From Candidatus Saccharimonadia bacterium (GTDB taxonomy: Bacteria > Patescibacteriota > Saccharimonadia > UBA4664 > JBIOIQ01), in NCBI GenBank assembly GCA_044449985.1, contig JBIOIQ010000003.1, forward strand, positions 10,901 through 74,900: a stretch of DNA of 64,000 nt, read 5' to 3'. This document shows positions 1 through 64,000 of the stretch, one piece after another. Each line of letters opens with the position of its first letter. Within the stretch, counting starts at the first letter, position 1. Below the pieces are notes generated by a model. The model worked only from the letters and a program-made list of their open reading frames with translations. It ran no database searches and had not been told where the DNA came from. Both the position numbers and the translations under genes were made by a program.

Positions 1-689
1 TACTGGCTGGCCTGGCCCGGACCGGATACGCCGGAGCAACCCGAAACTGGAGAGGCTGGAGTAGTTGGGGTGGCTGCAGCTGCGGAACCGCCGTAGAGCT
101 GCAAAATCTTTTGACCGTAAGCAATTCGACTAGGCAGTGAGTTGTCGCCGGGATTTTCATAAACCAAAAAAACCGGGGTGGCTGCTTGATCGACAGTCGT
201 GCTGGCTTTAACGGCGCCAAGAACGGTTGGATAGCTGGTGTTTAGTTCTTGCCAAGAAAAATCAAGCTGTGTGGACAGCGAGTCTTCCGGCTCGTTGTTT
301 GATGCTGCATAGGCAATAAGCTTAGTTAGTCTTCCTTGGTACCATTGGGCGATACCATGGGCGCCTATACTGTTGGTATCCGACGGGTTGAGGCCTGATT
401 CTGCTTCAAAATTACCGACAATTCCCGCCGACTGTACAGGTGTTAAGCCTTTACTGACAAAGAAATTAAAGGCTTTTTGAATATTGTCTGAGCCGAGCAG
501 GTTTGTGGCGACACCGATTTGGCAGGTTGCATTGCTCCCGTTATAGTATGGGCTTCCATAATTAATCTCGAGCTGGAGCTGTCCCGTTGCGGCGTAGGCT
601 ATTTGTGAAATTAGGAGGAGGGAAATAGAAATCACACACCTGACGGGTGAAGTTTTGAACCGTTGGAAATATAGGGTAGTTTTGCTCAT
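1..689 (-). CDS. Secreted peptidoglycan hydrolase with phage-tail-lysozyme/muramidase-like domain (gene 3' end runs off the window start)
   Basis: Absent from the ORF track because the window edge truncates it. My translation of the minus strand from ATG 689-687 reads MSKTTLYFQRFKTSPVRCVISISLLLISQIAYAATGQLQLEINYGSPYYNGSNATCQIG...FFVSKGLTPVQSAGIVGNFEAESGLNPSDTNSIGAHGIAQWYQGRLTKLIAYAA. It has a signal-like hydrophobic N-terminus and the GNFxxESGLNP...GIAQW pattern typical of phage tail lysozyme-type domains. It starts 2 nt after the stop of the M23 gene. Confidence 0.6.
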   Translation of the reverse strand, partial: MSKTTLYFQRFKTSPVRCVISISLLLISQIAYAATGQLQLEINYGSPYYNGSNATCQIGVATNLLGSDNIQKAFNFFVSKGLTPVQSAGIVGNFEAESGLNPSDTNSIGAHGIAQWYQGRLTKLIAYAASNNEPEDSLSTQLDFSWQELNTSYPTVLGAVKASTTVDQAATPVFLVYENPGDNSLPSRIAYGQKILQLYGGSAAAATPTTPASPVSGCSGVSGPGQASQ

Positions 690-691
690 CT

Positions 692-3346
692 TTATGCCGG
701 TGGACAGTGATTAGGGTTTGCAACGCCAGGAGGGATTAGGAGCCCATTATCGAGCGGGTCGACGTTGCCATTATCGTAACTGTCGCTGCCTTTTATTAGA
801 TTAAAATGAAGGTGAGGCCCGGACGATGTCCCGAAGTTGCCCATGGTGCCTATTTGTTGACCTTGAGTGACCATGTCCCCTGCTTTGACCAACATACTGT
901 TCATGTGGCCGTAGCTGGTGTAGTACTGGGTGCCGTGTTGGATCGCCACAAAATTCGGGCCATAGCCACTGGCCGGCCCAGCAAACACTACGGTACCGGC
1001 GGCGGCTGCATAAATTGGAGTTCCAATGCCACTTGAGTTGGCTATATCTATTCCGGGGTGCGTTCCCCCGACGGCCAAGGTGTAGCATTGAGTTATAGTT
1101 CCTCCGGCAATTTGTTCCGGCCAGGATAGTCCTCCGGGGTTAGTTTGTCCTGATGATACGGAAGAGCCTGAGCCACCTCCACTAACATTGGCTTGTTGGT
1201 TATAGATCATAACCAACGAATGAATGACGTACTTATCCGCCTGATATTGGTCACTCTCAAGGTGTAATGTTGTCGTATCGCTGTCGCAGGCACTGGTTGG
1301 GCCGGCAATAATTCTTTTGGCATACTGAGTCATTATGCTTGCGCCAGTCTGTGGGTTCCCGCTAGAATTCGCCGTCAAATAGCACTGTTGAAATTTTGAT
1401 ACATCTGAAGATTTCACCGTATTCTCGTTATTTAGGATGTCCCAGCTTTGAGTCGAAACTGGACCTACGTTTGGTAGACCGGTTATAGGGTCAAGCGCCG
1501 GATTATCCGCATTCGCAATATTTGTAGAAATTGCCGCAAGATAATGACTGCCCGATATTATCCATTTATCTGGGCTAAATATGGAACTCATAACCGTATC
1601 CACATGTGCTAAAACCGTAGCCGGGGTAGTTGGCATTGCAAAAGCTAATTGAACAACCAGCGACCTAGGATTATTCCCGTCGAAAAGTTGATAGGCCAGT
1701 CCGCCTTTTTTCGCCCGGGCAACCTGTTGGTTATGGATTTTGGTCAACATAAATGAGGCTTGGGCGGCGGTTTGCTGACGGCATCCGATTACCATGCACG
1801 ACATGTCAGCCATAATCTTAGCTCCTCCAGACATGTAGTTGCCCATATCCAGCGGGTCACCGTGAGCCGAAATTGCAGTATGCGCTAAAGTTGACACTTC
1901 CGTTGCTAGCAGCGCTGTGCCAGCAGTACCGGCAAAAAATGTACCAAATCCGGCGACTACAATTCCCACAATAGTTGCCGTGCCTATGTCTACTCCGGGC
2001 GTTATAGCTCCAATTACTAGTAAGATGGCAGTTAATCCCAGAATTCCAACTTGAACATTTGGTTGTAGCAGTCTCTGGCAAACCGGCTTAAGACCGATTA
2101 TATGGCTGAGCATGTAATTTACAAATGCACCATACTGCCCAAACGGCGCACTCAGGGGCATAGCCTGATTGGTAAGTCCCGGTCCAGTTATCGGCTGACC
2201 CGAAGCTTGTTGGGCTCCGGCGGAGTTTATAAATGACACTGATCCGTTATCAAACTTATCTGCAACTGCGCCGATGCCCGTTAAATTGCACTGGCCCTGT
2301 TTTTGACAATCAGCCCAAGAAAATACTGATTCTGCTGCTCGCACTAGGCCACCTGCCTTGTAGGCGGTGTAGGCCTCTTGTCCTCCTCCCCAGATGTCGA
2401 TGGCAATGCAGGCAATGGTAAACTTAGAAACGAGATCAAGAGCGCTGGCCGTTGCGCCCAAGAGATCGTTTGCTACCGATTTAGCAGCTTGGTCCGGTAT
2501 ACTCCCGTTTTGTACGTCAGTTTTGAGTTGGTTTACTTCGTTTTGGACTTGACCAGGAGGGAGGGCAGTCAAATCGCCCCCAGTTCCTTGAATCTCAGAA
2601 TCAAGTGAAGTGGTGACATCTGTTTCGGCCTGGGCTTCAGTCTCATTGGGATCAACCTCTTGCACAGTTCTGTCTTGGATTCCGGCAGCTTCATCGACGA
2701 CTGTACCTAATGCTCCATCGGCGGTGGTTTGTAGCTCCGTTTCGACTTCTGCGGTTAAGTTCTGAGCGTCTTGTCCTGAGACACTGGTTAAATCTACTCC
2801 TTCGACCTTCGCGTCAGCGGCCGCTTGCCCGAGTTGTTCGGCTAATGGAGCATCCTCAGGTAAGGGTGCCTGGTCGGGAGTGCCTGCTGGGACAGTTTTA
2901 GCCTCGGCGAGAGCAGCGTTAATTCGATCTGAAACAAGTGAATCTACCTGAGCAAACCGATAATCTATAAACAGTTCTTTTATATGGTTGAGTTTGAAAA
3001 GTGCTAAGAAAAAGAAAAATAGTATAAGCGGGACAATAATAACCCCGACTACTCCCGCAATCGGCCCAAATATCTTGGCATATTTTTTGACATTTGATTT
3101 GCCAGTTGCTTTTGAGGCTCCCTTTAGCAACTTTGAAGTAGATAAACCTGCACCTCCTGACCCCGTTGCCGATGAAGCCCTGTCTTGCCCAAGAGGTGAT
3201 TCTTGTGTCTCAGTTGCCTGCTCGGGCACGGACGGTGCAGCGTCTGTCAGGGGACTTGGAGATGAACCCGGCGGTCGACTGGGTTCCGTGAGACCCGTGT
3301 CGCGCACCGGTGTCAGGTTATCTTCGTCGAGAGTCCCGAGAGGCAT
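692..3346 (-). CDS. Large membrane protein with C-terminal M23/LytM metallopeptidase domain (T4SS-associated cell-wall hydrolase candidate)
   Basis: 884-aa ORF with a Pro/Ser/Thr/Glu-rich N-terminus and TM helix IFGPIAGVVGVIIVPLILFFFFLALF. More hydrophobic helices lie mid-protein (VGILGLTAILLVIGAITPGVDIG...). The C-terminus carries the M23 motifs HPGIDIA (HxxxD) and GPHLHFNL (HxH). A 1-nt gap follows the virB4 stop and a 2-nt gap precedes the next gene. Confidence 0.85.
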   Translation of the reverse strand: MPLGTLDEDNLTPVRDTGLTEPSRPPGSSPSPLTDAAPSVPEQATETQESPLGQDRASSATGSGGAGLSTSKLLKGASKATGKSNVKKYAKIFGPIAGVVGVIIVPLILFFFFLALFKLNHIKELFIDYRFAQVDSLVSDRINAALAEAKTVPAGTPDQAPLPEDAPLAEQLGQAAADAKVEGVDLTSVSGQDAQNLTAEVETELQTTADGALGTVVDEAAGIQDRTVQEVDPNETEAQAETDVTTSLDSEIQGTGGDLTALPPGQVQNEVNQLKTDVQNGSIPDQAAKSVANDLLGATASALDLVSKFTIACIAIDIWGGGQEAYTAYKAGGLVRAAESVFSWADCQKQGQCNLTGIGAVADKFDNGSVSFINSAGAQQASGQPITGPGLTNQAMPLSAPFGQYGAFVNYMLSHIIGLKPVCQRLLQPNVQVGILGLTAILLVIGAITPGVDIGTATIVGIVVAGFGTFFAGTAGTALLATEVSTLAHTAISAHGDPLDMGNYMSGGAKIMADMSCMVIGCRQQTAAQASFMLTKIHNQQVARAKKGGLAYQLFDGNNPRSLVVQLAFAMPTTPATVLAHVDTVMSSIFSPDKWIISGSHYLAAISTNIANADNPALDPITGLPNVGPVSTQSWDILNNENTVKSSDVSKFQQCYLTANSSGNPQTGASIMTQYAKRIIAGPTSACDSDTTTLHLESDQYQADKYVIHSLVMIYNQQANVSGGGSGSSVSSGQTNPGGLSWPEQIAGGTITQCYTLAVGGTHPGIDIANSSGIGTPIYAAAAGTVVFAGPASGYGPNFVAIQHGTQYYTSYGHMNSMLVKAGDMVTQGQQIGTMGNFGTSSGPHLHFNLIKGSDSYDNGNVDPLDNGLLIPPGVANPNHCPPA

Positions 3347-3347
3347 G

Positions 3348-5225
3348 CTAGCTTACCTGATTATACTTTTGAGCGTAATCAGCTTCCGTTTTTGCTGGGT
3401 TGGTTTCGATGAGTTCGGACTCAGTTTGAGAAGCTAAGATTCGAATTATGACATGGTTTAAACCTGCAAAGAAGAGTCCTTCTCCGACCGGGAACTGACT
3501 TAGGCGAGCTTTTTCGGCCTCAGTTAATTTAAAGGTGTCGGCTACGATATCAACGGCTGAAGGGGCTTGCTTGAGGAGTAGTTGGAGCGAAGAGTTTGAG
3601 ACGACGGCTCGACCCAGTCTTGAGCTTAAGAAATCTTCCACGTCTTGCGAAATGGTGGTTAGACCCAAGAAATATTTCCGAGCTCTTTTGGCAATGCTAA
3701 ACATAAAATTAGCTGAGTCGTCATATTTCATGAGTTGCCATGCTTCGTCGACTACTAGTATGCGTTTGCGTTTATCTGATTTTACTCTGTTCCAGATGTA
3801 ATTTAAGATGATGTACATTGCGACCGGGCGCAGTTCATCTTCAAGGTCGCGAATGTTAAAGACCACAAAATTGTTATTTATATCGACATTGGATTGCTGA
3901 GAAAATATTCCCGAGAATGTCCCCGTAGTGTATTTTCGAAGCCTCTGAGCAAGCGCGGGCCCGTTTCCGCTCATACTTTCCAAAATGCTATACAGATCAT
4001 TCATAGTTGGGGGTGTTGCGCCGTGTGTCAGTGGATCATTGGTAATACCTGCTTTGGCATAGGTATTAATGATTGCCACGTCGAGATCAGCATCTTCGGC
4101 AGGAGTTAGTGCTCCATAATTGGTTTGTGAACCGCCGGCAGCTTGCTGCGCCTGCGCAATTGCGCCACCCATCATGAGCCTCAGCAGTCCATGCAGAGTG
4201 ATTATGTTTGCGCGAAGGGCATTATCGGCATCTTCAGAATCGAGCACTCTCGGCAGGTCAAACGGATTTAGCCTGGTATCTGATGCGAGCGAAACCCTTA
4301 AGTAACTTCCACCGACCGCGTCGCATAAAGTGCGGTACTCGTCTTCCGGATCAATAATTATTACCTCTGTACCGAGCATGAGAGAACGTAGTGCCTCAAG
4401 TTTTACTGCAAAGCTTTTTCCGGCACCGGATTTCGCAAAAACCACCATATTGGCATTTTCAAGACTAAAGCGATCAAATAAGACTAAACCGTTATTGTGG
4501 CGGTTGAGCCCGTAAAGAACTCCTTCATTCCGAGATAGTTCCGCAGAAGTAAAAGGAAAACAAGTTGAGAGCGCACCGGTATTCATATTGCGTGATATCT
4601 GAAGTTGATCAGACGCCATTGGCAGCGTTGAGTTAAAGCCTTGCTCCATCTGCAAACTCGCTGCTTTGGTATAGACGAGGGATTGTCCGAACATGCCCTC
4701 AATTTTTCGTTGCATATTGGTGAGATTTTCTAGCGTATCGGCGTACATTGTGAGATACAAGCCAAACCGGAAAAAACGTTCCTCCCCGACCTGCAGTTTG
4801 TCCCGAAGCTCCTCGGCATCAACGATGGCTGCTTCAAGTCCGGGATCTCTGACTCGTCCCTTTTCTTGGTTAATGTCATAGGACGCCTGCAGCTCACTAA
4901 CTTTTCGTCGTAAGTTATCTAAGACAACTTGGCTCTCAACCGGGTAGACATTAATACTGATATCGATTACTTCGTCCAAGTTGATCAAGGGCGATAACCA
5001 CCCCGTAAAAATTTGCCGTGGGTAGCCGTACACGTAAAGGGTTCGGGCAAATCGTTGCCCGATTTGAATATAGCCGGCTTCAATTTTAAGAGACGGTGGC
5101 GCAATAATGTCTCGCATCGAGACGATCCCTTGGCGGTAGACCGCCTCGGCTTCCTGTTGTTCGCGGATTTTTTCAGCTTGCGCCAGTACTAGTGGATCAT
5201 TGGGAGTTTTACTAAAAATTGCCAT
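3348..5225 (-). CDS. virB4: VirB4/TrsE/ConE-family T4SS ATPase (ATPase-containing part)
   Basis: 625-aa ORF with Walker A FAKSGAGKSF and Walker B ILVVDEAWQL. Upstream segment IAPPSLKIEAGYIQIGQRFARTLYVYGYPRQIFTGWL is typical of VirB4-family middle domains. Confidence 0.9.
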   Translation of the reverse strand: MAIFSKTPNDPLVLAQAEKIREQQEAEAVYRQGIVSMRDIIAPPSLKIEAGYIQIGQRFARTLYVYGYPRQIFTGWLSPLINLDEVIDISINVYPVESQVVLDNLRRKVSELQASYDINQEKGRVRDPGLEAAIVDAEELRDKLQVGEERFFRFGLYLTMYADTLENLTNMQRKIEGMFGQSLVYTKAASLQMEQGFNSTLPMASDQLQISRNMNTGALSTCFPFTSAELSRNEGVLYGLNRHNNGLVLFDRFSLENANMVVFAKSGAGKSFAVKLEALRSLMLGTEVIIIDPEDEYRTLCDAVGGSYLRVSLASDTRLNPFDLPRVLDSEDADNALRANIITLHGLLRLMMGGAIAQAQQAAGGSQTNYGALTPAEDADLDVAIINTYAKAGITNDPLTHGATPPTMNDLYSILESMSGNGPALAQRLRKYTTGTFSGIFSQQSNVDINNNFVVFNIRDLEDELRPVAMYIILNYIWNRVKSDKRKRILVVDEAWQLMKYDDSANFMFSIAKRARKYFLGLTTISQDVEDFLSSRLGRAVVSNSSLQLLLKQAPSAVDIVADTFKLTEAEKARLSQFPVGEGLFFAGLNHVIIRILASQTESELIETNPAKTEADYAQKYNQVS

Positions 5226-5971
5226 TAACTCGAGCCTCCTGCCAAAGGTTGGGGTGGAGTTTTTCCTTCGCCCTTGGTCACGACTGCCGATTGGAGTTGG
5301 GCCGGATCTATAAGTTTTTCATTTTGAGCGGCTTCGGGATTGTAGGAGGCATAATAGAGATCAATTAATTCTTGAGAGTTAAGCGGAATTGCCCGGAGTC
5401 CCATTTGCGCCAGTCCAGCCGAAACCAGTTGGACCCTTTGCGCCAGCTCATTCTTCGCTCGTTCAAAATCGGCGGCTCCAACAGTTACAACCGGGGTAGG
5501 TTTAAAAATGTTCCCCAGACCCGTCACAATATTCGTCTTTGTTGGATCAATTTGAGGGAAAAATGGGACAACTACGAAAAATTGTTTGTCCATGATATTT
5601 ACCTCGTCAACGAGACCTTTAATATTGGCGATGTAATCGTCCATCAGGCCGGCCAGTAATTGATTGTCTTGATCAGTTCTTTTTTTACCAAGATTTTCAA
5701 TATAGGCATCAAGATCAATGCGTCTTGATTTAATGATGATTTGGAGAGGAAAATGAAGAGAATTTAAAAATCCCTGATAAGCAAACTCAACCGCATCCTG
5801 TTCCTGAGCACTCATGAGATCAAAGTTTATCGCGCTCGAAAGAATTACGGCCCGAAGGCTGCCATCTCGCATGACGACAATGCCGTCTTTTATTTCGGAT
5901 ATGAGTAAGCTACCCTGAGTACTCTTAAGGTTAGTGGCGGGTTGAGCAGGTTGATTAACAGGTTGAGCCAT
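5225..5971 (-). CDS. Candidate detached N-terminal domain of a long Gram-positive-type VirB4 (split VirB4), otherwise hypothetical
   Basis: 248-aa ORF whose stop overlaps the virB4 ATG (TAATG, 5227-5223). Segment DGIVVMRDGSLRAVILSSAINFDLMSAQEQDAVEFAYQGFLNSLHFPLQIIIKS resembles, from my memory of the family, the extreme N-terminus of the ~800-aa VirB4/ConE/Tn916-Orf16-type ATPases. 248 + 625 aa adds up to that length. Confidence 0.5.
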   Translation of the reverse strand: MAQPVNQPAQPATNLKSTQGSLLISEIKDGIVVMRDGSLRAVILSSAINFDLMSAQEQDAVEFAYQGFLNSLHFPLQIIIKSRRIDLDAYIENLGKKRTDQDNQLLAGLMDDYIANIKGLVDEVNIMDKQFFVVVPFFPQIDPTKTNIVTGLGNIFKPTPVVTVGAADFERAKNELAQRVQLVSAGLAQMGLRAIPLNSQELIDLYYASYNPEAAQNEKLIDPAQLQSAVVTKGEGKTPPQPLAGGSS

Positions 5972-6024
5972 TCGAAATAAATCCTAAAAGAAATCAGTTC
6001 GAGATTCTTATTTGCGATTGGTTT

Positions 6025-6921
6025 TTAGGGGTTTTGGGTGTTTGGCCTGACATCAATGCTCTGCCCTTCTATAAGCTGATTAGCTTGATTGGCTTGAGCA
6101 GCAATCTGGCTGACCTGACTCACTTTCAGATCAGAATTCTCCATGGCTCTTTTTAGTATATCAGCAATCGGGTTCACCGTCATCTCAGTTACGCTTACTT
6201 TTTCCGCAGTTACTGCAGGTTCAGCCAGATGTTCAGGTTGGGCTATGCTACCCGGTTTGACCTCTTTTGGTTTAGGCAGCTGAGCCTGTACTCGCTCCAG
6301 GGCTTCCTCGCGAATATTCTTTTCAGAAGCGTGAATTAGCTCATTGAGATTTTGCATCGAAGGATTGGTGGTACTCAACATATCGTCATTTAATCCAACG
6401 TCCATCGGTTCAACGGTATTTGCTACCAGCTCGTTTGTGGCAAGACGATCGGACAAATCAATCACTGGTACCATGTCGCTATCTGATTCTTGAACTTCCG
6501 GCTGTTTTGAGCTCCATCCCCTTGTGTCGACAATTTCAGCAAGTCGCTCAAGTTCGCCCTGGACTTTTCTTGGATCGAGCTGGGTCTGGACTTGCTTCAC
6601 CTTCGGCTGCTCGATCTTAAAAACTTCGATCAGCTCTTCTTTGATCCAAAGTCTACGCCTTGGCTTAAACCAGTAATTGATAAGGGCGATAAAATAAGCT
6701 TCAAACGGTTGACCGTCGCGCTGATACAGTCCAAGCAATAAAAATATTAGTGCCGGTGGGACGCCAACGATCAAAAAGACAAATAGGATCGACTTAAACA
6801 ATTCATAGGTAATTAGAAGCCAAGCAAATCCAATCACTGAATAGATAAACTGCTTTAGGGTGAGGAACCCGATTATCTTGTCTTCCGCCTCAACATCTTG
6901 CGGGACTTTGTACTGAGCCAT
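6025..6921 (-). CDS. PrgI-family / VirB3-like small T4SS membrane protein with long C-terminal extension
   Basis: 298-aa ORF. N-terminus MAQYKVPQDVEAEDKIIGFLTLKQFIYSVIGFAWLL plus a second TM (VFLIVGVPPALIFLLLGLY) fits the PrgI-family pattern. It lies directly upstream of the VirB4 modules. Confidence 0.6.
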   Translation of the reverse strand: MAQYKVPQDVEAEDKIIGFLTLKQFIYSVIGFAWLLITYELFKSILFVFLIVGVPPALIFLLLGLYQRDGQPFEAYFIALINYWFKPRRRLWIKEELIEVFKIEQPKVKQVQTQLDPRKVQGELERLAEIVDTRGWSSKQPEVQESDSDMVPVIDLSDRLATNELVANTVEPMDVGLNDDMLSTTNPSMQNLNELIHASEKNIREEALERVQAQLPKPKEVKPGSIAQPEHLAEPAVTAEKVSVTEMTVNPIADILKRAMENSDLKVSQVSQIAAQANQANQLIEGQSIDVRPNTQNP

Positions 6922-6979
6922 ATGACATTAGTATAATGCCAATTCGTCAAAACTAAGACTTGAAACCTGGAAATCGCGA

Positions 6980-9178
6980 TTAGTCTTCGTCTTCAACCAA
7001 GTCTACTCGACCCGCCCCAGCAATACCTTCTGGGTTGATTTTACCTTCCGGCGATACATAGGTCATGAAAAAGTCATAGGCTGACATCACGTGTCCATCA
7101 TAGTTAACTTGCTTCTCGCGCATTAACTGTTCATAGCGCTCATCATACATATCCTCGATTTGCCCAGTCAGTGGACTGATATCTCGCATGCCTCTGACCA
7201 AACCATCTCGGAATCGTTTGACGGTGTTCTGGTCAATTTTTGAAGAAAGATCTCTCGACTTTGCAATCTGAGTGAAGCTATCCGCGAGTTTTGATACACG
7301 TTCCTGTCGAAGTGAATCGACAGTTTTGCCTAAATTAACTTCGTTTTCGCTTGGAGGCACGTCACCCATCAGTCGAGTAAAGAAGAACGGGGAGGCAGAA
7401 CCGTGCATAGATGCAACTTGAGCTGCACTTAAGGTGTCGAAGACAGAATTTAGTTTACCTGGGTTTACCGGGGGGACGGCTTGAATAACTTGCCCCATCA
7501 TGCCACTAGCGCCAAGTCCCCGATACCAGGTATCTTGGATTTCGGATTTGGGTAGCCCAGATAAATTGGCAGGATCCGTTGCTGTGGTTAGATCTCGGAA
7601 CCCACCTCTATAGTTATCTGCAGATGTATCAAATAGCTTATTGTAGATTCGTGAGACTTCAAGATTTCCACCTTGCTTAACAATTTGAGCTAAAGCTTGT
7701 GCGCGCATGGCTTTATTGATTGTGACAGTTTTTCGTTTACCACTTGGATCTTCATAACTAAACTGTGAACCATCTTTTCGCAGGAATACTTCTTTCATGA
7801 GAGCATCATTTCCCATGCCTTGATCGTCAAACAGGGAACCCCAGTCTTTCATCTGGGCAGATACTGCATCATCATATCCTCGAACGAGCCTTCTCTTAGT
7901 CGGAGTTCCAAACCAATATTGACCAGCCTGGCCCCTGGCGATTCCACGTTGAAGCCTTTTACCAAAACTATTGCCCCGAATATCTCGGGTACCGATGAAA
8001 CCTCGTTCTCTTTGGGTAGCAACAGCATCTTTGCGCAATTGACTGTTCCGAAGTCGATTGCGAGCTGAACGTGTTCGATCTGAAATCCGTCCTGAAACAG
8101 TGTTATAGATGCTCCCCGCCCATTTAAAAGTTGCTGGGATCATGTAGAAGGCTATTAGTGGGACCATACTAGCGAGCACTATGTCGACCTGACTCGCAAC
8201 GCCGTTAGTATTTCCTCCGGTGCTGACGCCCTGAGCTGCTTTTGCAACAATTCCACCGATCGAAAGAATGGTCACGATTATTGGATAAAGTAATATCATC
8301 CTCACCAGATTTTTGTACCAAAGCTTAAACATGCTTTCGGTATTTGGAAGTACCCAGGCGGCAAAAGCTAAAGGTGAAGCAATTATTAAAATCGCAATGA
8401 TAAGTTGCCTGGCGGCTAGACTAATGAAAACTCCTGCGACACCTATAACCAGCCCTAAGAGCATGAGCAATATAACGGGGAGTCCCAGAATAAAGCCAGT
8501 AATAATTGCTCCAAAACTTGAGGCCGTTATTACAAAGATCGATTGAACGCTTGCCAAACTTGAGCCATTTTGACCTGGCATTGACCCAGCAAGACCATTG
8601 AATATACCGCTGATGCCTGCCCCCAAAATGTTGCCTATATCTACAGCCCAGGCCGAAATAAAAAATGAGAGTTGCACCAAAATCACGGCCACTATCAGTT
8701 TTGGAAGCATCGACTTAAGTTGGTATGAGCTACCAGAGATTGAGGTCAAGGTGCTGAAAATGAGCACCATAAAAAGTAAAACAAAAGCAACATCTGCCAG
8801 ATCTCTAAATGCCGACCAGGCCTGGTAGATACTATTGTCTTGAACAAGAGGTCGTACTTGGAGTAGGTCAACTATCAATCCACCCATTTTTGAAACTGCA
8901 TCCGTTAAAGTATTAATTATTGGGCATGCGATCCATGTTAGCGGACCAATTCCAGAGGGACAGGTAGATTTGATATTTAAGCTATTATTAGTCGAGGTTG
9001 GAAGCTGGCTTGCAATGTTCGAATTGCTCGTTGCCGAATTCGAGCTTATATCGGTTGATTGGGTAATCGACGGTTGGTTATTTACAGTATTTGCCGCTTC
9101 GGCATAATTAAATTGACCCAGGAGACAGCCTGCGATTAATAGGGACATAAAAGCAACAAGAAATTGTCGATAATTCAT
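6980..9178 (-). CDS. Polytopic membrane protein, VirB6/TrbL/ConG-like channel-subunit candidate (paralog A)
   Basis: 732-aa ORF with a signal/TM N-terminus and a Ser/Asn/Thr-rich ectodomain. Multiple hydrophobic helices follow, then a ~330-aa Arg/Lys-rich soluble C-terminal region. It shares blocks with 9351..12020: ADVAFVLLFMVLIFS vs ADVGFILIFLFIIFS, and SPLAFAAWVLPNTESMFKLWYKNLVRMILLYPIIV vs SPLAFIAWILPNTENLFTAWYKNLTKAILMYPLIV. Confidence 0.65.
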   Translation of the reverse strand: MNYRQFLVAFMSLLIAGCLLGQFNYAEAANTVNNQPSITQSTDISSNSATSNSNIASQLPTSTNNSLNIKSTCPSGIGPLTWIACPIINTLTDAVSKMGGLIVDLLQVRPLVQDNSIYQAWSAFRDLADVAFVLLFMVLIFSTLTSISGSSYQLKSMLPKLIVAVILVQLSFFISAWAVDIGNILGAGISGIFNGLAGSMPGQNGSSLASVQSIFVITASSFGAIITGFILGLPVILLMLLGLVIGVAGVFISLAARQLIIAILIIASPLAFAAWVLPNTESMFKLWYKNLVRMILLYPIIVTILSIGGIVAKAAQGVSTGGNTNGVASQVDIVLASMVPLIAFYMIPATFKWAGSIYNTVSGRISDRTRSARNRLRNSQLRKDAVATQRERGFIGTRDIRGNSFGKRLQRGIARGQAGQYWFGTPTKRRLVRGYDDAVSAQMKDWGSLFDDQGMGNDALMKEVFLRKDGSQFSYEDPSGKRKTVTINKAMRAQALAQIVKQGGNLEVSRIYNKLFDTSADNYRGGFRDLTTATDPANLSGLPKSEIQDTWYRGLGASGMMGQVIQAVPPVNPGKLNSVFDTLSAAQVASMHGSASPFFFTRLMGDVPPSENEVNLGKTVDSLRQERVSKLADSFTQIAKSRDLSSKIDQNTVKRFRDGLVRGMRDISPLTGQIEDMYDERYEQLMREKQVNYDGHVMSAYDFFMTYVSPEGKINPEGIAGAGRVDLVEDED

Positions 9179-9350
9179 AAGTAATCTGAATTTCTTTATT
9201 CAAAAACTAATACTATAGATATTTCGGCACAGACAAACAAATGGAAGTAAGCTGACAATTATGTCAGATGATGCTAGAACTTCCTCTTATCAATCGCAAA
9301 GTATAACATATTTATGGTTCTATGGGAAGAATTTAGTTTTCCACGGTTAT

Positions 9351-12020
9351 TCATTTTTTTCTAGCACTGAAATCTGTAATTATTCCACCAGCATCAGTAA
9401 TCGATCGTTTAAGATAATCGGAAAATTTCATATCACCGTAAGAAGTTGATACATCAAAATCTTCCGGAGAGTTATTTTGAAGCCAGGTAATTGCTTCATC
9501 TTTATAACTTTTGGCGGTCTGTGCATCAACATCTTTCGCAAGATCCTGATTTTTGGTTAACGCCAGTAAATTATCTAGATTACGCTTAGCGCTATTGCTC
9601 GTTGTGTTAAATGCTACGTGAGCACCCACTTCTCCAGACGAACCCTTGAGGCCGGCAATTACACCTTCATTTGCTTGATCCATAAATGCACTCGCGTCTT
9701 TTACCATATGTGGTACTGGTCTGGCCATTAGACCTTTAGCATTTCCGAGAACAAGACCTCGATCTAAAGCAGACTTAGCAGAACCCTGCTTACCAGGGAG
9801 GTCAAAACTATATGCCCCAGTTTTTTGGTCAATGTTAAATCCTGCATCTTTCCCATTTGGTTTGTATACATGATCTTTATATAAATCTGCAATCTCTTTA
9901 TCCGCGCCGTGTGATCCCATATATGCAATTGCGGCTTCTCCCTGGCCATCACGAAGTTTCATCTCTGGACCATCCCCGATCTTGTAAGTACTATCTCCAG
10001 CGAGGTAAGCTTCAGCAATTTTCTTTAGATCGGAATTTTTGTAGCCATTTTCCTCAAAACCAGAAGTAAAGTCTTTATATCGTGCCGATCTGGCTGCTGC
10101 GGCTGTTGCAGCTATTCTTCGCTGTCCAATCTGGCCAAAGCTCAAAGCATTACCGCTTTTTACTCTTGAGCGTGCCCTTTGGAGCAAGTTCCCATTTCCC
10201 AAATTCAGTGCAGCTTCTTCTGCCATATTTTTTCTTCTAGATTCAATCAACGGGCTGACTTTATTCTGCGCTGCTCCGCCTGTTCTAGAAGCTCTTCCGG
10301 CAATAAATCCACTGGCTGCTCCTATCATTGTGCCTGACATTTTGAAAGTGGCAGGGATTAGGAATAAAGGAGCTACTAGCCCTCCTAATTCAAATATAGC
10401 TTGCAGAGATTTGGAACCCGGAGCGGCTGATGCAGCTATCGCAACAATTTGTCCAGCAACAATCAAAAGAACAATTAGAGGGTACATTAGGATTGCTTTT
10501 GTTAGGTTCTTATACCAAGCGGTAAATAGGTTTTCCGTATTAGGTAGTATCCAGGCAATGAAAGCTAAGGGAGACAAGATTACCAATAACGTAATTACAA
10601 CTTGCCTAAACAGCAAAGTAATTACTACGCCAATAACTGCAAAAACTGCTCCGACAAGTGCAACGATTAAAGCGCCAACGATTGCAGCCCCAAATCCTAG
10701 TACTGCTGCGCCAAAAACAGTTACAACTCCTGCCAAACCGATTCCACCTGTTATTGTACCTAGGGTTACATTCAAATCAGCTGAGGGAACATTCAATAGT
10801 GCTTGTTTAAAAGTGATTTGTAGCCCACTGCCTAATATGTTTCCAATATCAACAAGTATTGAACATAGAAAATACGACAGTTGTACTAGTACAATTGCTG
10901 CGACTAATCTGGGGAGAATTTTTTTAACAGTGTATGCATCGAGACTTATAGATAGCATATTGGAGAATATAATAAATAAAAAAATTAGGATAAACCCAAC
11001 GTCTGCGAGGTTCTTAAAAGCATTCCAGATGGCATATGTGGGTGAACTTGTTGAGGTTGAAAGCGGTGAAAAAATGAGTAGTGGTGTAATGATGTCAGAT
11101 TCAACGGTTTTCACGGTAGAAATAAGCAGAGATATCAGAGGACAGACGATCCAGCTGAAAGGTGGGTCTGCATTACAGGCTACATTTGAGTTTGAATTAG
11201 TTCCTGTCGTGCCTCCAGAAGGAGATTGCGGTGGAGCAGATGCTAAGTCAGTTTTGCCGATCTGGACTTTTATCGTATTTGAGACAAGACATGAACCTGA
11301 TTGGTGACCAGAATAAGAGATTTTAGAATCAAATGGATAGCCGCTCCAAGAGTTCTGTAATGTGGTCGTTCGATCAGAATCCGTTATATCAAGGTTAGAA
11401 TATTGATGGCGTGCGACAAAATCTGCTGTACTCGGATTATTTGGGTCGGCAATGAGACTCGATTGGCAATTTGATGTATTTTCAACGTATTCATTAGCGG
11501 CAGCACCGGGTTTTCCTGTAAGAAATGTATGACAATCTGGAGTTTGACTATCACAGTCTGTTGTGTTTATTGTTTGCGAATCGAACCAATTGAAAGCTAT
11601 ATTTACGTTTCCGGAAGTTCCGCCACCTGCAAGAGTAAGTTGAATTACATTCCCACTCTTAACGCAACCCTTATTTATTCCGGAACTATTCCCACTAGTG
11701 GCGGAAAGAACATATTTTTGATACCCAACTGTAGTACTCGCAGATCCATTTCCGTCTGAAACGGCTTGTCCAAGGTGAAGAGAATCATGGCAAGTATTAC
11801 CCGGATTTGACACACGATAAAAAGTATAATCTGTGTCGATTCTATTATCATAAAAAGTTGTAGACCCCCCATCTCCAGGATCGTAATTTAAATGTGAAAT
11901 ATCTATCCAAGTAGCTGTTCCTTGAGTAGCGGCTTCCGTTGAAGCTGGATAAAGCTGAATGCCCAACCATAATAGTGGCAGTAGAAAAATAAATAATCTG
12001 GGGACTTGTTTTAGTCGCAT
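9351..12020 (-). CDS. Polytopic membrane protein, VirB6/TrbL/ConG-like candidate (paralog B) with large Cys-containing N-terminal ectodomain
   Basis: 889-aa ORF with signal peptide MRLKQVPRLFIFLLPLLWLGIQLYPASTEA. A ~260-aa Cys/Asn/Ser/Thr-rich domain follows, then a TM bundle paralogous to 6980..9178 and a ~300-aa soluble C-terminal region. GGTGAG SD-like motif precedes the ATG. Confidence 0.65.
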   Translation of the reverse strand: MRLKQVPRLFIFLLPLLWLGIQLYPASTEAATQGTATWIDISHLNYDPGDGGSTTFYDNRIDTDYTFYRVSNPGNTCHDSLHLGQAVSDGNGSASTTVGYQKYVLSATSGNSSGINKGCVKSGNVIQLTLAGGGTSGNVNIAFNWFDSQTINTTDCDSQTPDCHTFLTGKPGAAANEYVENTSNCQSSLIADPNNPSTADFVARHQYSNLDITDSDRTTTLQNSWSGYPFDSKISYSGHQSGSCLVSNTIKVQIGKTDLASAPPQSPSGGTTGTNSNSNVACNADPPFSWIVCPLISLLISTVKTVESDIITPLLIFSPLSTSTSSPTYAIWNAFKNLADVGFILIFLFIIFSNMLSISLDAYTVKKILPRLVAAIVLVQLSYFLCSILVDIGNILGSGLQITFKQALLNVPSADLNVTLGTITGGIGLAGVVTVFGAAVLGFGAAIVGALIVALVGAVFAVIGVVITLLFRQVVITLLVILSPLAFIAWILPNTENLFTAWYKNLTKAILMYPLIVLLIVAGQIVAIAASAAPGSKSLQAIFELGGLVAPLFLIPATFKMSGTMIGAASGFIAGRASRTGGAAQNKVSPLIESRRKNMAEEAALNLGNGNLLQRARSRVKSGNALSFGQIGQRRIAATAAAARSARYKDFTSGFEENGYKNSDLKKIAEAYLAGDSTYKIGDGPEMKLRDGQGEAAIAYMGSHGADKEIADLYKDHVYKPNGKDAGFNIDQKTGAYSFDLPGKQGSAKSALDRGLVLGNAKGLMARPVPHMVKDASAFMDQANEGVIAGLKGSSGEVGAHVAFNTTSNSAKRNLDNLLALTKNQDLAKDVDAQTAKSYKDEAITWLQNNSPEDFDVSTSYGDMKFSDYLKRSITDAGGIITDFSARKK

Positions 12021-12154
12021 ATACTCACCAATTACAGGTATTGTAAGTGTTTTTGAGAAAAAAGTAATGCTTATTCAAAAAATCCGCCAAGAACAAATCA
12101 GCCCTCCGAAGGAGAACTAATTTGTTCGCCAGTCGATGGGCTGTCGGTATCGGA

Positions 12155-12670
12155 TCAAGGAATGTAGTCTTCGCTCCAAATCGTGCCCAGGTAGTTAAAT
12201 CCTGCACGATGTTCCTTTCCGAAACTATCGAAGAAGTAAACGACGATCGCTGAATTCGGTCGCATTTCTGAGACTTCTGAATTCATCGAGATATTTTCCC
12301 ATCCAGGACCAAGTCCGTCGGTCGTAACTTTATCGATCCTGAATCCTTTTGCGCTCGGGTATTTTATCTCAAAACTTTTCATTAGGTCGGTTGGGGTATG
12401 AATGCTATTCGATGGGAGCACATCTATTGGTGATCCAACCCCAAGGGAAGGTTTAGTTGTCGTAGCGGGGGGATATCTCGGTTGGGCAATGATCACTGCT
12501 CTGTTATTGAGAGGGAGCAGCAGTAAAAGGATCACGAAGACGCTGATCCCTATGCAGCAACAAAAGAGCAGAGCGAGAAATGCAAGAAGACCTTTGTTCG
12601 AAATCTTCGATCTCAAACTTTTGACTTGCATTTTATCCTCATCCGTAAGGAGAGTTGAATTGCCGCCCAT
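12155..12670 (-). CDS. Bitopic membrane protein, first gene of the T4SS-like operon (possible VirB8-type analogue, speculative)
   Basis: 171-aa ORF with an AGGAG SD. It has a short cytoplasmic N-terminus, one TM (LLAFLALLFCCCIGISVFVILLLLL) and a ~110-aa external domain. Confidence 0.6.
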   Translation of the reverse strand: MGGNSTLLTDEDKMQVKSLRSKISNKGLLAFLALLFCCCIGISVFVILLLLLPLNNRAVIIAQPRYPPATTTKPSLGVGSPIDVLPSNSIHTPTDLMKSFEIKYPSAKGFRIDKVTTDGLGPGWENISMNSEVSEMRPNSAIVVYFFDSFGKEHRAGFNYLGTIWSEDYIP

Positions 12671-12721
12671 GAGATCTCCTAAGGTACTCTTGCTTCGGAA
12701 TTTCCGGAGAAAGTATTGTTT

Positions 12722-12750
12722 ATTATACTATAATATTAAGAAATAGTAAA
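12722..12750 (-). promoter_or_regulatory. Candidate sigma70-type promoter of the minus-strand T4SS-like operon
   Basis: The minus strand reads TTTACT, a 17-nt spacer, then TATAAT. This lies ~50 nt upstream of ATG 12670. Confidence 0.45.
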
Positions 12751-12767
12751 GCGATAGGATTGTGATT

Positions 12768-12797
12768 TTGACATTAACCTCAAGCGTTAGCTACAAT
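12768..12797 (+). promoter_or_regulatory. Candidate promoter of the pilin operon; -10 box only 7 nt from the ATG (possible leaderless transcript)
   Basis: TTGACA (12768-12773), an 18-nt spacer, then TACAAT (12792-12797). The ATG is at 12805 and no SD lies between. Confidence 0.5.
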
Positions 12798-12804
12798 TAA
12801 CCAA

Positions 12805-13497
12805 ATGGGCAATAATAAATCTTTGAAATTTCATTTGAAATTTGCCTTACTTTTTGTAGTGTGTTGTATTTTTTTAGGCATTTCCAAAAAAGCTTACGCA
12901 ACATCTACATCTTTTCTTATTACTTGTCCTACGGGTCAAAATGTTACCTCAGGAAATTTTGGACCGCTTGCAATAGCGAGTTGCGATGGAGGGGGGTCAG
13001 CTTCAAGTGTCCCAGGGGCATCAGGTAATTCGACAAATGTCAGCGTGACTTGCCCAAGCAATCAAAGTATCACAGGCCCGGCAACACTATCTGGATCTCC
13101 GGCAAAAATAGGTTTCTCTTGTCAAGACAACAATACCCCACCTGTGCTTTCAATAAGTAGCTCAGTAACTTCGCCTAATCAGGCATGCACATCAAGCTCA
13201 GGTTCTCCTTGTTGCGACAGTGTTGGATTGGGCATTGCTGTTGGCTGTGTTAGCACAACCAACGGAAACCCTATTTATGATTATTTGCGTGCTTTAATTC
13301 AATTTATCTCTGGTATTTTTGGATTAGTCGCAGTACTTATGATTGTAATTGCAGGTTTCCAGTATATGACTTCGGGAGGAAACCCTGATGCACTAAAAAA
13401 GTCAAAATCCAGATTAGCTAATGTAATTATTAGTGTTGTTTTATTTGCCCTGATGTTCGGCATACTAAATTATCTAATTCCTGGAGGAGTTATTTGA
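12805..13497 (+). CDS. T4SS pilin-like protein (TrbC/VirB2-like core) with N-terminal Cys-rich repeat extension
   Basis: 230-aa ORF with signal peptide ...FLGISKKAYA and two related Cys-bracketed modules (ITCPTGQNVTSGNFGPLAIASC, VTCPSNQSITGPATLSGSPAKIGFSC). The C-terminal core GIFGLVAVLMIVIAGFQYMTSGGNPDALKKSKSRLANVIISVVLFALMF is shared with the next five genes. Confidence 0.7.
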   Translation: MGNNKSLKFHLKFALLFVVCCIFLGISKKAYATSTSFLITCPTGQNVTSGNFGPLAIASCDGGGSASSVPGASGNSTNVSVTCPSNQSITGPATLSGSPAKIGFSCQDNNTPPVLSISSSVTSPNQACTSSSGSPCCDSVGLGIAVGCVSTTNGNPIYDYLRALIQFISGIFGLVAVLMIVIAGFQYMTSGGNPDALKKSKSRLANVIISVVLFALMFGILNYLIPGGVI

Positions 13498-13895
13498 TGT
13501 TTGGGATGAAGTTACTTTCAATTCTTCCTTTGGGAAATCCAGCTTGCGATACACAGATTGCAGGCAAAAATCTAATCCTACCTGATTTATATGCCAATTT
13601 AAGAGGCGGAGGGAATCCTGGGAGTGCAGGCGCAAACTGTTCCCAGCTAGTAGCATTTAATAGTTTGGACGTGATAAAACAACTCATTATCAATGTTTTA
13701 CAAATTGCGATAGCACTTGCAGGAGTGGTCGCGGTTGGAATCGTAATATATGGTGGTATTTTGTATATCACTTCCAACGGTAATTCTGCTCAGATAACTA
13801 AAGCGAAAGATACTATAGTTAGCTGGATAGTAGGGCTCATAATCATAATTGGTGCATACGCAATCGTAGCCTTCCTTGCTAATATATTTTCATGA
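13494..13895 (+). CDS. T4SS pilin-like protein (TrbC/VirB2-like), paralog 2
   Basis: 133-aa ORF with a 4-nt overlap with the previous gene. Core is LAGVVAVGIVIYGGILYITSNGNSAQITKAKDTIVSWIVGLIIIIGAYAIV. Confidence 0.7.
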   Translation: MMFGMKLLSILPLGNPACDTQIAGKNLILPDLYANLRGGGNPGSAGANCSQLVAFNSLDVIKQLIINVLQIAIALAGVVAVGIVIYGGILYITSNGNSAQITKAKDTIVSWIVGLIIIIGAYAIVAFLANIFS

Positions 13896-14200
13896 TCAAC
13901 TTAATCGACATCAAATTAGCTGATTCCTTATGCTCTACCGCATCAGCATGTGGTCTGCCTCAAGTCAGTTTCGATAATATTACTCTGGGGAAAATTATCT
14001 CAGCTGTTTATGAAATTATTGCGGCCGTATCCGTTTTGTTTCTTGTAATAGGGGCCACGAAATATACTATTTCAGGAGGTGATCCGGCGGGTATTAAGAA
14101 CGCCAAAAATACTGTTATTTATTCTATAGTTGGATTAATCATTAGTCTTTTAGCATTTCTGGCGGTAACATATTTATCTAGCAAAGCAGGAGGCTTATAA
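13892..14200 (+). CDS. T4SS pilin-like protein, paralog 3 (no obvious signal peptide)
   Basis: 102-aa ORF with a 4-nt overlap. Core is AAVSVLFLVIGATKYTISGGDPAGIKNAKNTVIYSIVGLIISLLAF, and the N-terminal segment carries CSTASAC. Confidence 0.65.
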   Translation: MINLIDIKLADSLCSTASACGLPQVSFDNITLGKIISAVYEIIAAVSVLFLVIGATKYTISGGDPAGIKNAKNTVIYSIVGLIISLLAFLAVTYLSSKAGGL

Positions 14201-14202
14201 AG

Positions 14203-14571
14203 ATGAAAAAAATACGTCTATTGATTTGTTTGTATGTTATTTTTGTCCCAGCTTTAATGTTTGCGGACTCTACTAGTTCTATAATCACCAATTCGGCTTG
14301 TCAAGCAAACCCACAAGCACTTGGATGTAACGGTCAAGCAGCTGTTGGTGCCGGGAGCATTTTTAATAATGGTATTAATGTTTTTATAGGGGTAATCGCC
14401 GCAATCTCAGTTATCATGGTTGTAATCGGTGGGTTACGCTATGTCTTATCCGGTGGAGATGCAGCCGGAGTTCGAAGTGCAAAAGACACTATTCTTTACG
14501 CACTAATCGGATTAGGGATTTCCATTATAGCGTTTGGTATTGTTAACTTCGTTATCAGTAAGCTAGGATAG
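14203..14571 (+). CDS. T4SS pilin-like protein, paralog 4
   Basis: 122-aa ORF with a signal peptide (MKKIRLLICLYVIFVPALMFA) and Cys pair CQANPQALGC. Core is VIGGLRYVLSGGDAAGVRSAKDTILYALIGLGISIIAF. Confidence 0.8.
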   Translation: MKKIRLLICLYVIFVPALMFADSTSSIITNSACQANPQALGCNGQAAVGAGSIFNNGINVFIGVIAAISVIMVVIGGLRYVLSGGDAAGVRSAKDTILYALIGLGISIIAFGIVNFVISKLG

Positions 14572-14575
14572 ATTT

Positions 14576-14971
14576 ATGAAACGTCTCAAGTTACTGTTTG
14601 CAGGGTTTGCTTTATTAGTCCCTTTATTAGCGATTGGTGCTTTACCCGTACTTGCTGCTGCTGAGACTCCTCAAAACGCTGCATGCGTCGGTGCTGGCGG
14701 AACTTTCGATCCCGCAACCAGTACATGTTCAGGCAGTAACGGTGGACTTGATCTGAACGCCGCCTTTAAAAAAGTTGCCGATACATTGATCTATGTAGTT
14801 GGGGCCATATCTGTTCTCATGGTTATTATAGGCGGTTTGCGTTACGTTCTATCTGGAGGAGATTCGACCGGAGTCAAAAATGCCAAAGACACGATACTTT
14901 ATGCCTTAATTGGTGTAGGAGTAGCTCTCGTATCTTATGCAATCGTTAACTTCGTTGTTTCAAGACTCTGA
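14576..14971 (+). CDS. T4SS pilin-like protein, paralog 5
   Basis: 131-aa ORF with a signal peptide (...LAIGALPVLAAA) and Cys pair CVGAGGTFDPATSTC. Core is IIGGLRYVLSGGDSTGVKNAKDTILYALIGVGVALVSY. Confidence 0.8.
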   Translation: MKRLKLLFAGFALLVPLLAIGALPVLAAAETPQNAACVGAGGTFDPATSTCSGSNGGLDLNAAFKKVADTLIYVVGAISVLMVIIGGLRYVLSGGDSTGVKNAKDTILYALIGVGVALVSYAIVNFVVSRL

Positions 14972-14973
14972 GC

Positions 14974-15002
14974 TTTTCAACTTACCTTGATTGTGCTACA
15001 AC
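14974..15002 (+). promoter_or_regulatory. Candidate internal promoter for the last pilin gene (extended -10 TGcTACAAC)
   Basis: TTTTCA (14974-14979), a 17-nt spacer, then TACAAC (14997-15002) preceded by TGc. The same TGCTACAA(T/C) string recurs at 29179-29187 and 42225-42233. Confidence 0.35.
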
Positions 15003-15057
15003 TAGAGTCAAGTGTTTCAAATAAATATAAGCACAACCGTTAAGGAGAAATTATTCA

Positions 15058-15462
15058 ATGACCCAAACTCTCAGTAATTATCGAGCAAAGATTGCAACCG
15101 GCGCTATTCTTGCTGCAACTTTTGTGGCAGCTGGAACTGCTAGCGCGGCTGATTGTACCACTTCGTCAACTGATCCGATTTGTCAGGGAATTAATGGAGC
15201 GCAGCCGACAAATACGCCAACGACTTTGTTTGGAACCGGTGGTATTTTCTCAACCATTGCCGATACCCTTATTTTGGTAGTAGGAGCTGTGTCTGTAATC
15301 ATGCTAATTATCGGTGGTCTTCGATACGTGCTTTCAAGCGGTGAATCAAGTGCTGTTAAGGGAGCAAAAGATACTATCCTCTACGCTATTGTCGGAATTG
15401 TGGTTTCGCTGCTTGCCTTTGCGGCCGTCAATTTCGTAGCCGGAAAATTCATCACAGGTTAG
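15058..15462 (+). CDS. T4SS pilin-like protein, paralog 6
   Basis: 134-aa ORF with AAGGAG SD, a signal peptide (...AAGTASA) and Cys pair CTTSSTDPIC. Core is IIGGLRYVLSSGESSAVKGAKDTILYAIVGIVVSLLAF. Confidence 0.8.
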   Translation: MTQTLSNYRAKIATGAILAATFVAAGTASAADCTTSSTDPICQGINGAQPTNTPTTLFGTGGIFSTIADTLILVVGAVSVIMLIIGGLRYVLSSGESSAVKGAKDTILYAIVGIVVSLLAFAAVNFVAGKFITG

Positions 15463-15490
15463 TTTAGTAGATTTCAAGTTACGAACCAGG

Positions 15491-15518
15491 AAAACAGCTT
15501 TTAAAAGAGCTGTTTTTT
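15491..15518 (+). terminator. Rho-independent terminator after the pilin operon
   Basis: Stem AAAACAGCT / AGCTGTTTT with an 8-nt loop, followed by a T run. Confidence 0.7.
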
Positions 15519-15524
15519 AGTACC

Positions 15525-15550
15525 AAAAAAGCCCCAGAACGGGGCTTTTT
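15525..15550. terminator. Bidirectional terminator hairpin between the pilin operon and hsp20
   Basis: AAAAAAGCCCC-AGAAC-GGGGCTTTTT, a GC stem flanked by an A run and a T run. Confidence 0.7.
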
Positions 15551-15562
15551 ACCGGAGCAAAA

Positions 15563-16006
15563 TTATAGTTCTGGCTTAACCTTAATTTTCTTGACTTTAT
15601 CTTGAGCAACTTTAGGAATTGTGACCGTTAAAACGCCATCTTTTAAGCTTGCCATGGCTTTTTCTGCGACTGTTGAGGTTGGTAAAATCACTGATCGCGA
15701 GAAAGCACCCCAATAACATTCTTGGACGTAGTAGTGTTCTCGATCGACTTCTCGTTCTTCCTTGCGTTCACCGCGAAGGGTAACAACATCCTCAGATACG
15801 CTGATATCGATATCATCAGCTTTGACGCCGGCAATCGGAGCTTTAATAACCACACTATCCTTAGTCTGGTAGACATCGACGGCTAGCTGCCCTTCGAGTT
15901 CTTCCTCTCCTAGCCAGTCTTCACCGCTCCCTTCGGCAGCGCCATCAAGAAACTCGTCTTGCAAGACGTCTTCTTCGCTGTCTGGAGCATTTTTCTTGCC
16001 TGCCAT
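15563..16006 (-). CDS. Hsp20/alpha-crystallin family small heat-shock protein
   Basis: 147-aa ORF with GGAGGA SD. Alpha-crystallin-domain pattern ...AVDVYQTKDSVVIKAPIAGVKADDIDISVSEDVVTLRGERK...FSRSVILPTSTVAEKAMASLKDGVLTVTIPK. Confidence 0.9.
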   Translation of the reverse strand: MAGKKNAPDSEEDVLQDEFLDGAAEGSGEDWLGEEELEGQLAVDVYQTKDSVVIKAPIAGVKADDIDISVSEDVVTLRGERKEEREVDREHYYVQECYWGAFSRSVILPTSTVAEKAMASLKDGVLTVTIPKVAQDKVKKIKVKPEL

Positions 16007-16203
16007 AATTACCTCATCCTCCGTTGATTACGTAGTTGCACCCCGCCTCGGGCTGCTCTTAGCTGTTCTTTTCCCTATTATATGCAGACCCACACCGTAA
16101 AAGCAACATAAGCTTCATGTAAGCTGTTAGTTGGCCGTAATTTTCGCTCAATTTCAATCCTCTTGGAGTGCTTTTTATGAACATTAGCATTATTATCTAA
16201 AAA

Positions 16204-17496
16204 GTGGCCAAATCTTCGAAAACTTCTTTGGGGTTACAACTTCGCAGCCCTTCACAACTGCGTATGACCGTACTATTTGGGATTGTAGGAATTCTTGCGG
16301 CAATTGGTATTTATCAGGTATTTTTTGCACATGCGACACCGCAAATTCCCGGAGACTTGAATGGTGATGGAGTCGTCAATATCTTGGATTTGTCTATTCT
16401 TGCCTCGAACTGGGGAGTTCATACCGGAGCCGGGAGCTCATCAGGTGATATTAACAGTGATGGAATAGTTGATATTACCGATCTTTCCATCATGGCCTCT
16501 AACTGGAATCAGACTTCCCTTTCCGGAGTTATTACAGCAGATCCAAATGCGACACCGGAAGCAGTAAATTTATTGAAACTACTCAATACGCTTCCGAGCA
16601 ATCCAAGCCACAGGATTCTGAGTGGGCAATTTGTCGATGACTCGAGCTTATATGCATCAAATGTTAACCCTATCACAACCGCTACCGGGAAAACTCCATC
16701 GATAATTGGCTATGACTTCTTTTGGGATTATTCCGGAAGCGCTTCTTGTAATTCTGGAGCACCCAGGTCAAATAACTGGCAAGATATTGCGGACGATGCG
16801 GTCGCGAAAGCTCAAGTCGGGCATATTATTGAAATTTCATTTCACCTTGATAACCCCGAGAATGCCTGCGCGTATAGTAACCGAACAATTGATTCGAGTA
16901 TTTTTACATCTGGCACCATTGGCAATACAAATTTAAATGCTTCACTTAATAACGAAGTAAGCGCTTTTACTCAGCTTCAAAACAATCACATCCCGGTGCT
17001 TTTTCGGCCGTATCACGAAATGAACGGAAATTGGTTTTGGTGGGGGTCACAAAGCTGGTATCCACAGTTGTGGCAATACACATTCAACTACCTCACGAGT
17101 CATGGAGTGCATAACCTCATTTATGTTTATTCACCAAATCTGAGCGCAGACATGACCCACTACCCGGGCAATAATTATGTTGATGTGGTAGGGGTTGATA
17201 CCTATAGTGCCACTCCAAATGATGGACAATGGATAACGGCCCAACAATCATATGCCCAGAGTACACCTGGCAAACCTTTTGCTATTAGTGAATTTGGGTT
17301 TGCTAATCCTCCGGCTGCGAATACTTACGATAATTCCGTTTTATTGGGTGGGCTGACGGCTACCGCTAACCAAGCAACGGGTCCAAGCTACTTTATGAGT
17401 TGGAGTGATCAGTGGAATATCGATCAACAAAAGAATCTTAGTGTGCTGTACCAAAACTCGGCAATTGCAAATCTCGGAGATTATACAAATCCTTAA
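16204..17496 (+). CDS. Secreted glycoside hydrolase family 26 (beta-mannanase-like) with two dockerin/EF-hand-type repeats
   Basis: 430-aa ORF with an N-terminal anchor/signal (MTVLFGIVGILAAIGIYQVFFAHA). Dockerin-type repeats are DLNGDGVVNILDLSILASNWG and GDINSDGIVDITDLSIMASNW. GH26 signatures are FRPYHEMNGNWFWWG and FAISEFGF. The start (GTG 16204 vs ATG 16264) is uncertain. Confidence 0.8.
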   Translation: MAKSSKTSLGLQLRSPSQLRMTVLFGIVGILAAIGIYQVFFAHATPQIPGDLNGDGVVNILDLSILASNWGVHTGAGSSSGDINSDGIVDITDLSIMASNWNQTSLSGVITADPNATPEAVNLLKLLNTLPSNPSHRILSGQFVDDSSLYASNVNPITTATGKTPSIIGYDFFWDYSGSASCNSGAPRSNNWQDIADDAVAKAQVGHIIEISFHLDNPENACAYSNRTIDSSIFTSGTIGNTNLNASLNNEVSAFTQLQNNHIPVLFRPYHEMNGNWFWWGSQSWYPQLWQYTFNYLTSHGVHNLIYVYSPNLSADMTHYPGNNYVDVVGVDTYSATPNDGQWITAQQSYAQSTPGKPFAISEFGFANPPAANTYDNSVLLGGLTATANQATGPSYFMSWSDQWNIDQQKNLSVLYQNSAIANLGDYTNP

Positions 17497-17579
17497 CTCA
17501 CTGATATCTGGTAAGTGAAAAGGGCTTAGGCGCGAGGAAAGTTTGATCCTTCCCCGCCCCAGAGCCCTTAAAAGTTGAA

Positions 17580-17786
17580 CTACGTCTTGGCCCAAAGCCC
17601 TGGGAAAAACCTTAGCCCCTTTCGGCTTAGGAAGGTTTCTTTCCAATAGGTTTGGACCGTGGTGTCGTAGACGCTTAGAGCCCGTTTGATCCGTCGCCGG
17701 AAACGCCGACCATGGTTCGGGCAAGCAATGACATCGGTGTAACGAGAAGCCGCTTTAGCCGCCTCAAGACAGTTATGCTTCGGCAT
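17580..17786 (-). CDS. Possible small basic protein (68 aa) driven by copy 1 of the duplicated promoter cassette; coding status doubtful
   Basis: ORF MPKHNCLEAAKAASRYTDVIACPNHGRRFRRRIKRAL... sits behind the TTTACG-17-TATAAT promoter copy with a GGGGG motif 4 nt upstream of the ATG. I recognised no family. Confidence 0.25.
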   Translation of the reverse strand: MPKHNCLEAAKAASRYTDVIACPNHGRRFRRRIKRALSVYDTTVQTYWKETFLSRKGLRFFPGLWAKT

Positions 17787-17816
17787 TTTGCCCCCATTTG
17801 AAGGTGGAATATGGAA

Positions 17817-17932
17817 ACTTTACAGGAGAAGTCGCTGAACTGAATGGAGAGATTATATATCCACACCGAGAAAACGTAAAGCTCAGCTTTCTGCTGAGCT
17901 TTACCGAATACGTTTATATAATTTGGTGCTCC
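17817..17932 (-). repeat. Copy 1 of a ~110-bp duplicated terminator-promoter-leader cassette
   Basis: Aligns by eye with 18621..18731, with many substitutions. It contains hairpin AAAGCTCAGC-TTTCT-GCTGAGCTTT (17878-17902). Read on the minus strand it has TTTACG, a 17-nt spacer, TATAAT and a conserved leader CTCCATTCAG..AGCG...CTCCTG.AAAG. It ends with TGGTGCtCC, resembling the tRNA-Arg 3' end. Confidence 0.7.
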
Positions 17933-18009
17933 TGATCGCACACCTCTCAAACTCTGACTTCGCTTCCGAGGTCCAGATACTGCTTGAGCTGATCAACGAA
18001 CTACGCAGT

Positions 18010-18041
18010 AAAAACCGCGCCCAGGGTTAGATCTGGGCGCG
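18010..18041 (-). terminator. Rho-independent terminator of the 18117..18590 gene
   Basis: The minus strand reads CGCGCCCAG-(8 nt)-CTGGGCGCG followed by GTTTTT. Confidence 0.7.
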
Positions 18042-18116
18042 TTGCGCGAACTTTCAACCCGGCCGGGACGGCACAGCCATTATGTGTCGTAGATCAGTTG
18101 TAAATGCCGATGCAGC

Positions 18117-18590
18117 TTAGTCGCCTGCTACGAAAAACAAAATGACCCAAGGAACCAAGAACCAGAACAAAATCTCTCCGAGAACAATGGCAAGGGCCAG
18201 GGCCATCAAGAAGCCATAGGCGGCACCCTGCACCAGCCCGAAAATCCCACCGGCCACTCCTGCGCCAACTGCCGAGACTGGCAGACCCTGGTTTTGGCCT
18301 GAGGTCACAACTTGCAGTGTGCGGCTTCGAAATTCTTTGTGCCAGTAATAGCACAGCACGATGACCGCAACGAAGACATAGGTTAGGGCAAAACCCAGTT
18401 TTTCTGAACCAGTCGTAAATGGGGTGTCGCCATATTTGGCCCTACCAGTATGGTAGCCCATGCCACCTGAGACGAAAATTGCTGGAACAATGCCCACGAA
18501 GGCTGTCGTGAGGCCGGTTTTCTTACCAAACTCCATCGCCAGCCGCCTAAGCTGACGCTTCTGCCCGTATTCCAAGTCAGTAACTGACAT
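18117..18590 (-). CDS. Small polytopic membrane protein (about 4 TM), hypothetical
   Basis: The track ORF 18117..18767 runs into the tRNA, so I trimmed it to ATG 18590, which is preceded by an AGGAGG SD. Sequence MSVTDLEYGQKRQLRRLAMEFGKKTGLTTAFVGIVPAIFVSGG... has Gly/Ala-rich TM helices. The DNA is G+C-rich: I counted 38/60 at 18181-18240. Confidence 0.6.
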   Translation of the reverse strand: MSVTDLEYGQKRQLRRLAMEFGKKTGLTTAFVGIVPAIFVSGGMGYHTGRAKYGDTPFTTGSEKLGFALTYVFVAVIVLCYYWHKEFRSRTLQVVTSGQNQGLPVSAVGAGVAGGIFGLVQGAAYGFLMALALAIVLGEILFWFLVPWVILFFVAGD

Positions 18591-18620
18591 GACAAGCCTC
18601 CTGAGTAGAGTGTTCCGGGT

Positions 18621-18731
18621 ACTTTCAGGAGCAACCGCTCGACTGAATGGAGCGATTATATATCCGTGCAGATCTAACGTAAAGCTCAGCATATTAGCTG
18701 AGCTATCGGAAATGTTTATAAATGGTGCGCC
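18621..18731 (-). repeat. Copy 2 of the duplicated terminator-promoter-leader cassette, abutting and overlapping the tRNA-Arg 3' end
   Basis: Hairpin AGCTCAGC-ATATTA-GCTGAGCT. Minus-strand TTTACG (18683-18678), a 17-nt spacer, then TATAAT (18660-18655). The leader runs to the AGGAGG SD of 18117..18590. Confidence 0.7.
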
Positions 18732-18798
18732 CGGGAGGATTCGAACCTCCGACCCCCAGCACCGCAAGCTGATGCTCTATCCACTGAGCTACGAGCGC
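18723..18798 (-). tRNA. tRNA-Arg(GCG), CCA encoded
   Basis: 76 nt, GCGCTCGTAGCTCAGTGGATAGAGCATCAGCTTGCGGTGCTGGGGGTCGGAGGTTCGAATCCTCCCGGGCGCACCA. It folds by hand into a canonical cloverleaf with anticodon loop TTGCGGT. Confidence 0.9.
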
Positions 18799-18850
18799 AT
18801 GAACGAGTGCTACAGTAGCATATTTAGAGAACAGTTAATAGATTTGACGA

Positions 18851-19555
18851 CTATTTTACGATCGTAGATTGGGCTAAGATCTGGTTAAACTCGGTCAAAT
18901 AGTCATGAGTGTCGGTAATGAGCTCTAAGGTTTTATCTCTGACTGGTACTAGGACTAGTACCCCATTATGAAACTGGTCAAACTTACCGTCGTACCAGGT
19001 AGAGGCGATTCCGGAAACCGTGACACTCTTGTTGGTGACGCCGTTTGTTTTGGCGATACCGACAAGATTGGCGATGACGGTCGTACTCCTCTCGTTGATC
19101 AAAACCGCACGGAAAGCATATGAATTCGTGGCCGGGTTTTGGCCGGATAAGGTCACAAAGCTAGGGTTTAGGTAGAGCACTACCTGATTGAGCTGGCTGT
19201 CGTCTTCAATGACGTATGCGTTCCAGTCTTTTGGGAACTTTATGTCAAAACCCCCGTAGAGCTCAGGTGCGACATAATCTCGAAAAGGGGTTTCCCCAGC
19301 AATCAGAGCGTTTTGCTGATCGGTTTTGAGTTGGGTCGCCTTACCTTGGGCAATATAGGTTTGTGATGCTATAGAGAGTTGTGACTGGACATGTCGTTCA
19401 TTGCCAAAAATTACTATCGCTATGATTGCAACTACAACTACCATTACCCCTAGAAAGATACTCGAGATAAGAAAAATATTCACTTCACTTTTTGCGGACG
19501 GGATTTGGTCGTACATGCTTACGCTTATAATACCGAATCCGAGGGCATTGTCCAC
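18851..19555 (-). CDS. Membrane-anchored hypothetical protein
   Basis: 234-aa ORF with a GTG start and one TM (IFLISSIFLGVMVVVVAIIAIVIF), followed by a ~170-aa external domain. I recognised no family. The start is uncertain; ATG 19516 is an alternative. Confidence 0.55.
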   Translation of the reverse strand: MDNALGFGIISVSMYDQIPSAKSEVNIFLISSIFLGVMVVVVAIIAIVIFGNERHVQSQLSIASQTYIAQGKATQLKTDQQNALIAGETPFRDYVAPELYGGFDIKFPKDWNAYVIEDDSQLNQVVLYLNPSFVTLSGQNPATNSYAFRAVLINERSTTVIANLVGIAKTNGVTNKSVTVSGIASTWYDGKFDQFHNGVLVLVPVRDKTLELITDTHDYLTEFNQILAQSTIVK

Positions 19556-19698
19556 TGGGTGTGATACCTAGATTGATGGTTTAGTGGCAACTCCTAAACC
19601 GGCAAAGATTATTCTTTGTCAGGTTGGGGGTTGACCTCGCCAACTGGCTTGCACCAGGTGGCGAGGTGAAAATATAGGGATGCAGAACGGAGTTGGGT

Positions 19699-20127
19699 TT
19701 AGGCGAGAACCTTCACATCCGCCATTTCAGCCAGAAATTCGGCAATGCTCATGCCTTCACCCTCGGTAAACCTGGAACGTTGCCCGAAGTAGCGATATCC
19801 AAGTGCCGCGTAGGGGGTGTCATTCTTCGGGAGATACTTGTTCCAGAGGATCATGGTTTTTTCGCGCATGTCCGTGGGCAGGGCTTTTGCGTAACGCAGG
19901 CCGACCCCGTCATTATGGGCGATGACCACGGCATCGAAATGATCGGCTGAGGCTGATCTTGCTCGATCGAGACTTTTCTCGGAACAATGGTAGTGTCCGC
20001 CCCGAGCACTGTCCCAGAAGTCGTACAGATCATCGAGCTGAGTTTCTACCTCGAATTTGCGACTCCTTAAGTCGCTTGCGTCGAACAACAACTGATCATC
20101 TCCGATGACAAGCACCCGAAGAATCAT
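19699..20127 (-). CDS. Hypothetical protein with receiver-like (CheY-fold-like) sequence pattern
   Basis: I chose ATG 20127 because an AAGGAG SD lies 6 nt upstream; the track start is GTG 20148. The pattern MILRVLVIGDD...FDAVVIAHNDG...KTMILWNK alternates beta-strand-like hydrophobic blocks. Function is unknown. Confidence 0.5.
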   Translation of the reverse strand: MILRVLVIGDDQLLFDASDLRSRKFEVETQLDDLYDFWDSARGGHYHCSEKSLDRARSASADHFDAVVIAHNDGVGLRYAKALPTDMREKTMILWNKYLPKNDTPYAALGYRYFGQRSRFTEGEGMSIAEFLAEMADVKVLA

Positions 20128-20164
20128 TCCACGCTCCTTGGCAGCCACAACCTAAGACGGTCTT

Positions 20165-20212
20165 AAGTTGGGAGAAATATCAATAAAGTAATGTTAATAT
20201 TTCACCCAACTT
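20165..20212. repeat. 16-bp inverted repeat (1 mismatch) with 16-nt spacer, upstream of 19699..20127
   Basis: AAGTTGGGAGAAATAT (20165-20180) pairs with ATATTTCACCCAACTT (20197-20212). It could be an operator or a terminator-like hairpin between two minus-strand genes. Confidence 0.6.
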
Positions 20213-20299
20213 AACTACCTAAAAATCAAATCATTCTAAAGCTAAAAAACTATCGTGACTGAAACCTGGGTCAACCAGATCGACCGCTAGTGTAATGCA

Positions 20300-20324
20300 C
20301 CCCCGGTCTTGAATCGACCGGGGG
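20300..20324 (-). terminator. Strong GC hairpin 5 nt downstream of the 20329..20730 stop (terminator-like, no U run)
   Basis: CCCCCGGTC-(7 nt)-GACCGGGGG, a perfect 9-bp stem. Confidence 0.4.
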
Positions 20325-20328
20325 CAAT

Positions 20329-20730
20329 CTAGACAATGTGCAGGGCGTAGCTGCCGAAGGCAACGACACCTGCAAGGCCGATCAGGACAGTCCCAGTAAT
20401 CCCCATAGTGTAGAGGAACTTGGATCCGTCGGGCTTTTTAAACGGCCAGTAAATGACTCCGTAACACCAGCCAAAGCCGCTCATTCCGAGCAACAACAGT
20501 AAAAGGCTGATGCCAAAGTTTGCCCGGAAGTTTCGGGGGAGCCGGTAGGCACTTAAGATGAATCCGTACGATCCCACGACTATCGCGACTCCAGCAATAA
20601 ACACTGAGAGAGCAAAGATCGCCCAAAGCAGGGGTCTCGATTCGGAGAGGGGCTTTTCGTGGCTCATGGGAAGTTGGTGTTCGGAAAAAAGCTGGATAAC
20701 CTTCCGACTTGATTCAGGTTCGTTTGGCAT
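20329..20730 (-). CDS. Small membrane protein (about 4 TM), hypothetical
   Basis: 133-aa ORF with hydrophobic helices LLWAIFALSVFIAGVAIVVGSYGFIL, ISLLLLLLGMSGFGWCYGVIYW and ITGTVLIGLAGVVAFGSYAL. Confidence 0.55.
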   Translation of the reverse strand: MPNEPESSRKVIQLFSEHQLPMSHEKPLSESRPLLWAIFALSVFIAGVAIVVGSYGFILSAYRLPRNFRANFGISLLLLLLGMSGFGWCYGVIYWPFKKPDGSKFLYTMGITGTVLIGLAGVVAFGSYALHIV

Positions 20731-20923
20731 CCTGTGATGGTCCTACTTTCTAATCTGGGAGTGGGCGAGGAAACTACGCAGGGTTGAGCCGAGCGCAGGA
20801 AATTTCAAAAACGTGTTAAGGAGCAAATCCATTTTTTCGGAGTTTACTATACAACTAAAAATAAGGATAGTCAATCAGTTATGGTCGAATGTTGGGATAA
20901 ATTAAGATCAAAAATTTGTTATC

Positions 20924-21018
<95 letters not shown>

Positions 21019-21073
21019 ATATAAGTGATCAATGACTCATTTTAGATGAAAATCTTGATTTGACCAATAACAA

Positions 21074-21820
21074 TTAGAACTTGATAATGCGAGTCGCCCG
21101 TTCGACCAGATCCGGCAGACGATCGGCTCGCGGCAAATTCTGTGACAGTATACCCAAGATACTATCAAGGTCTTTGGATTCAAAAATTATCGTCAGTCGA
21201 GGTTGAAAGCGTTGGGTAGGATCAAGATCAATACTGTGCCAAGCCACATCGTTAAAGACGGAGAATGAGCGAAATTGTTCATAACGATACAGTTTATTCT
21301 CAACTGATATACCCCCGTCATCGATCATATAGTTTAATACCCGGGGTTCTTTCTTGGCATAAACGAGGAGTGCAAATGCCATTGCAACGAACACCGCGGC
21401 GCTGAACCATTGTTTGGTTATTAAGGCTATTCCGATCAATAAAAGTGCTACTACGGCAAAGCCGAAATACCATAAACCTTGCTTTTGATGATGAATAAAC
21501 TCAGAAGCCTGCCAGGAGAAACTGGCATTTTCGCCGGCTTCGCTATCACCGTCCTCTTCTGAGGAATCGTCCGGGGTAGCCAAACTATCCTCGTTGTTTG
21601 TAGAATAATCAGATTCGTTTGTACCGGTTTCAGGTAACGTCTGATCAGTTTCTTCTGACTGGGGATTATTAAGCTCCTGAGATAATTCTGAAGGTGGACT
21701 GAATTGGGGTTGAGAATTCTGCATGTCCGGGACCTGATTTGGATATAACGGCTGAGGCTGGACAACTTGGCCAGGTTGTACTTGGGGTTCGTTAGTTTGT
21801 TGCCCAGGAGATTCGTCCAT
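21074..21820 (-). CDS. Membrane protein with Gln/Pro/acidic-rich N-terminus, hypothetical
   Basis: I trimmed the track ORF to ATG 21820, which has a GAGGA SD. The sequence runs MDESPGQQTNEPQVQPGQVVQPQPLYPNQ... and is followed by two TM helices (LWYFGFAVVALLLIGIALI, FSAAVFVAMAFALLVYA) and a C-terminal soluble domain. Confidence 0.6.
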   Translation of the reverse strand: MDESPGQQTNEPQVQPGQVVQPQPLYPNQVPDMQNSQPQFSPPSELSQELNNPQSEETDQTLPETGTNESDYSTNNEDSLATPDDSSEEDGDSEAGENASFSWQASEFIHHQKQGLWYFGFAVVALLLIGIALITKQWFSAAVFVAMAFALLVYAKKEPRVLNYMIDDGGISVENKLYRYEQFRSFSVFNDVAWHSIDLDPTQRFQPRLTIIFESKDLDSILGILSQNLPRADRLPDLVERATRIIKF

Positions 21821-21933
21821 ATCATCCTCGATATTGCAAACATTATGAACGAATAAGAAGCCAAATACAATTCTGCTTGAGGTTAGACCCGAGCCTAACG
21901 GAGGACTCTTCAAGCGAGTTCCGCTGCAACAGC

Positions 21934-21962
21934 TTGAAAATTGGACCTTCCAAGGCTATACT
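21934..21962 (+). promoter_or_regulatory. Candidate promoter of the tRNA-Ser(TGA)-tRNA-Ser(GCT) pair
   Basis: TTGAAA (21934-21939), a 17-nt spacer, then TATACT (21957-21962). This lies ~25 nt upstream of the first tRNA. Confidence 0.55.
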
Positions 21963-21988
21963 CACAAAGTTAGTGAGGGGGAGCCGGA

Positions 21989-22078
21989 GGAGGGGTCGCA
22001 TAGCGGCCGAGTGCACCGGTCTTGAAAACCGGAGACCCAGCAATGGGTCCGTGGGTTCGAATCCCACCCCCTCCGCCA
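21989..22078 (+). tRNA. tRNA-Ser(TGA), CCA encoded
   Basis: 90 nt, GGAGGGGTCGCATAGCGGCCGAGTGCACCGGTCTTGAAAACCGG...GTGGGTTCGAATCCCACCCCCTCCGCCA. Anticodon loop is CTTGAAA, with a long variable arm. Confidence 0.9.
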
Positions 22079-22106
22079 GATAGTATAATATTCAGATTAG
22101 TCGCCT

Positions 22107-22199
22107 GGAGAGGTACCCAAGAGGCTGAAGGGGCGGGTTTGCTAAACCTGTAGGGGGGAGTAATCCCTCGCGAGAGTTCGAATCTCTCCCTCTCCGCCA
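22107..22199 (+). tRNA. tRNA-Ser(GCT), CCA encoded
   Basis: 93 nt, GGAGAGGTACCCAAGAGGCTGAAGGGGCGGGTTTGCTAAACCTG...GAGAGTTCGAATCTCTCCCTCTCCGCCA. Anticodon loop is TTGCTAA, with a long variable arm. Confidence 0.9.
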
Positions 22200-22205
22200 A
22201 AAAAT

Positions 22206-22230
22206 GATCACGCAGTCGTGGTCTTTTTTT
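22206..22230 (+). terminator. Rho-independent terminator after the tRNA-Ser pair
   Basis: GATCACG-CAGT-CGTGGTC followed by T7. Confidence 0.7.
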
Positions 22231-22236
22231 GTTGGC

Positions 22237-23181
22237 TTAAACTTTTCCGGTTGTCAGAGCTTTTATCTGATCAAGCTGAAGTTGAGCTTGATCAGAGTTA
22301 CCTTCTTTTTGGTAAAGCGTGTACAACAGTGAATGAGTGGGAAGATAGCTCGGATCCTGATGAGTCGACTTGATCAGGTATGATTCTGATTCCGCCAACT
22401 TGCTTGAATCATTTGGGCTGAGAACGAAATCTATCTCGCCCAGTAGATACTGATCCCGGGCGCCCAGGTTTGTTTGCGACAGGAGGATTGTTCTAGAGCT
22501 TCGGAGAAGTCCCTGGGAGTTTAGAAAGTACGCCAGTGGTATTTTACCTGTTTTGATTTGATCTAAGTCTCTAAGGACCTCTACAGAGCTCACAGAGCTT
22601 ATTAGTTTAGTTAATAGATCGTTATTGTTAACTACTGCATAGAGAATTCCCAATTGAATCTGTGATGCTTGATTATTAGGATCCATTGCTAAAGCAGATT
22701 TGATACTGGAAAGAGACTGGATAGTATCTCCTGATTCAAGTTCAATTTTTGAACGGGCTAACCAGTTGGAAGCCGATGGACTCGATTTCGTAATCTGTTT
22801 AGCCAGCGTTTCGCCGAGTTTAAGTTGTCCTGTAGCCAGTGTCAGACTGATGATTTCACTCCCCCCTCCCCCATTCGGGAGGCGCTCGAGAGTTTTAATG
22901 GCGTCATCAGGTCGCTTCGCTGAGGCGTACGCACTTGCCAGTAACTGAATGATCTGTTGGTTGCGTGGAGCCAACCAGCTTGCAATCTGGTAGTCGAGTA
23001 ATTCTTGGTCAATGTCGCCAGTTTTTAACGCTTGTTTGGCACTTAAAACGAGACTCACAGCCCGATTGTTAGCAAGATAGATCACCAGCGGACTAAAGAT
23101 AACGACAATAATGATTAACCCGACGCCCCAGCGGAGCATGGTTTTAGCTTTGGGATGCTTCGATTGCCGAGATTTGCTCAT
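22237..23181 (-). CDS. Membrane-anchored TPR-like repeat protein, hypothetical
   Basis: 314-aa ORF with N-terminal TM (WGVGLIIIVVIFSPLVIYL) followed by helical-repeat-like sequence. The printed start overlaps the valS end by 38 nt; ATG 23139 is an alternative start. Confidence 0.6.
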   Translation of the reverse strand: MSKSRQSKHPKAKTMLRWGVGLIIIVVIFSPLVIYLANNRAVSLVLSAKQALKTGDIDQELLDYQIASWLAPRNQQIIQLLASAYASAKRPDDAIKTLERLPNGGGGSEIISLTLATGQLKLGETLAKQITKSSPSASNWLARSKIELESGDTIQSLSSIKSALAMDPNNQASQIQLGILYAVVNNNDLLTKLISSVSSVEVLRDLDQIKTGKIPLAYFLNSQGLLRSSRTILLSQTNLGARDQYLLGEIDFVLSPNDSSKLAESESYLIKSTHQDPSYLPTHSLLYTLYQKEGNSDQAQLQLDQIKALTTGKV

Positions 23182-25726
23182 CCAACTTAGATAGTAGCAA
23201 TTGCGCTTCCGCTTTACTATCGATTTGTTGTTGCTTGATTTGCTTAGGAGCTGACTTAATAAACCCGGGGTTGGTCAGATTCGCATCAATTGAGGCAATA
23301 TATCGTTTTTTAGATGTTCGATTGTCCCGAAGCTTTTTCAGAAACTGGTCGAGCTCAGTTGGGCTAACATCAAGCCAGGCCTCATGGCCAGTGGAAACAA
23401 GTGCGAGTCCCCTCCCCTGTTTAACCTGTTTTATATCCCCGATTCCGGCGAGCTTTGAGATGATTGGCCCAAAACTTAGCAAGTTTTTATCGGTGACGAG
23501 AAGCGTGGGCTGCGTAAGATTCATATCTCGACATAATTCTCGTGCCTCACCGATGATCAGTTGGACATGGGTAAAACTTTTGAGTTCAGGCGTAAATGTC
23601 TTGCCCGGAGGGGGCCAAGCACTCGAAATCAGGTTTAGCTGATGCCAACTCATCTTCTGCCAAATAGCTTCGGTGACAAAAGGGGCAAAAGGATGAGCCA
23701 GTTTTAATATCGTCTCGAGACAATACAGCAAAACCGGTAGATTAGCGTCGACTTTAGACGTCTCGATATACCAATCGGCAAAGTCATCCCACAACAGAGA
23801 ATATATTTTTTGTTGGGCGTCACTGAAACGGTAATTCCCGAGATCTTTTGATACGAGCGTAACCGTTTTAGAAACTTTCGATAAAATCCATTTATCTGCA
23901 ACCGATAGATCGGAGGTGGGAGCAGTATCGGCAGCTCCTCTAAAGTCTTCAGGTAGTTGAGCTAATATAAAGCGCGAGCAGTTCCAGAGTTTGTTGGCAA
24001 AATTTCGATTAGCCTCGACTCTTTTTTCATCGAAGCCCTGGTTTAATCCGGCACTGCGGTTGGCAACCAGGCTCATCCGGAGTGCATCGGCTCCGTAACG
24101 CTCGAGCAGCGGCAGTGGTGCCAAGACGTTGCCTTTGGATTTACTCATTTTTTTACCGGCTGGATCAAGCACGAGACCGTGGAGATAAACGGTTTTAAAG
24201 GGGATCTCATCTGTCAGATATAGGCCAAGCATAATCATGCGTGCAACCCAGAAGAATATGATCTCACCGGCGGTCTCCATCACGCTGGTCGGGTAGAATT
24301 GTTTAAAATCTTCTCCATCTGGGTAATTCAAGGTTACAATCGGCCATTGCCCGCTCGAGAACCAAGTATCAAAGGTATCCGGGTCTTTGTGATAAAGCTT
24401 GCCATTTTTGGTAATAGTCTTATCGGTAGACTCAAGATCAATGATGACTTCCCCATCGTCGGCCAAATATGCCGGGATCGGTATGCCCCAAACAATTTGG
24501 CGACTAATGTTCCAATCGCGGATATTTTCAAGCCAAGAAAATAGCTCCTTTCGTTTCGATTTTGGAATGATTTTTATTTGTTCTTGTTCTAAGACTTTTA
24601 GAGCCTTTTGGGCCAGTGGTTTCATCCGAATTAGCCACTGATCGAGGATTAATGGCTCAATTTTCGTTCCGCATTTATAACAATGCCCAACGCTATTTGA
24701 GTACAAAAACCTCTTCACAAGAAAATGCTTGCGCTTATCTTTTAATAAAAAATTGGAAATTTGCACTTGCGCGGTTTTGACGTCCAAATTTTGGTACTCT
24801 TTTGGCACTTCAGACGTCATTTTTCCGTCCGTTCCAATGACTTGAATTTGCGGTAAATTATGCCGCTCCCCTATTTCAAAATCGGTCGGGTCGTGAGCGG
24901 GTGTAACTTTAACAGCGCCGGTGCCAAATTTCGGATCGACGGCAGAATCGGCAATAATCGGCACTATTCGGTCAGTTAAAGGTACGTGGACAAATTTACC
25001 GACCAGATGGGCGTATCTTTTGTCATCTGGATGGACCGCGACCGCTGTATCGCCAAATATAGTTTCCGGCCTGGTAGTGGCAACAACTATCCGATCATCT
25101 TCTGAGTCATCGATCGGATAAGCGATTTCCCAGAGGTAGGTTTGCTGGTTTTCATAGACGACTTCGAGCTCAGAAAATGAGGTATTGTGCTTGGTACAGT
25201 AGTTGACGATCCGTTTACCTCGATAGAGTAAATCGTCATCCCATAGCTTTTTAAAGGTCAGATAGGCGCGATCAATGACCTTCTGATCGAGCGTAAAGGT
25301 ATTTTTTGACCAATCGACACTGGCCCCAATTCGTCGTTGTTGGTCTTCCATCTTGGACTTATTGGCGAGCACGTAATCCATAATGTTGTGGTAGAGCTCA
25401 TCTGGTGAAAAATCAAAACGAGATTTGCCTTCTTTTTCCAGCTGACGTTCGTAAACTACTTGAGTCTCGAAACCGGCGTGATCCGCTCCAGGTAAAAACA
25501 AAGTAGCTTTACCGAGCATGCGAGCATGCCTGATCATAATGTCTTCGAGCGTGGTGGTTAAACTGTGTCCAATATGCAGATCGGCATTGGCATTCGGGGG
25601 TGGCATCAATATGCAATAGGCTTCAGCTTTGGGGTCATCGATGGGGGAAAATGCTCCGGATTTCTCCCAGAGAGCGTAAATATCTTGTTCGTATTTGGCC
25701 GGCTCGTAGCTCTTATCGAGATTCAT
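23144..25726 (-). CDS. valS: Valine--tRNA ligase
   Basis: 860-aa ORF with HIGH motif (PPNANADLHIGHSL), KMSKS motif (GKKMSKSKGN) and a C-terminal coiled coil. Confidence 0.95.
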   Translation of the reverse strand: MNLDKSYEPAKYEQDIYALWEKSGAFSPIDDPKAEAYCILMPPPNANADLHIGHSLTTTLEDIMIRHARMLGKATLFLPGADHAGFETQVVYERQLEKEGKSRFDFSPDELYHNIMDYVLANKSKMEDQQRRIGASVDWSKNTFTLDQKVIDRAYLTFKKLWDDDLLYRGKRIVNYCTKHNTSFSELEVVYENQQTYLWEIAYPIDDSEDDRIVVATTRPETIFGDTAVAVHPDDKRYAHLVGKFVHVPLTDRIVPIIADSAVDPKFGTGAVKVTPAHDPTDFEIGERHNLPQIQVIGTDGKMTSEVPKEYQNLDVKTAQVQISNFLLKDKRKHFLVKRFLYSNSVGHCYKCGTKIEPLILDQWLIRMKPLAQKALKVLEQEQIKIIPKSKRKELFSWLENIRDWNISRQIVWGIPIPAYLADDGEVIIDLESTDKTITKNGKLYHKDPDTFDTWFSSGQWPIVTLNYPDGEDFKQFYPTSVMETAGEIIFFWVARMIMLGLYLTDEIPFKTVYLHGLVLDPAGKKMSKSKGNVLAPLPLLERYGADALRMSLVANRSAGLNQGFDEKRVEANRNFANKLWNCSRFILAQLPEDFRGAADTAPTSDLSVADKWILSKVSKTVTLVSKDLGNYRFSDAQQKIYSLLWDDFADWYIETSKVDANLPVLLYCLETILKLAHPFAPFVTEAIWQKMSWHQLNLISSAWPPPGKTFTPELKSFTHVQLIIGEARELCRDMNLTQPTLLVTDKNLLSFGPIISKLAGIGDIKQVKQGRGLALVSTGHEAWLDVSPTELDQFLKKLRDNRTSKKRYIASIDANLTNPGFIKSAPKQIKQQQIDSKAEAQLLLSKLDEQISAIEASQS

Positions 25727-25765
25727 GAGCTCGATTTTACTCTGCTAAAGCCGATAATGCGAGTT

Positions 25766-26827
25766 TTAATGGTGATGATGATGAGCTGGCGCACTCATCT
25801 GGAGACTTGAGTCTGCTTCCAGGAGTTTGGGGTCGGTGGCGAGACCGTCTCTGGCATACCAGAATCCGAGAGAAGCTATCATAGCCGCATTATCCGTACA
25901 CAGGTTCATTGGCGCATAGTTTATGGGTATGGGGAGTCTTGCTGCCAGTTCGGCCCGCAGGGCGAGGTTAGCGGCCACGCCACCGGCAATGACCACAGTT
26001 TTAGGATGATACTGAGAATATGCGGTCATCATTCGATCGACTAAAGTATCAACCAGCGTTTTTTGAAAGGACGCGGCAATGTCGTTCTTCTGGGCGACAG
26101 ATAGTAAATTGGCTAGTTTGGATGACGGAGTATCTTGAGGGACGTCGGCGAGCTTCTGAACCGAACGCAAGACCGCGGTTTTAAGACCACTAAAGCTATA
26201 ATCTAAACTGTCGTTGCCAAGTTTAGCCTTGGGGAAGCTAAAAGCAAGTTCATTTCCAAGTTTCGCCGCATTCGCAATGGCCGGACCTCCGGGAAAACCG
26301 AGTCCTAACAATTTCGCTATCTTATCAAAGGCTTCTCCGGCCGCATCATCTCTGGTTTGACCGAGGACTTCAAAATCATGGTGGTCTGTGAACAGCACGA
26401 TCTGAGAGTGTCCGCCTGATACGATCATGGCGAGCAGGGGGAACTCAGGAGGAGTATCAGTATCGAGAAAATTGGCATAAACATGGGCTTCTACATGATT
26501 GATAGCATAAAGGGGTTTATGACGTATCTCGGCCAGAGTCCGCGCAGTTAAGGTTCCGATCAGGAGTGAGCCCAGCAGCCCCGGTCCAGCGGTCACGGCA
26601 ATTCCATCAATCTGATCCCAATCTAGTCCAGCGGTACTTAGTGCCTCATCGACAACGGGTAACATGTCCTCGATGTGACTACGGGCTGCGACCTCGGGGA
26701 CAACGCCGCCAAACTCCGCATGAATCTCGATTTGAGAGGCCACAATATTTGATAAAACCCGTCGGCCATCTGCCACCACTGCGGCGGCCGTTTCATCACA
26801 ACTTGTCTCAATACCTAAAATATTCAT
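25766..26827 (-). CDS. tsaD: tRNA N6-adenosine threonylcarbamoyltransferase TsaD
   Basis: 353-aa ORF, MNILGIETSCDETAAAVV..., with HVEAHV and GGVAAN motifs. It ends in APAHHHHH. Confidence 0.95.
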   Translation of the reverse strand: MNILGIETSCDETAAAVVADGRRVLSNIVASQIEIHAEFGGVVPEVAARSHIEDMLPVVDEALSTAGLDWDQIDGIAVTAGPGLLGSLLIGTLTARTLAEIRHKPLYAINHVEAHVYANFLDTDTPPEFPLLAMIVSGGHSQIVLFTDHHDFEVLGQTRDDAAGEAFDKIAKLLGLGFPGGPAIANAAKLGNELAFSFPKAKLGNDSLDYSFSGLKTAVLRSVQKLADVPQDTPSSKLANLLSVAQKNDIAASFQKTLVDTLVDRMMTAYSQYHPKTVVIAGGVAANLALRAELAARLPIPINYAPMNLCTDNAAMIASLGFWYARDGLATDPKLLEADSSLQMSAPAHHHHH

Positions 26828-26894
26828 AGATTGATTTAATACTAGCGAACTTGATCCGGCTTACAAGGGTTATCTAAGCTTGGGAACTATCAGG

Positions 26895-27986
26895 TCAGTC
26901 TATCTTATGACGGAGCATGTGTTGTTTTTCTTCGAGCCACTGGAGCTTGTATTTAAAACTGTTGATGGGGTAGTCCTGGGCCGGGATATAGAGTTCTTGA
27001 TACCCGCCAAAACTTTGTTTAAAAGTTGAGTATCCGTAGCCATAGTGACTGGGATGGTTCTGGGGACTATCTATCACTCCCCAGAAATTGTATCTGGATG
27101 CACCTAGGTTGCGGACATCTTTCATAATCTCAAGGTGCATATATTGGGGGGCGTGCAGATCGCGATGTTCATCTGATGATGCGCCGTGCAGATATGAGGC
27201 TTCAATGCCTGAAACTGTGATGAGAGCTGTAGCGAGGGCTCTGCCATCGAGTTCGGCCAGATAGACATATTCAAGACCGGATGGCGCGAGAATTTCAAAT
27301 TGCTGCCGGTAGTACTGATCTGGGAACCTGCCAATTCCCCCTTTACGATGATCGAGACCACCAAGCAGAGCCAGAAAAGTTTCCAGATCTTTCATTTCAC
27401 TTGATCGGCGTACCGCCACCCCGGCTTTTATTGCTCGACGCAGATACCTTGGAACGTTACTGCGCATCCCGTGTTCGCTGAGCCAATGCATTTGCGCGTC
27501 TTCTGTTTCGAACAGATCGGCGATCCAAGCCCTTCCAACTTGTACAAACCATTTTGCAGCAGGTCTAAACTTAAGATCGGCAAAAACAACCGCCGACAGG
27601 TTAGTTTTGCCGAGGGCCGGATCAATTCGAAGAAACAGGTTATTTGTGCCCTGATATTTATCTTGCAAGTCTTTCAAGACAGCTCGCAGGAGAGCCGGAT
27701 TATCATAGTTTAGGAGGGGACCTCTCGGGAGGTAGCAGTACGGTCCAAATCGAGACGCTTCCTGGATTACTAGTGCCGATGCGACCAGTTCCGACTGATC
27801 GTACCAGCCAATTCGGTCAATCGACTTCCCAAGACTTTGTTGAAAAAGCCCCCACTGCCAGGTGTGATAAAACTTTAGCCACTTAGCAAGTTCAGGTTGA
27901 GCTTGAAAGCGGGTGAGTTCATCCCGAGAGAATAGCGGTTGCATGGTTAATGACATTTGCCGCAATTGTAGCATGCGACAGATCAA
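26895..27986 (-). CDS. FemAB-family aminoacyl-tRNA-dependent peptidyltransferase-like protein (paralog 1)
   Basis: 363-aa ORF with FemAB-type pattern (...YLHGASSDEHRDLHAPQYMHLEIMKDVRNLGASRYNFWGV...FKQSFGG). The start is uncertain (TTG 27986, ATG 27974/27956/27944) and it overlaps the end of the DegT gene. Confidence 0.8.
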   Translation of the reverse strand: MICRMLQLRQMSLTMQPLFSRDELTRFQAQPELAKWLKFYHTWQWGLFQQSLGKSIDRIGWYDQSELVASALVIQEASRFGPYCYLPRGPLLNYDNPALLRAVLKDLQDKYQGTNNLFLRIDPALGKTNLSAVVFADLKFRPAAKWFVQVGRAWIADLFETEDAQMHWLSEHGMRSNVPRYLRRAIKAGVAVRRSSEMKDLETFLALLGGLDHRKGGIGRFPDQYYRQQFEILAPSGLEYVYLAELDGRALATALITVSGIEASYLHGASSDEHRDLHAPQYMHLEIMKDVRNLGASRYNFWGVIDSPQNHPSHYGYGYSTFKQSFGGYQELYIPAQDYPINSFKYKLQWLEEKQHMLRHKID

Positions 27987-29142
27987 TTTCCGGACCTGTT
28001 GGCAGGTTTAAAATTCGTTCCGCGATTGATTCGGCTTGGGGGCAGCTCGCCGGATTGTAGCCAATAGCTTCGAAGTTGGTATCTGCAGGATAAAGTGCCG
28101 GGCGGTACCAGTCGGTGACGTAAATATCCTTCGATTTGAGGGCGGCTACAATTAAGCTCCGCAGCTTCTCAGATTCGCAAATAATCGGATACTTCAGTAG
28201 CGGCAAGTTAGCCGGACCAGGAAGCACTAGGTGGTGATTGTTCGCCAGCCACTCTCCGTAAAATTTCGTCAGTTCCTGGCGATGGGCCAACGTCGAATCA
28301 AGCGTTTTCAAACTTTCCAGAATAATCGTCGCTGCTACTCCTGGCATGGTCGATGGAGTGCCTTTGGGATACTTTCCCCGCAGTTCGGATCTGGAGATGG
28401 CGGCTTTTAGGATCCCGCTAAGTTCTAAAATTCGGCGTAAAATCCTTCCCAGCCAATCTGGAGACTTCCGAATAAGTTGACGTAATGGGGGATAGAGTAA
28501 CCATAAAAACGTTTGAGTACGACTTAACTCAGGCAGTTTTCGATACATTGTTTCAATGTTCTTTACCAGATCGGGACTAGAGACCAGTAAAGCGCCCCCG
28601 AACTTGGATTGGAGGCTTTTTTCAATACCGAAGCTGAAGATGGCGGCGTCTCCCATGGTCCCTAAAGGATTTGCTTGGTCATGGACGCCTAAACTGTGCG
28701 CACAATCCTCAACAATAATCAGATTATGTTTAGCAGCTATCTCCTTAACCGCTTTAGAAGCCCCAGGAATGCCGAAAGAATGCTGCAGGACAATTACACG
28801 AGTTTTGGCCGATACGCGTTCAGAGAGGCTCTGCGTGGCCGCAGAAAGGGTCTTTGTATCGATATCGACAAAGATTGGCGTGAGACCAGCCCAGATAATT
28901 GGATTTACTGCTGTGACACAGGTAAAGGATTGAACCAACACTTCGCTGCCTGATTCGAGATTCAGAGACTCAAGTAACAGATAAAGCGCGGTTCTGCCGT
29001 TGACGGTCAAAAACCATTGATGAGGAGTAAAGTTCTTGGCGAAGTAGCGTGTGTCGAGTTCCGTTTTCAGTCGTGCTAGCGGCTTTGGATTACGATATCC
29101 CCCAATGTTTGCGACCAAATTCAGATACCTACGCGCGTTCAT
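27919..29142 (-). CDS. DegT/DnrJ/EryC1/StrS-family PLP-dependent sugar aminotransferase
   Basis: I trimmed to ATG 29142 (MNARRYLNLV...) because the longer track ORF overlaps the divergent gene. The family pattern includes FSFGIEKSLQSKFGGALL, with a candidate PLP Lys. Confidence 0.85.
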   Translation of the reverse strand: MNARRYLNLVANIGGYRNPKPLARLKTELDTRYFAKNFTPHQWFLTVNGRTALYLLLESLNLESGSEVLVQSFTCVTAVNPIIWAGLTPIFVDIDTKTLSAATQSLSERVSAKTRVIVLQHSFGIPGASKAVKEIAAKHNLIIVEDCAHSLGVHDQANPLGTMGDAAIFSFGIEKSLQSKFGGALLVSSPDLVKNIETMYRKLPELSRTQTFLWLLYPPLRQLIRKSPDWLGRILRRILELSGILKAAISRSELRGKYPKGTPSTMPGVAATIILESLKTLDSTLAHRQELTKFYGEWLANNHHLVLPGPANLPLLKYPIICESEKLRSLIVAALKSKDIYVTDWYRPALYPADTNFEAIGYNPASCPQAESIAERILNLPTGPEIDLSHATIAANVINHATAILSG

Positions 29143-29193
29143 AGCCTTAGTATAATCACTCACGATGAGCTTAGCGAATGCTACAATTGTCCC
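29143..29193. promoter_or_regulatory. Divergent promoter region; -10 boxes sit 6 nt from both start codons (leaderless candidates)
   Basis: Plus strand: TGCTACAAT with TACAAT at 29182-29187 and ATG at 29194. Minus strand: TATACT at 29154-29149 and ATG at 29142. A plus-strand TATAAT also lies at 29151-29156. Confidence 0.45.
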
Positions 29194-30180
29194 ATGAGTA
29201 TAGAACCCGGACTGCCGCCAAAGAGTTGGGATACCCACCAGAGAACCTTGGGAGGTCATTTCTTGCAATCAAGAGGGTGGGCCGAGTTCCAAATCGCCCT
29301 TGGACGGATAGTCTTGTTTGACCACGCTCCGGCGTGGAGTTTTGTTGCAACCGAGCGAGCTAGCGCCAAAATAAAATATCTCAATCTATCTTACGGTCCG
29401 ACTCTCTCGGAGAACTCCTTACCGGATGCACTCAGCGGACTGATGGAGTATGCCAAAAGTAATGGGCAAACTTTTATCAGGATCGAACCGATGGGACTCG
29501 TTTCAGTAGATCAGGTCAGAAACTGTGGACTTTCGGTTACTTCAATTGAAGAAATCGAGCCTCAACTGACTATGCTCCTTGATCTTAAGCTTTCAGAAGA
29601 GGAACTTCGACATAACCTGAGCTCAGGCCACCGCAGTGCAATCAACGGAGCCGAACGGCGGGGACTTAGTTTTGCTCACGCAATGGCCGATGCCGATTAT
29701 GAGGCATTTATTTACATGATGAGCGCAACTGCCAGAAGGGCTCACATCAATACATTTGAACCCCAATACTTTCGGACTCTTCGAGAAACCCTCTCGAAAA
29801 ACGACAACTTTAGGCTCTATATCGCTGAGTTCGAGAATCGAATCGTAGCCGCTTGTGTGATCTTTACTACTCCTGATACTTGGTATTACGCCTTTGCCGC
29901 GAGTGACCCGGAGAATGTCAAACTCCAAGCTGGGGCACCCCTGCTTTGGCAAGCCATTTTAGACGCTAAGGCCGCCGGGGCTGGCTCGTTTGATCTGTGG
30001 GGCATAGTCCCAACCGATACTAAGTCCGCAAAATCTGGGTATAGCCATTTTAAGCGAGCCTTCGGGGGGACAACGAAAGCTTATAGTGGCAGCTGGGACG
30101 TTATCGTAAGTCCTGCCAAGTATCGGACGTTTCAGATGGCCAGATCAGTCGGACGGGTAATCCGGGAATTAAGGCGCTAA
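29194..30180 (+). CDS. FemAB-family protein (paralog 2)
   Basis: 328-aa ORF with the pattern ...FLQSRGWAEFQ...YYAFAASDPENVKLQAGAPLLWQAILDAKAAGAGSFDLWGI...FKRAFGG. Confidence 0.85.
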   Translation: MSIEPGLPPKSWDTHQRTLGGHFLQSRGWAEFQIALGRIVLFDHAPAWSFVATERASAKIKYLNLSYGPTLSENSLPDALSGLMEYAKSNGQTFIRIEPMGLVSVDQVRNCGLSVTSIEEIEPQLTMLLDLKLSEEELRHNLSSGHRSAINGAERRGLSFAHAMADADYEAFIYMMSATARRAHINTFEPQYFRTLRETLSKNDNFRLYIAEFENRIVAACVIFTTPDTWYYAFAASDPENVKLQAGAPLLWQAILDAKAAGAGSFDLWGIVPTDTKSAKSGYSHFKRAFGGTTKAYSGSWDVIVSPAKYRTFQMARSVGRVIRELRR

Positions 30181-31221
30181 ATGAGACCAGCAAGTGCAGC
30201 TGAGAAGCAGTCTTGGGACAGCTTGATTCTGGCAAATCCAGATGGGGGACAGGTCTTTCAGACAAAAGCCTGGGGAAACTTTAAAGCCCTTCATAACTGG
30301 CAACCCCATTTTTATATCCATGATCTTTCATCTGGGCCTGTGGCGGTGATGTATCTGGTCCGGAAGCTGCCTAAATTCGGGGAGATTTGGTGGGCTCAAA
30401 AAGGTCCGGGGGTAGCGACAGATACGGCGCTCGCCGAACTGGCCGGCACCTTGAAGCCGTCGACCAACAGCTTTATGGTCAGACTCAACCCAAGTCTCAT
30501 AAAATCCCAGGTTAACCCGACCATACTGCAATCAGTTGGGCTGGTCGAAGCAAAACGGGATGTTTCCCCGGACAAGTCCACCATAATTGTTGATTTGTCG
30601 CCCAGCGAAGACGACATCATCAACTCATTCAAACAAAAAACCAGATATAACATTCGGCTAGCCGAGAAGAGGGGAGTTAGTGTCACCCCAGTGCCACCAA
30701 CTCAGGTTAATCTTGAGATCATGTATAGTTTGCTGGCCGAAACCAGTAGCAGGGCTCAATTTTACACCCGAGCGAAAAGCTATTACCTGGGCTACTGGAA
30801 AATATTGGCCGATGCCGAGCTCGGAACCTTGATGTTCGCGCAGTTTGAAGGGCAAGTCCTGGCAGGGTTGTTCGCAACTCATACAGGAACAAAAGCTTGG
30901 TACAAGGATGGAGGCTCCTCGACTGAGCATCGCAATCTTATGGCAGCCTATCTGTTGCAATGGGAGACTATGCGCCTGCTTAAGCAGCGCGGCATAACCA
31001 GCTATGATCTGGTCGGGGTTCCACCTTCAGATGAGCTAAGTCCTGAGAATTCTATTTATAGTTTGTATCAGTTTAAGGCCGGTTTTAACGAGACAATTAC
31101 TGATTATATTAACTCTTATGACTATCCAGTAAAATTAACTACTTATTTGCAATGGGACAGGTGGGGCGAGCGAGCAATGAGCGCCTATTATATGCGTACC
31201 AAACGGCAATTATTGTATTAA
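30181..31221 (+). CDS. FemAB-family protein (paralog 3)
   Basis: 346-aa ORF starting immediately after the previous stop. Pattern is ...FQTKAWGNFK...WYKDGGSSTEHRNLMAAYLLQWETMRLLKQRGITSYDLVGV...FKAGF. Confidence 0.85.
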   Translation: MRPASAAEKQSWDSLILANPDGGQVFQTKAWGNFKALHNWQPHFYIHDLSSGPVAVMYLVRKLPKFGEIWWAQKGPGVATDTALAELAGTLKPSTNSFMVRLNPSLIKSQVNPTILQSVGLVEAKRDVSPDKSTIIVDLSPSEDDIINSFKQKTRYNIRLAEKRGVSVTPVPPTQVNLEIMYSLLAETSSRAQFYTRAKSYYLGYWKILADAELGTLMFAQFEGQVLAGLFATHTGTKAWYKDGGSSTEHRNLMAAYLLQWETMRLLKQRGITSYDLVGVPPSDELSPENSIYSLYQFKAGFNETITDYINSYDYPVKLTTYLQWDRWGERAMSAYYMRTKRQLLY

Positions 31222-31293
31222 GAGCTGGTCAAGCTTATTTACGGGAAAAAATCTTGACTCGACGAGTAGGCTTTGCCCCAGTAAGATAAAGCC

Positions 31294-32625
31294 ATGTTTC
31301 GTACGCGACTAAAGTCCATTATTCCGCTGGGTCTATTTCAACGGGTTGAGCCATTCGGTCACCTGGTGGAATCGATTGTTGCCCAAGTCTGGATGGGGTT
31401 TCCGGCTCGAGGGACGAGTATTATCGGGGTAACTGGGACTGACGGTAAAACAACCACGTCGGCATTTATTTCCGCCATGCTAAACGACGCCGGCATTAAA
31501 ACCGGACTTATGAATACTATCGGGTACGGGACACCAGAGAGCTGGCAGGATAATTACGTTCATATGACGACGGTATCTATCTGGGAACTGCTCAGACGAA
31601 TCAAGGACTTTAAGGCTCAAGAAGTCTCCTGGATAGTAATTGAAACTACCTCACATGCTCTCGCGCAAAACCGGGTTTGGGGCTTGCCCTATCAGATCGC
31701 AGTAATGACGAACGTGACGCATGAGCATCTTGATTACCATAAAACTTTTGAACGTTATCGAGACGCGAAAAGAAAGTTATTTAAGATCGCTGATCGAGGT
31801 AATTTAAAGATTGGCGTCATCAATGCCGAAGACGGATCGGAGAATCTGTTCCAGTCTGATATTACTGTCCCAATACTTTATGGCTTGAAAAAAGGAGATT
31901 TGAGGGTGAGTAAGATCGATTCCCAACCTACCGAAACGAGTTTCGATCTGAATTTCAATGTTGGACATAGTGGCTCGAGGCGCCTGTATAACGACGAGTC
32001 TGCTCGCGTAACTATACATCTCCCAGGAGAGTTTAATGTCTATAACGCCCTGGCTGCCGCGGCCGTCGGAGATGTACTCGGTTTATCTGGAGATCAGATT
32101 GCCCATGGACTGGCATCGCTCGCGTCGGTGGAAGGAAGGATGAATCGGATTGATGAGGGACAGAGCTTTACCGTACTGGTAGATTTTGCTCATACTCCGG
32201 ATAGTTTTTCGAAACTTTTGCCTGAGCTGGCTCGCACTACCAAGGGCAAGCTGATTGTGCTATTTGGTTCGGCCGGTCGCAGAGATGAACAAAAACGAGC
32301 GATTCAGGGGGAAATTGCTGGAAAATGGGCCGACACTGTGATACTGACGGAAGAAGATAATCGAGATATTCCGGGTGAGTCAATTCTGGAAGATATGGCC
32401 GCGGGAGCCAAAAAAGCTGGAAAAGTGATCGACAAAGATCTATTTTTAATCCCTGATCGCACCACCGCAATTGAATATGCCATGCAGATCGCCGGCCCGA
32501 AGGATGTCGTGATCCTCTTGGGTAAGGGACACGAGAAGACGATTGAGCGAGCTGATGGAGAGCACCCCTGGGATGAGACCCAAACAGCACGCAAAGCGAT
32601 CCGAAAGTTATCATCAGCCAGTTAG
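31294..32625 (+). CDS. Mur ligase family protein (MurE-like UDP-MurNAc-peptide ligase)
   Basis: 443-aa ORF with ATP-binding loop GVTGTDGKTTT and the typical middle and C-terminal Mur-ligase pattern (...VDFAHTPDS...GSAGRRD...). The N-terminal domain is short. Confidence 0.8.
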   Translation: MFRTRLKSIIPLGLFQRVEPFGHLVESIVAQVWMGFPARGTSIIGVTGTDGKTTTSAFISAMLNDAGIKTGLMNTIGYGTPESWQDNYVHMTTVSIWELLRRIKDFKAQEVSWIVIETTSHALAQNRVWGLPYQIAVMTNVTHEHLDYHKTFERYRDAKRKLFKIADRGNLKIGVINAEDGSENLFQSDITVPILYGLKKGDLRVSKIDSQPTETSFDLNFNVGHSGSRRLYNDESARVTIHLPGEFNVYNALAAAAVGDVLGLSGDQIAHGLASLASVEGRMNRIDEGQSFTVLVDFAHTPDSFSKLLPELARTTKGKLIVLFGSAGRRDEQKRAIQGEIAGKWADTVILTEEDNRDIPGESILEDMAAGAKKAGKVIDKDLFLIPDRTTAIEYAMQIAGPKDVVILLGKGHEKTIERADGEHPWDETQTARKAIRKLSSAS

Positions 32626-32649
32626 TTTACAATTTTTTAGGGGTAACAA

Positions 32650-33363
32650 TCAGGGTTTAAGGCCGATGGCTGCGATCATGCGTCCGGAAGCTTCATGATC
32701 TCGACGGAAACTACGTAACTCCAGATCGTGGATGGTACAGCGCTGGTCTATCTCAATCTGATCAATTGGCACACCGGTTGCTTTGAGCTGATCGATAATT
32801 TGCGCCTGATTGTTAAAAAACCATTTTGTTCCTCGCTTCTCAAAATATTTTAGATCAAAGTTACCCTGAAAGTTTTCGCTAACCTCATAGCAACAAACCT
32901 GAGCCATTGGACTGATGTAGCCGATCAGGTTGCCTGGCGAAACTTGATGGGCGGTTTTTAGCTTGTTAATTGTGACGCCGACAATGTTGGCTTTTGAGCC
33001 TCGCCAACCTGAATGAAGCGCCCCCACATAGCTAGTTTTCGGGTCAAATAGCAAAACTGCCGCACAGTCGGCAATTGCTACCCCTAACAGTATCCCGGGG
33101 GTGTTTGTAATTAATCCGTCTGTATCGGTGAGATCATTCTCAGTAGGATAATCACAAACTTGGTTGCCATGGTGTTGGTGGGGGACTATCAGGTTATCTT
33201 CGTCAAATCCTAAGAAACCGGCTAATTTTGCCCTTCTGGCGAGCGCGTCCAGGTTTCTGGGCTCTCCTACCCGAAAGTCCCCGTAGTCCTTCAGGGTCAG
33301 AATCGCGCAGACATCTGGGTAGGGTAAAAATACGTCCGGCACAAACAGATTAGCGGGTAACAT
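32650..33363 (-). CDS. pgeF: PgeF/YfiH (DUF152, laccase-domain) peptidoglycan editing factor / purine nucleoside phosphorylase-like
   Basis: 237-aa ORF with motifs GVAIADCAAVLLFDP, LHSGWRGS and CTIHD. Confidence 0.85.
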   Translation of the reverse strand: MLPANLFVPDVFLPYPDVCAILTLKDYGDFRVGEPRNLDALARRAKLAGFLGFDEDNLIVPHQHHGNQVCDYPTENDLTDTDGLITNTPGILLGVAIADCAAVLLFDPKTSYVGALHSGWRGSKANIVGVTINKLKTAHQVSPGNLIGYISPMAQVCCYEVSENFQGNFDLKYFEKRGTKWFFNNQAQIIDQLKATGVPIDQIEIDQRCTIHDLELRSFRRDHEASGRMIAAIGLKP

Positions 33364-34294
33364 TATTTTCCGCCATATAGTTGGTGTACCAGCTATAGTT
33401 ATGTCCTAAAAACTTTGCGATCAGCTCGATACCAAGTTCGGCGGTTTTATGGTTATCGTCTTGAAGAGGATTATATTCAACCACATCCACGCCGATGACC
33501 GGACAATGCTGGCCAATATATTCGGCAATGGCAGTAACCTCTCGGTAGGATAACCCCGCCATACTGGGCATGCCGGCGCCCGGCGCATAAGTGCTGTCGA
33601 TGCTATCAAGATCAAGACTTACCCATAACGCGTCAACTGACTTCGCGAGCAAATCAATTTTTTGAATTAAAGGTGCCAGCCCGCTTGCCAGCAAATCAAA
33701 CAGCGTATAGCTGGGTATATCAAGTTGTTGCATGAGCAGAAGCTCAGCTGGATCAAAATCATTTCCCCCGATATGGAGTAAATTCTTTGGCTTGAGTTTT
33801 GCCCCTGGGTCCCCGATATCAACGAGTTGTCGGTTACCGTGTCCCAATAGAGCTGCCAGATGCATGCCATGAATATTGCCCGTTAAACTCGTTTCAAAGG
33901 TATTAAGGTCGCCGTGAGCGTCAAAATAGATCATTCCTAAGTTAGGATGAGCTATTTCCGCTCCAGAAAATAATCCCAAGGTAATCGAGTGATCACCGCC
34001 TAAAGCAACGATGCGGTTACCAGAACGAATTTCGGTAGCACAAAACTTAGCGGTTTCTTCTGAAACGCGGACTATTTCACTCAAATAACGTTGCTGTTTG
34101 TCGCCGGGGTTTAAATTCTCTCGAGCGGCGCAAACGATATTCCCGTGATCGCGCAGATCTATGCCACTGTTTGATAACTTTGAAATTATTTCTCGGTACC
34201 TGAAAGCTTCGGGGCCGATGTCGACACCCAAGTTCTTCGCCCCCAAATCGAGTGGAACCCCAACGAGAGCAACCGGAGCTTGCAAAAGGTTCAT
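33350..34294 (-). CDS. Arginase-family ureohydrolase (arginase most likely)
   Basis: 314-aa ORF with Mn-binding motifs GGDHSITLG, DAHGDLN and SLDLDSIDSTYAPGAGMPSMAGLSYRE. It overlaps pgeF by 14 nt. Confidence 0.8.
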   Translation of the reverse strand: MNLLQAPVALVGVPLDLGAKNLGVDIGPEAFRYREIISKLSNSGIDLRDHGNIVCAARENLNPGDKQQRYLSEIVRVSEETAKFCATEIRSGNRIVALGGDHSITLGLFSGAEIAHPNLGMIYFDAHGDLNTFETSLTGNIHGMHLAALLGHGNRQLVDIGDPGAKLKPKNLLHIGGNDFDPAELLLMQQLDIPSYTLFDLLASGLAPLIQKIDLLAKSVDALWVSLDLDSIDSTYAPGAGMPSMAGLSYREVTAIAEYIGQHCPVIGVDVVEYNPLQDDNHKTAELGIELIAKFLGHNYSWYTNYMAENNVTR

Positions 34295-34896
34295 GGAATT
34301 ATTATAGCGGAGGAGCTAGGCTTCTCGCTTGGTTTTGCACAAAAGACTAAAAAAGCGGTGGTATTAAATTTCAGATCTTGAATGTGAGGCTCTAAGATGT
34401 CGAGATCATACAGTTTTGCTGCTCCAGCCGAAGCAATGACTGCAGTGTCGTCACTAAGCTTGCCTGCTCGAAGATCTCTCGCGGCCAGAGCCGTATCGGC
34501 ATACTCACCGATGGCGGTGTCAGTCCAATGCCGTTTAAGATAATGACGACATTGGGCCAGTGCCTGAGGGTGAGAAACAACTTGGGTAATATTTTTTAGC
34601 GTTTGACCCGGTATTGCCAGTAAGTTCTGTTGAACGTCGACTTGGATAATATCAATTATCTCGAAGGTGAAATCCGCCATGGCATAGAGCGTTTCGTAAA
34701 CCATTCCCCCCACTGAATTTTCGATAGGGACAACACCGTAAAGAGACTTACCATTAATTACTTGTTTGAAAGTATCAAGTGCAGTTGTGCAGTAGATTGG
34801 GTTATACGCAATCTTTGCTTGCTCGAGGTACTTCTTTGCTGCTTCCTCAGAGAAACTACCGGCAATTCCGGAAATAGCAATAGTAGGGGTGCTCAT
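34291..34896 (-). CDS. pheA: Prephenate dehydratase (PDT) domain protein lacking an ACT domain
   Basis: 201-aa ORF with PDT pattern IAISGIAGSFSEEAA...YGVVPIENSVGGMV...VVSHPQALAQCRHYL...AVIASAGAAKLYDLDIL...NTTAFLVF. It has a 4-nt overlap with the arginase gene. Confidence 0.75.
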   Translation of the reverse strand: MSTPTIAISGIAGSFSEEAAKKYLEQAKIAYNPIYCTTALDTFKQVINGKSLYGVVPIENSVGGMVYETLYAMADFTFEIIDIIQVDVQQNLLAIPGQTLKNITQVVSHPQALAQCRHYLKRHWTDTAIGEYADTALAARDLRAGKLSDDTAVIASAGAAKLYDLDILEPHIQDLKFNTTAFLVFCAKPSEKPSSSAIIIP

Positions 34897-34942
34897 GGGT
34901 ATTTATCTTAGCAAATGACAATCACCGGGTAAATGGTAGTAT

Positions 34943-35671
34943 GTGCTTATGAAACTTGACCCGACATTTAAGCCTAGAAGTGTCTTATGTGTGGCAGCAC
35001 ACCCGGATGATCTGGAATTTAGTGTGGCTGGCAGTGTAGCTTGTTGGTGCAGCGAGGGGGCCGAAGTAAACTACCTGATTTGTACCAATGGCGCCAACGG
35101 CTCAACTGACCGTACCCTAAGTCAACAAAAATTAGTTGAAACTAGGCAAAACGAGCAGCGCATGGCCGCCAAAATTCTTGGAGTAAAAGAGGTGGTTTTC
35201 TTTGATTACGAAGACGGTTCGGTCGAAGTCACCATGAAGCTCAAAAAAGATATCACTCGAGAAATTCGCCGGTTTAACCCGGATGTGGTGTTTTGTATGG
35301 ACCCAACTCTTTTGTATATACCTGATCGCTGGTTTATAAATCATCCCGATCATCGGGCGGTTGGACAGGCGACCGTCGATGCGGTTTATCCGATGGCGCG
35401 CGATCACCTAATGTTTCCCGAATTACTCGATTTGGGGTATGAACCTCATAAAGTGAGAACTCTACTGCTCAGTAACTTCGAAAAAAGTAATTTTGCCATT
35501 GATATAACTTCCGAGTTTCCAACCAAAATTAAAGCTTTGGCAGCGCATGAGAGTCAGATCCCAGATCTATTGGCGACTGAACAAATGCTTAAGGCTTGGG
35601 CAAAAGATGCCGGTAAGCTCGTGGGCGTAAAGTATGCCGAGGCCTTCGTACGGGTTGATCTTCCCGGTTAG
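34943..35671 (+). CDS. PIG-L/LmbE-family N-acetylglucosaminyl deacetylase
   Basis: 242-aa ORF with motifs AAHPDDLEF and HPDHRA. The start is GTG 34943 or ATG 34949. Confidence 0.8.
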   Translation: MLMKLDPTFKPRSVLCVAAHPDDLEFSVAGSVACWCSEGAEVNYLICTNGANGSTDRTLSQQKLVETRQNEQRMAAKILGVKEVVFFDYEDGSVEVTMKLKKDITREIRRFNPDVVFCMDPTLLYIPDRWFINHPDHRAVGQATVDAVYPMARDHLMFPELLDLGYEPHKVRTLLLSNFEKSNFAIDITSEFPTKIKALAAHESQIPDLLATEQMLKAWAKDAGKLVGVKYAEAFVRVDLPG

Positions 35672-35728
35672 AGGGGCAGTCGAAAAAGGTTTGGATCCGA
35701 GACATTTTATCCGCTAGACTAGGTAAGT

Positions 35729-37072
35729 ATGAATTTTATAGAAACAGTCTTTAAAGCCTACGATATCCGTGGGCTCGTTGGCAGCGAACTTACGAATGAT
35801 TTAGCTCTCGCTGTTGGCCGAGGTTTCGCGGATTTTTTGCCAGATGAGGGTCCAGTGGCAGTCGGATACGATATGCGCCCTGATTCGAAAGCGTTAGCCG
35901 AACAGCTCAGAAAGGGCATCGTTGCTCAAGGTCGAGATGTTATTGATATCGGTGAAGTTTCCTCGGATATGATCTATTTCGCGACGGGATTTCTGGAAGC
36001 GGCCGGAGGAGCGATGGTCACTGCGAGTCATAATCCCGGGCAATATAACGGCATGAAATTATGCGGGCGATTAGCGTCCGGAATCAGTATTGATACCGGG
36101 TTAGGGCAGATTCGCGACACGATCAAGAGCGAAACTTTTAAAAAGAACGTGAGCGTTGGGACGATAACCAAGCAAGACATCACTGAAGACTGGGTGGATC
36201 ATGCTCTCTCCTTCGTCAATGCCAAAGCCTGGAAACCGTTTCGAATAGCAGTTGACGCCGGCGATGGTATGGCCGGCAAGATTTTTCCTCGTATCGAGTC
36301 AAAAATACCACTCTCGGTTTACGGCATGTACTTTAAACTAGACGGGACATTTCCTAATCATCCGGCAAATCCCATGTTGCCGGCCAATGTTGCTGCTGAA
36401 TCCGCCGAAATTGTCCGAAATAAGTTCGATTTTGGAATCGCCTTTGATGGTGATGGAGACCGCGCTTTTTTACTCGATGAAAACGGTCAAGAGATTAGCG
36501 CCAGTATTCTAGGTGCTATCTTAGTCGAGCATTTTCTAAAAGAGAATCCGGGAGCGACCATTTTATATAACGCGGTTTGTAGTCATATCCTGCCCGATAC
36601 TATCAAATTACTCGGAGGTGTGCCGCAGCGAACCAAAGTCGGCCATAGCTATATCAAGCCGGATATGCGGAAATACTCGGCTCCTTTTGCCGCCGAAGCT
36701 TCGGGTCATTTTTACTTTCGAGATAATTTTAATGCTGATTCAGGCCTAATTGCGGCGCTCGTTGCAATTGAAGTCTTAAATAACTCCGGACTGCCGTTAT
36801 CCCAGCTGGCCGCAAAATATCATAAATACTCTAACTCCGGGGAAATTAACTTAACCGTGACCGATAAAACCGAGGTCCTTGAGAAAGTTACTCAAGCATT
36901 TCCGGATGGTGAGCAGGATAATCTGGACGGACTTACAATTAGTTACCCGAATTGGTGGTTTAATATCCGCGGCAGTAATACCGAACCGTTGCTTCGTCTC
37001 AACATCGAAGCTGACCGAGACGCAGTATTAGCTGAAAAACAAGCCCAACTGCTGGCTTTAATTAAGGGTTGA
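35729..37072 (+). CDS. Phosphomannomutase/phosphoglucomutase
   Basis: 447-aa ORF with active-site loop TASHNPGQYNGMK, metal loop FDGDGDR and the sugar-binding region GHSYIK. Confidence 0.9.
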   Translation: MNFIETVFKAYDIRGLVGSELTNDLALAVGRGFADFLPDEGPVAVGYDMRPDSKALAEQLRKGIVAQGRDVIDIGEVSSDMIYFATGFLEAAGGAMVTASHNPGQYNGMKLCGRLASGISIDTGLGQIRDTIKSETFKKNVSVGTITKQDITEDWVDHALSFVNAKAWKPFRIAVDAGDGMAGKIFPRIESKIPLSVYGMYFKLDGTFPNHPANPMLPANVAAESAEIVRNKFDFGIAFDGDGDRAFLLDENGQEISASILGAILVEHFLKENPGATILYNAVCSHILPDTIKLLGGVPQRTKVGHSYIKPDMRKYSAPFAAEASGHFYFRDNFNADSGLIAALVAIEVLNNSGLPLSQLAAKYHKYSNSGEINLTVTDKTEVLEKVTQAFPDGEQDNLDGLTISYPNWWFNIRGSNTEPLLRLNIEADRDAVLAEKQAQLLALIKG

Positions 37073-37470
37073 TCGAACTTCTGATTTCGCTTAATCTGAT
37101 TGCACGCGAATGCACCTTTTTTTCTAAACTCTTTTTAGAAAGGAGTAGTGAAACCGTGGCGAAGATTAGCTACGCACTGCTTGCCAGGCTAGCGAGTAAA
37201 ACCGGGGATGATCCCGATCTCACGAAGCTCTCGAGGGCCGATGATGCGGACGAGATAGAGGAAATTATGGTCAGCGACCCCGAATTTCATGCCCTACTCG
37301 TGCGTACGTTCAAAATTGCCAGACGTAGCGTTACCCGGTCCCATCCGCTCGATTATCAAGATATGGGTAATCTTGATATCAATCTCGTCCGAGGACTAAG
37401 AATCGTGGAAGTTGCCGTGGCCTTAGCCGGTGCCATGTGGTTATCCCACCGCTTCCATTCGAGCGAATAA
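37069..37470 (+). CDS. Hypothetical protein (start uncertain; GTG 37156 behind an AAGGAG is an alternative)
   Basis: 133-aa track ORF with a TTG start overlapping the PMM stop. I recognised no family. A terminator follows. Confidence 0.4.
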   Translation: MIELLISLNLIARECTFFSKLFLERSSETVAKISYALLARLASKTGDDPDLTKLSRADDADEIEEIMVSDPEFHALLVRTFKIARRSVTRSHPLDYQDMGNLDINLVRGLRIVEVAVALAGAMWLSHRFHSSE

Positions 37471-37471
37471 C

Positions 37472-37510
37472 GAGGGGTGGAGCATTTGTTCCGCCCCTCA
37501 CAGTTTTTTC
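37472..37510 (+). terminator. Rho-independent terminator
   Basis: GAGGGGTGGA-(8 nt)-TCCGCCCCTC followed by ACAGTTTTTT. Confidence 0.7.
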
Positions 37511-37521
37511 ACCCTCAGCGC

Positions 37522-37550
37522 TTGACAGTTGGGGAGTAGATAATTAGGAT
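37522..37550 (+). promoter_or_regulatory. Candidate sigma70 promoter of groES-groEL
   Basis: TTGACA (37522-37527), a 17-nt spacer, then TAGGAT (37545-37550), immediately upstream of CIRCE. Confidence 0.55.
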
Positions 37551-37558
37551 TATGGTAG

Positions 37559-37585
37559 TTAGCACTCGCCACATGGGAGTGCTAA
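37559..37585 (+). promoter_or_regulatory. CIRCE operator (HrcA binding site)
   Basis: TTAGCACTC-GCCACATGG-GAGTGCTAA is a perfect match to the TTAGCACTC-N9-GAGTGCTAA consensus. It lies 92 nt upstream of groES. Confidence 0.9.
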
Positions 37586-37676
37586 ATCATAGCTGAAAAG
37601 CATAAGAAAATTAAATATTTTAATGATCTTACCGTGACGTGTTGCGTCACAAGAGCTCAAACACAGAGGAGGTTCG

Positions 37677-37940
37677 ATGAAATTACAGCCATTAGCTGAT
37701 CGAGTGGTAGCAAAACCAATTGAAGCAGAGACGAAAACAGCATCGGGGTTTTATTTAACTGAAACTGCCAAGGAGAAACCGCAAATTGGTGAAGTTTTAG
37801 CGGTTGGTAAAGACGTCAAAGAGGTGAGTGTCGGCGATAAGATCGTCTATACCAAATATGGTCCCAATGAAATTAAAGTGGATAACCAGGATATGCTACT
37901 TTTGAAGGAAGAAGATATCCTAGCTGTTGTCAAAGACTAA
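37677..37940 (+). CDS. groS: Co-chaperonin GroES
   Basis: 87-aa ORF, MKLQPLADRVVAKPIEAETKTASGFYL..., with a GAGGAGG SD. Confidence 0.95.
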   Translation: MKLQPLADRVVAKPIEAETKTASGFYLTETAKEKPQIGEVLAVGKDVKEVSVGDKIVYTKYGPNEIKVDNQDMLLLKEEDILAVVKD

Positions 37941-37949
37941 GGAGATAGT

Positions 37950-39614
37950 ATGGCAAAAAAGATTTTCTATGACGATGAAGCTAGAGCGCGAGTTTTAGCC
38001 GGTGCGAAAGAACTTTATGACGCGGTCAAGGTCACGATGGGGCCGAAAGGTCGCAATGTGGTAATTAGTAAAAGTTATGGTGGACCCACGGTCACTCATG
38101 ATGGCGTAACGGTTGCGAAAGCGATTGAAATTGACGAGAATCGCAAAGAAGAATCAACCCTCGGAAAAGGGGTTGGCGCCGAACTGGTCAAACAAGCGGC
38201 CAGCAAAACCAATGATACCGTCGGTGATGGCACTACCACTGCCACCATCCTGACTTACCTGATCTTAAAAGAAGCCAATCGCTTAATCGCGGCCGGTCAT
38301 AATCCGATGGATCTGCGTAAAGGCCTTGATTCGGCTGCCGAAGAAGTACTGGGCAAAGTCGACGGAATGGCCGAAAAGATCTCTGGTAACAAGGAGAAAA
38401 CTGCTCAGGTAGCGACGGTCTCAGCTGGGGATCCGGAAATTGGCAAGTTGATAGCGGACGTGATTGAAGCTGTCGGCGAAGAGGGCTCAGTAACGGTCGA
38501 GCAATCTCAAACATTAGGCCTAGAAAAAGAAATCGTTGAAGGTTTTAAGCTTGATCGCGGCTACGTCAGCACCTATATGGTGACGGATACTGCTCGCATG
38601 GAAGCTTCTTACGAGAAGCCGCTGATCATGATTACCGATAAGAAAATCAGCTCAATCCAAGATATTTTGCCCTTACTTGAGAAAATTGCTCAGAGTGGCA
38701 AGAAAGAGTTGGTCATGATTGCTGAAGACGTTGAAGGTGATGCTCTTGCAAATCTGGTCCTAAATCGTTTGAAAGGGGTCTTTAATACCCTGGCGATTAA
38801 AGCTCCCAGCTTCGGCGATCGCCGCAAAGCAATACTCGAAGACATTGCAGTCTTAACCGGTGCCAGTGTTATTTCGGACGAGCAAGGAATTACCTTTGAA
38901 AACGCCGGCCTTGAAGTTCTAGGCAGCGCTCGCAAAGTAATTGCCGATAAAGACAATACCACCATTATTGAGGGTTATGGGGACGAGGGGGAAGTCAAGG
39001 GTCGAGTCGCTCAATTAAAAGCTCAAATTGAGAATGCAACGAGTGAGTTTGAGAAAGAAAAGCTGGAAGAGCGACTGGCTGCTTTATCGGGAAAAGTTGC
39101 GGTTATTAAAGTCGGTGGAGCAACTGAAACCGAAATCGAAGAGAAGAAATTCCGAGTCGATGACGCGGTTGCTGCGACCAAGGCGGCCGTGGCTGAAGGG
39201 ATTGTGCCGGGAGGCGGAGTGACTTTAGTCGACTTGTCGAAAACCATCAACCTAGACGACGCTAAAGTTACAGATGCGATCGCTGCCGGAAGAATGATCT
39301 TAAAGGAAGCGCTACTACATCCGTTCCGCCAACTCATGCAAAATGCGGGGCTAAATCAGGAAGAAAAACTTTCGAAGGTGCTGGCAAGTAATGCACTTGG
39401 TATGGGTTTTGACGTCAACCACCCGCAAGATTTGATTAATCTCAAAACTGTCGGAATAGTTGATCCTGCCAAAGTTACCAGGGAAGCAATTGTCAACGCA
39501 GTTTCAATCGCTGGAACGGCTATGACGATGGGAGCATTAGTAGTCGATATTCCGGAGGATAAAGCGCCGGCCATGCCGGGTGGTATGGGCGGTGGAATGG
39601 GAATGGACTACTAA
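37950..39614 (+). CDS. groL: Chaperonin GroEL
   Basis: 554-aa ORF with AAVEEGIVPGGG-type motif (AAVAEGIVPGGG), GDGTTTATIL and a C-terminal GGMGGGMGMDY tail. Confidence 0.97.
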   Translation: MAKKIFYDDEARARVLAGAKELYDAVKVTMGPKGRNVVISKSYGGPTVTHDGVTVAKAIEIDENRKEESTLGKGVGAELVKQAASKTNDTVGDGTTTATILTYLILKEANRLIAAGHNPMDLRKGLDSAAEEVLGKVDGMAEKISGNKEKTAQVATVSAGDPEIGKLIADVIEAVGEEGSVTVEQSQTLGLEKEIVEGFKLDRGYVSTYMVTDTARMEASYEKPLIMITDKKISSIQDILPLLEKIAQSGKKELVMIAEDVEGDALANLVLNRLKGVFNTLAIKAPSFGDRRKAILEDIAVLTGASVISDEQGITFENAGLEVLGSARKVIADKDNTTIIEGYGDEGEVKGRVAQLKAQIENATSEFEKEKLEERLAALSGKVAVIKVGGATETEIEEKKFRVDDAVAATKAAVAEGIVPGGGVTLVDLSKTINLDDAKVTDAIAAGRMILKEALLHPFRQLMQNAGLNQEEKLSKVLASNALGMGFDVNHPQDLINLKTVGIVDPAKVTREAIVNAVSIAGTAMTMGALVVDIPEDKAPAMPGGMGGGMGMDY

Positions 39615-39651
39615 GTTAAATACAAGTAAAGACTCACAAGTTAGAAGGTAC

Positions 39652-39680
39652 AAAAAAGAGACAATAAGTGTCTCTTTTTT
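39652..39680 (+). terminator. Rho-independent terminator of groESL
   Basis: AAAAAAGAGACA-ATAAG-TGTCTCTTTTTT. Confidence 0.8.
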
Positions 39681-39704
39681 GGGTATTGAATAATTGCATC
39701 TGCA

Positions 39705-39739
39705 GGCAGGGTGGACACCAAGTTGGCGTCCACCCTGCC
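39705..39739 (-). terminator. 12-bp GC-rich hairpin downstream of the 39748..40080 gene (terminator-like, no U run)
   Basis: GGCAGGGTGGAC-(11 nt)-GTCCACCCTGCC. Confidence 0.4.
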
Positions 39740-39747
39740 AGAAGGAT

Positions 39748-40080
39748 TTAGAGGAACGGGAATCCGTCCGCAGGAGGGAACCAGCGCTCGCGTTTTGGCA
39801 GTTGAATTTCACCGTAGGGGGCCTCGGCGGCTTGGTAGCAGTTCAAATGCCAACATTCGTGCCGAACAAACTCGCGCCGCTGGGGCTCAATACCCGGGGG
39901 CAAGACGTTGGTCCAGATCGTGACGAAGACGTAGTGTACGGTTTGACCATTCTTGCCGGTGATCGTTGCCGGGTCGTATCCGCAGTGGGAAGATGCGCAG
40001 ATTTCGGGTGTCGCCGGCTCACCTTCGAGCTCTTTTACCTCCAGATCGGCCATGAGCTTTTGCGGAAGAGATGTGTTCAT
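39748..40080 (-). CDS. Small HExxH-motif protein (putative minimal zinc metallopeptidase-like), hypothetical
   Basis: I trimmed to ATG 40080, which is preceded by a GAGGAG SD. The 110-aa sequence is MNTSLPQKLMADLEVKELEGEPATPEICASSHCGYDP...EFVRHECWHLNCYQAAEAPYGEIQL, containing HECWH. The DNA is G+C-rich: I counted 36/60 at 39841-39900 and 38/60 at 39961-40020. Confidence 0.5.
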   Translation of the reverse strand: MNTSLPQKLMADLEVKELEGEPATPEICASSHCGYDPATITGKNGQTVHYVFVTIWTNVLPPGIEPQRREFVRHECWHLNCYQAAEAPYGEIQLPKRERWFPPADGFPFL

Positions 40081-40348
40081 TGCTCCTCTTTTCGTAAGTC
40101 GGCGGGGCTTCTTCGGATATTTCACCGTGGGGATTACCGGCACCTTCGTAACATTCCGGGTGGTAATTCAAAACTGCTTGCCAAACTCCCTTTTTGTAGA
40201 GGTTGACGATTATGCGGCGCGGATGCTGTCTGGCGATGAACTTGACTGGCTCACCACAGGCTTCGCAGTCCGCGTAATTCCCGGCGTCTATCTGATGCGA
40301 GACTACCCGAGTTTTTCTTGCGTGCGTACGCGTTGTTGTCACCACCAT
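40019..40348 (-). CDS. Small zinc-ribbon-like protein (CxxC...HxxC), hypothetical
   Basis: 109-aa ORF, ...DAGNYADCEACGEPVKFIARQHPRRIIVNLYKKGVWQAVLNYHPECYEG... Its 3' end overlaps the next gene by 62 nt in another frame. Confidence 0.45.
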   Translation of the reverse strand: MVVTTTRTHARKTRVVSHQIDAGNYADCEACGEPVKFIARQHPRRIIVNLYKKGVWQAVLNYHPECYEGAGNPHGEISEEAPPTYEKRSNEHISSAKAHGRSGGKRARR

Positions 40349-40447
40349 AATCCCTTCTCGAGGTGGGCGTGACGCCTAATATAAGCGTTTTTTTGCAACC
40401 TGTAAAGGGCTAAAGTATGGCATAATTGGGACAAAAGGAGGCTGCAA

Positions 40448-41485
40448 ATGCTAGACGATCAAGGGTACGTTACTAATTTGGATCCTTCCAATGCGCTGGG
40501 AATCATCGCAGCTCAACCGGCACAGTTAAGGCTTAAGCTAACTTTTTCGTCATTTGAGCTAGATATCGATAATATCGTGGTAACCGGTATGGGTGGCTCA
40601 GCTCTGGGAGCAGAGTTTATCCGCTCGTACCTGAGCGATCGATTGCCGGTGCCATTGAGCATTGTTCGGGATTACACGTTACCGGCTTTTGTGGGTCCAA
40701 AAACGCTGCTAATCGCATCAAGTTACTCCGGAAACACCGAAGAAACTATTACGGCACTGGCGCAAGCCAAGCAGGTAAAAGCTAAAATAGTCGTCCAGAG
40801 CTCCGGAGGAAAATTGGCTGAAATAGCTCAAGCCGAAGGGTATCCGCATATCTTGTTCCCAGGTGGTTTTCAGCCAAGACTGGCAGTATTATTTCAGGTT
40901 CGAGCTCTGGCTGTTATATTCGAGTCGGCTGGTCTGGTCAGTGGGATTTTGGAAGAGCTTGAAATGGCGGCGAACTGGGTCGAAGGTAAAATCGGCAAAT
41001 GGGTGCTTGAGTCACCAGAATCTGACAACCCGGCCAAACAATTGGCTGAGCATTTGGTTGGTAAAACAATCGTGGTATATGGTGGCCCAACGCTTTGGCT
41101 CCCCACCATGAAATGGAAAATCGATTTTAACGAAAATTCAAAAAATGTGGCTTCGTTCTATCATTTGCCCGAATTTAGTCACAATGAATATACCGGTTGG
41201 CTGTTTCCAAATACCAAAAATATTGGTGTGATCGAGCTCATGTCGAACCTCGATGTTCCCCATATTAGCCGTAGGTTTCGCATTTCCAATCGATTATTAT
41301 CCGGTAAAATGCCAAAACCATTTATAGTGAGCGCCGAAGGGGAAACCAAACTCCAGCAAATGCTCTGGACCGTTTTACTAGGAGATTTTGTAAGTGCATA
41401 TCTCGCATTCTTAAATGGTATCGACCCAACGCCGGTCAATTTAGTGGAAAGTTTAAAAAAAGAACTCGCGAAGGAGGACTCATGA
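40448..41485 (+). CDS. pgi: Bifunctional phosphoglucose/phosphomannose isomerase (SIS-domain PGI/PMI family)
   Basis: 345-aa ORF with an AAAGGAGG SD and SIS pattern VVTGMGGSALGAEF...LLIASSYSGNTEET. Its length and layout match the small archaeal/bacterial PGI/PMI family. Confidence 0.8.
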   Translation: MLDDQGYVTNLDPSNALGIIAAQPAQLRLKLTFSSFELDIDNIVVTGMGGSALGAEFIRSYLSDRLPVPLSIVRDYTLPAFVGPKTLLIASSYSGNTEETITALAQAKQVKAKIVVQSSGGKLAEIAQAEGYPHILFPGGFQPRLAVLFQVRALAVIFESAGLVSGILEELEMAANWVEGKIGKWVLESPESDNPAKQLAEHLVGKTIVVYGGPTLWLPTMKWKIDFNENSKNVASFYHLPEFSHNEYTGWLFPNTKNIGVIELMSNLDVPHISRRFRISNRLLSGKMPKPFIVSAEGETKLQQMLWTVLLGDFVSAYLAFLNGIDPTPVNLVESLKKELAKEDS

Positions 41486-41685
41486 CAGAAACAATTAATA
41501 CCTATGTTGTGGCCGGATTCATAGTTTATCTAGGTATGTGCGCCGGCTTAATAGCCGCAAAGCATGGGAAAAATCCGCTCCTTTATGGTTTAATGGCGGT
41601 TATCACGCCGTTTAATCTAATACTTCTTGGCGTATGGGCGTTTGGTAGTTTTGAAAAAGATAAATCAGAAAGCATCGGTTCGTGA
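41482..41685 (+). CDS. Small two-TM membrane protein, hypothetical
   Basis: 67-aa ORF with a 4-nt overlap with pgi. Helices are YVVAGFIVYLGMCAGLIAA and LLYGLMAVITPFNLILLGVWAF. Confidence 0.5.
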   Translation: MTETINTYVVAGFIVYLGMCAGLIAAKHGKNPLLYGLMAVITPFNLILLGVWAFGSFEKDKSESIGS

Positions 41686-42182
41686 AAAAAGTTACAACTT
41701 TTATGGCAATTGGTGTTCCTGGATCGGGCAAAACTACTTACCTCAAACCTTTTGCCGAACGGATTGATGCAAAGTATCTTTCAACGGATGAGATCAGACT
41801 CGAGCTCCTCGGCGATATGCTTGATCATTCTCAAAATCAAAGGGTCTGGGCGGAACTTTACCGTCTCGCTGATGAGTCACTAATGAAGAGTCGGAGTGTG
41901 GTGATTGACGCCATGAACTTAATACCAAATTACCGGATTATAGATAACAAACGATACCGAGGGTACTGTAGTGAGATTGTTGGGATCTGGTTTAACTTTT
42001 CGCTTGAAGAAATTCTGCGCCGTAATTTATCCAGAATCCACCGTGAGCCCGTTCCGGAATCTGATATAACTCGGCTTTATCATGCGATGATCGCAAGTCC
42101 GCCGGTTTTATCCGAAGGGTTCGACAAAATCATCGATCTTGCGAGATCTGAATCTGAAATAGCTCTACTCGAAAAAGTTTAG
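41682..42182 (+). CDS. P-loop kinase-like ATP-binding protein (AAA_33/polynucleotide-kinase-like)
   Basis: 166-aa ORF with a GTG start overlapping the previous stop and Walker A GVPGSGKTT near the N-terminus. Confidence 0.65.
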   Translation: MKKVTTFMAIGVPGSGKTTYLKPFAERIDAKYLSTDEIRLELLGDMLDHSQNQRVWAELYRLADESLMKSRSVVIDAMNLIPNYRIIDNKRYRGYCSEIVGIWFNFSLEEILRRNLSRIHREPVPESDITRLYHAMIASPPVLSEGFDKIIDLARSESEIALLEKV

Positions 42183-42243
42183 AGCTCGCTTACAATGATT
42201 GTTCTTAGCCAAGAAAAAGATCTGTGCTACAATTTTTCGACAT

Positions 42244-42333
42244 GGAGGGGTCGCCTAGCGGCCTATGGCGCTTGCTTGGAAAGCAGGTTGAGGCGCAAGT
42301 CTCTCGTGGGTTCGAATCCCACTCCCTCCGCCA
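42244..42333 (+). tRNA. tRNA-Ser(GGA), CCA encoded
   Basis: 90 nt, GGAGGGGTCGCCTAGCGGCCTATGGCGCTTGCTTGGAAAGCAGG...GTGGGTTCGAATCCCACTCCCTCCGCCA. Anticodon loop is TTGGAAA. An extended -10 TGCTACAAT (42225-42233) ends 10 nt upstream. Confidence 0.9.
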
Positions 42334-42491
42334 GCTTAATAACTTATGCGAGAAAATCATCCGACAGAATTACCTCAGGTGGAGTTGTCGTGATATCACT
42401 CACAGCGCGAACACCTTTCGATTTTAGATAATAATACTTGGTAATACATAGAAGTTTAAATTGACGTTTACTTCTGAGATAGGAGTTTTTC

Positions 42492-43013
42492 ATGATAAAG
42501 ATTGGTCAACCAGCACCGAATTTCAGCAATATTATTGCTTATCAGGCGGGCAAAGAAGATTTTATGCGTATAAGTTTGGAAGATTACCGAGGAAAATGGC
42601 TCGTCTTCTTCTTTTATCCAGCAGATTTCACGTTTGTGTGCCCAACCGAACTCCGGGAGTTTGCCAAGCATGCTGATGATTTTTCCGATGAAGGAGCACA
42701 AATCCTGGCAGCATCAACTGATGGAGAGCATGCCCACGCTGCTTGGTTCGGACGCGATCTTCCCCAGGTAAAATACCCAATTCTCGCAGATCGGACCCAA
42801 GATGTCACACGCTCTTACGAAGTGCTGGAAACTGATGGAACTGCGCAACGCGGAACGTTTATTATTGATCCCGACGGTGTAGTTCGCTATATCATAGTGA
42901 GTGACAATTCTGTCGGTAGATCTGTTAAAGAAACTTTGCGAGTGTTGATGGCTTTAAAAACCGGTGAGCTTTGTCCTATAGAGTGGGAAAAAGGCGACAA
43001 GACCCTTTCCTAA
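42492..43013 (+). CDS. ahpC: Typical 2-Cys peroxiredoxin (AhpC/Prx1 type)
   Basis: 173-aa ORF with an AGGAG SD, peroxidatic Cys motif DFTFVCPTE and resolving-Cys region GELCPIEW. Confidence 0.9.
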   Translation: MIKIGQPAPNFSNIIAYQAGKEDFMRISLEDYRGKWLVFFFYPADFTFVCPTELREFAKHADDFSDEGAQILAASTDGEHAHAAWFGRDLPQVKYPILADRTQDVTRSYEVLETDGTAQRGTFIIDPDGVVRYIIVSDNSVGRSVKETLRVLMALKTGELCPIEWEKGDKTLS

Positions 43014-43064
43014 GCAGCTTTTACATTTCCTAAATCCGAAGAATAATATGGTAAACATAAGATA

Positions 43065-43490
43065 ATGTATCGAGAGGAGATTATCAGGGTGGATGATTTA
43101 AAGACGAAGTCAGAAGATTTTTGGAAACAAAAATTGACGCCCGAACAATACCGAGTGGTGCGAGAAAAGGGAACAGAAGCTCCTGGCACGGGGATATATC
43201 TAGATAATCATGATGAAGGGATGTATCGTTGTGTCGCATGTGGAAACGAACTTTTTTCAAGCGCTACTAAATTCGAATCCGGATCTGGATGGCCAAGTTT
43301 TACCGACCCGGTGAATCGCGAGCAAGTTGAACTTCGTGATGACAATACTCTAGGGATGAAACGAGTCGAAGTTAGTTGTAAGCGGTGCGGCGCACACTTG
43401 GGTCACGTTTTTGATGACGGTCCGGTTGAAAAAGGCGGGCAACGCTACTGTATCAACTCGGTTTCGCTTAAATTTGAGCCGAAGTCCTAA
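43065..43490 (+). CDS. msrB: Peptide-methionine (R)-S-oxide reductase MsrB
   Basis: 141-aa ORF with zinc CxxC pairs (CVACGNELF; [16 protein letters not shown]), GWPSF and catalytic RYCINS. Confidence 0.95.
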
Positions 43491-43504
43491 ATAATTAAGA
43501 CTAT

Positions 43505-43834
43505 ATGGTAAAGATGGCAAAACTTGAGAGCGCGTTTGCGGAACTGGGGATGGCTATGATGAGCGAAGACAAAAACGTTAGCGTTTCGCAAATGTTTGGT
43601 ATGCCCACTCTTATGTACGGGACAAAAGCATTTGCGGGACTATTAGAAGCGGGCATGGTATTTAAGCTTACCGGAGATGCTAGGGTTGCGGCCTTGGCAA
43701 TGTCTGGCTCAAAACCTTTTATGCCGATGCCGGGGCGAGCCATGAAAGAATGGATTGTTATCGATGCCACCCATCAAGCCTCCTGGCCGGATTTCGCTCG
43801 GGCTGCAAAAGCTTATGTGGCGTTATTGTCCTGA
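43505..43834 (+). CDS. TfoX/Sxy N-terminal-domain-like protein (tentative)
   Basis: 109-aa ORF. The pattern VSQMFGMPTLMYGTKAFAGLLEAGMVFKL resembles TfoX_N (MFG...fa...l.fK). The assignment is weak. Confidence 0.45.
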   Translation: MVKMAKLESAFAELGMAMMSEDKNVSVSQMFGMPTLMYGTKAFAGLLEAGMVFKLTGDARVAALAMSGSKPFMPMPGRAMKEWIVIDATHQASWPDFARAAKAYVALLS

Positions 43835-44256
43835 TGGATATGCAAAGTAGCGGATCCTCAAATAGATCACTCGCGGATAAACTGGGAATAAAGATGGGTG
43901 AAAATATCTCTATTTTTCACGCCCCAGAAAACTATGATGATCTAATTGGAAACTGGCCGGTCGGCGTTAGTGTCAGCCGAGACGTCTACGATGAAATGTT
44001 TAGCTTTATTCATTATTTTGCTCGCGGTGCCAGCGAACTCGAACATGATCTGGGCAAGCTGGTTGAACATCTTTTACGCGATGGGAGCTTATGGATATCT
44101 TGGAAGAAAAAGAGTGCTGCGCGGGATAGCTCGTTCGGCGAAACAGAGGTCAGGGCACTCGGTTTGGCAACAGGACTTGTTGACGTAAAAGTTGCGGCGA
44201 TTGATGAAGAATGGTCAGGACTTAAATTCGTTAGACGAAGCAGGGATCGAATCTAA
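43834..44256 (+). CDS. Hypothetical protein (DUF3052-like pattern, tentative)
   Basis: I trimmed to ATG 43834, which overlaps the previous stop (TGATG). Sequence is MDMQSSGSSNRSLADKLGIKMGENISIFHAPENYDDLIG... Confidence 0.45.
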   Translation: MDMQSSGSSNRSLADKLGIKMGENISIFHAPENYDDLIGNWPVGVSVSRDVYDEMFSFIHYFARGASELEHDLGKLVEHLLRDGSLWISWKKKSAARDSSFGETEVRALGLATGLVDVKVAAIDEEWSGLKFVRRSRDRI

Positions 44257-44312
44257 GCAAACGATGTTCGCTTTTTGTTCGCCAGTCTTCACATCAAGAG
44301 TATAATTAATGT

Positions 44313-46043
44313 ATGGACGAGATTGAGGAAATTAAGCAGCGCCTTGATGTGGCGGAAGTTGTTGGAAGTTATATAGCTCTTAAGCAGTCCGGCCGCAACT
44401 TAAAAGCGTCTTGCCCTTTCCATAATGAAAAATCGGCCAGTTTTATGGTCAGCCCCGAGAAAGGGATATGGCATTGTTTCGGATGCGGTGAAGGTGGAGA
44501 CATATTTAAATTCGTGATGAGGATGGAAGGGGTTGAATTCCGACCGGCTCTCGAAATATTGGCTCGCCGGGCCGGAGTTGAACTCAAATCTCGCGGTCAT
44601 GGCAGTGATAACAAACTAAAAGATCGACTTTTGAGCGCTAATACTTGGGCGGTAAAGTATTTTCAGCGCAACCTTATTGAAAATAAGCGGGCGCTTGAAT
44701 ACGTCACAAAAGTGCGAAGGTTGAAACGCCAAACTGTGGCAGAGTTTCAAATCGGTTTTGCCCCGGAAAGTTGGGAAGGTCTTGTCAGTGCACTGCGCAT
44801 GCAAGGTTTTAGTGATGACGAGCTGGTCGCAGCCGGACTGGCTGCCAGAAGAGCCAGTGGTCAAGGGATCTATGACATGTTTCGCGGACGACTTATGTTT
44901 AGTATTTCAGACTCTCAGGGCAGACCAGTTGGATTTACGGGGCGCGTGCTTGATGAGTCTTTACCGAAATATTTAAACACCCCCCAGACTGTGCTTTATG
45001 ATAAAAGTCGTGCGATCTATGGGCTTCATTTGGCAAAAGATGCCATCCGTAAGGCTGATGAAGTCGTGCTGGTAGAAGGTAATATGGATGTTGTAGCTTC
45101 TCATCAGGCTGGAGTCAGGCAGGTAGTTGCAGCCAGTGGCACTGCGCTTACCCTTGAACAGTTAAAAACGCTCGGACATATGACCAAAAACATAAAACTA
45201 GCTTTTGATCAGGATGCGGCTGGACTAAAGGCGACGGAACGGGCAATTGAGTTGGCTCAAAAATTGGGCCTGACCTTAAAAGTGGTAGTGCTTCATAATG
45301 CGAAAGATCCCGATGAGCTGATAAGTCGTGACCCTGTGCTATGGGCGGAAGCAATTACGAAAGCACCTTATGTTATTGACTATTTGTTTGAGCGCTTCAA
45401 AAGTGAAATTGACCTAACCAGTGCCATGGGTAAACGCCAATACAGTGATCGTTTGGCAGCCAATTTGCATCGTTTGGCTGATCCGGTCGAGAAAGATCAT
45501 TATATCCAACTGCTGGCAAATCTGATATCCGCAACTCCCGAAGCGGTCAAACAGAAAGTCGATGAGCTGGTGACGCCGGCACTGCCTAGAGATCAATTTC
45601 GGCCGGTTCCCACTACTATCGAACCTAAAAATGGTCCTCAGATGATTGAGGAGTCATTGGTCTCGCTGCTACTGGGTTTTGTCGATGCCCGGCTCAATTT
45701 AGACGAACTCAGACCGGATGACTTTAATTCGGCGAGGTGTCGGGAGATTATCCTATACCTTGGGAAACATGAAGCTGCACTGGCAGGCGATATTGCGAAA
45801 GACTTGCCGAACGAGGGAGATTATGTCAAAATTCTGACATTACGGGGCGAGGAACAATTTGGGTCGCTTGCTCCCGCAGACCGCAGCCTGGAAGCACTCA
45901 CGCTGAATAGACGTCTGCAAACACTGGCGAACAAACATCGACGAGAAGAAATTGGAAACAAACTCCGCGAGGCCGAAAAGATCGGGGATTCGGTCTTAGC
46001 GTTATCACTCAAGCACAAGTATCAAGAACTAATTGATTCATAA
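44313..46043 (+). CDS. dnaG: DNA primase DnaG
   Basis: 576-aa ORF with CHC2 zinc finger CPFHNEKSASFMVSPEKGIWHCFGCGEGGD and a TOPRIM region (VVLVEGNMDV...FDQDAAG). TATAAT (44301-44306) ends 6 nt before the ATG. Confidence 0.95.
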   Translation: MDEIEEIKQRLDVAEVVGSYIALKQSGRNLKASCPFHNEKSASFMVSPEKGIWHCFGCGEGGDIFKFVMRMEGVEFRPALEILARRAGVELKSRGHGSDNKLKDRLLSANTWAVKYFQRNLIENKRALEYVTKVRRLKRQTVAEFQIGFAPESWEGLVSALRMQGFSDDELVAAGLAARRASGQGIYDMFRGRLMFSISDSQGRPVGFTGRVLDESLPKYLNTPQTVLYDKSRAIYGLHLAKDAIRKADEVVLVEGNMDVVASHQAGVRQVVAASGTALTLEQLKTLGHMTKNIKLAFDQDAAGLKATERAIELAQKLGLTLKVVVLHNAKDPDELISRDPVLWAEAITKAPYVIDYLFERFKSEIDLTSAMGKRQYSDRLAANLHRLADPVEKDHYIQLLANLISATPEAVKQKVDELVTPALPRDQFRPVPTTIEPKNGPQMIEESLVSLLLGFVDARLNLDELRPDDFNSARCREIILYLGKHEAALAGDIAKDLPNEGDYVKILTLRGEEQFGSLAPADRSLEALTLNRRLQTLANKHRREEIGNKLREAEKIGDSVLALSLKHKYQELIDS

Positions 46044-46098
46044 AGCCAAGTCAATTGCCTAACGATTATGAACCAGCGAATTAAGAAATGAGGTATGC

Positions 46099-47220
46099 AT
46101 GCCCAAAAAAGCCACTCCTGAAAATGAAGAAGAAAAAACTGCTCCGCAAACAGTCGATATCGAAGCCTTAATAGCGAAAGGTCGTGAACAAGGTTTCTTA
46201 ACGCAACAAGAAATATTGACAGCTGTCGGCGATGCTGAAGACAATGTTGAAGAACTAGATGATGTTTATGCTGCCCTGCTCGAGAATAGCATTGAAATTG
46301 CCGATCATCGAGAAGGTATGGAAGATTGGGATGAGGCAATTGAAGCTGAGCCCGAAGCGGTCATCGTTGAAAATGATGATTATGTGAAAGATATTGCCGA
46401 TGATTCGGTCAGACTGTATTTACGTGAGATCGGTCGGGTTCCACTGCTCAGTGCCGCAGAAGAAGTTGAGCTAGCGAAAAGGATCGAGCAAGGCGACAAA
46501 GTTGCCAAAGACAAGATGGTCGAGGCGAACTTACGTCTGGTCGTATCAATTGCAAAAAAATACATTGGGCGAGGGCTTGATTTGCTTGATTTAATTCAAG
46601 AGGGATCAAGTGGACTGCTTAGAGCCGTGGAAAAATTCGACTACACCAAAGGTTATAAATTCAGCACCTACGCGACGTGGTGGATCAGACAAGCCATTAC
46701 CCGAGCCATTGCCGACCAAGCTCGGACGATTCGGATACCAGTGCATATGGTTGAAACCATTAACAAGCTCATCCGGACCCAACGACGACTCGTTCAAGAA
46801 CTGGGTAGAGAGCCGTTGCCGGAAGAAATTGCAGCGGAAATGGAAATGGATGTAGAGAAAGTTAACCACATCATTAAAATTAAGCAAGATATCGTCAGTC
46901 TCGAAGCTCCCGTTGGTGAAGAAGAAGACTCTAAACTAGGCGACTTTATTGAAGACGAAGACAATCCACGACCGGAAGAGTTGGCGACCTACCAACTTTT
47001 AAAAGAGCATGTAAATAATGTTTTGGCTCTTTTAACTCCCCGCGAGCAAAAGATCCTGCGCATGCGCTTTGGCCTAGAAGATGGCCGAGGGCATACTTTA
47101 GAGGAAGTTGGACAAGAGTTCGGCGTAACTCGAGAACGTATCAGGCAGATAGAAGCCAAGGCTCTAGCCAAACTGCGCAAGCATAGGGAAAGCAAAAAAC
47201 TCAAAGACTACTTGCGTTAA
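46099..47220 (+). CDS. rpoD: RNA polymerase primary sigma factor RpoD
   Basis: 373-aa ORF with region 2 ([27 protein letters not shown]) and region 4.2 ([24 protein letters not shown]). Confidence 0.95.
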
Positions 47221-47284
47221 GGTGACGAAGAGTCTGGTGAATTCTTGAAATCAACACTAGAACAGCCTTTGATATACTTGCCCT

Positions 47285-47881
47285 ATGCAGAAAAGTAATC
47301 TGATAATAGGCGTCGTAGGAACTCTTGCAGCTGGTAAGGATGAAGTTGCAGATTATTTAGCCAAAAAAATTGATGGCGAGCATGTCTCAACCGCTGAGGA
47401 ACTGCGTGACTATGTTACCGAGCATCATTTAGGTGGACTTGATCGAGATAATCTCCGGATAGTTGCAAATCAGCTCAGAGCTGAGCAGGGCGGGGATTTT
47501 CTTGTCCGGCTTGCCCTGGCGCACAAGAAGCGCCCGATTATCTTAAGTGCCATGCGTAGTCCCCTTGAAGTGCACGCCATACTTGAGGCGGGCGGAATTT
47601 TGATAGCCATCGACGCACCAGTCATGAAACGTTACGACTGGGCGAAGCATCGGGGTCGCATTGATGATGCCGTTACGGCGGAGCAATTTCGCCTCCAGGA
47701 AGAAGCGGAACTAGCCCACCTCGATCCTAACCATCAGCAGATCTTTGCGGTCATGGAAATGGCGCACTACAGAATTGCAAATGATGATACGCTTTTAGCA
47801 TTGCGTCAAAAAGTTGATGAAGTCTTTGATCGAATTATACTTAATAGTGTAGGTAAGACTACGGAAAGTGAATTAAGATGA
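47285..47881 (+). CDS. P-loop nucleoside/nucleotide kinase-like protein (CoaE/dNMP-kinase-like)
   Basis: 198-aa ORF with N-terminal P-loop IIGVVGTLAAGKDEVADYL. Confidence 0.55.
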   Translation: MQKSNLIIGVVGTLAAGKDEVADYLAKKIDGEHVSTAEELRDYVTEHHLGGLDRDNLRIVANQLRAEQGGDFLVRLALAHKKRPIILSAMRSPLEVHAILEAGGILIAIDAPVMKRYDWAKHRGRIDDAVTAEQFRLQEEAELAHLDPNHQQIFAVMEMAHYRIANDDTLLALRQKVDEVFDRIILNSVGKTTESELR

Positions 47882-48657
47882 TAGTTCTTGGGCTCACCGG
47901 GGGCATGCGACAAGGGAAAAGTACGGTCGGTGAACTTTTGCGAGGACTTGCCGGAGTCGATTATAAGGCTGATCTGGAGACATCATACCCGATCAGTGAA
48001 GTTGCCAATAATTGGATTTCTTCTTGGCCAGTGTTACCTACCACCACCAATCGCGAAGAACTTATTAGTCTTGCGAACGGGTTAATTGAAAGTCTGCCGA
48101 AAAGTTTAGAGCTGGTAACGGGGAAGCTGGCAGATCCGGCCAAGCTCAAAATTGGCGATAGTCCCGCCTCGCACGAGGAACACAAGCAGCTCATTAAGTA
48201 TCTCGAGCTATGGACCGGTTTAACAGCTCAGGAGCGGGACGCACAGCTGCCTTTACCTATTACTGCCGAAAACAAAGTAATGCATCGCCCGCTACTCATG
48301 TGGTTAGGTGGTGGCATGATTGAATTGGTTGCACCCACAATCTGGTGCGATTTGCTTGACCGGAGAATAAAACAACTCGGAGATCGGGGCTATAGTTTAG
48401 TGACGGTCGGAGGTATTCGTTACCCGCAAGACGCTCGCATGATCGCGAGTAATTTTGGGTTTGTCGTGCGGGTTGTTCGTCCCGACACCGAGAGAAGTAA
48501 CAACATCACCGAAACTGTCATGCAAGAGCTGCATCCGGATGTAGTTATTTATAATGACGATTCGCTAAATTCTTTAGAAAAAACCTGTCAGATGCTCTGG
48601 ACCGATTTGAAAAATGGGAACTTGCAGACACACTATCGAGCTAGTCACTTAGCCTAG
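47878..48657 (+). CDS. P-loop protein with CoaE-like N-terminus, hypothetical
   Basis: 259-aa ORF with a 4-nt overlap with the previous gene. GLTGGMRQGKSTVGELL resembles the dephospho-CoA kinase P-loop GLTGGIGSGKST. Confidence 0.5.
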   Translation: MIVLGLTGGMRQGKSTVGELLRGLAGVDYKADLETSYPISEVANNWISSWPVLPTTTNREELISLANGLIESLPKSLELVTGKLADPAKLKIGDSPASHEEHKQLIKYLELWTGLTAQERDAQLPLPITAENKVMHRPLLMWLGGGMIELVAPTIWCDLLDRRIKQLGDRGYSLVTVGGIRYPQDARMIASNFGFVVRVVRPDTERSNNITETVMQELHPDVVIYNDDSLNSLEKTCQMLWTDLKNGNLQTHYRASHLA

Positions 48658-48672
48658 TTAGCACTTAACGGC

Positions 48673-48701
48673 TTGACCAAGCCATAATCTCAAAGTATAA
48701 T
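48673..48701 (+). promoter_or_regulatory. Near-consensus sigma70 promoter
   Basis: TTGACC (48673-48678), a 17-nt spacer, then TATAAT (48696-48701). Confidence 0.65.
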
Positions 48702-48707
48702 TTAAAT

Positions 48708-49009
48708 GTCGCTACTAGCCTAACGAAGGGAGAACGACACAAACAAAACTTGCGCCTTGGAAGTTTTTTCAAAATAGGCGCAGCTGTAAAAAGGTTTCTC
48801 GGAAAAATGATTTTTCTGAGTTAAAGCTATCGGCGCTCTCGTCCGGACAGGTGTCCAGAGAGGTATCGATTTGATACCAGTTGTTCTCGCGAGCGTAGCG
48901 ACCGGTTCGACGTACCGGATTGCCTTTGTCGATAGCGCCTGCATCCAAGACCAACCTGAAAGACCACGAGGACCAACCAGGTCCGCAGCGTGTTATCAAG
49001 GAGGAACAG
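48708..49009 (+). promoter_or_regulatory. Long (~300 nt) hairpin-rich untranslated leader upstream of the transglycosylase-like gene; candidate cis-regulatory RNA of unknown class
   Basis: I accept no credible ORF here; the two track ORFs in this stretch are both minus-strand and both rejected. Local hairpins include TGCGCC...GGCGCA, CTCGGAAAAA-TGA-TTTTTCTGAG, GGTATC-GATTT-GATACC, CCGGT-TCGACGT-ACCGG and GGACC-AACCA-GGTCC. The leader ends at an AAGGAGG SD. Confidence 0.35.
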
Positions 49010-49516
49010 ATGCGGCCTAACGCCGTAAACAGAATTATTGTGGGACTGGCAACAATCCTGACTACCACGGTTTTAAGTGGGGTTGTCGGAGTTGGAGCCA
49101 TGACCGCAAGCAGCGGGACTTTTCCCATACACCTCGCTGCAGCCGAAGTTCCGTTGCCGTCCGTTCCCAACGCGACAGTGCCTTCGGTGAGTAGTCCGGA
49201 AACTCCTCCGCTTGCTTTTGTGAGCTGGTATACCGAAGAAGCCTCCCGGTGGCAAACGACCGGGAACTGCATAATCTTCGGCAACCAGGTGTACTCACAT
49301 TGGGGTGAGTCAAATGGGAATCCGACTGCTCAAAATCCGATCTCGTCGGCTTCCGGCTTGTTTGGATTTCTCGACTCCACTTGGAATCACTTCGGTGGAT
49401 ACGTTCATGCCAGACAAGCTCCACCCATTATCCAGTGGGTCCGTTTCTTCCAGGTCTTTGCAGACGGGAAGGGTGCGAGTAATTGGAGAGGAGACGGATG
49501 CGGATACGGAACGTAA
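49010..49516 (+). CDS. Secreted transglycosylase-like (Rpf/SLT-like) protein
   Basis: I trimmed to ATG 49010 behind an AAGGAGG SD. It has signal/TM IIVGLATILTTTVLSGVVGVGAM. The C-terminal pattern GESNGNPTAQNPISSASGLFGFLDSTWNHFGG...W..DGCG parallels the Rpf-type transglycosylase-like motif (C/G)ESGGN...GLFQF..STW...W..C. The DNA is G+C-rich: I counted 36/60 at 49081-49140. Confidence 0.65.
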   Translation: MRPNAVNRIIVGLATILTTTVLSGVVGVGAMTASSGTFPIHLAAAEVPLPSVPNATVPSVSSPETPPLAFVSWYTEEASRWQTTGNCIIFGNQVYSHWGESNGNPTAQNPISSASGLFGFLDSTWNHFGGYVHARQAPPIIQWVRFFQVFADGKGASNWRGDGCGYGT

Positions 49517-49631
49517 GGAAACGTTCCTAGATCTTGTTGGCTCTGCCGGCGGGGAGACTCCCCGCCGGCAGAGATAGCAGTAGTGAAATTTATGAATTCA
49601 ATCTAGTAAAACTAATGTAAACCGCTTATGA

Positions 49632-50093
49632 TTGAGTAGTTGCCTACCTGAGGGAGTTCCTTTGCAGCCTGACCTAGACAGTTGTGAGGGCGCGTTAATT
49701 GCGTCCTTAAGACCAGTTGATAGGGAAGTCCTACGCTTCATGGCCAGTCATGGTCGTGCGCGCTGCCTGATTTCGGCCGTAGTTCGTGGTTTGACAATCG
49801 CCAAATCACCCTTGCGGCCCGAAGCAACGTCCGAGGACATGATCGACGCCATGAACTTGTTCATCGCTAACGGCCTAGTCACGGGCAATGACAACCTGTA
49901 CTGGGTGACGGATGCCGGCGCCGAGCTGGCTGAGCGACTTGGGCTGGTTGCAGTATCCACCCCGGCAGAGCCGAAATCCCATCAGCACAGTTTGTTTGAA
50001 TGGGCCGGCGCCAGATTGCTACTTCCGGCCAAGACAATTTCCTACCTCTGTGCTCCGGTACAACACGAGCAACTTGTGCTCGCCTTGGCCTAA
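49632..50093 (+). CDS. Hypothetical protein (possible winged-helix-like), start uncertain
   Basis: 153-aa track ORF with a non-ATG start. I counted 36/60 G+C at 49861-49920. I recognised no family. A UUCG-loop hairpin follows at about 50123-50142. Confidence 0.4.
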   Translation: MSSCLPEGVPLQPDLDSCEGALIASLRPVDREVLRFMASHGRARCLISAVVRGLTIAKSPLRPEATSEDMIDAMNLFIANGLVTGNDNLYWVTDAGAELAERLGLVAVSTPAEPKSHQHSLFEWAGARLLLPAKTISYLCAPVQHEQLVLALA

Positions 50094-50170
50094 CAGCCCC
50101 CAAGCTTTATCGACCTCGAAAGGTTCGGCCCTTCGGGGTCGGATCTATTTATAAGCTATACTAAATAGGT

Positions 50171-52888
50171 ATGAGTAAAACTCCTAAATTAGTCTTAGTT
50201 GATGGTAATGCCTTGTTTCACCGCGCTTATCATGCGATCCCCTATTTGACCAATGCCGAAGGCACGCCGACCAATGCGGTCTATGGCTTTACCAACATCT
50301 TGCTTAAAATGATGGGGGATTTGAAGCCCGAATATGTAGTGATTGCTTGGGATCATTCAGGACAGACTTTTCGCAATGAGCTTTATCCGGAATATAAAGC
50401 GACTCGCGTGAAAGCACCGGATGATTTGTATGCCCAAATCCCGATCGTTAAAGAATTGGTTAGTGTATTGGGCTTGCCTTTGATTGAACTAGAGAATTAT
50501 GAAGCGGATGACATAATTGGTACCTTGGCCGCTCAAGCCAAAGGCGTTCAAACGATTATCGTGACTGGTGATCGTGACGAACTCCAGCTCGTGAGCGATA
50601 GCACTGAGGTCGACTTGTATAACCCTTCAACCGGTCAAAGTGAAACCTACGACGTCGCAAAGATGATCGAGCGATACGGACTAACGCCCGCTCAATTTAT
50701 TGACCTGAAGGCTTTAAAAGGTGATGCCAGTGACAATATTCCGGGCGTAGCCGGTATCGGCGAAAAAACTGCTATGAGTTTAATTTCGCAGTATCACTCT
50801 CTTGATGGAGTATATACACATATTGATGAGATTACGGGTAAGCTCAAGGAGCGTTTAGTTTCTGACAAAGAAACTGCCTATTTAAGCCGACAATTGTCTG
50901 AGATCGTTTGTGATGCACCGGTGAAACTAAAACTTTCGGAAGCCGAAGTGGGTCATTACGATAAAGCTGCTTTAGCGGAATTCTTTCGAAAATTCGGCTT
51001 TAAGTCGCTCCTTACTAAACTGCCGCAAGAAGCCATTGGGCAAATCGATTTATTTAATACCGAAGGTCCGGCAAAAAAAATAAGAAGTCATCTGGCCTCG
51101 GTGAAATACTCAAGTATTACCAGTAGTGATGAGCTTCGAAAACTTGCCAAAATGCTTGCAAGTGCCGCGGTATTTGCGATTGATACGGAAACGACTTCAG
51201 TTGACATGGTCGCTGCTAGTTTAGTCGGTATATCCGTTTCAGCGAAAGCCGAGGAAGCTTTCTATATTCCGGTTGGTCACGATACGGGAGCTCAGCTCCC
51301 GCTTGATGAGGTGGTGAAAGTCTTGCGTCCGATTCTCGAAAATCCCGTAATTGGGAAGATCGGGCATAACATTAAGTTTGATTACCAGATACTTAAACGA
51401 CATGGGCTCTCGATGTCCGGAATCATATTTGATACGATGGTGGCCTCGTTTCTGATAAATCCCCTAGGTCGTTCGCAAACTCTGGATGATCTGGCTTACA
51501 GTGAACTTGGTATTGAAATGATTCCGATAACAGAATTAATCGGCGAAAAAGGGAATGCTCAGAAGAGCTTTAATACCGTCCCTATAGATGAAGCTACCGA
51601 GTATGCCGCCGAGGATGCCGATATGAGTTGGAGACTATATCAGTTAATGGCCCCGCAACTTAAGGCCACCGGCCTTGATTCCTTAGCCGCTCAAACCGAG
51701 TGGCCCCTTATACCAATTTTAGGAGATATGGAACTCGCCGGCATTGAGCTCGACAGTGATTTCTTAAAGAAATTCAATAAAGTTATCAGTGCGCAAATAC
51801 TCAAGCTTGAAGAAGAAATTTGGAAGATCGCCGGAGAGCACTTTAATATAAGTTCTCCCGCCCAGCTCGCCCAAATACTTTTTGAAAAATTAGGGGTCAG
51901 TCCGATGGGTATAAAAAAAGGTAAAACCGGATTTTCAACGGCTGCTTCGGAGCTTGAGAAAATGAGAAATCTTCATCCCATTGTTGAGCTCATATTTCAG
52001 TATCGTGAGTTGGTAAAGCTGAAAAATACTTATGTTGATGCCCTGCCCGAACTGGTCAGTCCGGTTGATCATCGGATCCACACCAGTTTTAACCAGACGA
52101 TTGCCCAAACCGGTAGATTAAGCTCGACCAACCCTAATCTGCAGAATATCCCAGTGCGCACTGAACTGGGCCGCGAGATTCGTAAAGCTTTCGTAGCGCC
52201 CAAAAGTCGAATCTTTGTGTCGGCCGATTATTCACAAATTGAACTTCGGGTGGCAGCGGCGCTTAGCCATGACGAGGCGATGATAGAGACATTTCGCCGT
52301 GGTATTGATTTGCATGTTCAAACGGCCGCCGAGCTCTATAATGTTTCCCTCGAAGATGTTACGAAGGATATGCGCAGTGCTGCCAAAACTATTAATTTCG
52401 GAGTCTTATATGGGATGAGCGCACACGGTCTTTCGGTTGCAACCGGCATGACCCGGGAAGAAGCCAGCTCATTTATTGCCCGCTATTTCGAAGTGCGACC
52501 AAAGCTAGCCGCTTATATTGAGGATACAAAAAAATTTGCCCATGAGAATGAGTATACTGAAACCCTGTTTGGACGCCGCCGCCCTTGTCCCGAGATCAAC
52601 TCTAATAATTACGTAGTGGCGCAAGCAACGGAGCGCATGGCAGTCAATGTGCCAATTCAAGGCACTGCTGCCGATATATATAAGCTGGCCATGATTGCAC
52701 TGGTGCCAAAGCTCGACGATAAGACGCAGCTTTTGCTGCAAATTCATGATGAACTAATATCTGAAACGGATAGCAACGAAGCAGACAAGGTGGCGAGCGT
52801 AATGAAGGAGGTTATGGAAAATGTCTACGATCTTGGAGTACCACTGGCGGTTGATACAGCCATCGGCCATAACTGGGGCGAGCTATGA
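50171..52888 (+). CDS. polA: DNA polymerase I
   Basis: 905-aa ORF with a 5' nuclease N-terminus, 3'-5' exo motif FAIDTETTS, and polymerase motifs DYSQIELRV, RSAAKTINFGVLYGMS and QIHDELI. Confidence 0.97.
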   Translation: MSKTPKLVLVDGNALFHRAYHAIPYLTNAEGTPTNAVYGFTNILLKMMGDLKPEYVVIAWDHSGQTFRNELYPEYKATRVKAPDDLYAQIPIVKELVSVLGLPLIELENYEADDIIGTLAAQAKGVQTIIVTGDRDELQLVSDSTEVDLYNPSTGQSETYDVAKMIERYGLTPAQFIDLKALKGDASDNIPGVAGIGEKTAMSLISQYHSLDGVYTHIDEITGKLKERLVSDKETAYLSRQLSEIVCDAPVKLKLSEAEVGHYDKAALAEFFRKFGFKSLLTKLPQEAIGQIDLFNTEGPAKKIRSHLASVKYSSITSSDELRKLAKMLASAAVFAIDTETTSVDMVAASLVGISVSAKAEEAFYIPVGHDTGAQLPLDEVVKVLRPILENPVIGKIGHNIKFDYQILKRHGLSMSGIIFDTMVASFLINPLGRSQTLDDLAYSELGIEMIPITELIGEKGNAQKSFNTVPIDEATEYAAEDADMSWRLYQLMAPQLKATGLDSLAAQTEWPLIPILGDMELAGIELDSDFLKKFNKVISAQILKLEEEIWKIAGEHFNISSPAQLAQILFEKLGVSPMGIKKGKTGFSTAASELEKMRNLHPIVELIFQYRELVKLKNTYVDALPELVSPVDHRIHTSFNQTIAQTGRLSSTNPNLQNIPVRTELGREIRKAFVAPKSRIFVSADYSQIELRVAAALSHDEAMIETFRRGIDLHVQTAAELYNVSLEDVTKDMRSAAKTINFGVLYGMSAHGLSVATGMTREEASSFIARYFEVRPKLAAYIEDTKKFAHENEYTETLFGRRRPCPEINSNNYVVAQATERMAVNVPIQGTAADIYKLAMIALVPKLDDKTQLLLQIHDELISETDSNEADKVASVMKEVMENVYDLGVPLAVDTAIGHNWGEL

Positions 52889-53715
52889 GTGAAGTGCCTC
52901 AACCATCTCAGGAGACCAAGGGTTCTGATGAGTCGCTCGAAACCAAGGTCTCGCTCCCAGAAGTTACGCCTGAAATTCCCGCGCAATTGTTTGAGACAAT
53001 TAATCCTGATGCGCCCGAAGCTGAAAAACTTGAAAAAACTCGGTTTGAAAGCATTTTAACTAAACTCGAAGAACTCACCGCCGATCTGACGGAAGAGGAG
53101 CGCTTAGTGGCGGTGCAACGAATCTTTCCGCAGGGGGTCGAGAAATATTTGGAAGTTCGAAAACACGCATTTCGTGATCAGTTGACGGATCTACCAAATC
53201 GAGCGGCTTTAAAACGAATGATCGAACGTCTTGGAGTTGAAAGCGAATCTGAACTTACGGATACTGCTCGGAGGATTCCCGGACATGAGTTTGTCATGTT
53301 TGATGCCAATGATTTTAAAAATTTAAACGAACTAACCCAGGGGCGTCATGCAACCGGCGATATAGCTCTTGCTGAGATGGCCGGTACGCTACGGGGAGTT
53401 GCCGATGAAATGGGACTTCCATTCCGAAATCTTTTTCGACTTGGTGGGGATGAATTTCTCGTTGTAGTAAGTAGCGATCCCGAGACAAATGAACCGCGCG
53501 GAAAAATGTTCCTAGAGCGCGCCGTTTTAAGTTACGGTCACCGCTACTTCGAAGGGGTACTCAGCACTATTTCTGGTAACATCGGGGAAACTCCCAATGA
53601 AGCAGATGCACATCTTAAAGAGGCAAAAGATGACTTTAAGAAGACTCTGGCAGCTGAAGTCCCAGAAGATCCGGGAGATGATAAAGCTGACAATCTGCCC
53701 ACGAAAGAACAATAA
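52885..53715 (+). CDS. GGDEF-domain protein (putative diguanylate cyclase) with acidic N-terminal region and no recognisable sensor domain
   Basis: 276-aa ORF whose ATG overlaps the polA stop (ATGA). GGDEF-domain pattern is DQLTDLPNRAALKR...FVMFDANDFKNLNELTQGRHATGDIALAEMAGTLR...FRLGGDEFLVVV. No RxxD I-site lies 5 aa upstream of GGDEF. Confidence 0.8.
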   Translation: MSEVPQPSQETKGSDESLETKVSLPEVTPEIPAQLFETINPDAPEAEKLEKTRFESILTKLEELTADLTEEERLVAVQRIFPQGVEKYLEVRKHAFRDQLTDLPNRAALKRMIERLGVESESELTDTARRIPGHEFVMFDANDFKNLNELTQGRHATGDIALAEMAGTLRGVADEMGLPFRNLFRLGGDEFLVVVSSDPETNEPRGKMFLERAVLSYGHRYFEGVLSTISGNIGETPNEADAHLKEAKDDFKKTLAAEVPEDPGDDKADNLPTKEQ

Positions 53716-54593
53716 TGCCCGAACTGCCTGAAGTTGAGACTATTAAGCGAGGGTTGGCGGTCCGAATTATCGGTCAGACAATCTTAAGTGTTGAAGTCTT
53801 GAATAAATCCAGCTTTCCGCAGGATTTTGGGCTAATTTGGCCCTTTCTCGAAGCCAAGACAGTTATTGATGTGACGCGGTTTGCCAAGGTACTGGTTTGG
53901 CAACTTTCCGGTGGCCAAAGCTTGTTGTTTCATCTTAAAATGACCGGCCAGATAGTATTTGTTGGTCGTGATGGGAATCGCTTTGTCGGCGGCCATCCTA
54001 GCGAGTCAATGCAGAGAAGCTTACCTGTTAATTCAACCAGAGCGATATTTAGCTTCGAAACTGGCGATAAAGTTTTTTTTAACGATCAGAGAAAATTCGG
54101 CTGGATTAAAGTTCTTGCCACCGCACACCTTAACGACGATCCATTCTTGGCGAAGCTTGGCCCGGAGCCGCTCGGTTCGGATTTTACTACCTTAAGCTTA
54201 AGCGATAGTTTAGCCCGTCACGGGCGTGCACCCGTGAAAGCGGTGCTACTGGACCAAACCACTGTAGCAGGCATCGGCAATATCTACGCCGACGAGTCGC
54301 TCCACTTAGCAAAAATACATCCAGCCAGACTGGCGGGGACACTTTCAAGATCGGAAATTTCCAGACTGCACAGGGCTATAGTTGAGATACTGTCATTAGG
54401 AATCGCGCATGGCGGAACGAGCTTTACCAGTTATGTTACTGCCGAAGGAGAAAAAGGTGACTATTTACAGTATGCCAGAGTATTCCGAAGAGACTCTCAA
54501 GCCTGTCCGGTGTGCGGGGCAGTAATTAAAAAAATTAGGGTTGCCGGTCGAGGGACGCACTATTGTCCAACTTGCCAGAAAGCGCCGAAATAA
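53715..54593 (+). CDS. mutM: Formamidopyrimidine-DNA glycosylase
   Basis: 292-aa ORF with N-terminal MPELPEVET and C-terminal zinc finger CPVCGAVIKKIRVAGRGTHYCPTCQ. Confidence 0.95.
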   Translation: MPELPEVETIKRGLAVRIIGQTILSVEVLNKSSFPQDFGLIWPFLEAKTVIDVTRFAKVLVWQLSGGQSLLFHLKMTGQIVFVGRDGNRFVGGHPSESMQRSLPVNSTRAIFSFETGDKVFFNDQRKFGWIKVLATAHLNDDPFLAKLGPEPLGSDFTTLSLSDSLARHGRAPVKAVLLDQTTVAGIGNIYADESLHLAKIHPARLAGTLSRSEISRLHRAIVEILSLGIAHGGTSFTSYVTAEGEKGDYLQYARVFRRDSQACPVCGAVIKKIRVAGRGTHYCPTCQKAPK

Positions 54594-54595
54594 CC

Positions 54596-55522
54596 ATGAT
54601 CTTCTTTTTTTACGGTCCAAACACTTTTGCTGCCAGGAAGAAAATAAATGCCATGATCGAAACGTATCTCGAAAAATCCGGCAGTGATTTTGGCCTGGAG
54701 CGTTTTGATGGCAGTAGTCTGACGAAGGACACCCTCTTGGGAGCGCTCCGCGCGGTACCGTTCCTTGCGAACTCAAGGCTCGTAATCGTCGAAGATCTTG
54801 GAAGCAACAAATCCTTAGCGGACGGCGTTGGCGGTCTGGCAGGTGAAGTGGCCGATACCACAGTCGTCGTATTTTATGATCCCCATGTCGACCAAAGGAC
54901 AACCTATTTTAAAACCATGCAAAAAATGGCTCGGACTGTAAAATATGAAAATTTGAACCAGAAAAAGCTAGGTTTGTGGGCAAGTAATCGAATTATTGCG
55001 GGTGGGGGTAAGATCACGCAGCCAGTGCTGCTTAAGTTACTCGAAGCAACCGGAGATGATCAGTGGCGGCTGGCCAATGAAATCGATAAGTTACTTGCTT
55101 ATAACCTTGAGGTTACCGCTGACTCCGTGGAAACTTTGGTGAGCGCGAATACTTATCAGACAATTTTCACCCTGGTTGATGCTATGTCCTCCGGTCAGGG
55201 TAGGGAGGCCATTACGATTTTTCGAGCTCTGCTAGATGAGAAAACCAATGAAATCTATATCTTGAGCATGATCATTTGGCAACTCAAGAATTTACTTCTA
55301 GCCCAAACGTTGAATTCTTCCAGCTCCCTCGAACTTTCGAAAAGAGCCAAACTATCCCCGTTTGTCGCTGAGAAGGTGATGGCTAAGCAACGAAAGTTTT
55401 CGTTTCAAACCCTAAAAGACGCCTATCTCTGGGCGGTTGATACCGATTTTGATATAAAAACCGGTCGCGGAAATCCCCAGCAACTGATTGAACGACTTAT
55501 TTATCGCATTGCGACGATTTAA
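54596..55522 (+). CDS. holA: DNA polymerase III subunit delta
   Basis: I trimmed to ATG 54596, just after the mutM stop. Sequence MIFFFYGPNTFAARKKINAMIE... has holA-like length and helical C-terminal pattern. Confidence 0.75.
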   Translation: MIFFFYGPNTFAARKKINAMIETYLEKSGSDFGLERFDGSSLTKDTLLGALRAVPFLANSRLVIVEDLGSNKSLADGVGGLAGEVADTTVVVFYDPHVDQRTTYFKTMQKMARTVKYENLNQKKLGLWASNRIIAGGGKITQPVLLKLLEATGDDQWRLANEIDKLLAYNLEVTADSVETLVSANTYQTIFTLVDAMSSGQGREAITIFRALLDEKTNEIYILSMIIWQLKNLLLAQTLNSSSSLELSKRAKLSPFVAEKVMAKQRKFSFQTLKDAYLWAVDTDFDIKTGRGNPQQLIERLIYRIATI

Positions 55523-55731
55523 GAAGAGCTAGAGTCCGCCCGTTTAATTTGGTCGAGTAAAGTTTCGAGTTCTGATGAGAGGCCAATTATTTTAGCCAGC
55601 TCGCCTTTAGCTAACCAGGCATTTCCGGGTTTCATGGCGAAGTTGCGCATATCCTTAGCCCCGGATATTAGTTGTTCGCATAGCTCAAGATAATTTTCGC
55701 GTAAGCGTTCACTTTCGGTGAGATTAGTCAT
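55519..55731 (-). CDS. Small hypothetical protein (70 aa), coding status uncertain
   Basis: ORF convergent with holA with a 4-nt overlap. It has a helical, acidic sequence and I recognised no family. Confidence 0.35.
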   Translation of the reverse strand: MTNLTESERLRENYLELCEQLISGAKDMRNFAMKPGNAWLAKGELAKIIGLSSELETLLDQIKRADSSSS

Positions 55732-55777
55732 GATGTTAGTATTTCAGAAATTCCGGGTAAACGTAAATATTAAGAAC

Positions 55778-55814
55778 AAAAAACCTCGGGCAAACTAGGC
55801 ATGTTGACGAGGTT
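55778..55814 (-). terminator. Candidate Rho-independent terminator of rpsT
   Basis: The minus strand reads AACCTCG-(19 nt)-CGAGGTT followed by TTTTGTT. The loop is long. Confidence 0.45.
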
Positions 55815-55830
55815 TATGGAGTTTTAGGAG

Positions 55831-56199
55831 TTATTTGGCTGATTTTTTCGAACTGGCTTTTTTCGCAACAGGTTTCTTTGATTTGGGGGCGAGCACTTTT
55901 TCAGCTTTAACTTTTGGTTCTTTGACCGGTTTTACGGCAACAACTTTATTGCCGGCTAGCACTAGCCTTGATAATTTTCTTGAAGCAGTATTACGATGCA
56001 GTGTACCTTTTTTTACCGCTCGATCTATTTCAGATTGAGCAGCTTTTAAGGCTTCGGTAATAGTTGTGCTTTCGCCGGTAGCGATTGCACTCATGGCCAC
56101 ATGCATGTCTGCTTTGATGGCAGCACGAACCTTGAGGTTGTGACTTCTGCGCTTGGTGGTCTGTCGGGCACGCTTGATGGCTGATTTGATTATTGGCAT
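55831..56199 (-). CDS. rpsT: 30S ribosomal protein S20 with Lys/Ala-rich C-terminal extension
   Basis: 122-aa ORF, MPIIKSAIKRARQTTKRRSHNLKVRAAIK..., with tail ...KPVKEPKVKAEKVLAPKSKKPVAKKASSKKSAK. Confidence 0.9.
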   Translation of the reverse strand: MPIIKSAIKRARQTTKRRSHNLKVRAAIKADMHVAMSAIATGESTTITEALKAAQSEIDRAVKKGTLHRNTASRKLSRLVLAGNKVVAVKPVKEPKVKAEKVLAPKSKKPVAKKASSKKSAK

Positions 56200-56399
56200 T
56201 GATATCTTTTAGTTAAGTAATAACAAGAGTTAAATATACCGTAAACCTGTTAGTTTGTAAATAGAGCGACCCGAGCTATTTTTTGACTGATTAGGGTTAT
56301 CCCGTGATAATGAATCTAATTTGCCGTGCTTTATTTAGTACGGTATCTAGTTCCGAAATAGCTGAAGTATCGCCCCAGATCCCAGGAGGTAACCAGAGC

Positions 56400-56747
56400 A
56401 TGACGATAATTGGTACGAATTGTCCAAACTGTCGCTACGATATTGATCTTCGGTCGGCTGAGATGCAGATCCGTATATGCAGCGACGCCGTGATCGCTTC
56501 CTATCAGTACTCCTGCCCGCTTTGTCGATATCGGGTCGAAAAGCTGGTGTGGCCGGGTGTGATTGAATTGTTAGTGGCTGCGGGAGTGCCAACTTTGCAT
56601 TGGACGCTCGAAGGGGCCTTTACTAATGGAGCGCGACTATCTGGCATAACCTACACCGATTTGATGATCGCCAGGGAACTGCTCGGTCCCCATAGTGATG
56701 CGCTTGAGCAGGTTGTCGTCGAATGGTCGCAAAAACCCAGCGGATAG
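56400..56747 (+). CDS. Small zinc-ribbon protein (CxxC...CxxC), hypothetical
   Basis: I trimmed to ATG 56400 behind AGGAGG with a 10-nt spacing; the track start is GTG 56304. Sequence is MTIIGTNCPNCRYDIDL...YSCPLCRYRVEKLVWPG... A strong terminator follows. Confidence 0.45.
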   Translation: MTIIGTNCPNCRYDIDLRSAEMQIRICSDAVIASYQYSCPLCRYRVEKLVWPGVIELLVAAGVPTLHWTLEGAFTNGARLSGITYTDLMIARELLGPHSDALEQVVVEWSQKPSG

Positions 56748-56752
56748 TTTAA

Positions 56753-56790
56753 CTGCCTTGGGGGACAACCTCCCGAGGCAGCGTCTTTTT
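56753..56790 (+). terminator. Rho-independent terminator
   Basis: CTGCCTTGGGGG-ACAAC-CTCCCGAGGCAG, a 12-bp stem with two G:U pairs, followed by CGTCTTTTT. Confidence 0.7.
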
Positions 56791-56849
56791 CGAACGTATT
56801 TCTCGATGTAATGTAACTCATATTTAAGCGTAACAATCAATTGACAAAG

Positions 56850-56878
56850 TTGACAAAACGCTCAAATTGGTGTAAACT
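56850..56878 (+). promoter_or_regulatory. Candidate promoter of the DHH gene
   Basis: TTGACA occurs twice (56841 and 56850). The second is followed by a 17-nt spacer and TAAACT (56873-56878). Confidence 0.5.
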
Positions 56879-56904
56879 TAAGCATTGTCTAAATCAGATG
56901 CCTT

Positions 56905-58014
56905 ATGGATTTAACACCGAAGCAACAAGTTTCCGAGGCCATTCGACAGGCCGAGTCTATTTTAATCATTACCGGGCAACGTCCCAATATTGATCAGATC
57001 GCCAGTGTGGTAGCACTAGCGCTTATTTTGCGTAAATTCGGCAAAAAAGTCTCGAGCGTTGTGACTGATCAGGTTCCTGCCAGCGCCGCTTTTTTTACGG
57101 CCGGACATGTTGAGAAGAATTTACATGGACTCAGGGACTTTATTATTAAAGTTGATTTATCTCGAGCAGAAGTAGATAAGCTTAAATATACGATTGATGA
57201 AGGCAAATTAAATGTCCATGTCGTGCCGTTTAAGGGTGGTTTTAGCCAAGCAGATGTCAGTTACGAACATGGGGATTATCACTATGATCTGATAATCGCT
57301 ATGGGTGTTCCGTCTCGAATTAAGCTTGACCGAGTGCTCGAGCAAAATCCCGGACTGCTTAACTCAACCCCGCTCGTTAACATTGACTACCATCGGATTA
57401 ACGAGAGTTACGGGGCTATAAACTTAGTTGATACTAATGCGGCTACTTTGTCGGAAATGTTAATTTCAGTGGCGGAAAGTCTCCAGGCAGGTCTACTTGA
57501 CGATGAAATAGCGACCGCCATGCTCGCGGGTATTATTGCTTCGACCGACCGCTTTAGTGCTCCTCATACGACCGCTAAATCGATGACTGTGGCTGCCCAA
57601 CTTATGGCGGCCGGTGCCAAACAACAGACGATAATTAAAGCCCTCTTTGGGAGCCGAGACGGCCGCGATCGAGATAACTCAACCCGAGACCGAGATAATC
57701 GTGATCGAAGAGATAATCGTCCTCAACCTAATTCCCTACCTCAGTCACAGCCAACTTATAGTCCGCGCCCAGCTGAAAAAATTGAAGAACAAGCTCCGGA
57801 ACCCGTCGAAACCATCGAACCAATTTCGTTTGCAGATGACCACGCAGATAGCGGTAGTGCTCCCGAAATAGATTTGTCGGCACTTGACTGGAATTCCGTC
57901 ATGCCGAAACTTTCCAGTTTTGATGCGGCTCCGTCAGAAGACGAGATAAGTCGCGTTACGGAAACTGCCGAACAAATGCAACCCGACCCCCATTTCAATC
58001 CTAACCGCGCTTAA
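56905..58014 (+). CDS. DHH/DHHA1-family (NrnA-like) protein with apparently degenerate catalytic motifs and an Arg/Asp-rich disordered tail
   Basis: 369-aa ORF. By eye against B. subtilis NrnA, motif I DPD becomes NID (GQRPNIDQIAS), motif III DHH becomes DYH (VNIDYHRIN), and motif IV is STDRF. The C-terminal ~120 aa are low complexity (GSRDGRDRDNSTRDRDNRDRRDNRPQP...). Confidence 0.75.
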   Translation: MDLTPKQQVSEAIRQAESILIITGQRPNIDQIASVVALALILRKFGKKVSSVVTDQVPASAAFFTAGHVEKNLHGLRDFIIKVDLSRAEVDKLKYTIDEGKLNVHVVPFKGGFSQADVSYEHGDYHYDLIIAMGVPSRIKLDRVLEQNPGLLNSTPLVNIDYHRINESYGAINLVDTNAATLSEMLISVAESLQAGLLDDEIATAMLAGIIASTDRFSAPHTTAKSMTVAAQLMAAGAKQQTIIKALFGSRDGRDRDNSTRDRDNRDRRDNRPQPNSLPQSQPTYSPRPAEKIEEQAPEPVETIEPISFADDHADSGSAPEIDLSALDWNSVMPKLSSFDAAPSEDEISRVTETAEQMQPDPHFNPNRA

Positions 58015-58034
58015 AGTTAAGGAATTAAGAGTAA

Positions 58035-58712
58035 ATGGACGGAATCCTGCTCATAAATAAGCCGGAAGGTATTTCGTCTTTTGATTGCATCCGAATCTTA
58101 AGAAAAAACCTCACTTTCAAAAAAATCGGACATGCCGGTACCCTCGATCCATCGGCCAGTGGCCTTATGATTATGCTGCTTGGAAAAGCTTGCAAAAGTG
58201 CCGATCAGTATTCTAAGCTCGATAAAACCTACGACGCTGTAGTGCGCTTGGGCGTACGCAGTGATACGGGAGATCGTGAGGGCCAGCTAACTGAGTCGGC
58301 CACCGAATCAGTCGTTCCAACTCAAAGTACCGTCATGCAAGTGTTAAACTCATTTCTTGGTGAAATTACGCAGATTCCCCCTAAATACTCCGCCATTAAA
58401 ATTTCCGGGCAAGAAGCCTATAAAAGGGCCAGAAGAGGTGAAGATTTTGAGATGCCGAAGCGCCAGGTCACAATTTATGGGGTGCGGCTGAAAAGCTATA
58501 ATTATCCGGATTTGCACATTGAAATTGATTGCTCAAGCGGAACCTATATCAGGACGCTCGCGCAGGACATAGGCGAACAACTTGGTACTGGAGGATATTT
58601 ACTCAAATTGGTTCGGACGCGAATTGGTAAGATGACAATTAACGGCGCGGTTGATCTGGATAAAGCGACTCCCGATAGCTTACCTGGCATTCTGGGGGGC
58701 TACTTCCCCTGA
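58035..58712 (+). CDS. truB: tRNA pseudouridine(55) synthase TruB
   Basis: 225-aa ORF with catalytic motif GHAGTLDPSASGLM. Confidence 0.95.
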   Translation: MDGILLINKPEGISSFDCIRILRKNLTFKKIGHAGTLDPSASGLMIMLLGKACKSADQYSKLDKTYDAVVRLGVRSDTGDREGQLTESATESVVPTQSTVMQVLNSFLGEITQIPPKYSAIKISGQEAYKRARRGEDFEMPKRQVTIYGVRLKSYNYPDLHIEIDCSSGTYIRTLAQDIGEQLGTGGYLLKLVRTRIGKMTINGAVDLDKATPDSLPGILGGYFP

Positions 58713-58770
58713 AAATATTTGCTTGATCATTGTAGATACTATTGTATATACTACGAATCAAGGAGACTTT

Positions 58771-59019
58771 ATGAAAACAAGTGTGACAGTAAAAAAATGG
58801 GGAAATAGTCTGGCAATTAGGATACCCTTGAGCGTAGCTATCGAACTTGGATTAAGCGATGATTCTCAACTTCAGCTAAATAGCGATGGCAAGAAATTGA
58901 TTCTAAAACCAAAAAATCCCCAGACTTTAAATTTGGAAGCACTTCTTCAATCGATCACACCTGAAAATAATCATTTGATAGTTGATTGGGGTGAAGAAAC
59001 CGGCAATGAAATATGGTAG
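58771..59019 (+). CDS. mazE: MazE/AbrB-family antitoxin
   Basis: I trimmed to ATG 58771 behind an AAGGAG SD. The 82-aa sequence has the SpoVT/AbrB-type pattern VKKWGNSLAIRIPLSVAIELGL. Confidence 0.85.
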   Translation: MKTSVTVKKWGNSLAIRIPLSVAIELGLSDDSQLQLNSDGKKLILKPKNPQTLNLEALLQSITPENNHLIVDWGEETGNEIW

Positions 59020-59360
59020 AAGACTATAATCCCGGAAGAGGAGATATTGTTTGGATTGATTTTTCGACACCAGTCGGGCATGAACAATCAGGAGTCCGGC
59101 CAGCCATTGTTCTTTCGCCGGTTTCTTATAACGCAAAGTCCGGACTGATGGTAGTCTGTCCTATTACGTCCAAGATTAAGGGCTATCCTTTCGAGGTTGA
59201 ACTTGAGTCAAGTAAAATTCAGGGAGTAATATTAGCTGATCAAATAAAAACTATTGATTGGCAGAAACGGGGAGTGTCTTTTGCAGATAAAGCCAAGCTT
59301 AAAGTACTAAGTCAGACTCAAGCGCTAATTACGGCGCTTTTAGGTGTTGATGATATTTGA
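59013..59360 (+). CDS. mazF: MazF/PemK-family endoribonuclease toxin
   Basis: 115-aa ORF overlapping mazE by 7 nt. Pattern is YNPGRGDIVWIDFSTPVGHEQSGVRPAIVLSP...VVCPITSKIKGYPFEV. Confidence 0.9.
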   Translation: MVEDYNPGRGDIVWIDFSTPVGHEQSGVRPAIVLSPVSYNAKSGLMVVCPITSKIKGYPFEVELESSKIQGVILADQIKTIDWQKRGVSFADKAKLKVLSQTQALITALLGVDDI

Positions 59361-59479
59361 AAATAAGATGATGAAAAAAAACAAAAACGGAATATTTATT
59401 CGGCAATATTATTTCGAAGCTTTCACACTACTAATATACCCTTGATAATTAACCTTATATCTGCTAAAATCCGCAGGTA

Positions 59480-59746
59480 ATGATAACAACCGCAAGCAAA
59501 TCAAAGATTATTAAAGACCTTCAGAATCACAAAACCGACACCGGTTCGGCTGAAGTTCAGATTGGTATTTTTACCGAACAAATTAAAGCTTTAACTGAGC
59601 ATTTAAAAACTCACAAAAAAGATAATCACTCCCGTCGAGGGTTATTGCAAATGGTCGGTAAACGACGCAGTTTATTGACTTATTTAAGCAAAAAAAACAG
59701 CGAAACCTACCAAGAACTAATCAAGAAGCTCGATTTAAGACGTTAA
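59480..59746 (+). CDS. rpsO: 30S ribosomal protein S15
   Basis: 88-aa ORF, ...[49 protein letters not shown]. Confidence 0.95.
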
Positions 59747-59873
59747 TTTTTAAGTTCGCGCGCTTGAACTTTAGGCCCTAGGTTAAAGTGCAAAATTTGA
59801 AAATTAAATCAAGTGACGGAGACGATTTAGAGTTTTGGGATTAACTATTTAATCTCTTGCCCCTGAACCGTTT

Positions 59874-62006
59874 TTGTCGGAAATGGAGAACATGTTAGTA
59901 TCCGAAATCATTCATCCCTTTGGTGGGAAAACACAACAGTTTAAAACTGAATTTTGTGGTCGCACTCTAACCATTGAAACTGGCAAGCTAGCTTTCTTAG
60001 CTGACGGTGCAGTGACTGTGCGCTACGGCGATACCATGGTACTGGGTACGGCAGTCGTGAGTAATCAGCCGCGAGATGGGATTGATTTCTTTCCCCTCTT
60101 AATCGATTACGAGGAAAGAATGTATGCCACCGGTAAAATTAGCGGATCCCGGTTTATCAAAAGAGAAGGCAGAGCCAGTGATCGAGCCACGCTGTCGTCG
60201 CGCTTAATCGATCGTCCAATCAGGCCACTCTTTCCAAAAGGATATCGCAACGACGTTCAAGCGGTTACTACCGTCGTCTCGGCCGATTTAGTATATTCAC
60301 CCGACATCATTGCAATTTGCGCCGCATCCGCCGCTCTCATGTTATCCGGGGCACCTTTTGAAGGCCCGGTAGCAGGTGTTCGGATCGGGTTAGTTGACGG
60401 CAAACTGATGGCTTTTCCCACCATAGAAGAGATGGAGAAAAGTTCTCTTGATCTGACGGTCGCAGGAACCAAAGACGCCATCATGATGGTTGAAGCTGGT
60501 GCGAGCGAAGTTGATGAAGCGACGATGATTGAAGCGATCGAACTTGCCCATAAGTCGATTCAGCCACTTATTAAGCTTCAAGAGGAAATGGTGGCGGCCG
60601 TCGGGGTGAAGCCAAAAGATTATGAGCTCTACAAAGCCGATGAAGATCTCTTTAAAATCCTCGACAAGTATTTAGCCGGTAAATTAGGTGAAGCGGTGCG
60701 CCATCATGATCAGTATCAGCGTCACGATGCTATCGCGAATCTGGAAAAAGAAGTTATCGCCAAATTTGAAGGGGAGCATGCTCTCGATCAAATCAAAGTT
60801 GCCTTTGCCAAAGTCATTGACTATGAAATTCGCCGGGCCATTCTCGAAGAAGGGGCGAGGCCGGATGGTCGAAAGACAACCGAAATTCGTCCCATCAGCG
60901 GGCAAGTTGGATTACTGCCGAGAACCCACGGTTCAGCCGTATTTACTCGAGGTACCACCCAAGTACTTAATGTCACTACGTTGGCTTCAACCAGCTACGC
61001 CCAACTGATAGATACGATGGAAGAAGATACCACCAAGCGATATATGCATCACTATAACTTTCCGGGTTATTCAACGGGAGAAGTTCGACCAATGAGATCC
61101 CCCGGTCGCCGAGAAATTGGACATGGTGCTCTTGCTGAGCGAGCACTTTTGCCGATGATTCCAACGGTAGAGGATTTCCCCTATACCATTAGGACGGTAT
61201 CCGAAGTCATCAGCTCAAACGGTTCAACTTCCATGGCTAGTGTCTGCGGATCGACCTTATCACTGATGGATGCTGGTGTGCCTCTAATTAAACCAGTGGC
61301 AGGAATTGCTATGGGGCTCGTGACCGACGGAGATAATTTCATCATCCTCTCCGATATTCAAGGTGCTGAAGATTTTGCCGGAGATATGGATTTTAAAGTT
61401 GCCGGAACCGACGACGGTATTACGGCCCTACAGATGGATATCAAGGTCAAGGGCATTACGCCCAAAATCATGAAGCAGGCTCTGGCCCAAGCAAAAGTTG
61501 GGCGTACTCATATCATGGCTAAAATGATGGAAGTCTTAAGCGCACCTCGAGCCGAACTCAAGCCATTTGCCCCGCGTATTACCAAACTCATGATTAACCC
61601 GGATAAAATTCGGGAAGTCATCGGGAAAGGTGGCGAGGTGATTAATAAGATTATTGCCGAAACCGGTGTTGAAATAGATATCGAAGATTCAGGTCTGGTC
61701 ATGATCGCTTCAAGCGACGGCGCGGCTGCCGAAAGTGCCGTAAAATGGATTGAAAGTATCGTAGCGGAACCAGAAGTAGGAAAAATTTACGACGGTGAAG
61801 TTGTCAAAATCATGGATTTTGGAGCGTTTGTGAATATTATGCCAGGTCGTGACGGCCTCGTGCACATTTCACAGCTCGGCGACGGCAGGGTTGCAAAAGT
61901 TGAGGATGTCGTCAAACTTGGTGATAAGATAAAAGTGAAACTTATGGAGATTGACGCGCAGGGACGGTTGAACCTGAGTAAAAAGGCCGCCGATAAACGC
62001 GATTAG
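59874..62006 (+). CDS. pnp: Polyribonucleotide nucleotidyltransferase (PNPase)
   Basis: 710-aa track ORF with two RNase PH domains, KH (GKGGEVINKII) and S1 (GEVVKIMDFGAFV) domains. The printed start is TTG 59874; ATG 59892, preceded by GGAG, is a plausible alternative. Confidence 0.95.
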   Translation: MSEMENMLVSEIIHPFGGKTQQFKTEFCGRTLTIETGKLAFLADGAVTVRYGDTMVLGTAVVSNQPRDGIDFFPLLIDYEERMYATGKISGSRFIKREGRASDRATLSSRLIDRPIRPLFPKGYRNDVQAVTTVVSADLVYSPDIIAICAASAALMLSGAPFEGPVAGVRIGLVDGKLMAFPTIEEMEKSSLDLTVAGTKDAIMMVEAGASEVDEATMIEAIELAHKSIQPLIKLQEEMVAAVGVKPKDYELYKADEDLFKILDKYLAGKLGEAVRHHDQYQRHDAIANLEKEVIAKFEGEHALDQIKVAFAKVIDYEIRRAILEEGARPDGRKTTEIRPISGQVGLLPRTHGSAVFTRGTTQVLNVTTLASTSYAQLIDTMEEDTTKRYMHHYNFPGYSTGEVRPMRSPGRREIGHGALAERALLPMIPTVEDFPYTIRTVSEVISSNGSTSMASVCGSTLSLMDAGVPLIKPVAGIAMGLVTDGDNFIILSDIQGAEDFAGDMDFKVAGTDDGITALQMDIKVKGITPKIMKQALAQAKVGRTHIMAKMMEVLSAPRAELKPFAPRITKLMINPDKIREVIGKGGEVINKIIAETGVEIDIEDSGLVMIASSDGAAAESAVKWIESIVAEPEVGKIYDGEVVKIMDFGAFVNIMPGRDGLVHISQLGDGRVAKVEDVVKLGDKIKVKLMEIDAQGRLNLSKKAADKRD

Positions 62007-62126
62007 ATGGCTCATAATCCCCGGCTTACGAGTAGTCGGGTTTGATGAGGGATCTAGTCCCGAAAGTCAGAACAAGTTAGGCCTCTTGGCGATGGGAAGT
62101 GATTGAGTTAAGTAAAATAGAGGGTT

Positions 62127-62717
62127 ATGGAAACAGCAGAAGTCGGTTCGAACCATAAAGCTAAGTTACTTGATGAAATCAAAGACTCCATAATTTCCGA
62201 ACATGTTTGTCCGGAACTTGCTCAAGGAGCCACTCAGTTGGTTTTTGCAGATGGCAGTGCAGATGCTGAGATCGTCTTTATCGGTGAAGCTCCCGGCGCC
62301 AACGAAGATAAGATTGGAATTCCTTTCGTCGGGGCTGCGGGAAAGTTTTTTGACGAAATGTTAAGCCAGATAAGCCTGGTCAGGTCCGATATCTATATCA
62401 CGAACATCGTCAAATATCGACCTCCGGGTAATCGTGATCCATATCCGGAAGAGATCCAAAGTTTTATGCCGTACCTGAAAAAACAGATTGCTGTGATCAA
62501 ACCGAAATTGGTCGTTTTCTTGGGTAGACATGCCATGAATGTATTCTTCCCAGATTTGAAGATTAGTGAAGTTCACGGCCAGCCAATGCGAAAAAACGGC
62601 TTAGTATATTTACCGTTATTTCATCCGGCTGCCGCTCTCTATAACGGAGGCATGCGCCAAACTTTAATGGACGACTTTGCATCCATTCCGGCAATTTTGA
62701 AATTAATCGAATCATAA
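62127..62717 (+). CDS. Family 4 uracil-DNA glycosylase
   Basis: 196-aa ORF with motif A GEAPGANEDKIGIPFVGAAG and motif B HPAAALY. Confidence 0.9.
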   Translation: METAEVGSNHKAKLLDEIKDSIISEHVCPELAQGATQLVFADGSADAEIVFIGEAPGANEDKIGIPFVGAAGKFFDEMLSQISLVRSDIYITNIVKYRPPGNRDPYPEEIQSFMPYLKKQIAVIKPKLVVFLGRHAMNVFFPDLKISEVHGQPMRKNGLVYLPLFHPAAALYNGGMRQTLMDDFASIPAILKLIES

Positions 62718-62817
62718 AAATGGTTCGAGAAAAGAATGAACTTTTTAGACGTTTGAAGCTCAATCTTTCCTCGAACAATTACTAAAAGCCATAACTCGTG
62801 GCATGATGAAAGGAAAT

Positions 62818-64000
62818 ATGGAACCAAATCAGAATAATCAAAAACCAAATCAAAGTTCGGCAAATCAACCGAGTGGTGCTCCTACGCGCCCCACACAGCC
62901 CCAGGGCCAAAGCCAACCAAAAACGTCATGGAACGGTCCTAAAAATGCGTCTGCTTCAGGACAGCCGGCTCAAAATCAGCCAAGCAATAAGTCGCTAGCA
63001 TCACCGCGCCAGCCGATGCAGAAACCGAGACATCGTGATGATAACCGCAAATCTTCCGAACCGGCACCAATGCTAAAATCGGCGGGCAACTCTTATGACT
63101 CGATCCCGGTGAATAAGAGTCTCTTTAATGGACTGGCTGGCAAACAAATTACCCAGGTAAAGACGCAAGGTTCACCGGCTCCCAGGGTTGCCAATCAAGC
63201 CATAAAGGTAGGTCCAAACCTGCGTGTGATTCCTCTGGGTGGATTTGGAGAAATCGGCAAGAACATGATGGCCATCGAATACGGTGAAGACATTATCGTA
63301 ATCGATATGGGATTTATGTTCCCGACCGATGATCAGCCGGGGATTGACTATATTATCCCGGATACTACTTATTTAGAACGTAACAAACATAAAATCCGAG
63401 GCCATATCCTCACACATGCCCATGAGGATCATATGGGAGGCGTGCCATATATTCTGCCCAAATTACCGGCACCGTTTTTTGGAGCTCGCTTTAGTCTCGG
63501 TATGCTGGAAAAGAAATTAGTCGAATATAAGCTGGCTACCCAACCCCAGTTTCGAGTTATGGATCCCGACAAACATGAACGAGTTCAATTGGGAGTTTTT
63601 AATGTTGAATTAGTCCGGGTAACACATTCCATCCCTGATGCTTGTGCGGTGGTGGTCCGTACCCCAATCGGGACCATTGTTCATACCGGTGACTGGAGAT
63701 TTGACCCGACCCCGATCGATAATAAGCCGGCCGACCTTGAACGCTTGCGAGAAATTGGCGATGAAGGGGTGCTGCTACTACTGAGTGATTCAACGGGGTG
63801 TGAAGACATGGGGCGGACACTCAGTGAGCTTGAAATTGAACCTACTTTTGAAGATATTTTTCGACGTCAAAAAGGCCGCATCATCATTTCGTCGTTTGCC
63901 AGCCAAATAAACCGGGTTCAATTAGTGGTTGATGCTACCCAGAAAACGGGTCGCAAATTAGCCTTTACTGGCAGAAGTATGCTGGCAAATGTTGAGCTGG
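62818..64000 (+). CDS. rnj: Ribonuclease J (5' part; continues beyond the window end) with Gln/Asn/Pro-rich N-terminal extension
   Basis: Absent from the ORF track because the window edge truncates it. My translation from ATG 62818 (AGGAA upstream; in-frame ATGs also at 62803 and 62806) reads MEPNQNNQKPNQSSANQPSG...LRVIPLGGFGEIGKNMMAIEYGEDIIVIDMGFMFP...HILTHAHEDHMGGVPYIL...GDWRFDPTP. It carries the metallo-beta-lactamase HxHxDH motif and RNase J layout. Confidence 0.9.
   Translation, partial: MEPNQNNQKPNQSSANQPSGAPTRPTQPQGQSQPKTSWNGPKNASASGQPAQNQPSNKSLASPRQPMQKPRHRDDNRKSSEPAPMLKSAGNSYDSIPVNKSLFNGLAGKQITQVKTQGSPAPRVANQAIKVGPNLRVIPLGGFGEIGKNMMAIEYGEDIIVIDMGFMFPTDDQPGIDYIIPDTTYLERNKHKIRGHILTHAHEDHMGGVPYILPKLPAPFFGARFSLGMLEKKLVEYKLATQPQFRVMDPDKHERVQLGVFNVELVRVTHSIPDACAVVVRTPIGTIVHTGDWRFDPTPIDNKPADLERLREIGDEGVLLLLSDSTGCEDMGRTLSELEIEPTFEDIFRRQKGRIIISSFASQINRVQLVVDATQKTGRKLAFTGRSMLANVEL

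Follow-up and report, generated by a model that had tools for sequence, protein, structure and literature searches.

The closest described counterpart of the locus analyzed here is that of Southlakia epibionticum ML1, which comprises a divergent VirB6-like gene (SEML1_0013), six pilin genes (SEML1_0014-0019), and an Hsp20 gene (SEML1_0020) (PMC10633639). The six ML1 pilins are 132, 185, 103, 126, 127, and 138 aa long (PMC10633639), and all six were scored essential by Tn-seq (Wang et al. 2023, PMC10633639). This six-pilin array has been reviewed (PMC12857230, PMC12102498), and arrays of 2-11 VirB2-like genes, this six-gene array included, have already been described in Patescibacteria (PMC12102498). 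Both the array and its essentiality are therefore known, and cultivated Saccharibacteria cannot live as epibionts without the T4SS and its six pilins. The formation of filaments by Patescibacteria T4SS pilins is treated in the literature as a possibility. The published accounts of these pilins consulted here make no mention of N-terminal extensions, cysteine patterns, or disulfides.

The window, i.e., the whole stretch of 64,000 nucleotides that was analyzed, harbors a T4SS locus of the same layout. An 889-aa VirB6/TrbL-like protein, the N-terminal ectodomain of which is poorly conserved, is encoded divergently (9351..12020, − strand) from six PF18895 pilin genes in tandem (12805-15462), and a convergent Hsp20 gene (15563..16006, −), which is a conserved synteny marker, closes the array. 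To the left of the VirB6/TrbL-like gene, a block on the − strand (692..9178) encodes an 884-aa M23 peptidase (692-3346), a VirB4-like ATPase (3348-5225), a 248-aa TraC-like protein (5225-5971), a PrgI/VirB3-like protein (6025-6921), and a second VirB6-like protein (6980-9178). The wider neighborhood consists of housekeeping genes (LeuRS, TsaD, Mur ligase, DnaG, RpoD, and PolA); hence, the system is chromosomal. The divergent VirB6-like gene, the six PF18895 pilins, the convergent Hsp20 gene, the adjoining PrgI and VirB4 genes, and the chromosomal location are all shared with ML1, and the VirB6-like/six pilins/Hsp20 layout recurs position by position in L001 (a 1.19-Mb genome), L002/L003, and L084. 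The two systems differ in where the long pilin sits: in ML1 the first pilin has 132 aa and the second (185 aa) is long, whereas the first pilin of the window has 230 aa and two Cys-loop modules, a comparison that draws on the gene sizes, order, and Pfam spans of the published supplement.

An orphan ORF (12155-12670, −) encoding a 171-aa single-pass membrane protein lies between the VirB6-like gene and the pilins, 134 bp from the first pilin gene and divergent from it, with the VirB6-like gene beyond. It has no Pfam match and no tblastn match in 83 related loci. L001 has no gene at this place, and L084 has an equally placed, similarly built 225-aa gene, with no detectable homology between the two (E=21). 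The N-terminal ~300 aa of the VirB6-like protein (11121-12020, −), a predicted ectodomain, are likewise lineage-specific, with no tblastn match in the other loci; against L084 they are 24% identical, while the remainder is 34% identical. The two genes flanking the shared promoter region, this one and the first pilin gene, thus both have poorly conserved, exposed N-termini. Just beyond the array and Hsp20, a GH26 glycoside hydrolase with dockerin repeats is encoded (16204-17496, +); the essential envelope proteins of S. epibionticum include a dockerin-domain protein (PMC10633639). Further along, three FemAB-family paralogues surround a DegT-type aminotransferase and adjoin a Mur ligase (26895-31221), which looks like a peptidoglycan cross-bridge cluster. 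No disulfide-forming enzyme was found among the window ORFs scanned.

The first pilin gene, pilin-1 (12805..13497, +), is an uninterrupted ORF with a 230-aa product; the NCBI entry "MAG: pilin [Candidatus Saccharimonadia bacterium]" has the identical sequence. The protein consists of a Sec-type signal peptide (aa 1-32; 12805..12900, +), a 120-aa Ser/Thr/Gly-rich region with eight Cys residues, and a T4SS_pilin core. The leader has a basic n-region followed by the hydrophobic FALLFVVCCIFLGI and by AYA/T, at which cleavage is predicted after aa 32 from the sequence and from the equivalent site, ALA/S, of P0002, a homologue discussed below. The VirB2-like core (aa 153-230; 13261..13494, +) harbors an NPIY motif, a first predicted helix, the basic loop GGNPDALKKSKSR, a second predicted helix, and an ILNYLIPGGVI tail. 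PF18895 matches aa 156-224 with 47.2 bits (cutoff 26.6), while PF04956 (TrbC/VirB2) scores 23.8, just under its threshold of 27.9. The curated Pfam match, the predicted leader followed by a pair of hydrophobic helices with a short basic loop between them, and the setting amid T4SS genes (VirB4, VirB3, and VirB6) all identify pilin-1 as a pilin of the T4SS locus and the first of six in tandem, as originally predicted.

The region between leader and core carries Cys residues at positions 41, 60, 83, 106, 128, 136, 137, and 148, and its extension has no Pfam match. Module 1 (aa 33-75; 12901..13029, +) is composed of a strand-like STSFLIT, a C41-P...C60 loop with 18 residues between the cysteines, and a DGGGS linker. 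Module 2 (aa 76-127; 13030..13185, +) has STNVSVT, a C83-P...C106 loop with 22 residues between the cysteines, and a Ser/Thr/Pro-rich tail. A proximal Cys cluster follows (aa 128-148; 13186..13248, +; C128, C136, C137, and C148), in which the conserved pilin-1 proximal loop CDSVGLGIAVGC is joined by one additional Cys pair. The three strings quoted in the original prediction are exact, i.e., ITCPTGQNVTSGNFGPLAIASC at aa 39-60, VTCPSNQSITGPATLSGSPAKIGFSC at aa 81-106, and ACTSSSGSPCCDSVGLGIAVGC at aa 127-148, and the positions given there, 12916-13138, correspond to aa 38-112. The ~130 extra residues claimed for the protein shrink to an excess of ~90-95 aa (aa 33-127) when it is set against minimal relatives and paralogues 4-6. 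Similarly, the "further Cys-rich stretch" is extra only with respect to one added Cys pair, the remainder being the proximal loop of every position-1 orthologue.

A sigma-70-like promoter, TTGACA-18-TACAAT (12768..12797, +; 11/12 consensus matches), ends 7 nt ahead of the pilin-1 ATG, which implies that the pilin-1 mRNA is probably leaderless or near-leaderless. No Shine-Dalgarno sequence was found before 12805, and the protein contains no Met, other than the start, ahead of aa 178. The remaining pilins, all PF18895 members on the + strand, are encoded at 13497-13895, 13892-14200, 14203-14571, 14576-14971, and 15058-15462, and each has two Cys residues upstream of its core. Pilins 2 and 3 (13497-14200) have no obvious Sec leader, unlike pilins 1, 4, 5, and 6; pilin-2 and its L001 orthologue share an LPDLY motif, and the latter begins with the lipobox-like MHAFKILAAAC. 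GGAGG-type sites precede pilins 2, 4, and 6. For pilin-2, the ATG of which overlaps the pilin-1 stop codon, this site is provided by the codons of the conserved C-terminal P-G-G of pilin-1 (CCTGGAGGA; 13480-13496). A GGAG-type sequence is found at the ends of position-1 genes in 12/19 loci, and the arrangement seen in the window was also noted in L001, L006, L009, L014, L029, L046, and L051. Because these codons double as a ribosome-binding site, part of the "PGG tail" conservation may reflect a constraint at the nucleotide level.

A search with aa 33-153 among 1.84 billion representative proteins (phmmer) returned the protein itself, P0002 (E=3e-7), and P0011. The last is a Cys-free cohesin/dockerin-type repeat protein, and its match was judged compositional, leaving P0002 as the sole other protein with the exact two-module form. 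P0002 comes from an independent 927-bp assembly (L085). Its modules 1 and 2 are each orthologous to their window counterparts (scores of 83 and 88, reached in 0/2000 shuffles each), and the two proteins agree in where the Cys residues lie, in the C-P motif, and in the strand-like segments ahead of the loops. Identity is 63% in the core and 38-40% in the modules. A tblastn search of the extension against 83 related loci yielded the self match only. The closest relative by core is P0004, the first gene of the fully syntenic six-pilin array in L084, which is 69% identical to pilin-1 in the core (46-60% for the other five pilins) and has no modules. The modules are thus kept, with altered sequence, in P0002 but not in P0004. 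Since P0004 lacks the modules and the first pilin of ML1 has just 132 aa, the two-module form is a lineage-specific accessory and no conserved stand-in for VirB5, the role suggested for it at the outset.

The two modules of pilin-1 had been described as related. Their likeness does exceed chance: the local BLOSUM62 score between aa 34-75 and 76-127 is 47, which is equaled in 8/2000 shuffles, and the alignment is driven by S-T-x-x-x-[IV]-T-C-P-x-x-Q-x-[IV]-T. Profile comparison with hhalign gives P=2e-4 and a probability of 46% over 29 columns spanning both Cys residues, each profile having been made from just two sequences (pilin-1 and P0002). The likeness is only modest, however, and is not accompanied by any DNA-level repeat within the gene. 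In P0002, the likeness between module 1 and module 2 is no longer significant (389/2000 shuffles). Any duplication behind the two modules would thus be old. Diversification by a diversity-generating retroelement was also considered and rejected: a blastn search of 12901-13263 against the window returned only the segment itself, with no template repeat, and the window ORFs scanned contained no reverse transcriptase (RT) domain.

The wider family was surveyed by a scan of species-representative genomes, which yielded 80 loci, and arrays were mapped with a core HMM built from the six window pilins. Position-1 genes of Saccharimonadia form an orthogroup of their own, with cores that score best against pilin-1 of the window; the margin over the other positions is usually clear where arrays are closely related. 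Characteristic features of this orthogroup, all of which are present in pilin-1, are the proximal Cys loop, NPI[YF], and an [IL]NYLIPGG-type tail. The proximal loop, C..V.LGI.VGC followed by NPIY, is conserved across the orthologues; all of them have C148, and at least 90% also have its partner Cys. In both close-relative comparisons made, no other pilin core is as well conserved as that of pilin-1.

The N-regions of the same orthologues vary. Over 20 arrays, position-1 proteins range from 106 to 286 aa in length (sd 48.8), as compared with an sd of 19.9 at position 2 and of 6-12 at the others. Among ~37 orthologues, the N-region holds from one Cys loop (proteins of ~100-130 aa) up to six (286 aa). 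The minimal form has one Cys loop, and so does each of window paralogues 4-6; in many orthologues the single Cys loop has 7-19 residues. Long position-1 ORFs with signal peptides are found in at least 12 other genomes. When extensions are compared pairwise, only 5/105 pairs reach z>=4 (median z of 0.2) and 100/105 are unalignable, against a median core identity of 42% in the same comparison. In the only reasonably close pair with extensions, L017 and L018, dN is 0.35 for the extension and 0.105 for the core; dS is saturated, so that the dN contrast alone is usable and positive selection is not demonstrable. Whole pilins 5 and 6 have a dN similar to that of the extension, which can thus be called fast only in relation to its own core. 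The emerging picture is one of a scaffold under strong constraint, with an N-terminal region that can be dispensed with and changes fast. In some lineages, ML1 included, it is the second pilin that has the longer N-region.

Two regularities run through these variable regions. Mature Cys counts are 2, 4, 6, 8 (the window protein), or 12, and the count is even in every position-1 orthologue examined, i.e., in 34/34 with an automatic leader cut and in the other three by eye. Even counts are the expected signature of extracytoplasmic disulfides and argue for disulfide pairs, in keeping with the original description of the region as disulfide-rich and, given its position after a predicted cleavable signal peptide, as extracellular. 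The second regularity is the loop start C-P-[TASDP]-[GNDS], which occurs in 11/37 position-1 proteins at 5.3 per 1000 aa of the pilin-1 N-regions vs. 0.15 per 1000 in background ORFs of the same loci; position-1 pilins are the only ORFs with at least two copies. With this motif recurring, the window modules would seem to be two copies of a loop unit that is widespread, diverges fast, and varies in number.

Other ORFs of the surveyed loci combine pilin-like segments with additional domains in different ways. In L025 (Candidatus Nanosyncoccus sp.), a 328-aa pilin (4233-5219) has an N-terminal extension of ~250 aa with six mature Cys residues. In other Patescibacteria, the arrangement is opposite to that of pilin-1, with a T4SS_pilin core followed by a huge Cys-rich C-terminal domain (L042 1262-6065, L016 4821-6116, L023, L031, L038, and L056); one such domain has 731 aa and 29 Cys residues. 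A third group has an N-terminal pilin-like hairpin followed by a long polytopic membrane stretch, perhaps of VirB6 type (L061 5235-6653, L054 5253-6449, L080 5265-6548, and L078 3327-4490), and a short stand-alone pilin precedes each of these ORFs. P0005, a 186-aa database protein from L001 (9857-10561), is a gene call cut short at its N-terminus; the ORF actually reaches 234 aa with a proper signal peptide. Automated annotation can therefore hide position-1 extensions.

AlphaFold places two helices in mature pilin-1, at mature residues 124-157 and 162-192, with pLDDT values of 73-81 from shallow alignments. The extension is predicted with lower confidence (pLDDT of 36-71 over both models and 38-66 in the full mature model), and mean pLDDT is 57 for the mature protein and 55.9 for the extension alone (pTM of 0.48). 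In the low-confidence model of the extension alone, short strands appear at the start of each module. With models of this confidence, Foldseek returned nothing below E=1 from the PDB for either; the T-pilus structure 8exh ranks ninth with a non-significant E=9. A sequence search of the PDB with the family profile gave chance-level matches only (E>=0.6). The extension is 71% S/T/G/N/P/A/Q and has four charged residues and five N-x-S/T sequons. Given this composition and the low pLDDT, it could be a largely flexible, disulfide-stapled region as well as a compact domain.

The explanation we favor, and regard as probable though well short of established, is that the essential pilin scaffold carries the N-region as a variable, accessory decoration that is stapled by disulfides and faces outward. 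Pilin-1 is the position-1 member of a conserved six-gene VirB2-like operon of a chromosomal Saccharimonadia T4SS. Following Sec export and cleavage at AYA32, its two hydrophobic helices would form a membrane hairpin with the basic loop in the cytoplasm, such that the 120-aa N-terminal region would end up outside the cell. There, four disulfides formed from consecutive Cys pairs would staple this Ser/Thr/Gly-rich, nearly uncharged region, in which two diverged "beta-strand + C-P-x-[GN]...C loop" modules would be followed by the universal position-1 proximal loop. In the solved T-pilus, the VirB2 termini face outward and the lumen is lined by the loop between the helices; by analogy, the N-terminus of pilin-1 would point outward, provided that the packing of the subunit follows that of known VirB2 pilins. 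The modules would then give a conserved assembly scaffold a variable exterior, comparable to the hypervariable outer domains of flagellin, that is gained, lost, multiplied, and rewritten among lineages while the core stays constrained. Their most likely role would be in contact, specificity, or shielding, at a surface that faces the host or the environment.

Three other explanations have to be weighed against this decoration. Pilin-1 might be a tip adhesin that substitutes for VirB5, i.e., a low-copy minor pilin that caps a filament and binds a host-envelope ligand through its modules. The statement that the locus has no VirB5-like gene is upheld, as neither pilin-1 nor the other locus proteins scanned have a VirB5/TrbJ-family Pfam match at E<=1, and the individual essentiality of all six S. 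epibionticum pilins suggests distinct structural roles and not redundancy. A tip position would also be consistent with the pilin-1 core and C-terminal tail being the most distinctive of the array, with an exposed region that is the most variable, and with the lineage-specific N-terminal ectodomain of the neighboring VirB6-like protein. The extension, however, has no similarity to VirB5/TrbJ, and the low-confidence prediction for it is beta/coil and not a helical bundle. In some lineages the long extension sits on the second pilin, and many position-1 orthologues, P0004 and SEML1_0014 among them, have a single Cys loop, so a tip or adhesin role cannot depend on the window modules, which the majority of orthologues lack. 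A tip adhesin is for these reasons considered rather unlikely. A related proposal, that the modular disulfide-loop array of position 1 (one to six loops, often with C-P-x-G/N) is the host-contact and host-range determinant of the T4SS, is held with a similar degree of doubt; if true, pilin and adhesin would be fused in one protein that takes the place of VirB5 in a monoderm and changes over time as loops are gained, lost, and rewritten.

Alternatively, the extension could be a passive spacer, a flexible, possibly glycosylated, disulfide-stiffened stalk that traverses the wall or S-layer, has no binding specificity, and drifts in sequence. Its composition, with few charges and five sequons, the low structural confidence, the unalignable extensions of different lineages, and their freely varying length are what such a stalk would be expected to show. 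Conservation of the Cys residues, the C-P motif, and the pre-loop strands in P0002 at 38-40% identity speaks against it, as does the recurrence of the C-P-x-[GN] loop start across lineages, which indicates some structural constraint beyond that of a linker; we consider a mere spacer unlikely. Finally, an error in the called start, a frameshift, or chimeric assembly could have created an extension that is absent from the real protein, and the missing Shine-Dalgarno sequence and the tiny family of exact relatives would fit such an error. Yet the near-consensus promoter 7 nt upstream, the canonical signal peptide at the ORF start, the lack of an internal Met before aa 178, and the equivalent long position-1 ORFs elsewhere make an artefact very improbable. 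The same architecture in the independent assembly of P0002, which keeps both modules in the same order, likewise disposes of a recent in-frame fusion confined to this genome.

Set beside known systems, the variable decoration proposed here has partial parallels. Pilin-1 resembles VirB2, TrbC, and TraA in its predicted cleaved leader, two-helix hydrophobic hairpin, and basic connecting loop. Classical mature pilins of this type, however, have ~65-75 aa and no ectodomain or Cys loops, whereas pilin-1 has 120 aa ahead of the hairpin; moreover, the T-pilus and F-pilus T4SS are Gram-negative, and the host of the window is a monoderm. VirB5 is a soluble helical-bundle protein that has no membrane hairpin. 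The relation of pilin-1 to VirB5/TrbJ is at most a possible analogy, that of an exported, exposed component in a system with no recognizable VirB5, and the extension differs in being fused to a pilin and in its low-confidence beta/coil prediction.

Flagellins with hypervariable outer domains and those minor pilins of type IV pili that bear extra domains are possible analogies, as they combine a conserved polymerization scaffold with an exposed region that is lineage-specific and variable in length. Their folds and assembly are unrelated to those of pilin-1, in which the variable part is N-terminal and built of short disulfide loops. Pilin-1 itself is not a PilA-type pilin, as the class III leader G/F-x-x-x-E is absent and the hydrophobic hairpin is C-terminal. 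Tandem, sequence-divergent copies are also known from the VirB2 arrays of Bartonella and Anaplasma, as cited in PMC12102498. Those copies are thought to be alternative variants, whereas the window positions are orthologous across genomes and all essential in ML1, which suggests a heteromeric assembly. Against this background, what appears to be new is the pattern at position 1, where the core is the most conserved and the N-region varies in length, keeps an even number of Cys residues, and bears C-P loops; the two-module variant appears to be new as well. With the most conserved core and the most variable Cys-stapled exposed region joined at one orthologous position, pilin-1 can be singled out as a candidate for the part of the machine that faces outward, and the number and sequence of its loops offer a simple marker to correlate with host range.

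Follow-up and report, generated by a model that had tools for sequence, protein, structure and literature searches.

A G+C-rich islet between groEL and pgi of a Saccharimonadia bacterium encodes a putative pair of paralogous small proteins, probably imported, from an undescribed family with a predicted zinc site

PARP-type zinc fingers (PF00645), the nick sensors of PARP1 and DNA ligase III, follow the pattern C-x2-C-x28-30-H-x2-C, with aromatic residues flanking the second ligand pair ([WY]-H-x2-C-[FY]). The classical zinc ribbon is built from two C-x2-C knuckles on beta-hairpins, and C1 or cysteine-rich domains (i.e., those of Munc13-1, RAF, PKC theta and STAC3) are small and zinc-stabilised, hold two zinc ions and have ligands of the form H-x12-C-x2-C... 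The string HExxH, in turn, is that of the zincin metallopeptidases. With regard to genome context, the related CPR lineages Absconditabacteria and Gracilibacteria are reported to acquire small modules that consist mostly of hypothetical proteins (Jaffe et al., PMC8406219). Here, we analyzed a stretch of 64 kb (hereafter, the window) from a Saccharimonadia genome of about 46% GC, for which the original prediction had proposed a horizontally acquired two-gene module between groEL and pgi, with a minimal HExxH metalloprotease and an overlapping zinc-ribbon partner as one candidate. Our analysis makes it fairly probable that its two genes, ORF A and ORF B, are a real and imported pair of related small genes of a predicted zinc-binding family, a judgement that covers gene identity and origin and not the biochemical role.

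No other 691-bp segment in the 64 kb was as G+C-rich as 39690-40380, whose GC was 0.553 (mean 0.463, sd 0.032), in line with the G+C-rich islet proposed for this position. The 60-base counts given with that proposal were reproduced by computed GC, with values of 0.60 at 39841-39900 and 0.63 at 39961-40020. At the left edge of the islet, GC rose sharply from 0.30 (39641-39700) to 0.55 (windows starting at 39681), and beyond 40360 it was back to about 0.45. Its elements are laid out as a small predicted transcription unit on the minus strand, which runs from a promoter-like site through ORF A and ORF B to a GC hairpin and, lastly, a bidirectional terminator that is shared with groEL (Table 1). 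Both minus-strand ORFs were found as predicted, the one of 109 aa with CEAC...HPEC and the one of 110 aa with HECWH; they are annotated at NCBI as ACHQUB_01420 (with a GTG at 40342 as the start) and ACHQUB_01415, respectively. The GAGGAG proposed as the Shine-Dalgarno sequence of ORF B is present, but its spacing is short, since only 2 nt separate it from the ATG, or 4 nt when counted from its GAGG core.

Table 1. Features of the groEL-pgi islet (positions in the window).
Feature	Position	Strand	Remarks
Bidirectional intrinsic terminator	39651..39681	.	13-bp perfect stem; common to groEL (+) and the A-B transcript (-)
Direct repeat, left copy	39683..39696	.	GTATTGAATAATTG; imperfect, 14 bp; brackets the insert
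G+C-rich hairpin	39700..39744	-	Arms 39700-39721 and 39723-39744; starts 3 nt past the ORF B stop
ORF B	39748..40080	-	110 aa; acidic, pI 5.3; putative divergent family paralogue; predicted ligands C28, C33, H78, C81
DNA direct repeat D1	39806..39840, paired with 40119-40153	.	71% identity; exact 10/10 ATTTCACCGT
HExxH string of ORF B	39847..39861	-	H74-E75-C76-W77-H78; aligns with family consensus V-E-H-F-H
ORF A	40019..40348	-	109 aa; basic, pI 9.6; full-length family member; predicted ligands C28, C31, H63, C66
ORF A/ORF B overlap	40019..40080	-	62 nt; encodes A tail residues 90-109 and B leader residues 1-21
GAGGAG, Shine-Dalgarno-like sequence of ORF B	40083..40088	-	Only 2 nt ahead of the ATG
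Conserved domain core of ORF A	40115..40309	-	Residues 14-78; in the model, five beta-strands, then a short helix from H-x2-C
Sigma-70-like promoter of the A-B unit	40378..40406	-	TTTACA-17-TATATT, 10/12 matches; divergent from the pgi promoter
Direct repeat, right copy	40415..40428	.	GTATGGCATAATTG; just before the pgi ribosome-binding site

At the 3' side of the unit, the 12-bp GC hairpin seen previously at 39705-39739 was confirmed as a core of 12 perfect G+C-rich pairs. In the minus-strand RNA it forms 16 uninterrupted pairs, including one G.U, and on the plus strand it is broken by an A.C mismatch. The folding energy (plus strand folded) was -33 kcal/mol, and no U-tract follows. This hairpin is probably a 3' end stabiliser or the first terminator hairpin of the A-B transcript. 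The idea of an imported, actinobacterial-style terminator was dropped: another gene of the window ends in a similar hairpin without a U-tract, and the element is therefore no marker of foreign origin. The terminator shared with groEL is flanked by an A-run and, on its opposite side, by a T-run, and its arms are 100% complementary.

Pfam, PHROGs, NCBIfam and PADLOC gave no match for either ORF, and none of these four libraries holds a model of the family described below; Pfam at E up to 1 likewise gave no match for ORF A, ORF B and ten family members. Word-indexed searches of 5.8e9 proteins with ORF A or ORF B alone returned the genome's own entries only. Only when a profile was made from the A+B core and searched against the full set of 1.84e9 representatives did the family emerge, with about 20 small full-length matches. 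A follow-up profile search enlarged it to 1,123 or more clusters (90% identity), whose sequences are all about 70-120 aa long. Its members are single-domain proteins of about 60-130 aa, and none of the 1,123 clusters carries a Pfam domain. The domain spans about 65 residues, with the signature C-x2-C...W..VEHFH-x2-CY..AG.PYGE; apart from the ligand positions C-x2-C ... H-x2-C, the residues K36, F37, N49, Y51, W56, Y67 and P73 (ORF A numbering) are invariant. This signature points to a single zinc site with Cys-Cys-His-Cys ligands (CCHC), and the domain would thus bind one Zn2+, as judged from the ligand pattern.

Against a family HMM of 98 positions, built from 21 members with ORF A and ORF B excluded, ORF A scored 101 bits over positions 8-93. 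It has the complete domain and every invariant residue of this unnamed Acidimicrobiales/Actinobacteria family, differing from it in the absence of the usual S-R-A-V and R-V-E-H residues, and with its Lys/Arg-rich tail it is a canonical basic member. Over the 71 residues of its core, identity to every family subgroup was 38-54%.

Few members in the collection bear taxon labels; those that do come from Acidimicrobiales/Actinobacteria MAGs, on contigs of 0.68-0.70 GC, with VGO92_09560, VE990_12705, VMY34_04420 and JOZ37_06185 as examples annotated as 'hypothetical proteins'. In five of six Acidimicrobiia-type contexts, an ABC-F ATPase gene is found directly ahead of the family gene. On such contigs the family gene is single and follows the ABC-F gene, often with a gene for a 2-TM protein in between, whereas in the Saccharimonadia locus it is tandemly duplicated, lies between groEL and pgi and has no ABC-F linkage in the window. 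The ABC-F linkage may be plain synteny within one class. The closest relative (about 50% identity) is encoded on a 0.60-GC phage-like contig with tightly packed small genes, where it adjoins a DpdA-like gene (phrog_887, E 1e-59) and ParB-like genes. The small C2H2-like gene that follows this homologue (L023, 5235-5426) was considered as a counterpart of ORF B and is unrelated to it. Further members occur at other loci in low-GC (0.41-0.47), probably CPR-like contigs. Tblastn of ORF A, ORF B and one family member against phage and plasmid collections gave either matches at E 0.7-2 or none; the family member had no match in a set of 50,697 phage records, nor in one of 72,556 plasmid records.

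We modelled ORF A with AF2. With the alignment, pLDDT was 82.8 and exceeded 90 over residues 11-80, whereas the model obtained without it was poor (pLDDT 50). The C-x2-C pair lies between strands and H-x2-C at the start of a helix (H64-69). In this model the ligand arrangement would resemble a treble-clef zinc finger, a label that refers to secondary-structure order only. Since the second pair is H-x2-C at a helix start, and not a C-x2-C knuckle on a hairpin, it appears to fit the treble clef better than the classical zinc ribbon, with no significant structural neighbour for either.

Neither ORF A nor the profiles of A+B and of the family had a sequence match in the PDB, and Foldseek of the ORF A model against the PDB gave no significant neighbour. 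The top matches were C1 domains, at E 0.66-3.3, TM-scores of 0.24-0.45 and an rmsd above 5 Å, values that are not significant; the family, moreover, has four ligand positions only. The best structural neighbours came from BFVD and were small phage proteins (E 7e-3 to 0.15, probability 0.97-1.0), namely A0A8S5SH99 of Siphoviridae sp. ctBCr48, A0A6J5KMD6 of an uncultured Caudovirales and A0A249XN72 of Arthrobacter phage GurgleFerb, which superimpose on ORF A with an rmsd of 2.4-3.3 Å over 56-60 columns, share 15-20% identity with it and carry no annotation. As for PARP-type fingers, ORF A reads C-x2-C-x31-H-x2-C with Y-H..C-Y, so that ligand pattern, spacing and flanking aromatics match; hhalign placed the ligands in register, but at a probability of only 0.8-2.7%. 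No PARP or ligase III finger was among the top 50 Foldseek PDB matches. A PARP-type identity was therefore rejected, with the pattern fitting and the profile (Pfam; hhalign below 3%) and fold tests failing to do so, and the likeness is one of pattern only.

ORF B matched the same HMM at 23.9 bits (i-E 1.2e-6 among 690 six-frame ORFs), a match limited to its C-terminal 27 positions (HMM 57-83). It keeps the four ligand positions, the first pair as C-x4-C, together with the C-terminal motif W/F..E.[FW]H-x2-CY..A..PYGE. Of the invariant residues, it retains N, Y67 and P73 and has an aromatic residue in the W56 position, while K36, F37 and Y51 are absent. Its N-terminal half has diverged, about 15 residues are inserted, and its net charge is acidic. 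Direct comparison of both ORFs by BLASTP gave E 6e-4, the observed local score being reached by five of 5000 shuffles. The C..C-G-x-P knuckle is collinear in both, and at the DNA level repeat D1 encodes the P-[HY]-G-E-I / C-Y motif that they have in common. On sequence grounds, ORF B is a divergent member of the family of ORF A, and the two are paralogous small proteins of one undescribed family. The data fit two paralogues of one family instead of a zinc ribbon with a protease partner.

Concerning the origin of the pair, loci L001, L003, L015 and L016 have groEL and pgi adjacent, and in L004 they lie within 4.4 kb. No homologue of ORF A or ORF B was found in the fetched groEL-pgi loci of five syntenic relatives (pgi 54-58% identical), all of them distant; their spacers hold other, mutually conserved content, which seems to include an RNA-like element. 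A close relative of the genome, sought with pgi in genome and metagenome collections, was not found (best 58%), nor was there an integrase or transposase near the islet. The flanking direct repeat shows 12/14 identity; when the two boundary segments were shuffled 5000 times, this level was reached 11 times. In an alignment, the pre-pgi stretch holding the right copy is present in the relatives too, and is probably the pgi -10 region. We infer that the pair was inserted into a variable groEL-pgi spacer. Such an insertion would have left a second copy of about 14 bp from the promoter region of pgi, and the source may have been of higher G+C, either an actinobacterium (the family being common in Acidimicrobiales) or its phage.

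The proposed horizontal acquisition was supported by the foreign GC of the islet, by the absence of the pair from the five relatives and by the GC3 of ORF B (0.667, z 3.5), a value above those of all 127 segments, each of 110 codons, drawn from the genes of the window; the GC3 of ORF A was only mildly raised (0.51, z 0.9) and close to the genome value. The pair could instead be old, inherited vertically in the Saccharimonadia lineage or derived from another CPR bacterium, with the G+C being gene-specific and other lineages having lost the pair. We regard such a history as unlikely. It would accommodate the GC3 of ORF A, within 1 sd of the genome's, and the low-GC members at other loci, one of which adjoins a TruB 50-59% identical to that of the window; the core identities of 38-54% to all subgroups point to no single donor group, and the comparison covered distant relatives only. 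On the other hand, the GC3 of ORF B lies outside the range of all window genes, the syntenic relatives have other shared content in the spacer and no homologue, and a direct repeat flanks the insert. Import remains the reading we prefer.

The 62-nt overlap of the two genes is unusual. As originally described, both frames stay open over 40019-40143, that of ORF B being open upstream to 40143/40167. Taken with the length of the overlap and the fact that the sequence comes from a MAG, this might suggest one gene broken by a frameshift or a sequencing error at 40019-40143, a possibility already raised and one that we now judge very improbable. ORF A alone covers HMM positions 8-93 of 98, and ORF B brings a second complete four-ligand set, so that a fusion would be a two-domain protein, of which there is none among the 1,123 single-domain clusters (60-130 aa). 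Furthermore, ORF B has its own ATG with the upstream GAGGAG, and the overlap is confined to the variable basic tail of ORF A (pLDDT 56-63) and the leader of ORF B ahead of its domain.

Read as two genes of one family, the pair also offers an explanation for the HECWH string. When the string is aligned with V-E-H-F-H of the 21 family members, conservation is limited to the Glu and the last His, and the first His occurs in ORF B alone. The last His, H78, pairs with a Cys three residues on, like H63-x2-C66 in ORF A, and is the predicted zinc-ligand His of the H-x2-C knuckle. As far as can be read from the alignment, the HExxH is a by-product of the zinc knuckle, in which a non-conserved His, a conserved Glu and the ligand His coincide. 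The five-residue string is what ORF B has in common with zincin metallopeptidases; it has no identifiable third zinc ligand or Met-turn, and peptidase family models (Pfam, NCBIfam, PADLOC and PHROG; E up to 1) gave no match for it. The assignment of ORF B as a minimal metalloprotease was consequently rejected. That the string and the two small, adjacent, overlapping genes denote a zinc-ribbon protein with an HExxH metalloprotease, as a toxin/antitoxin, anti-defence or regulator-protease pair, is extremely improbable, given the homology of ORF B to the family of ORF A. In Pfam, PADLOC and NCBIfam, no toxin or antitoxin domain was matched by ORF A or ORF B, nor did defence models or PHROGs match; with respect to a type II toxin-antitoxin system, the two products are paralogues of each other, and nothing was found in support of a toxin/antitoxin or anti-defence role.

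That the islet is a structured non-coding RNA, or that its plus-strand ORFs (170 and 139 aa, present as noted before) are the genes and the minus-strand ORFs G+C artefacts, is barely conceivable: a G+C-rich island in a genome richer in A+T is frequently an RNA gene, both strands carry long ORFs and the relatives seem to have an RNA-like element in the same spacer, but that conserved element is absent from the window, Rfam gave no match on the islet (at the gathering threshold and at E up to 10), ARAGORN found neither tRNA nor tmRNA, the plus-strand ORFs had no match in Pfam, PHROGs, NCBIfam or PADLOC, and among the 690 six-frame ORFs only the two minus frames matched the independent family model (101 and 24 bits, the next best reaching 7.9 bits), so that the plus-strand ORFs were rejected as shadows and the two-gene minus-strand module stands.

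As for the biochemical role, a small nucleic-acid- or partner-binding zinc-finger pair is a guess that we offer tentatively. ORF A would act as a small nucleic-acid-binding zinc finger and may be linked to RNA or the ribosome, a link suggested by the recurrent ABC-F neighbour in Acidimicrobiales, while ORF B would be a partner or modulator derived from ORF A. A bolder version, which we consider very improbable, holds that the family is a zinc-finger cofactor of an ABC-F translation ATPase in Acidimicrobiia, that a Saccharimonadia epibiont captured it from its actinobacterial host or a host phage, that a duplication then gave rise to one basic and one acidic copy, and that the pair acts on its own or the host's ribosomes or RNA. 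If true, the cofactor reading would account for the gene position directly after the ABC-F gene.

Apart from the following points, the locus is ordinary. Two orphan 'hypothetical proteins' become members of a sizeable family that is in no domain library, and at least 1,123 clusters, a confidently predicted fold and the lack of a significant match to a solved structure make this family a candidate for a new domain entry. A tempting but wrong metalloprotease call is removed, and the case illustrates how a zinc knuckle can give rise to an HExxH string. The islet is also a concrete and well-bounded case of a small, probably foreign module within the reduced genome of a CPR bacterium, with a possible link to actinobacteria or phages, and the recurrent ABC-F neighbourhood in Acidimicrobiia gives a testable lead to the function of the family.

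The G+C-rich character of the islet between groEL and pgi (39690-40380) was borne out: with 55.3% G+C, it ranks first among all 691-bp windows of the 64 kb (mean 46.3%, sd 3.2), with a sharp rise past the groEL terminator and a drop past ~40360. The two minus-strand ORFs described in the original prediction (ORF A, with CEAC...HPEC, and ORF B, with HECWH), the 62 nt by which they overlap and the second frame left open were all confirmed in the sequence, and both ORFs are identical to NCBI entries (ACHQUB_01420 for A and ACHQUB_01415 for B; Candidatus Saccharimonadia MAG, 87.9-kb contig). The closing GC hairpin was also real, being recovered by repeat analysis. In RNA read from the minus strand its stem has 16 pairs without a break, with a plus-strand A.C mismatch becoming G.U, and this continuity argues for action in the A-B transcript. 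The A/T-flanked groEL terminator can stop both the groEL and the A-B transcripts.

Features of the islet, its surroundings and related loci
Feature	Position	Strand	Details
groES-groEL	end 39614	+	
groEL terminator	~18 nt beyond hairpin		13 bp; A/T runs on both sides
Direct repeat, left and right copies	39683-39696; 40415-40428		
GC hairpin	begins 3 nt past B stop	- (RNA)	without U-tract
ORF B	40080..39748	-	110 aa
GAGGAG before ORF B	2-4 nt from B's ATG	-	
ORF A	40348..40019	-	109 aa
Promoter-like TTTACA-17-TATATT	upstream of ORF A	-	
pgi-like SIS-domain gene	start 40448	+	
AF2 model, ORF A	residues 14-19, 25-28, 34-36, 44-52, 55-62; 64-69		strands; helix
Relatives' groEL-pgi spacers	L001:4920-5085; L003:1080-1262; L015:3200-3380; L016:2790-2975		
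ABC-F ATPase, two-TM protein, family gene	L009:3950-6216; L010:3933-6210; L011:3812-6237; L012:3323-5805; L024:3297-5315		two-TM gene missing in L024

No match for the islet or its ORFs was found in domain libraries (Pfam, PHROGs, NCBIfam, PADLOC) or Rfam, and word-indexed searches of 5.8 billion proteins with A and B as queries returned only the entries of their own genome. When A was searched against the window by tblastn, the match was the C-terminus of B. The two proteins align collinearly (C-x2/4-C-G-x-[DE]-P ... W/F ... [YW]-H-x2-C-Y-x2-A-x2-P-x-G-E-I; BLASTP E 6e-4) with a score reached in 5 of 5000 shuffles, and a 35-nt DNA repeat spans the shared motif. A profile of the cores of A and B, searched with no word filter against 1.84 billion representatives, retrieved about 20 small proteins with end-to-end matches (E 8e-8 to 1e-3), whose alignment gave the consensus SRAVxRxIEPGNxAxCxxCGxPVKFxARxxxxQVIANVYxxGxWxRVEHFHxxCYxxAGxPYGE, with C28, C31, K36, F37, N49, Y51, W56, H63, C66, Y67 and P73 (ORF A numbering) invariant. 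A second search with the family alignment reached at least 1,123 clusters. Among the matches listed, members measure 68-121 aa, Pfam domains are absent, and wherever an organism is named it is an Acidimicrobiales or 'Actinobacteria' MAG.

As an independent test, an HMM built without A and B was scored on all six-frame ORFs in the window. A obtained 101 bits and B 24 bits (E about 1e-6), with the next-best ORF at 7.9 bits. Judged from these sequence scores, both minus-strand ORFs are genuine genes, as originally proposed, and belong to one family, and the plus-strand ORFs are their shadows. A and B form one minus-strand unit; the small proteins that it encodes are paralogues in which four metal-ligand positions are conserved.

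The AF2 model of ORF A, computed from a 22-sequence alignment, had a pLDDT of 82.8 overall and >90 for residues 11-80, and placed C-x2-C between strands and H-x2-C at the helix start. Treble-clef zinc fingers typically show this order, and we infer from the model a treble-clef-like fold for the family. Foldseek found no significant neighbour in the PDB (best, C1 domains, E 0.66), and in BFVD uncharacterised phage proteins only (E 7e-3).

With regard to origin, acquisition, as first proposed, is likely, and from a higher-G+C source. It is favoured by the composition of the islet, by the GC3 of B (0.667, beyond the range of the window's genes), by five related Saccharimonadales loci in which groEL and pgi are neighbours and none carries a family gene, their spacers holding other, mutually conserved material, and by an imperfect direct repeat (12/14) bracketing the insert, whose right copy falls within conserved sequence immediately ahead of the ribosome-binding site of pgi and whose match was reached in only 11 of 5000 shuffles. 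Against a simple acquisition story, the relatives compared are distant (pgi 54-58% identical), the GC3 of A is near that of the genome, and the core identities of A single out no donor. Actinobacteria serve as hosts for Saccharibacteria. In Absconditabacteria and Gracilibacteria, related CPR lineages, gains of small modules that encode mostly hypothetical proteins are reported (Jaffe et al., PMC8406219).

The other proposals fared worse. One frameshifted gene is very unlikely: A alone covers the family model, B supplies four ligands itself, no two-domain protein turned up in the family clusters searched, and the overlap codes just the variable, low-confidence tail of A and the leader of B. The HExxH metalloprotease, proposed with a zinc-ribbon partner, fails because H74-E75-C76-W77-H78 of B aligns with V-E-H-F-H of the family, in which the Glu and the last His (the ligand of the H-x2-C knuckle) are family features and the first His occurs in B only, and because no peptidase model matched. 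The ligands of a PARP-type finger are spaced in the same way, but profile and fold tests do not bear this identity out.

In Acidimicrobiia-type contigs (GC 0.68-0.70), the family gene directly follows an ABC-F ATPase gene (~560 aa) in five of six, with a small two-TM protein gene between them in four of those five; genes further downstream vary. This order, which may be a functional unit, often adjoins sucA, and the two-TM gene has no Pfam domain. The closest relative of A (P0004/P0148, ~50% identical) is encoded on a contig (GC 0.60) whose small genes are closely spaced and point the same way, among them a DpdA-like gene (phrog_887, E 1e-59) and ParB-like ones; the contig resembles a phage or a mobile island. 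At L023:3410-5426, this homologue starts 2 nt after the 529-aa DpdA-like gene (annotated queuine tRNA-ribosyltransferase) and is followed 4 nt later by a gene for a C2H2-like zinc-finger protein of 63 aa. More distant members occur on three contigs of low GC (0.41-0.47), at other loci; one of them adjoins a TruB 50-59% identical to the window's. Sequence searches of cultured-phage and plasmid collections found no members.

Several further observations were made. In 4/4 relatives, a promoter-like TTGACA-N17-TAnAnT past the groEL terminator precedes a stem-loop (GTTGTGAG..ACCAACACCA..TCGCAAC) that is conserved and shows some compensatory changes; next comes a 22-25-bp hairpin that varies in sequence and keeps its structure. 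This element, absent from the window and without an Rfam match, looks like an undescribed Saccharimonadales small RNA or leader. In the groEL-pgi spacer of L001, beside a tRNA-Thr(CGT), ARAGORN called a tRNA-Cys (5754-5825; Rfam tRNA score 42.9) whose anticodon, ACA, is unusual in having A at position 34. L005 (DATIHE010000024.1), labelled 'Candidatus Nanoarchaeia archaeon', has a pgi 58% identical to the window's and the same downstream tRNA-Ser(GGA), and probably belongs to Saccharimonadales, having been mis-binned or mislabelled. Within the window, a second G+C-rich stretch (48900-49600, GC 0.53-0.55) includes a plus-strand gene (49010-49516); its 168-aa product has an N-terminus resembling a signal peptide and the motif G-L-F-G-F-L-D-S-T-W-N-H-F-G-G, and the gene is followed 3' by a 15-bp GC hairpin lacking a U-tract, as at the islet. 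A 133-aa TTG-start ORF (37069-37470), a possible gene, occupies the slightly G+C-enriched interval (GC 0.50-0.53) from a phosphomannomutase-like gene to groES. Neither product matched Pfam.

As for function, A and B would each bind one zinc ion. By computation A is basic (pI 9.6, Lys/Arg tail) and B acidic (pI 5.3, remodelled N-terminal half); A might bind nucleic acid, a tentative prediction, and B would modulate or partner A. The ABC-F gene beside the family gene in Acidimicrobiia suggests a possible connection with translation; that neighbour is missing at the window's islet. Taken as a whole, our account of the genes' identity and origin is reasonably probable. The observation behind the original prediction was real and its metalloprotease reading wrong: the islet is probably a modest insertion that brought in two proteins from a putative zinc-finger family so far uncatalogued.
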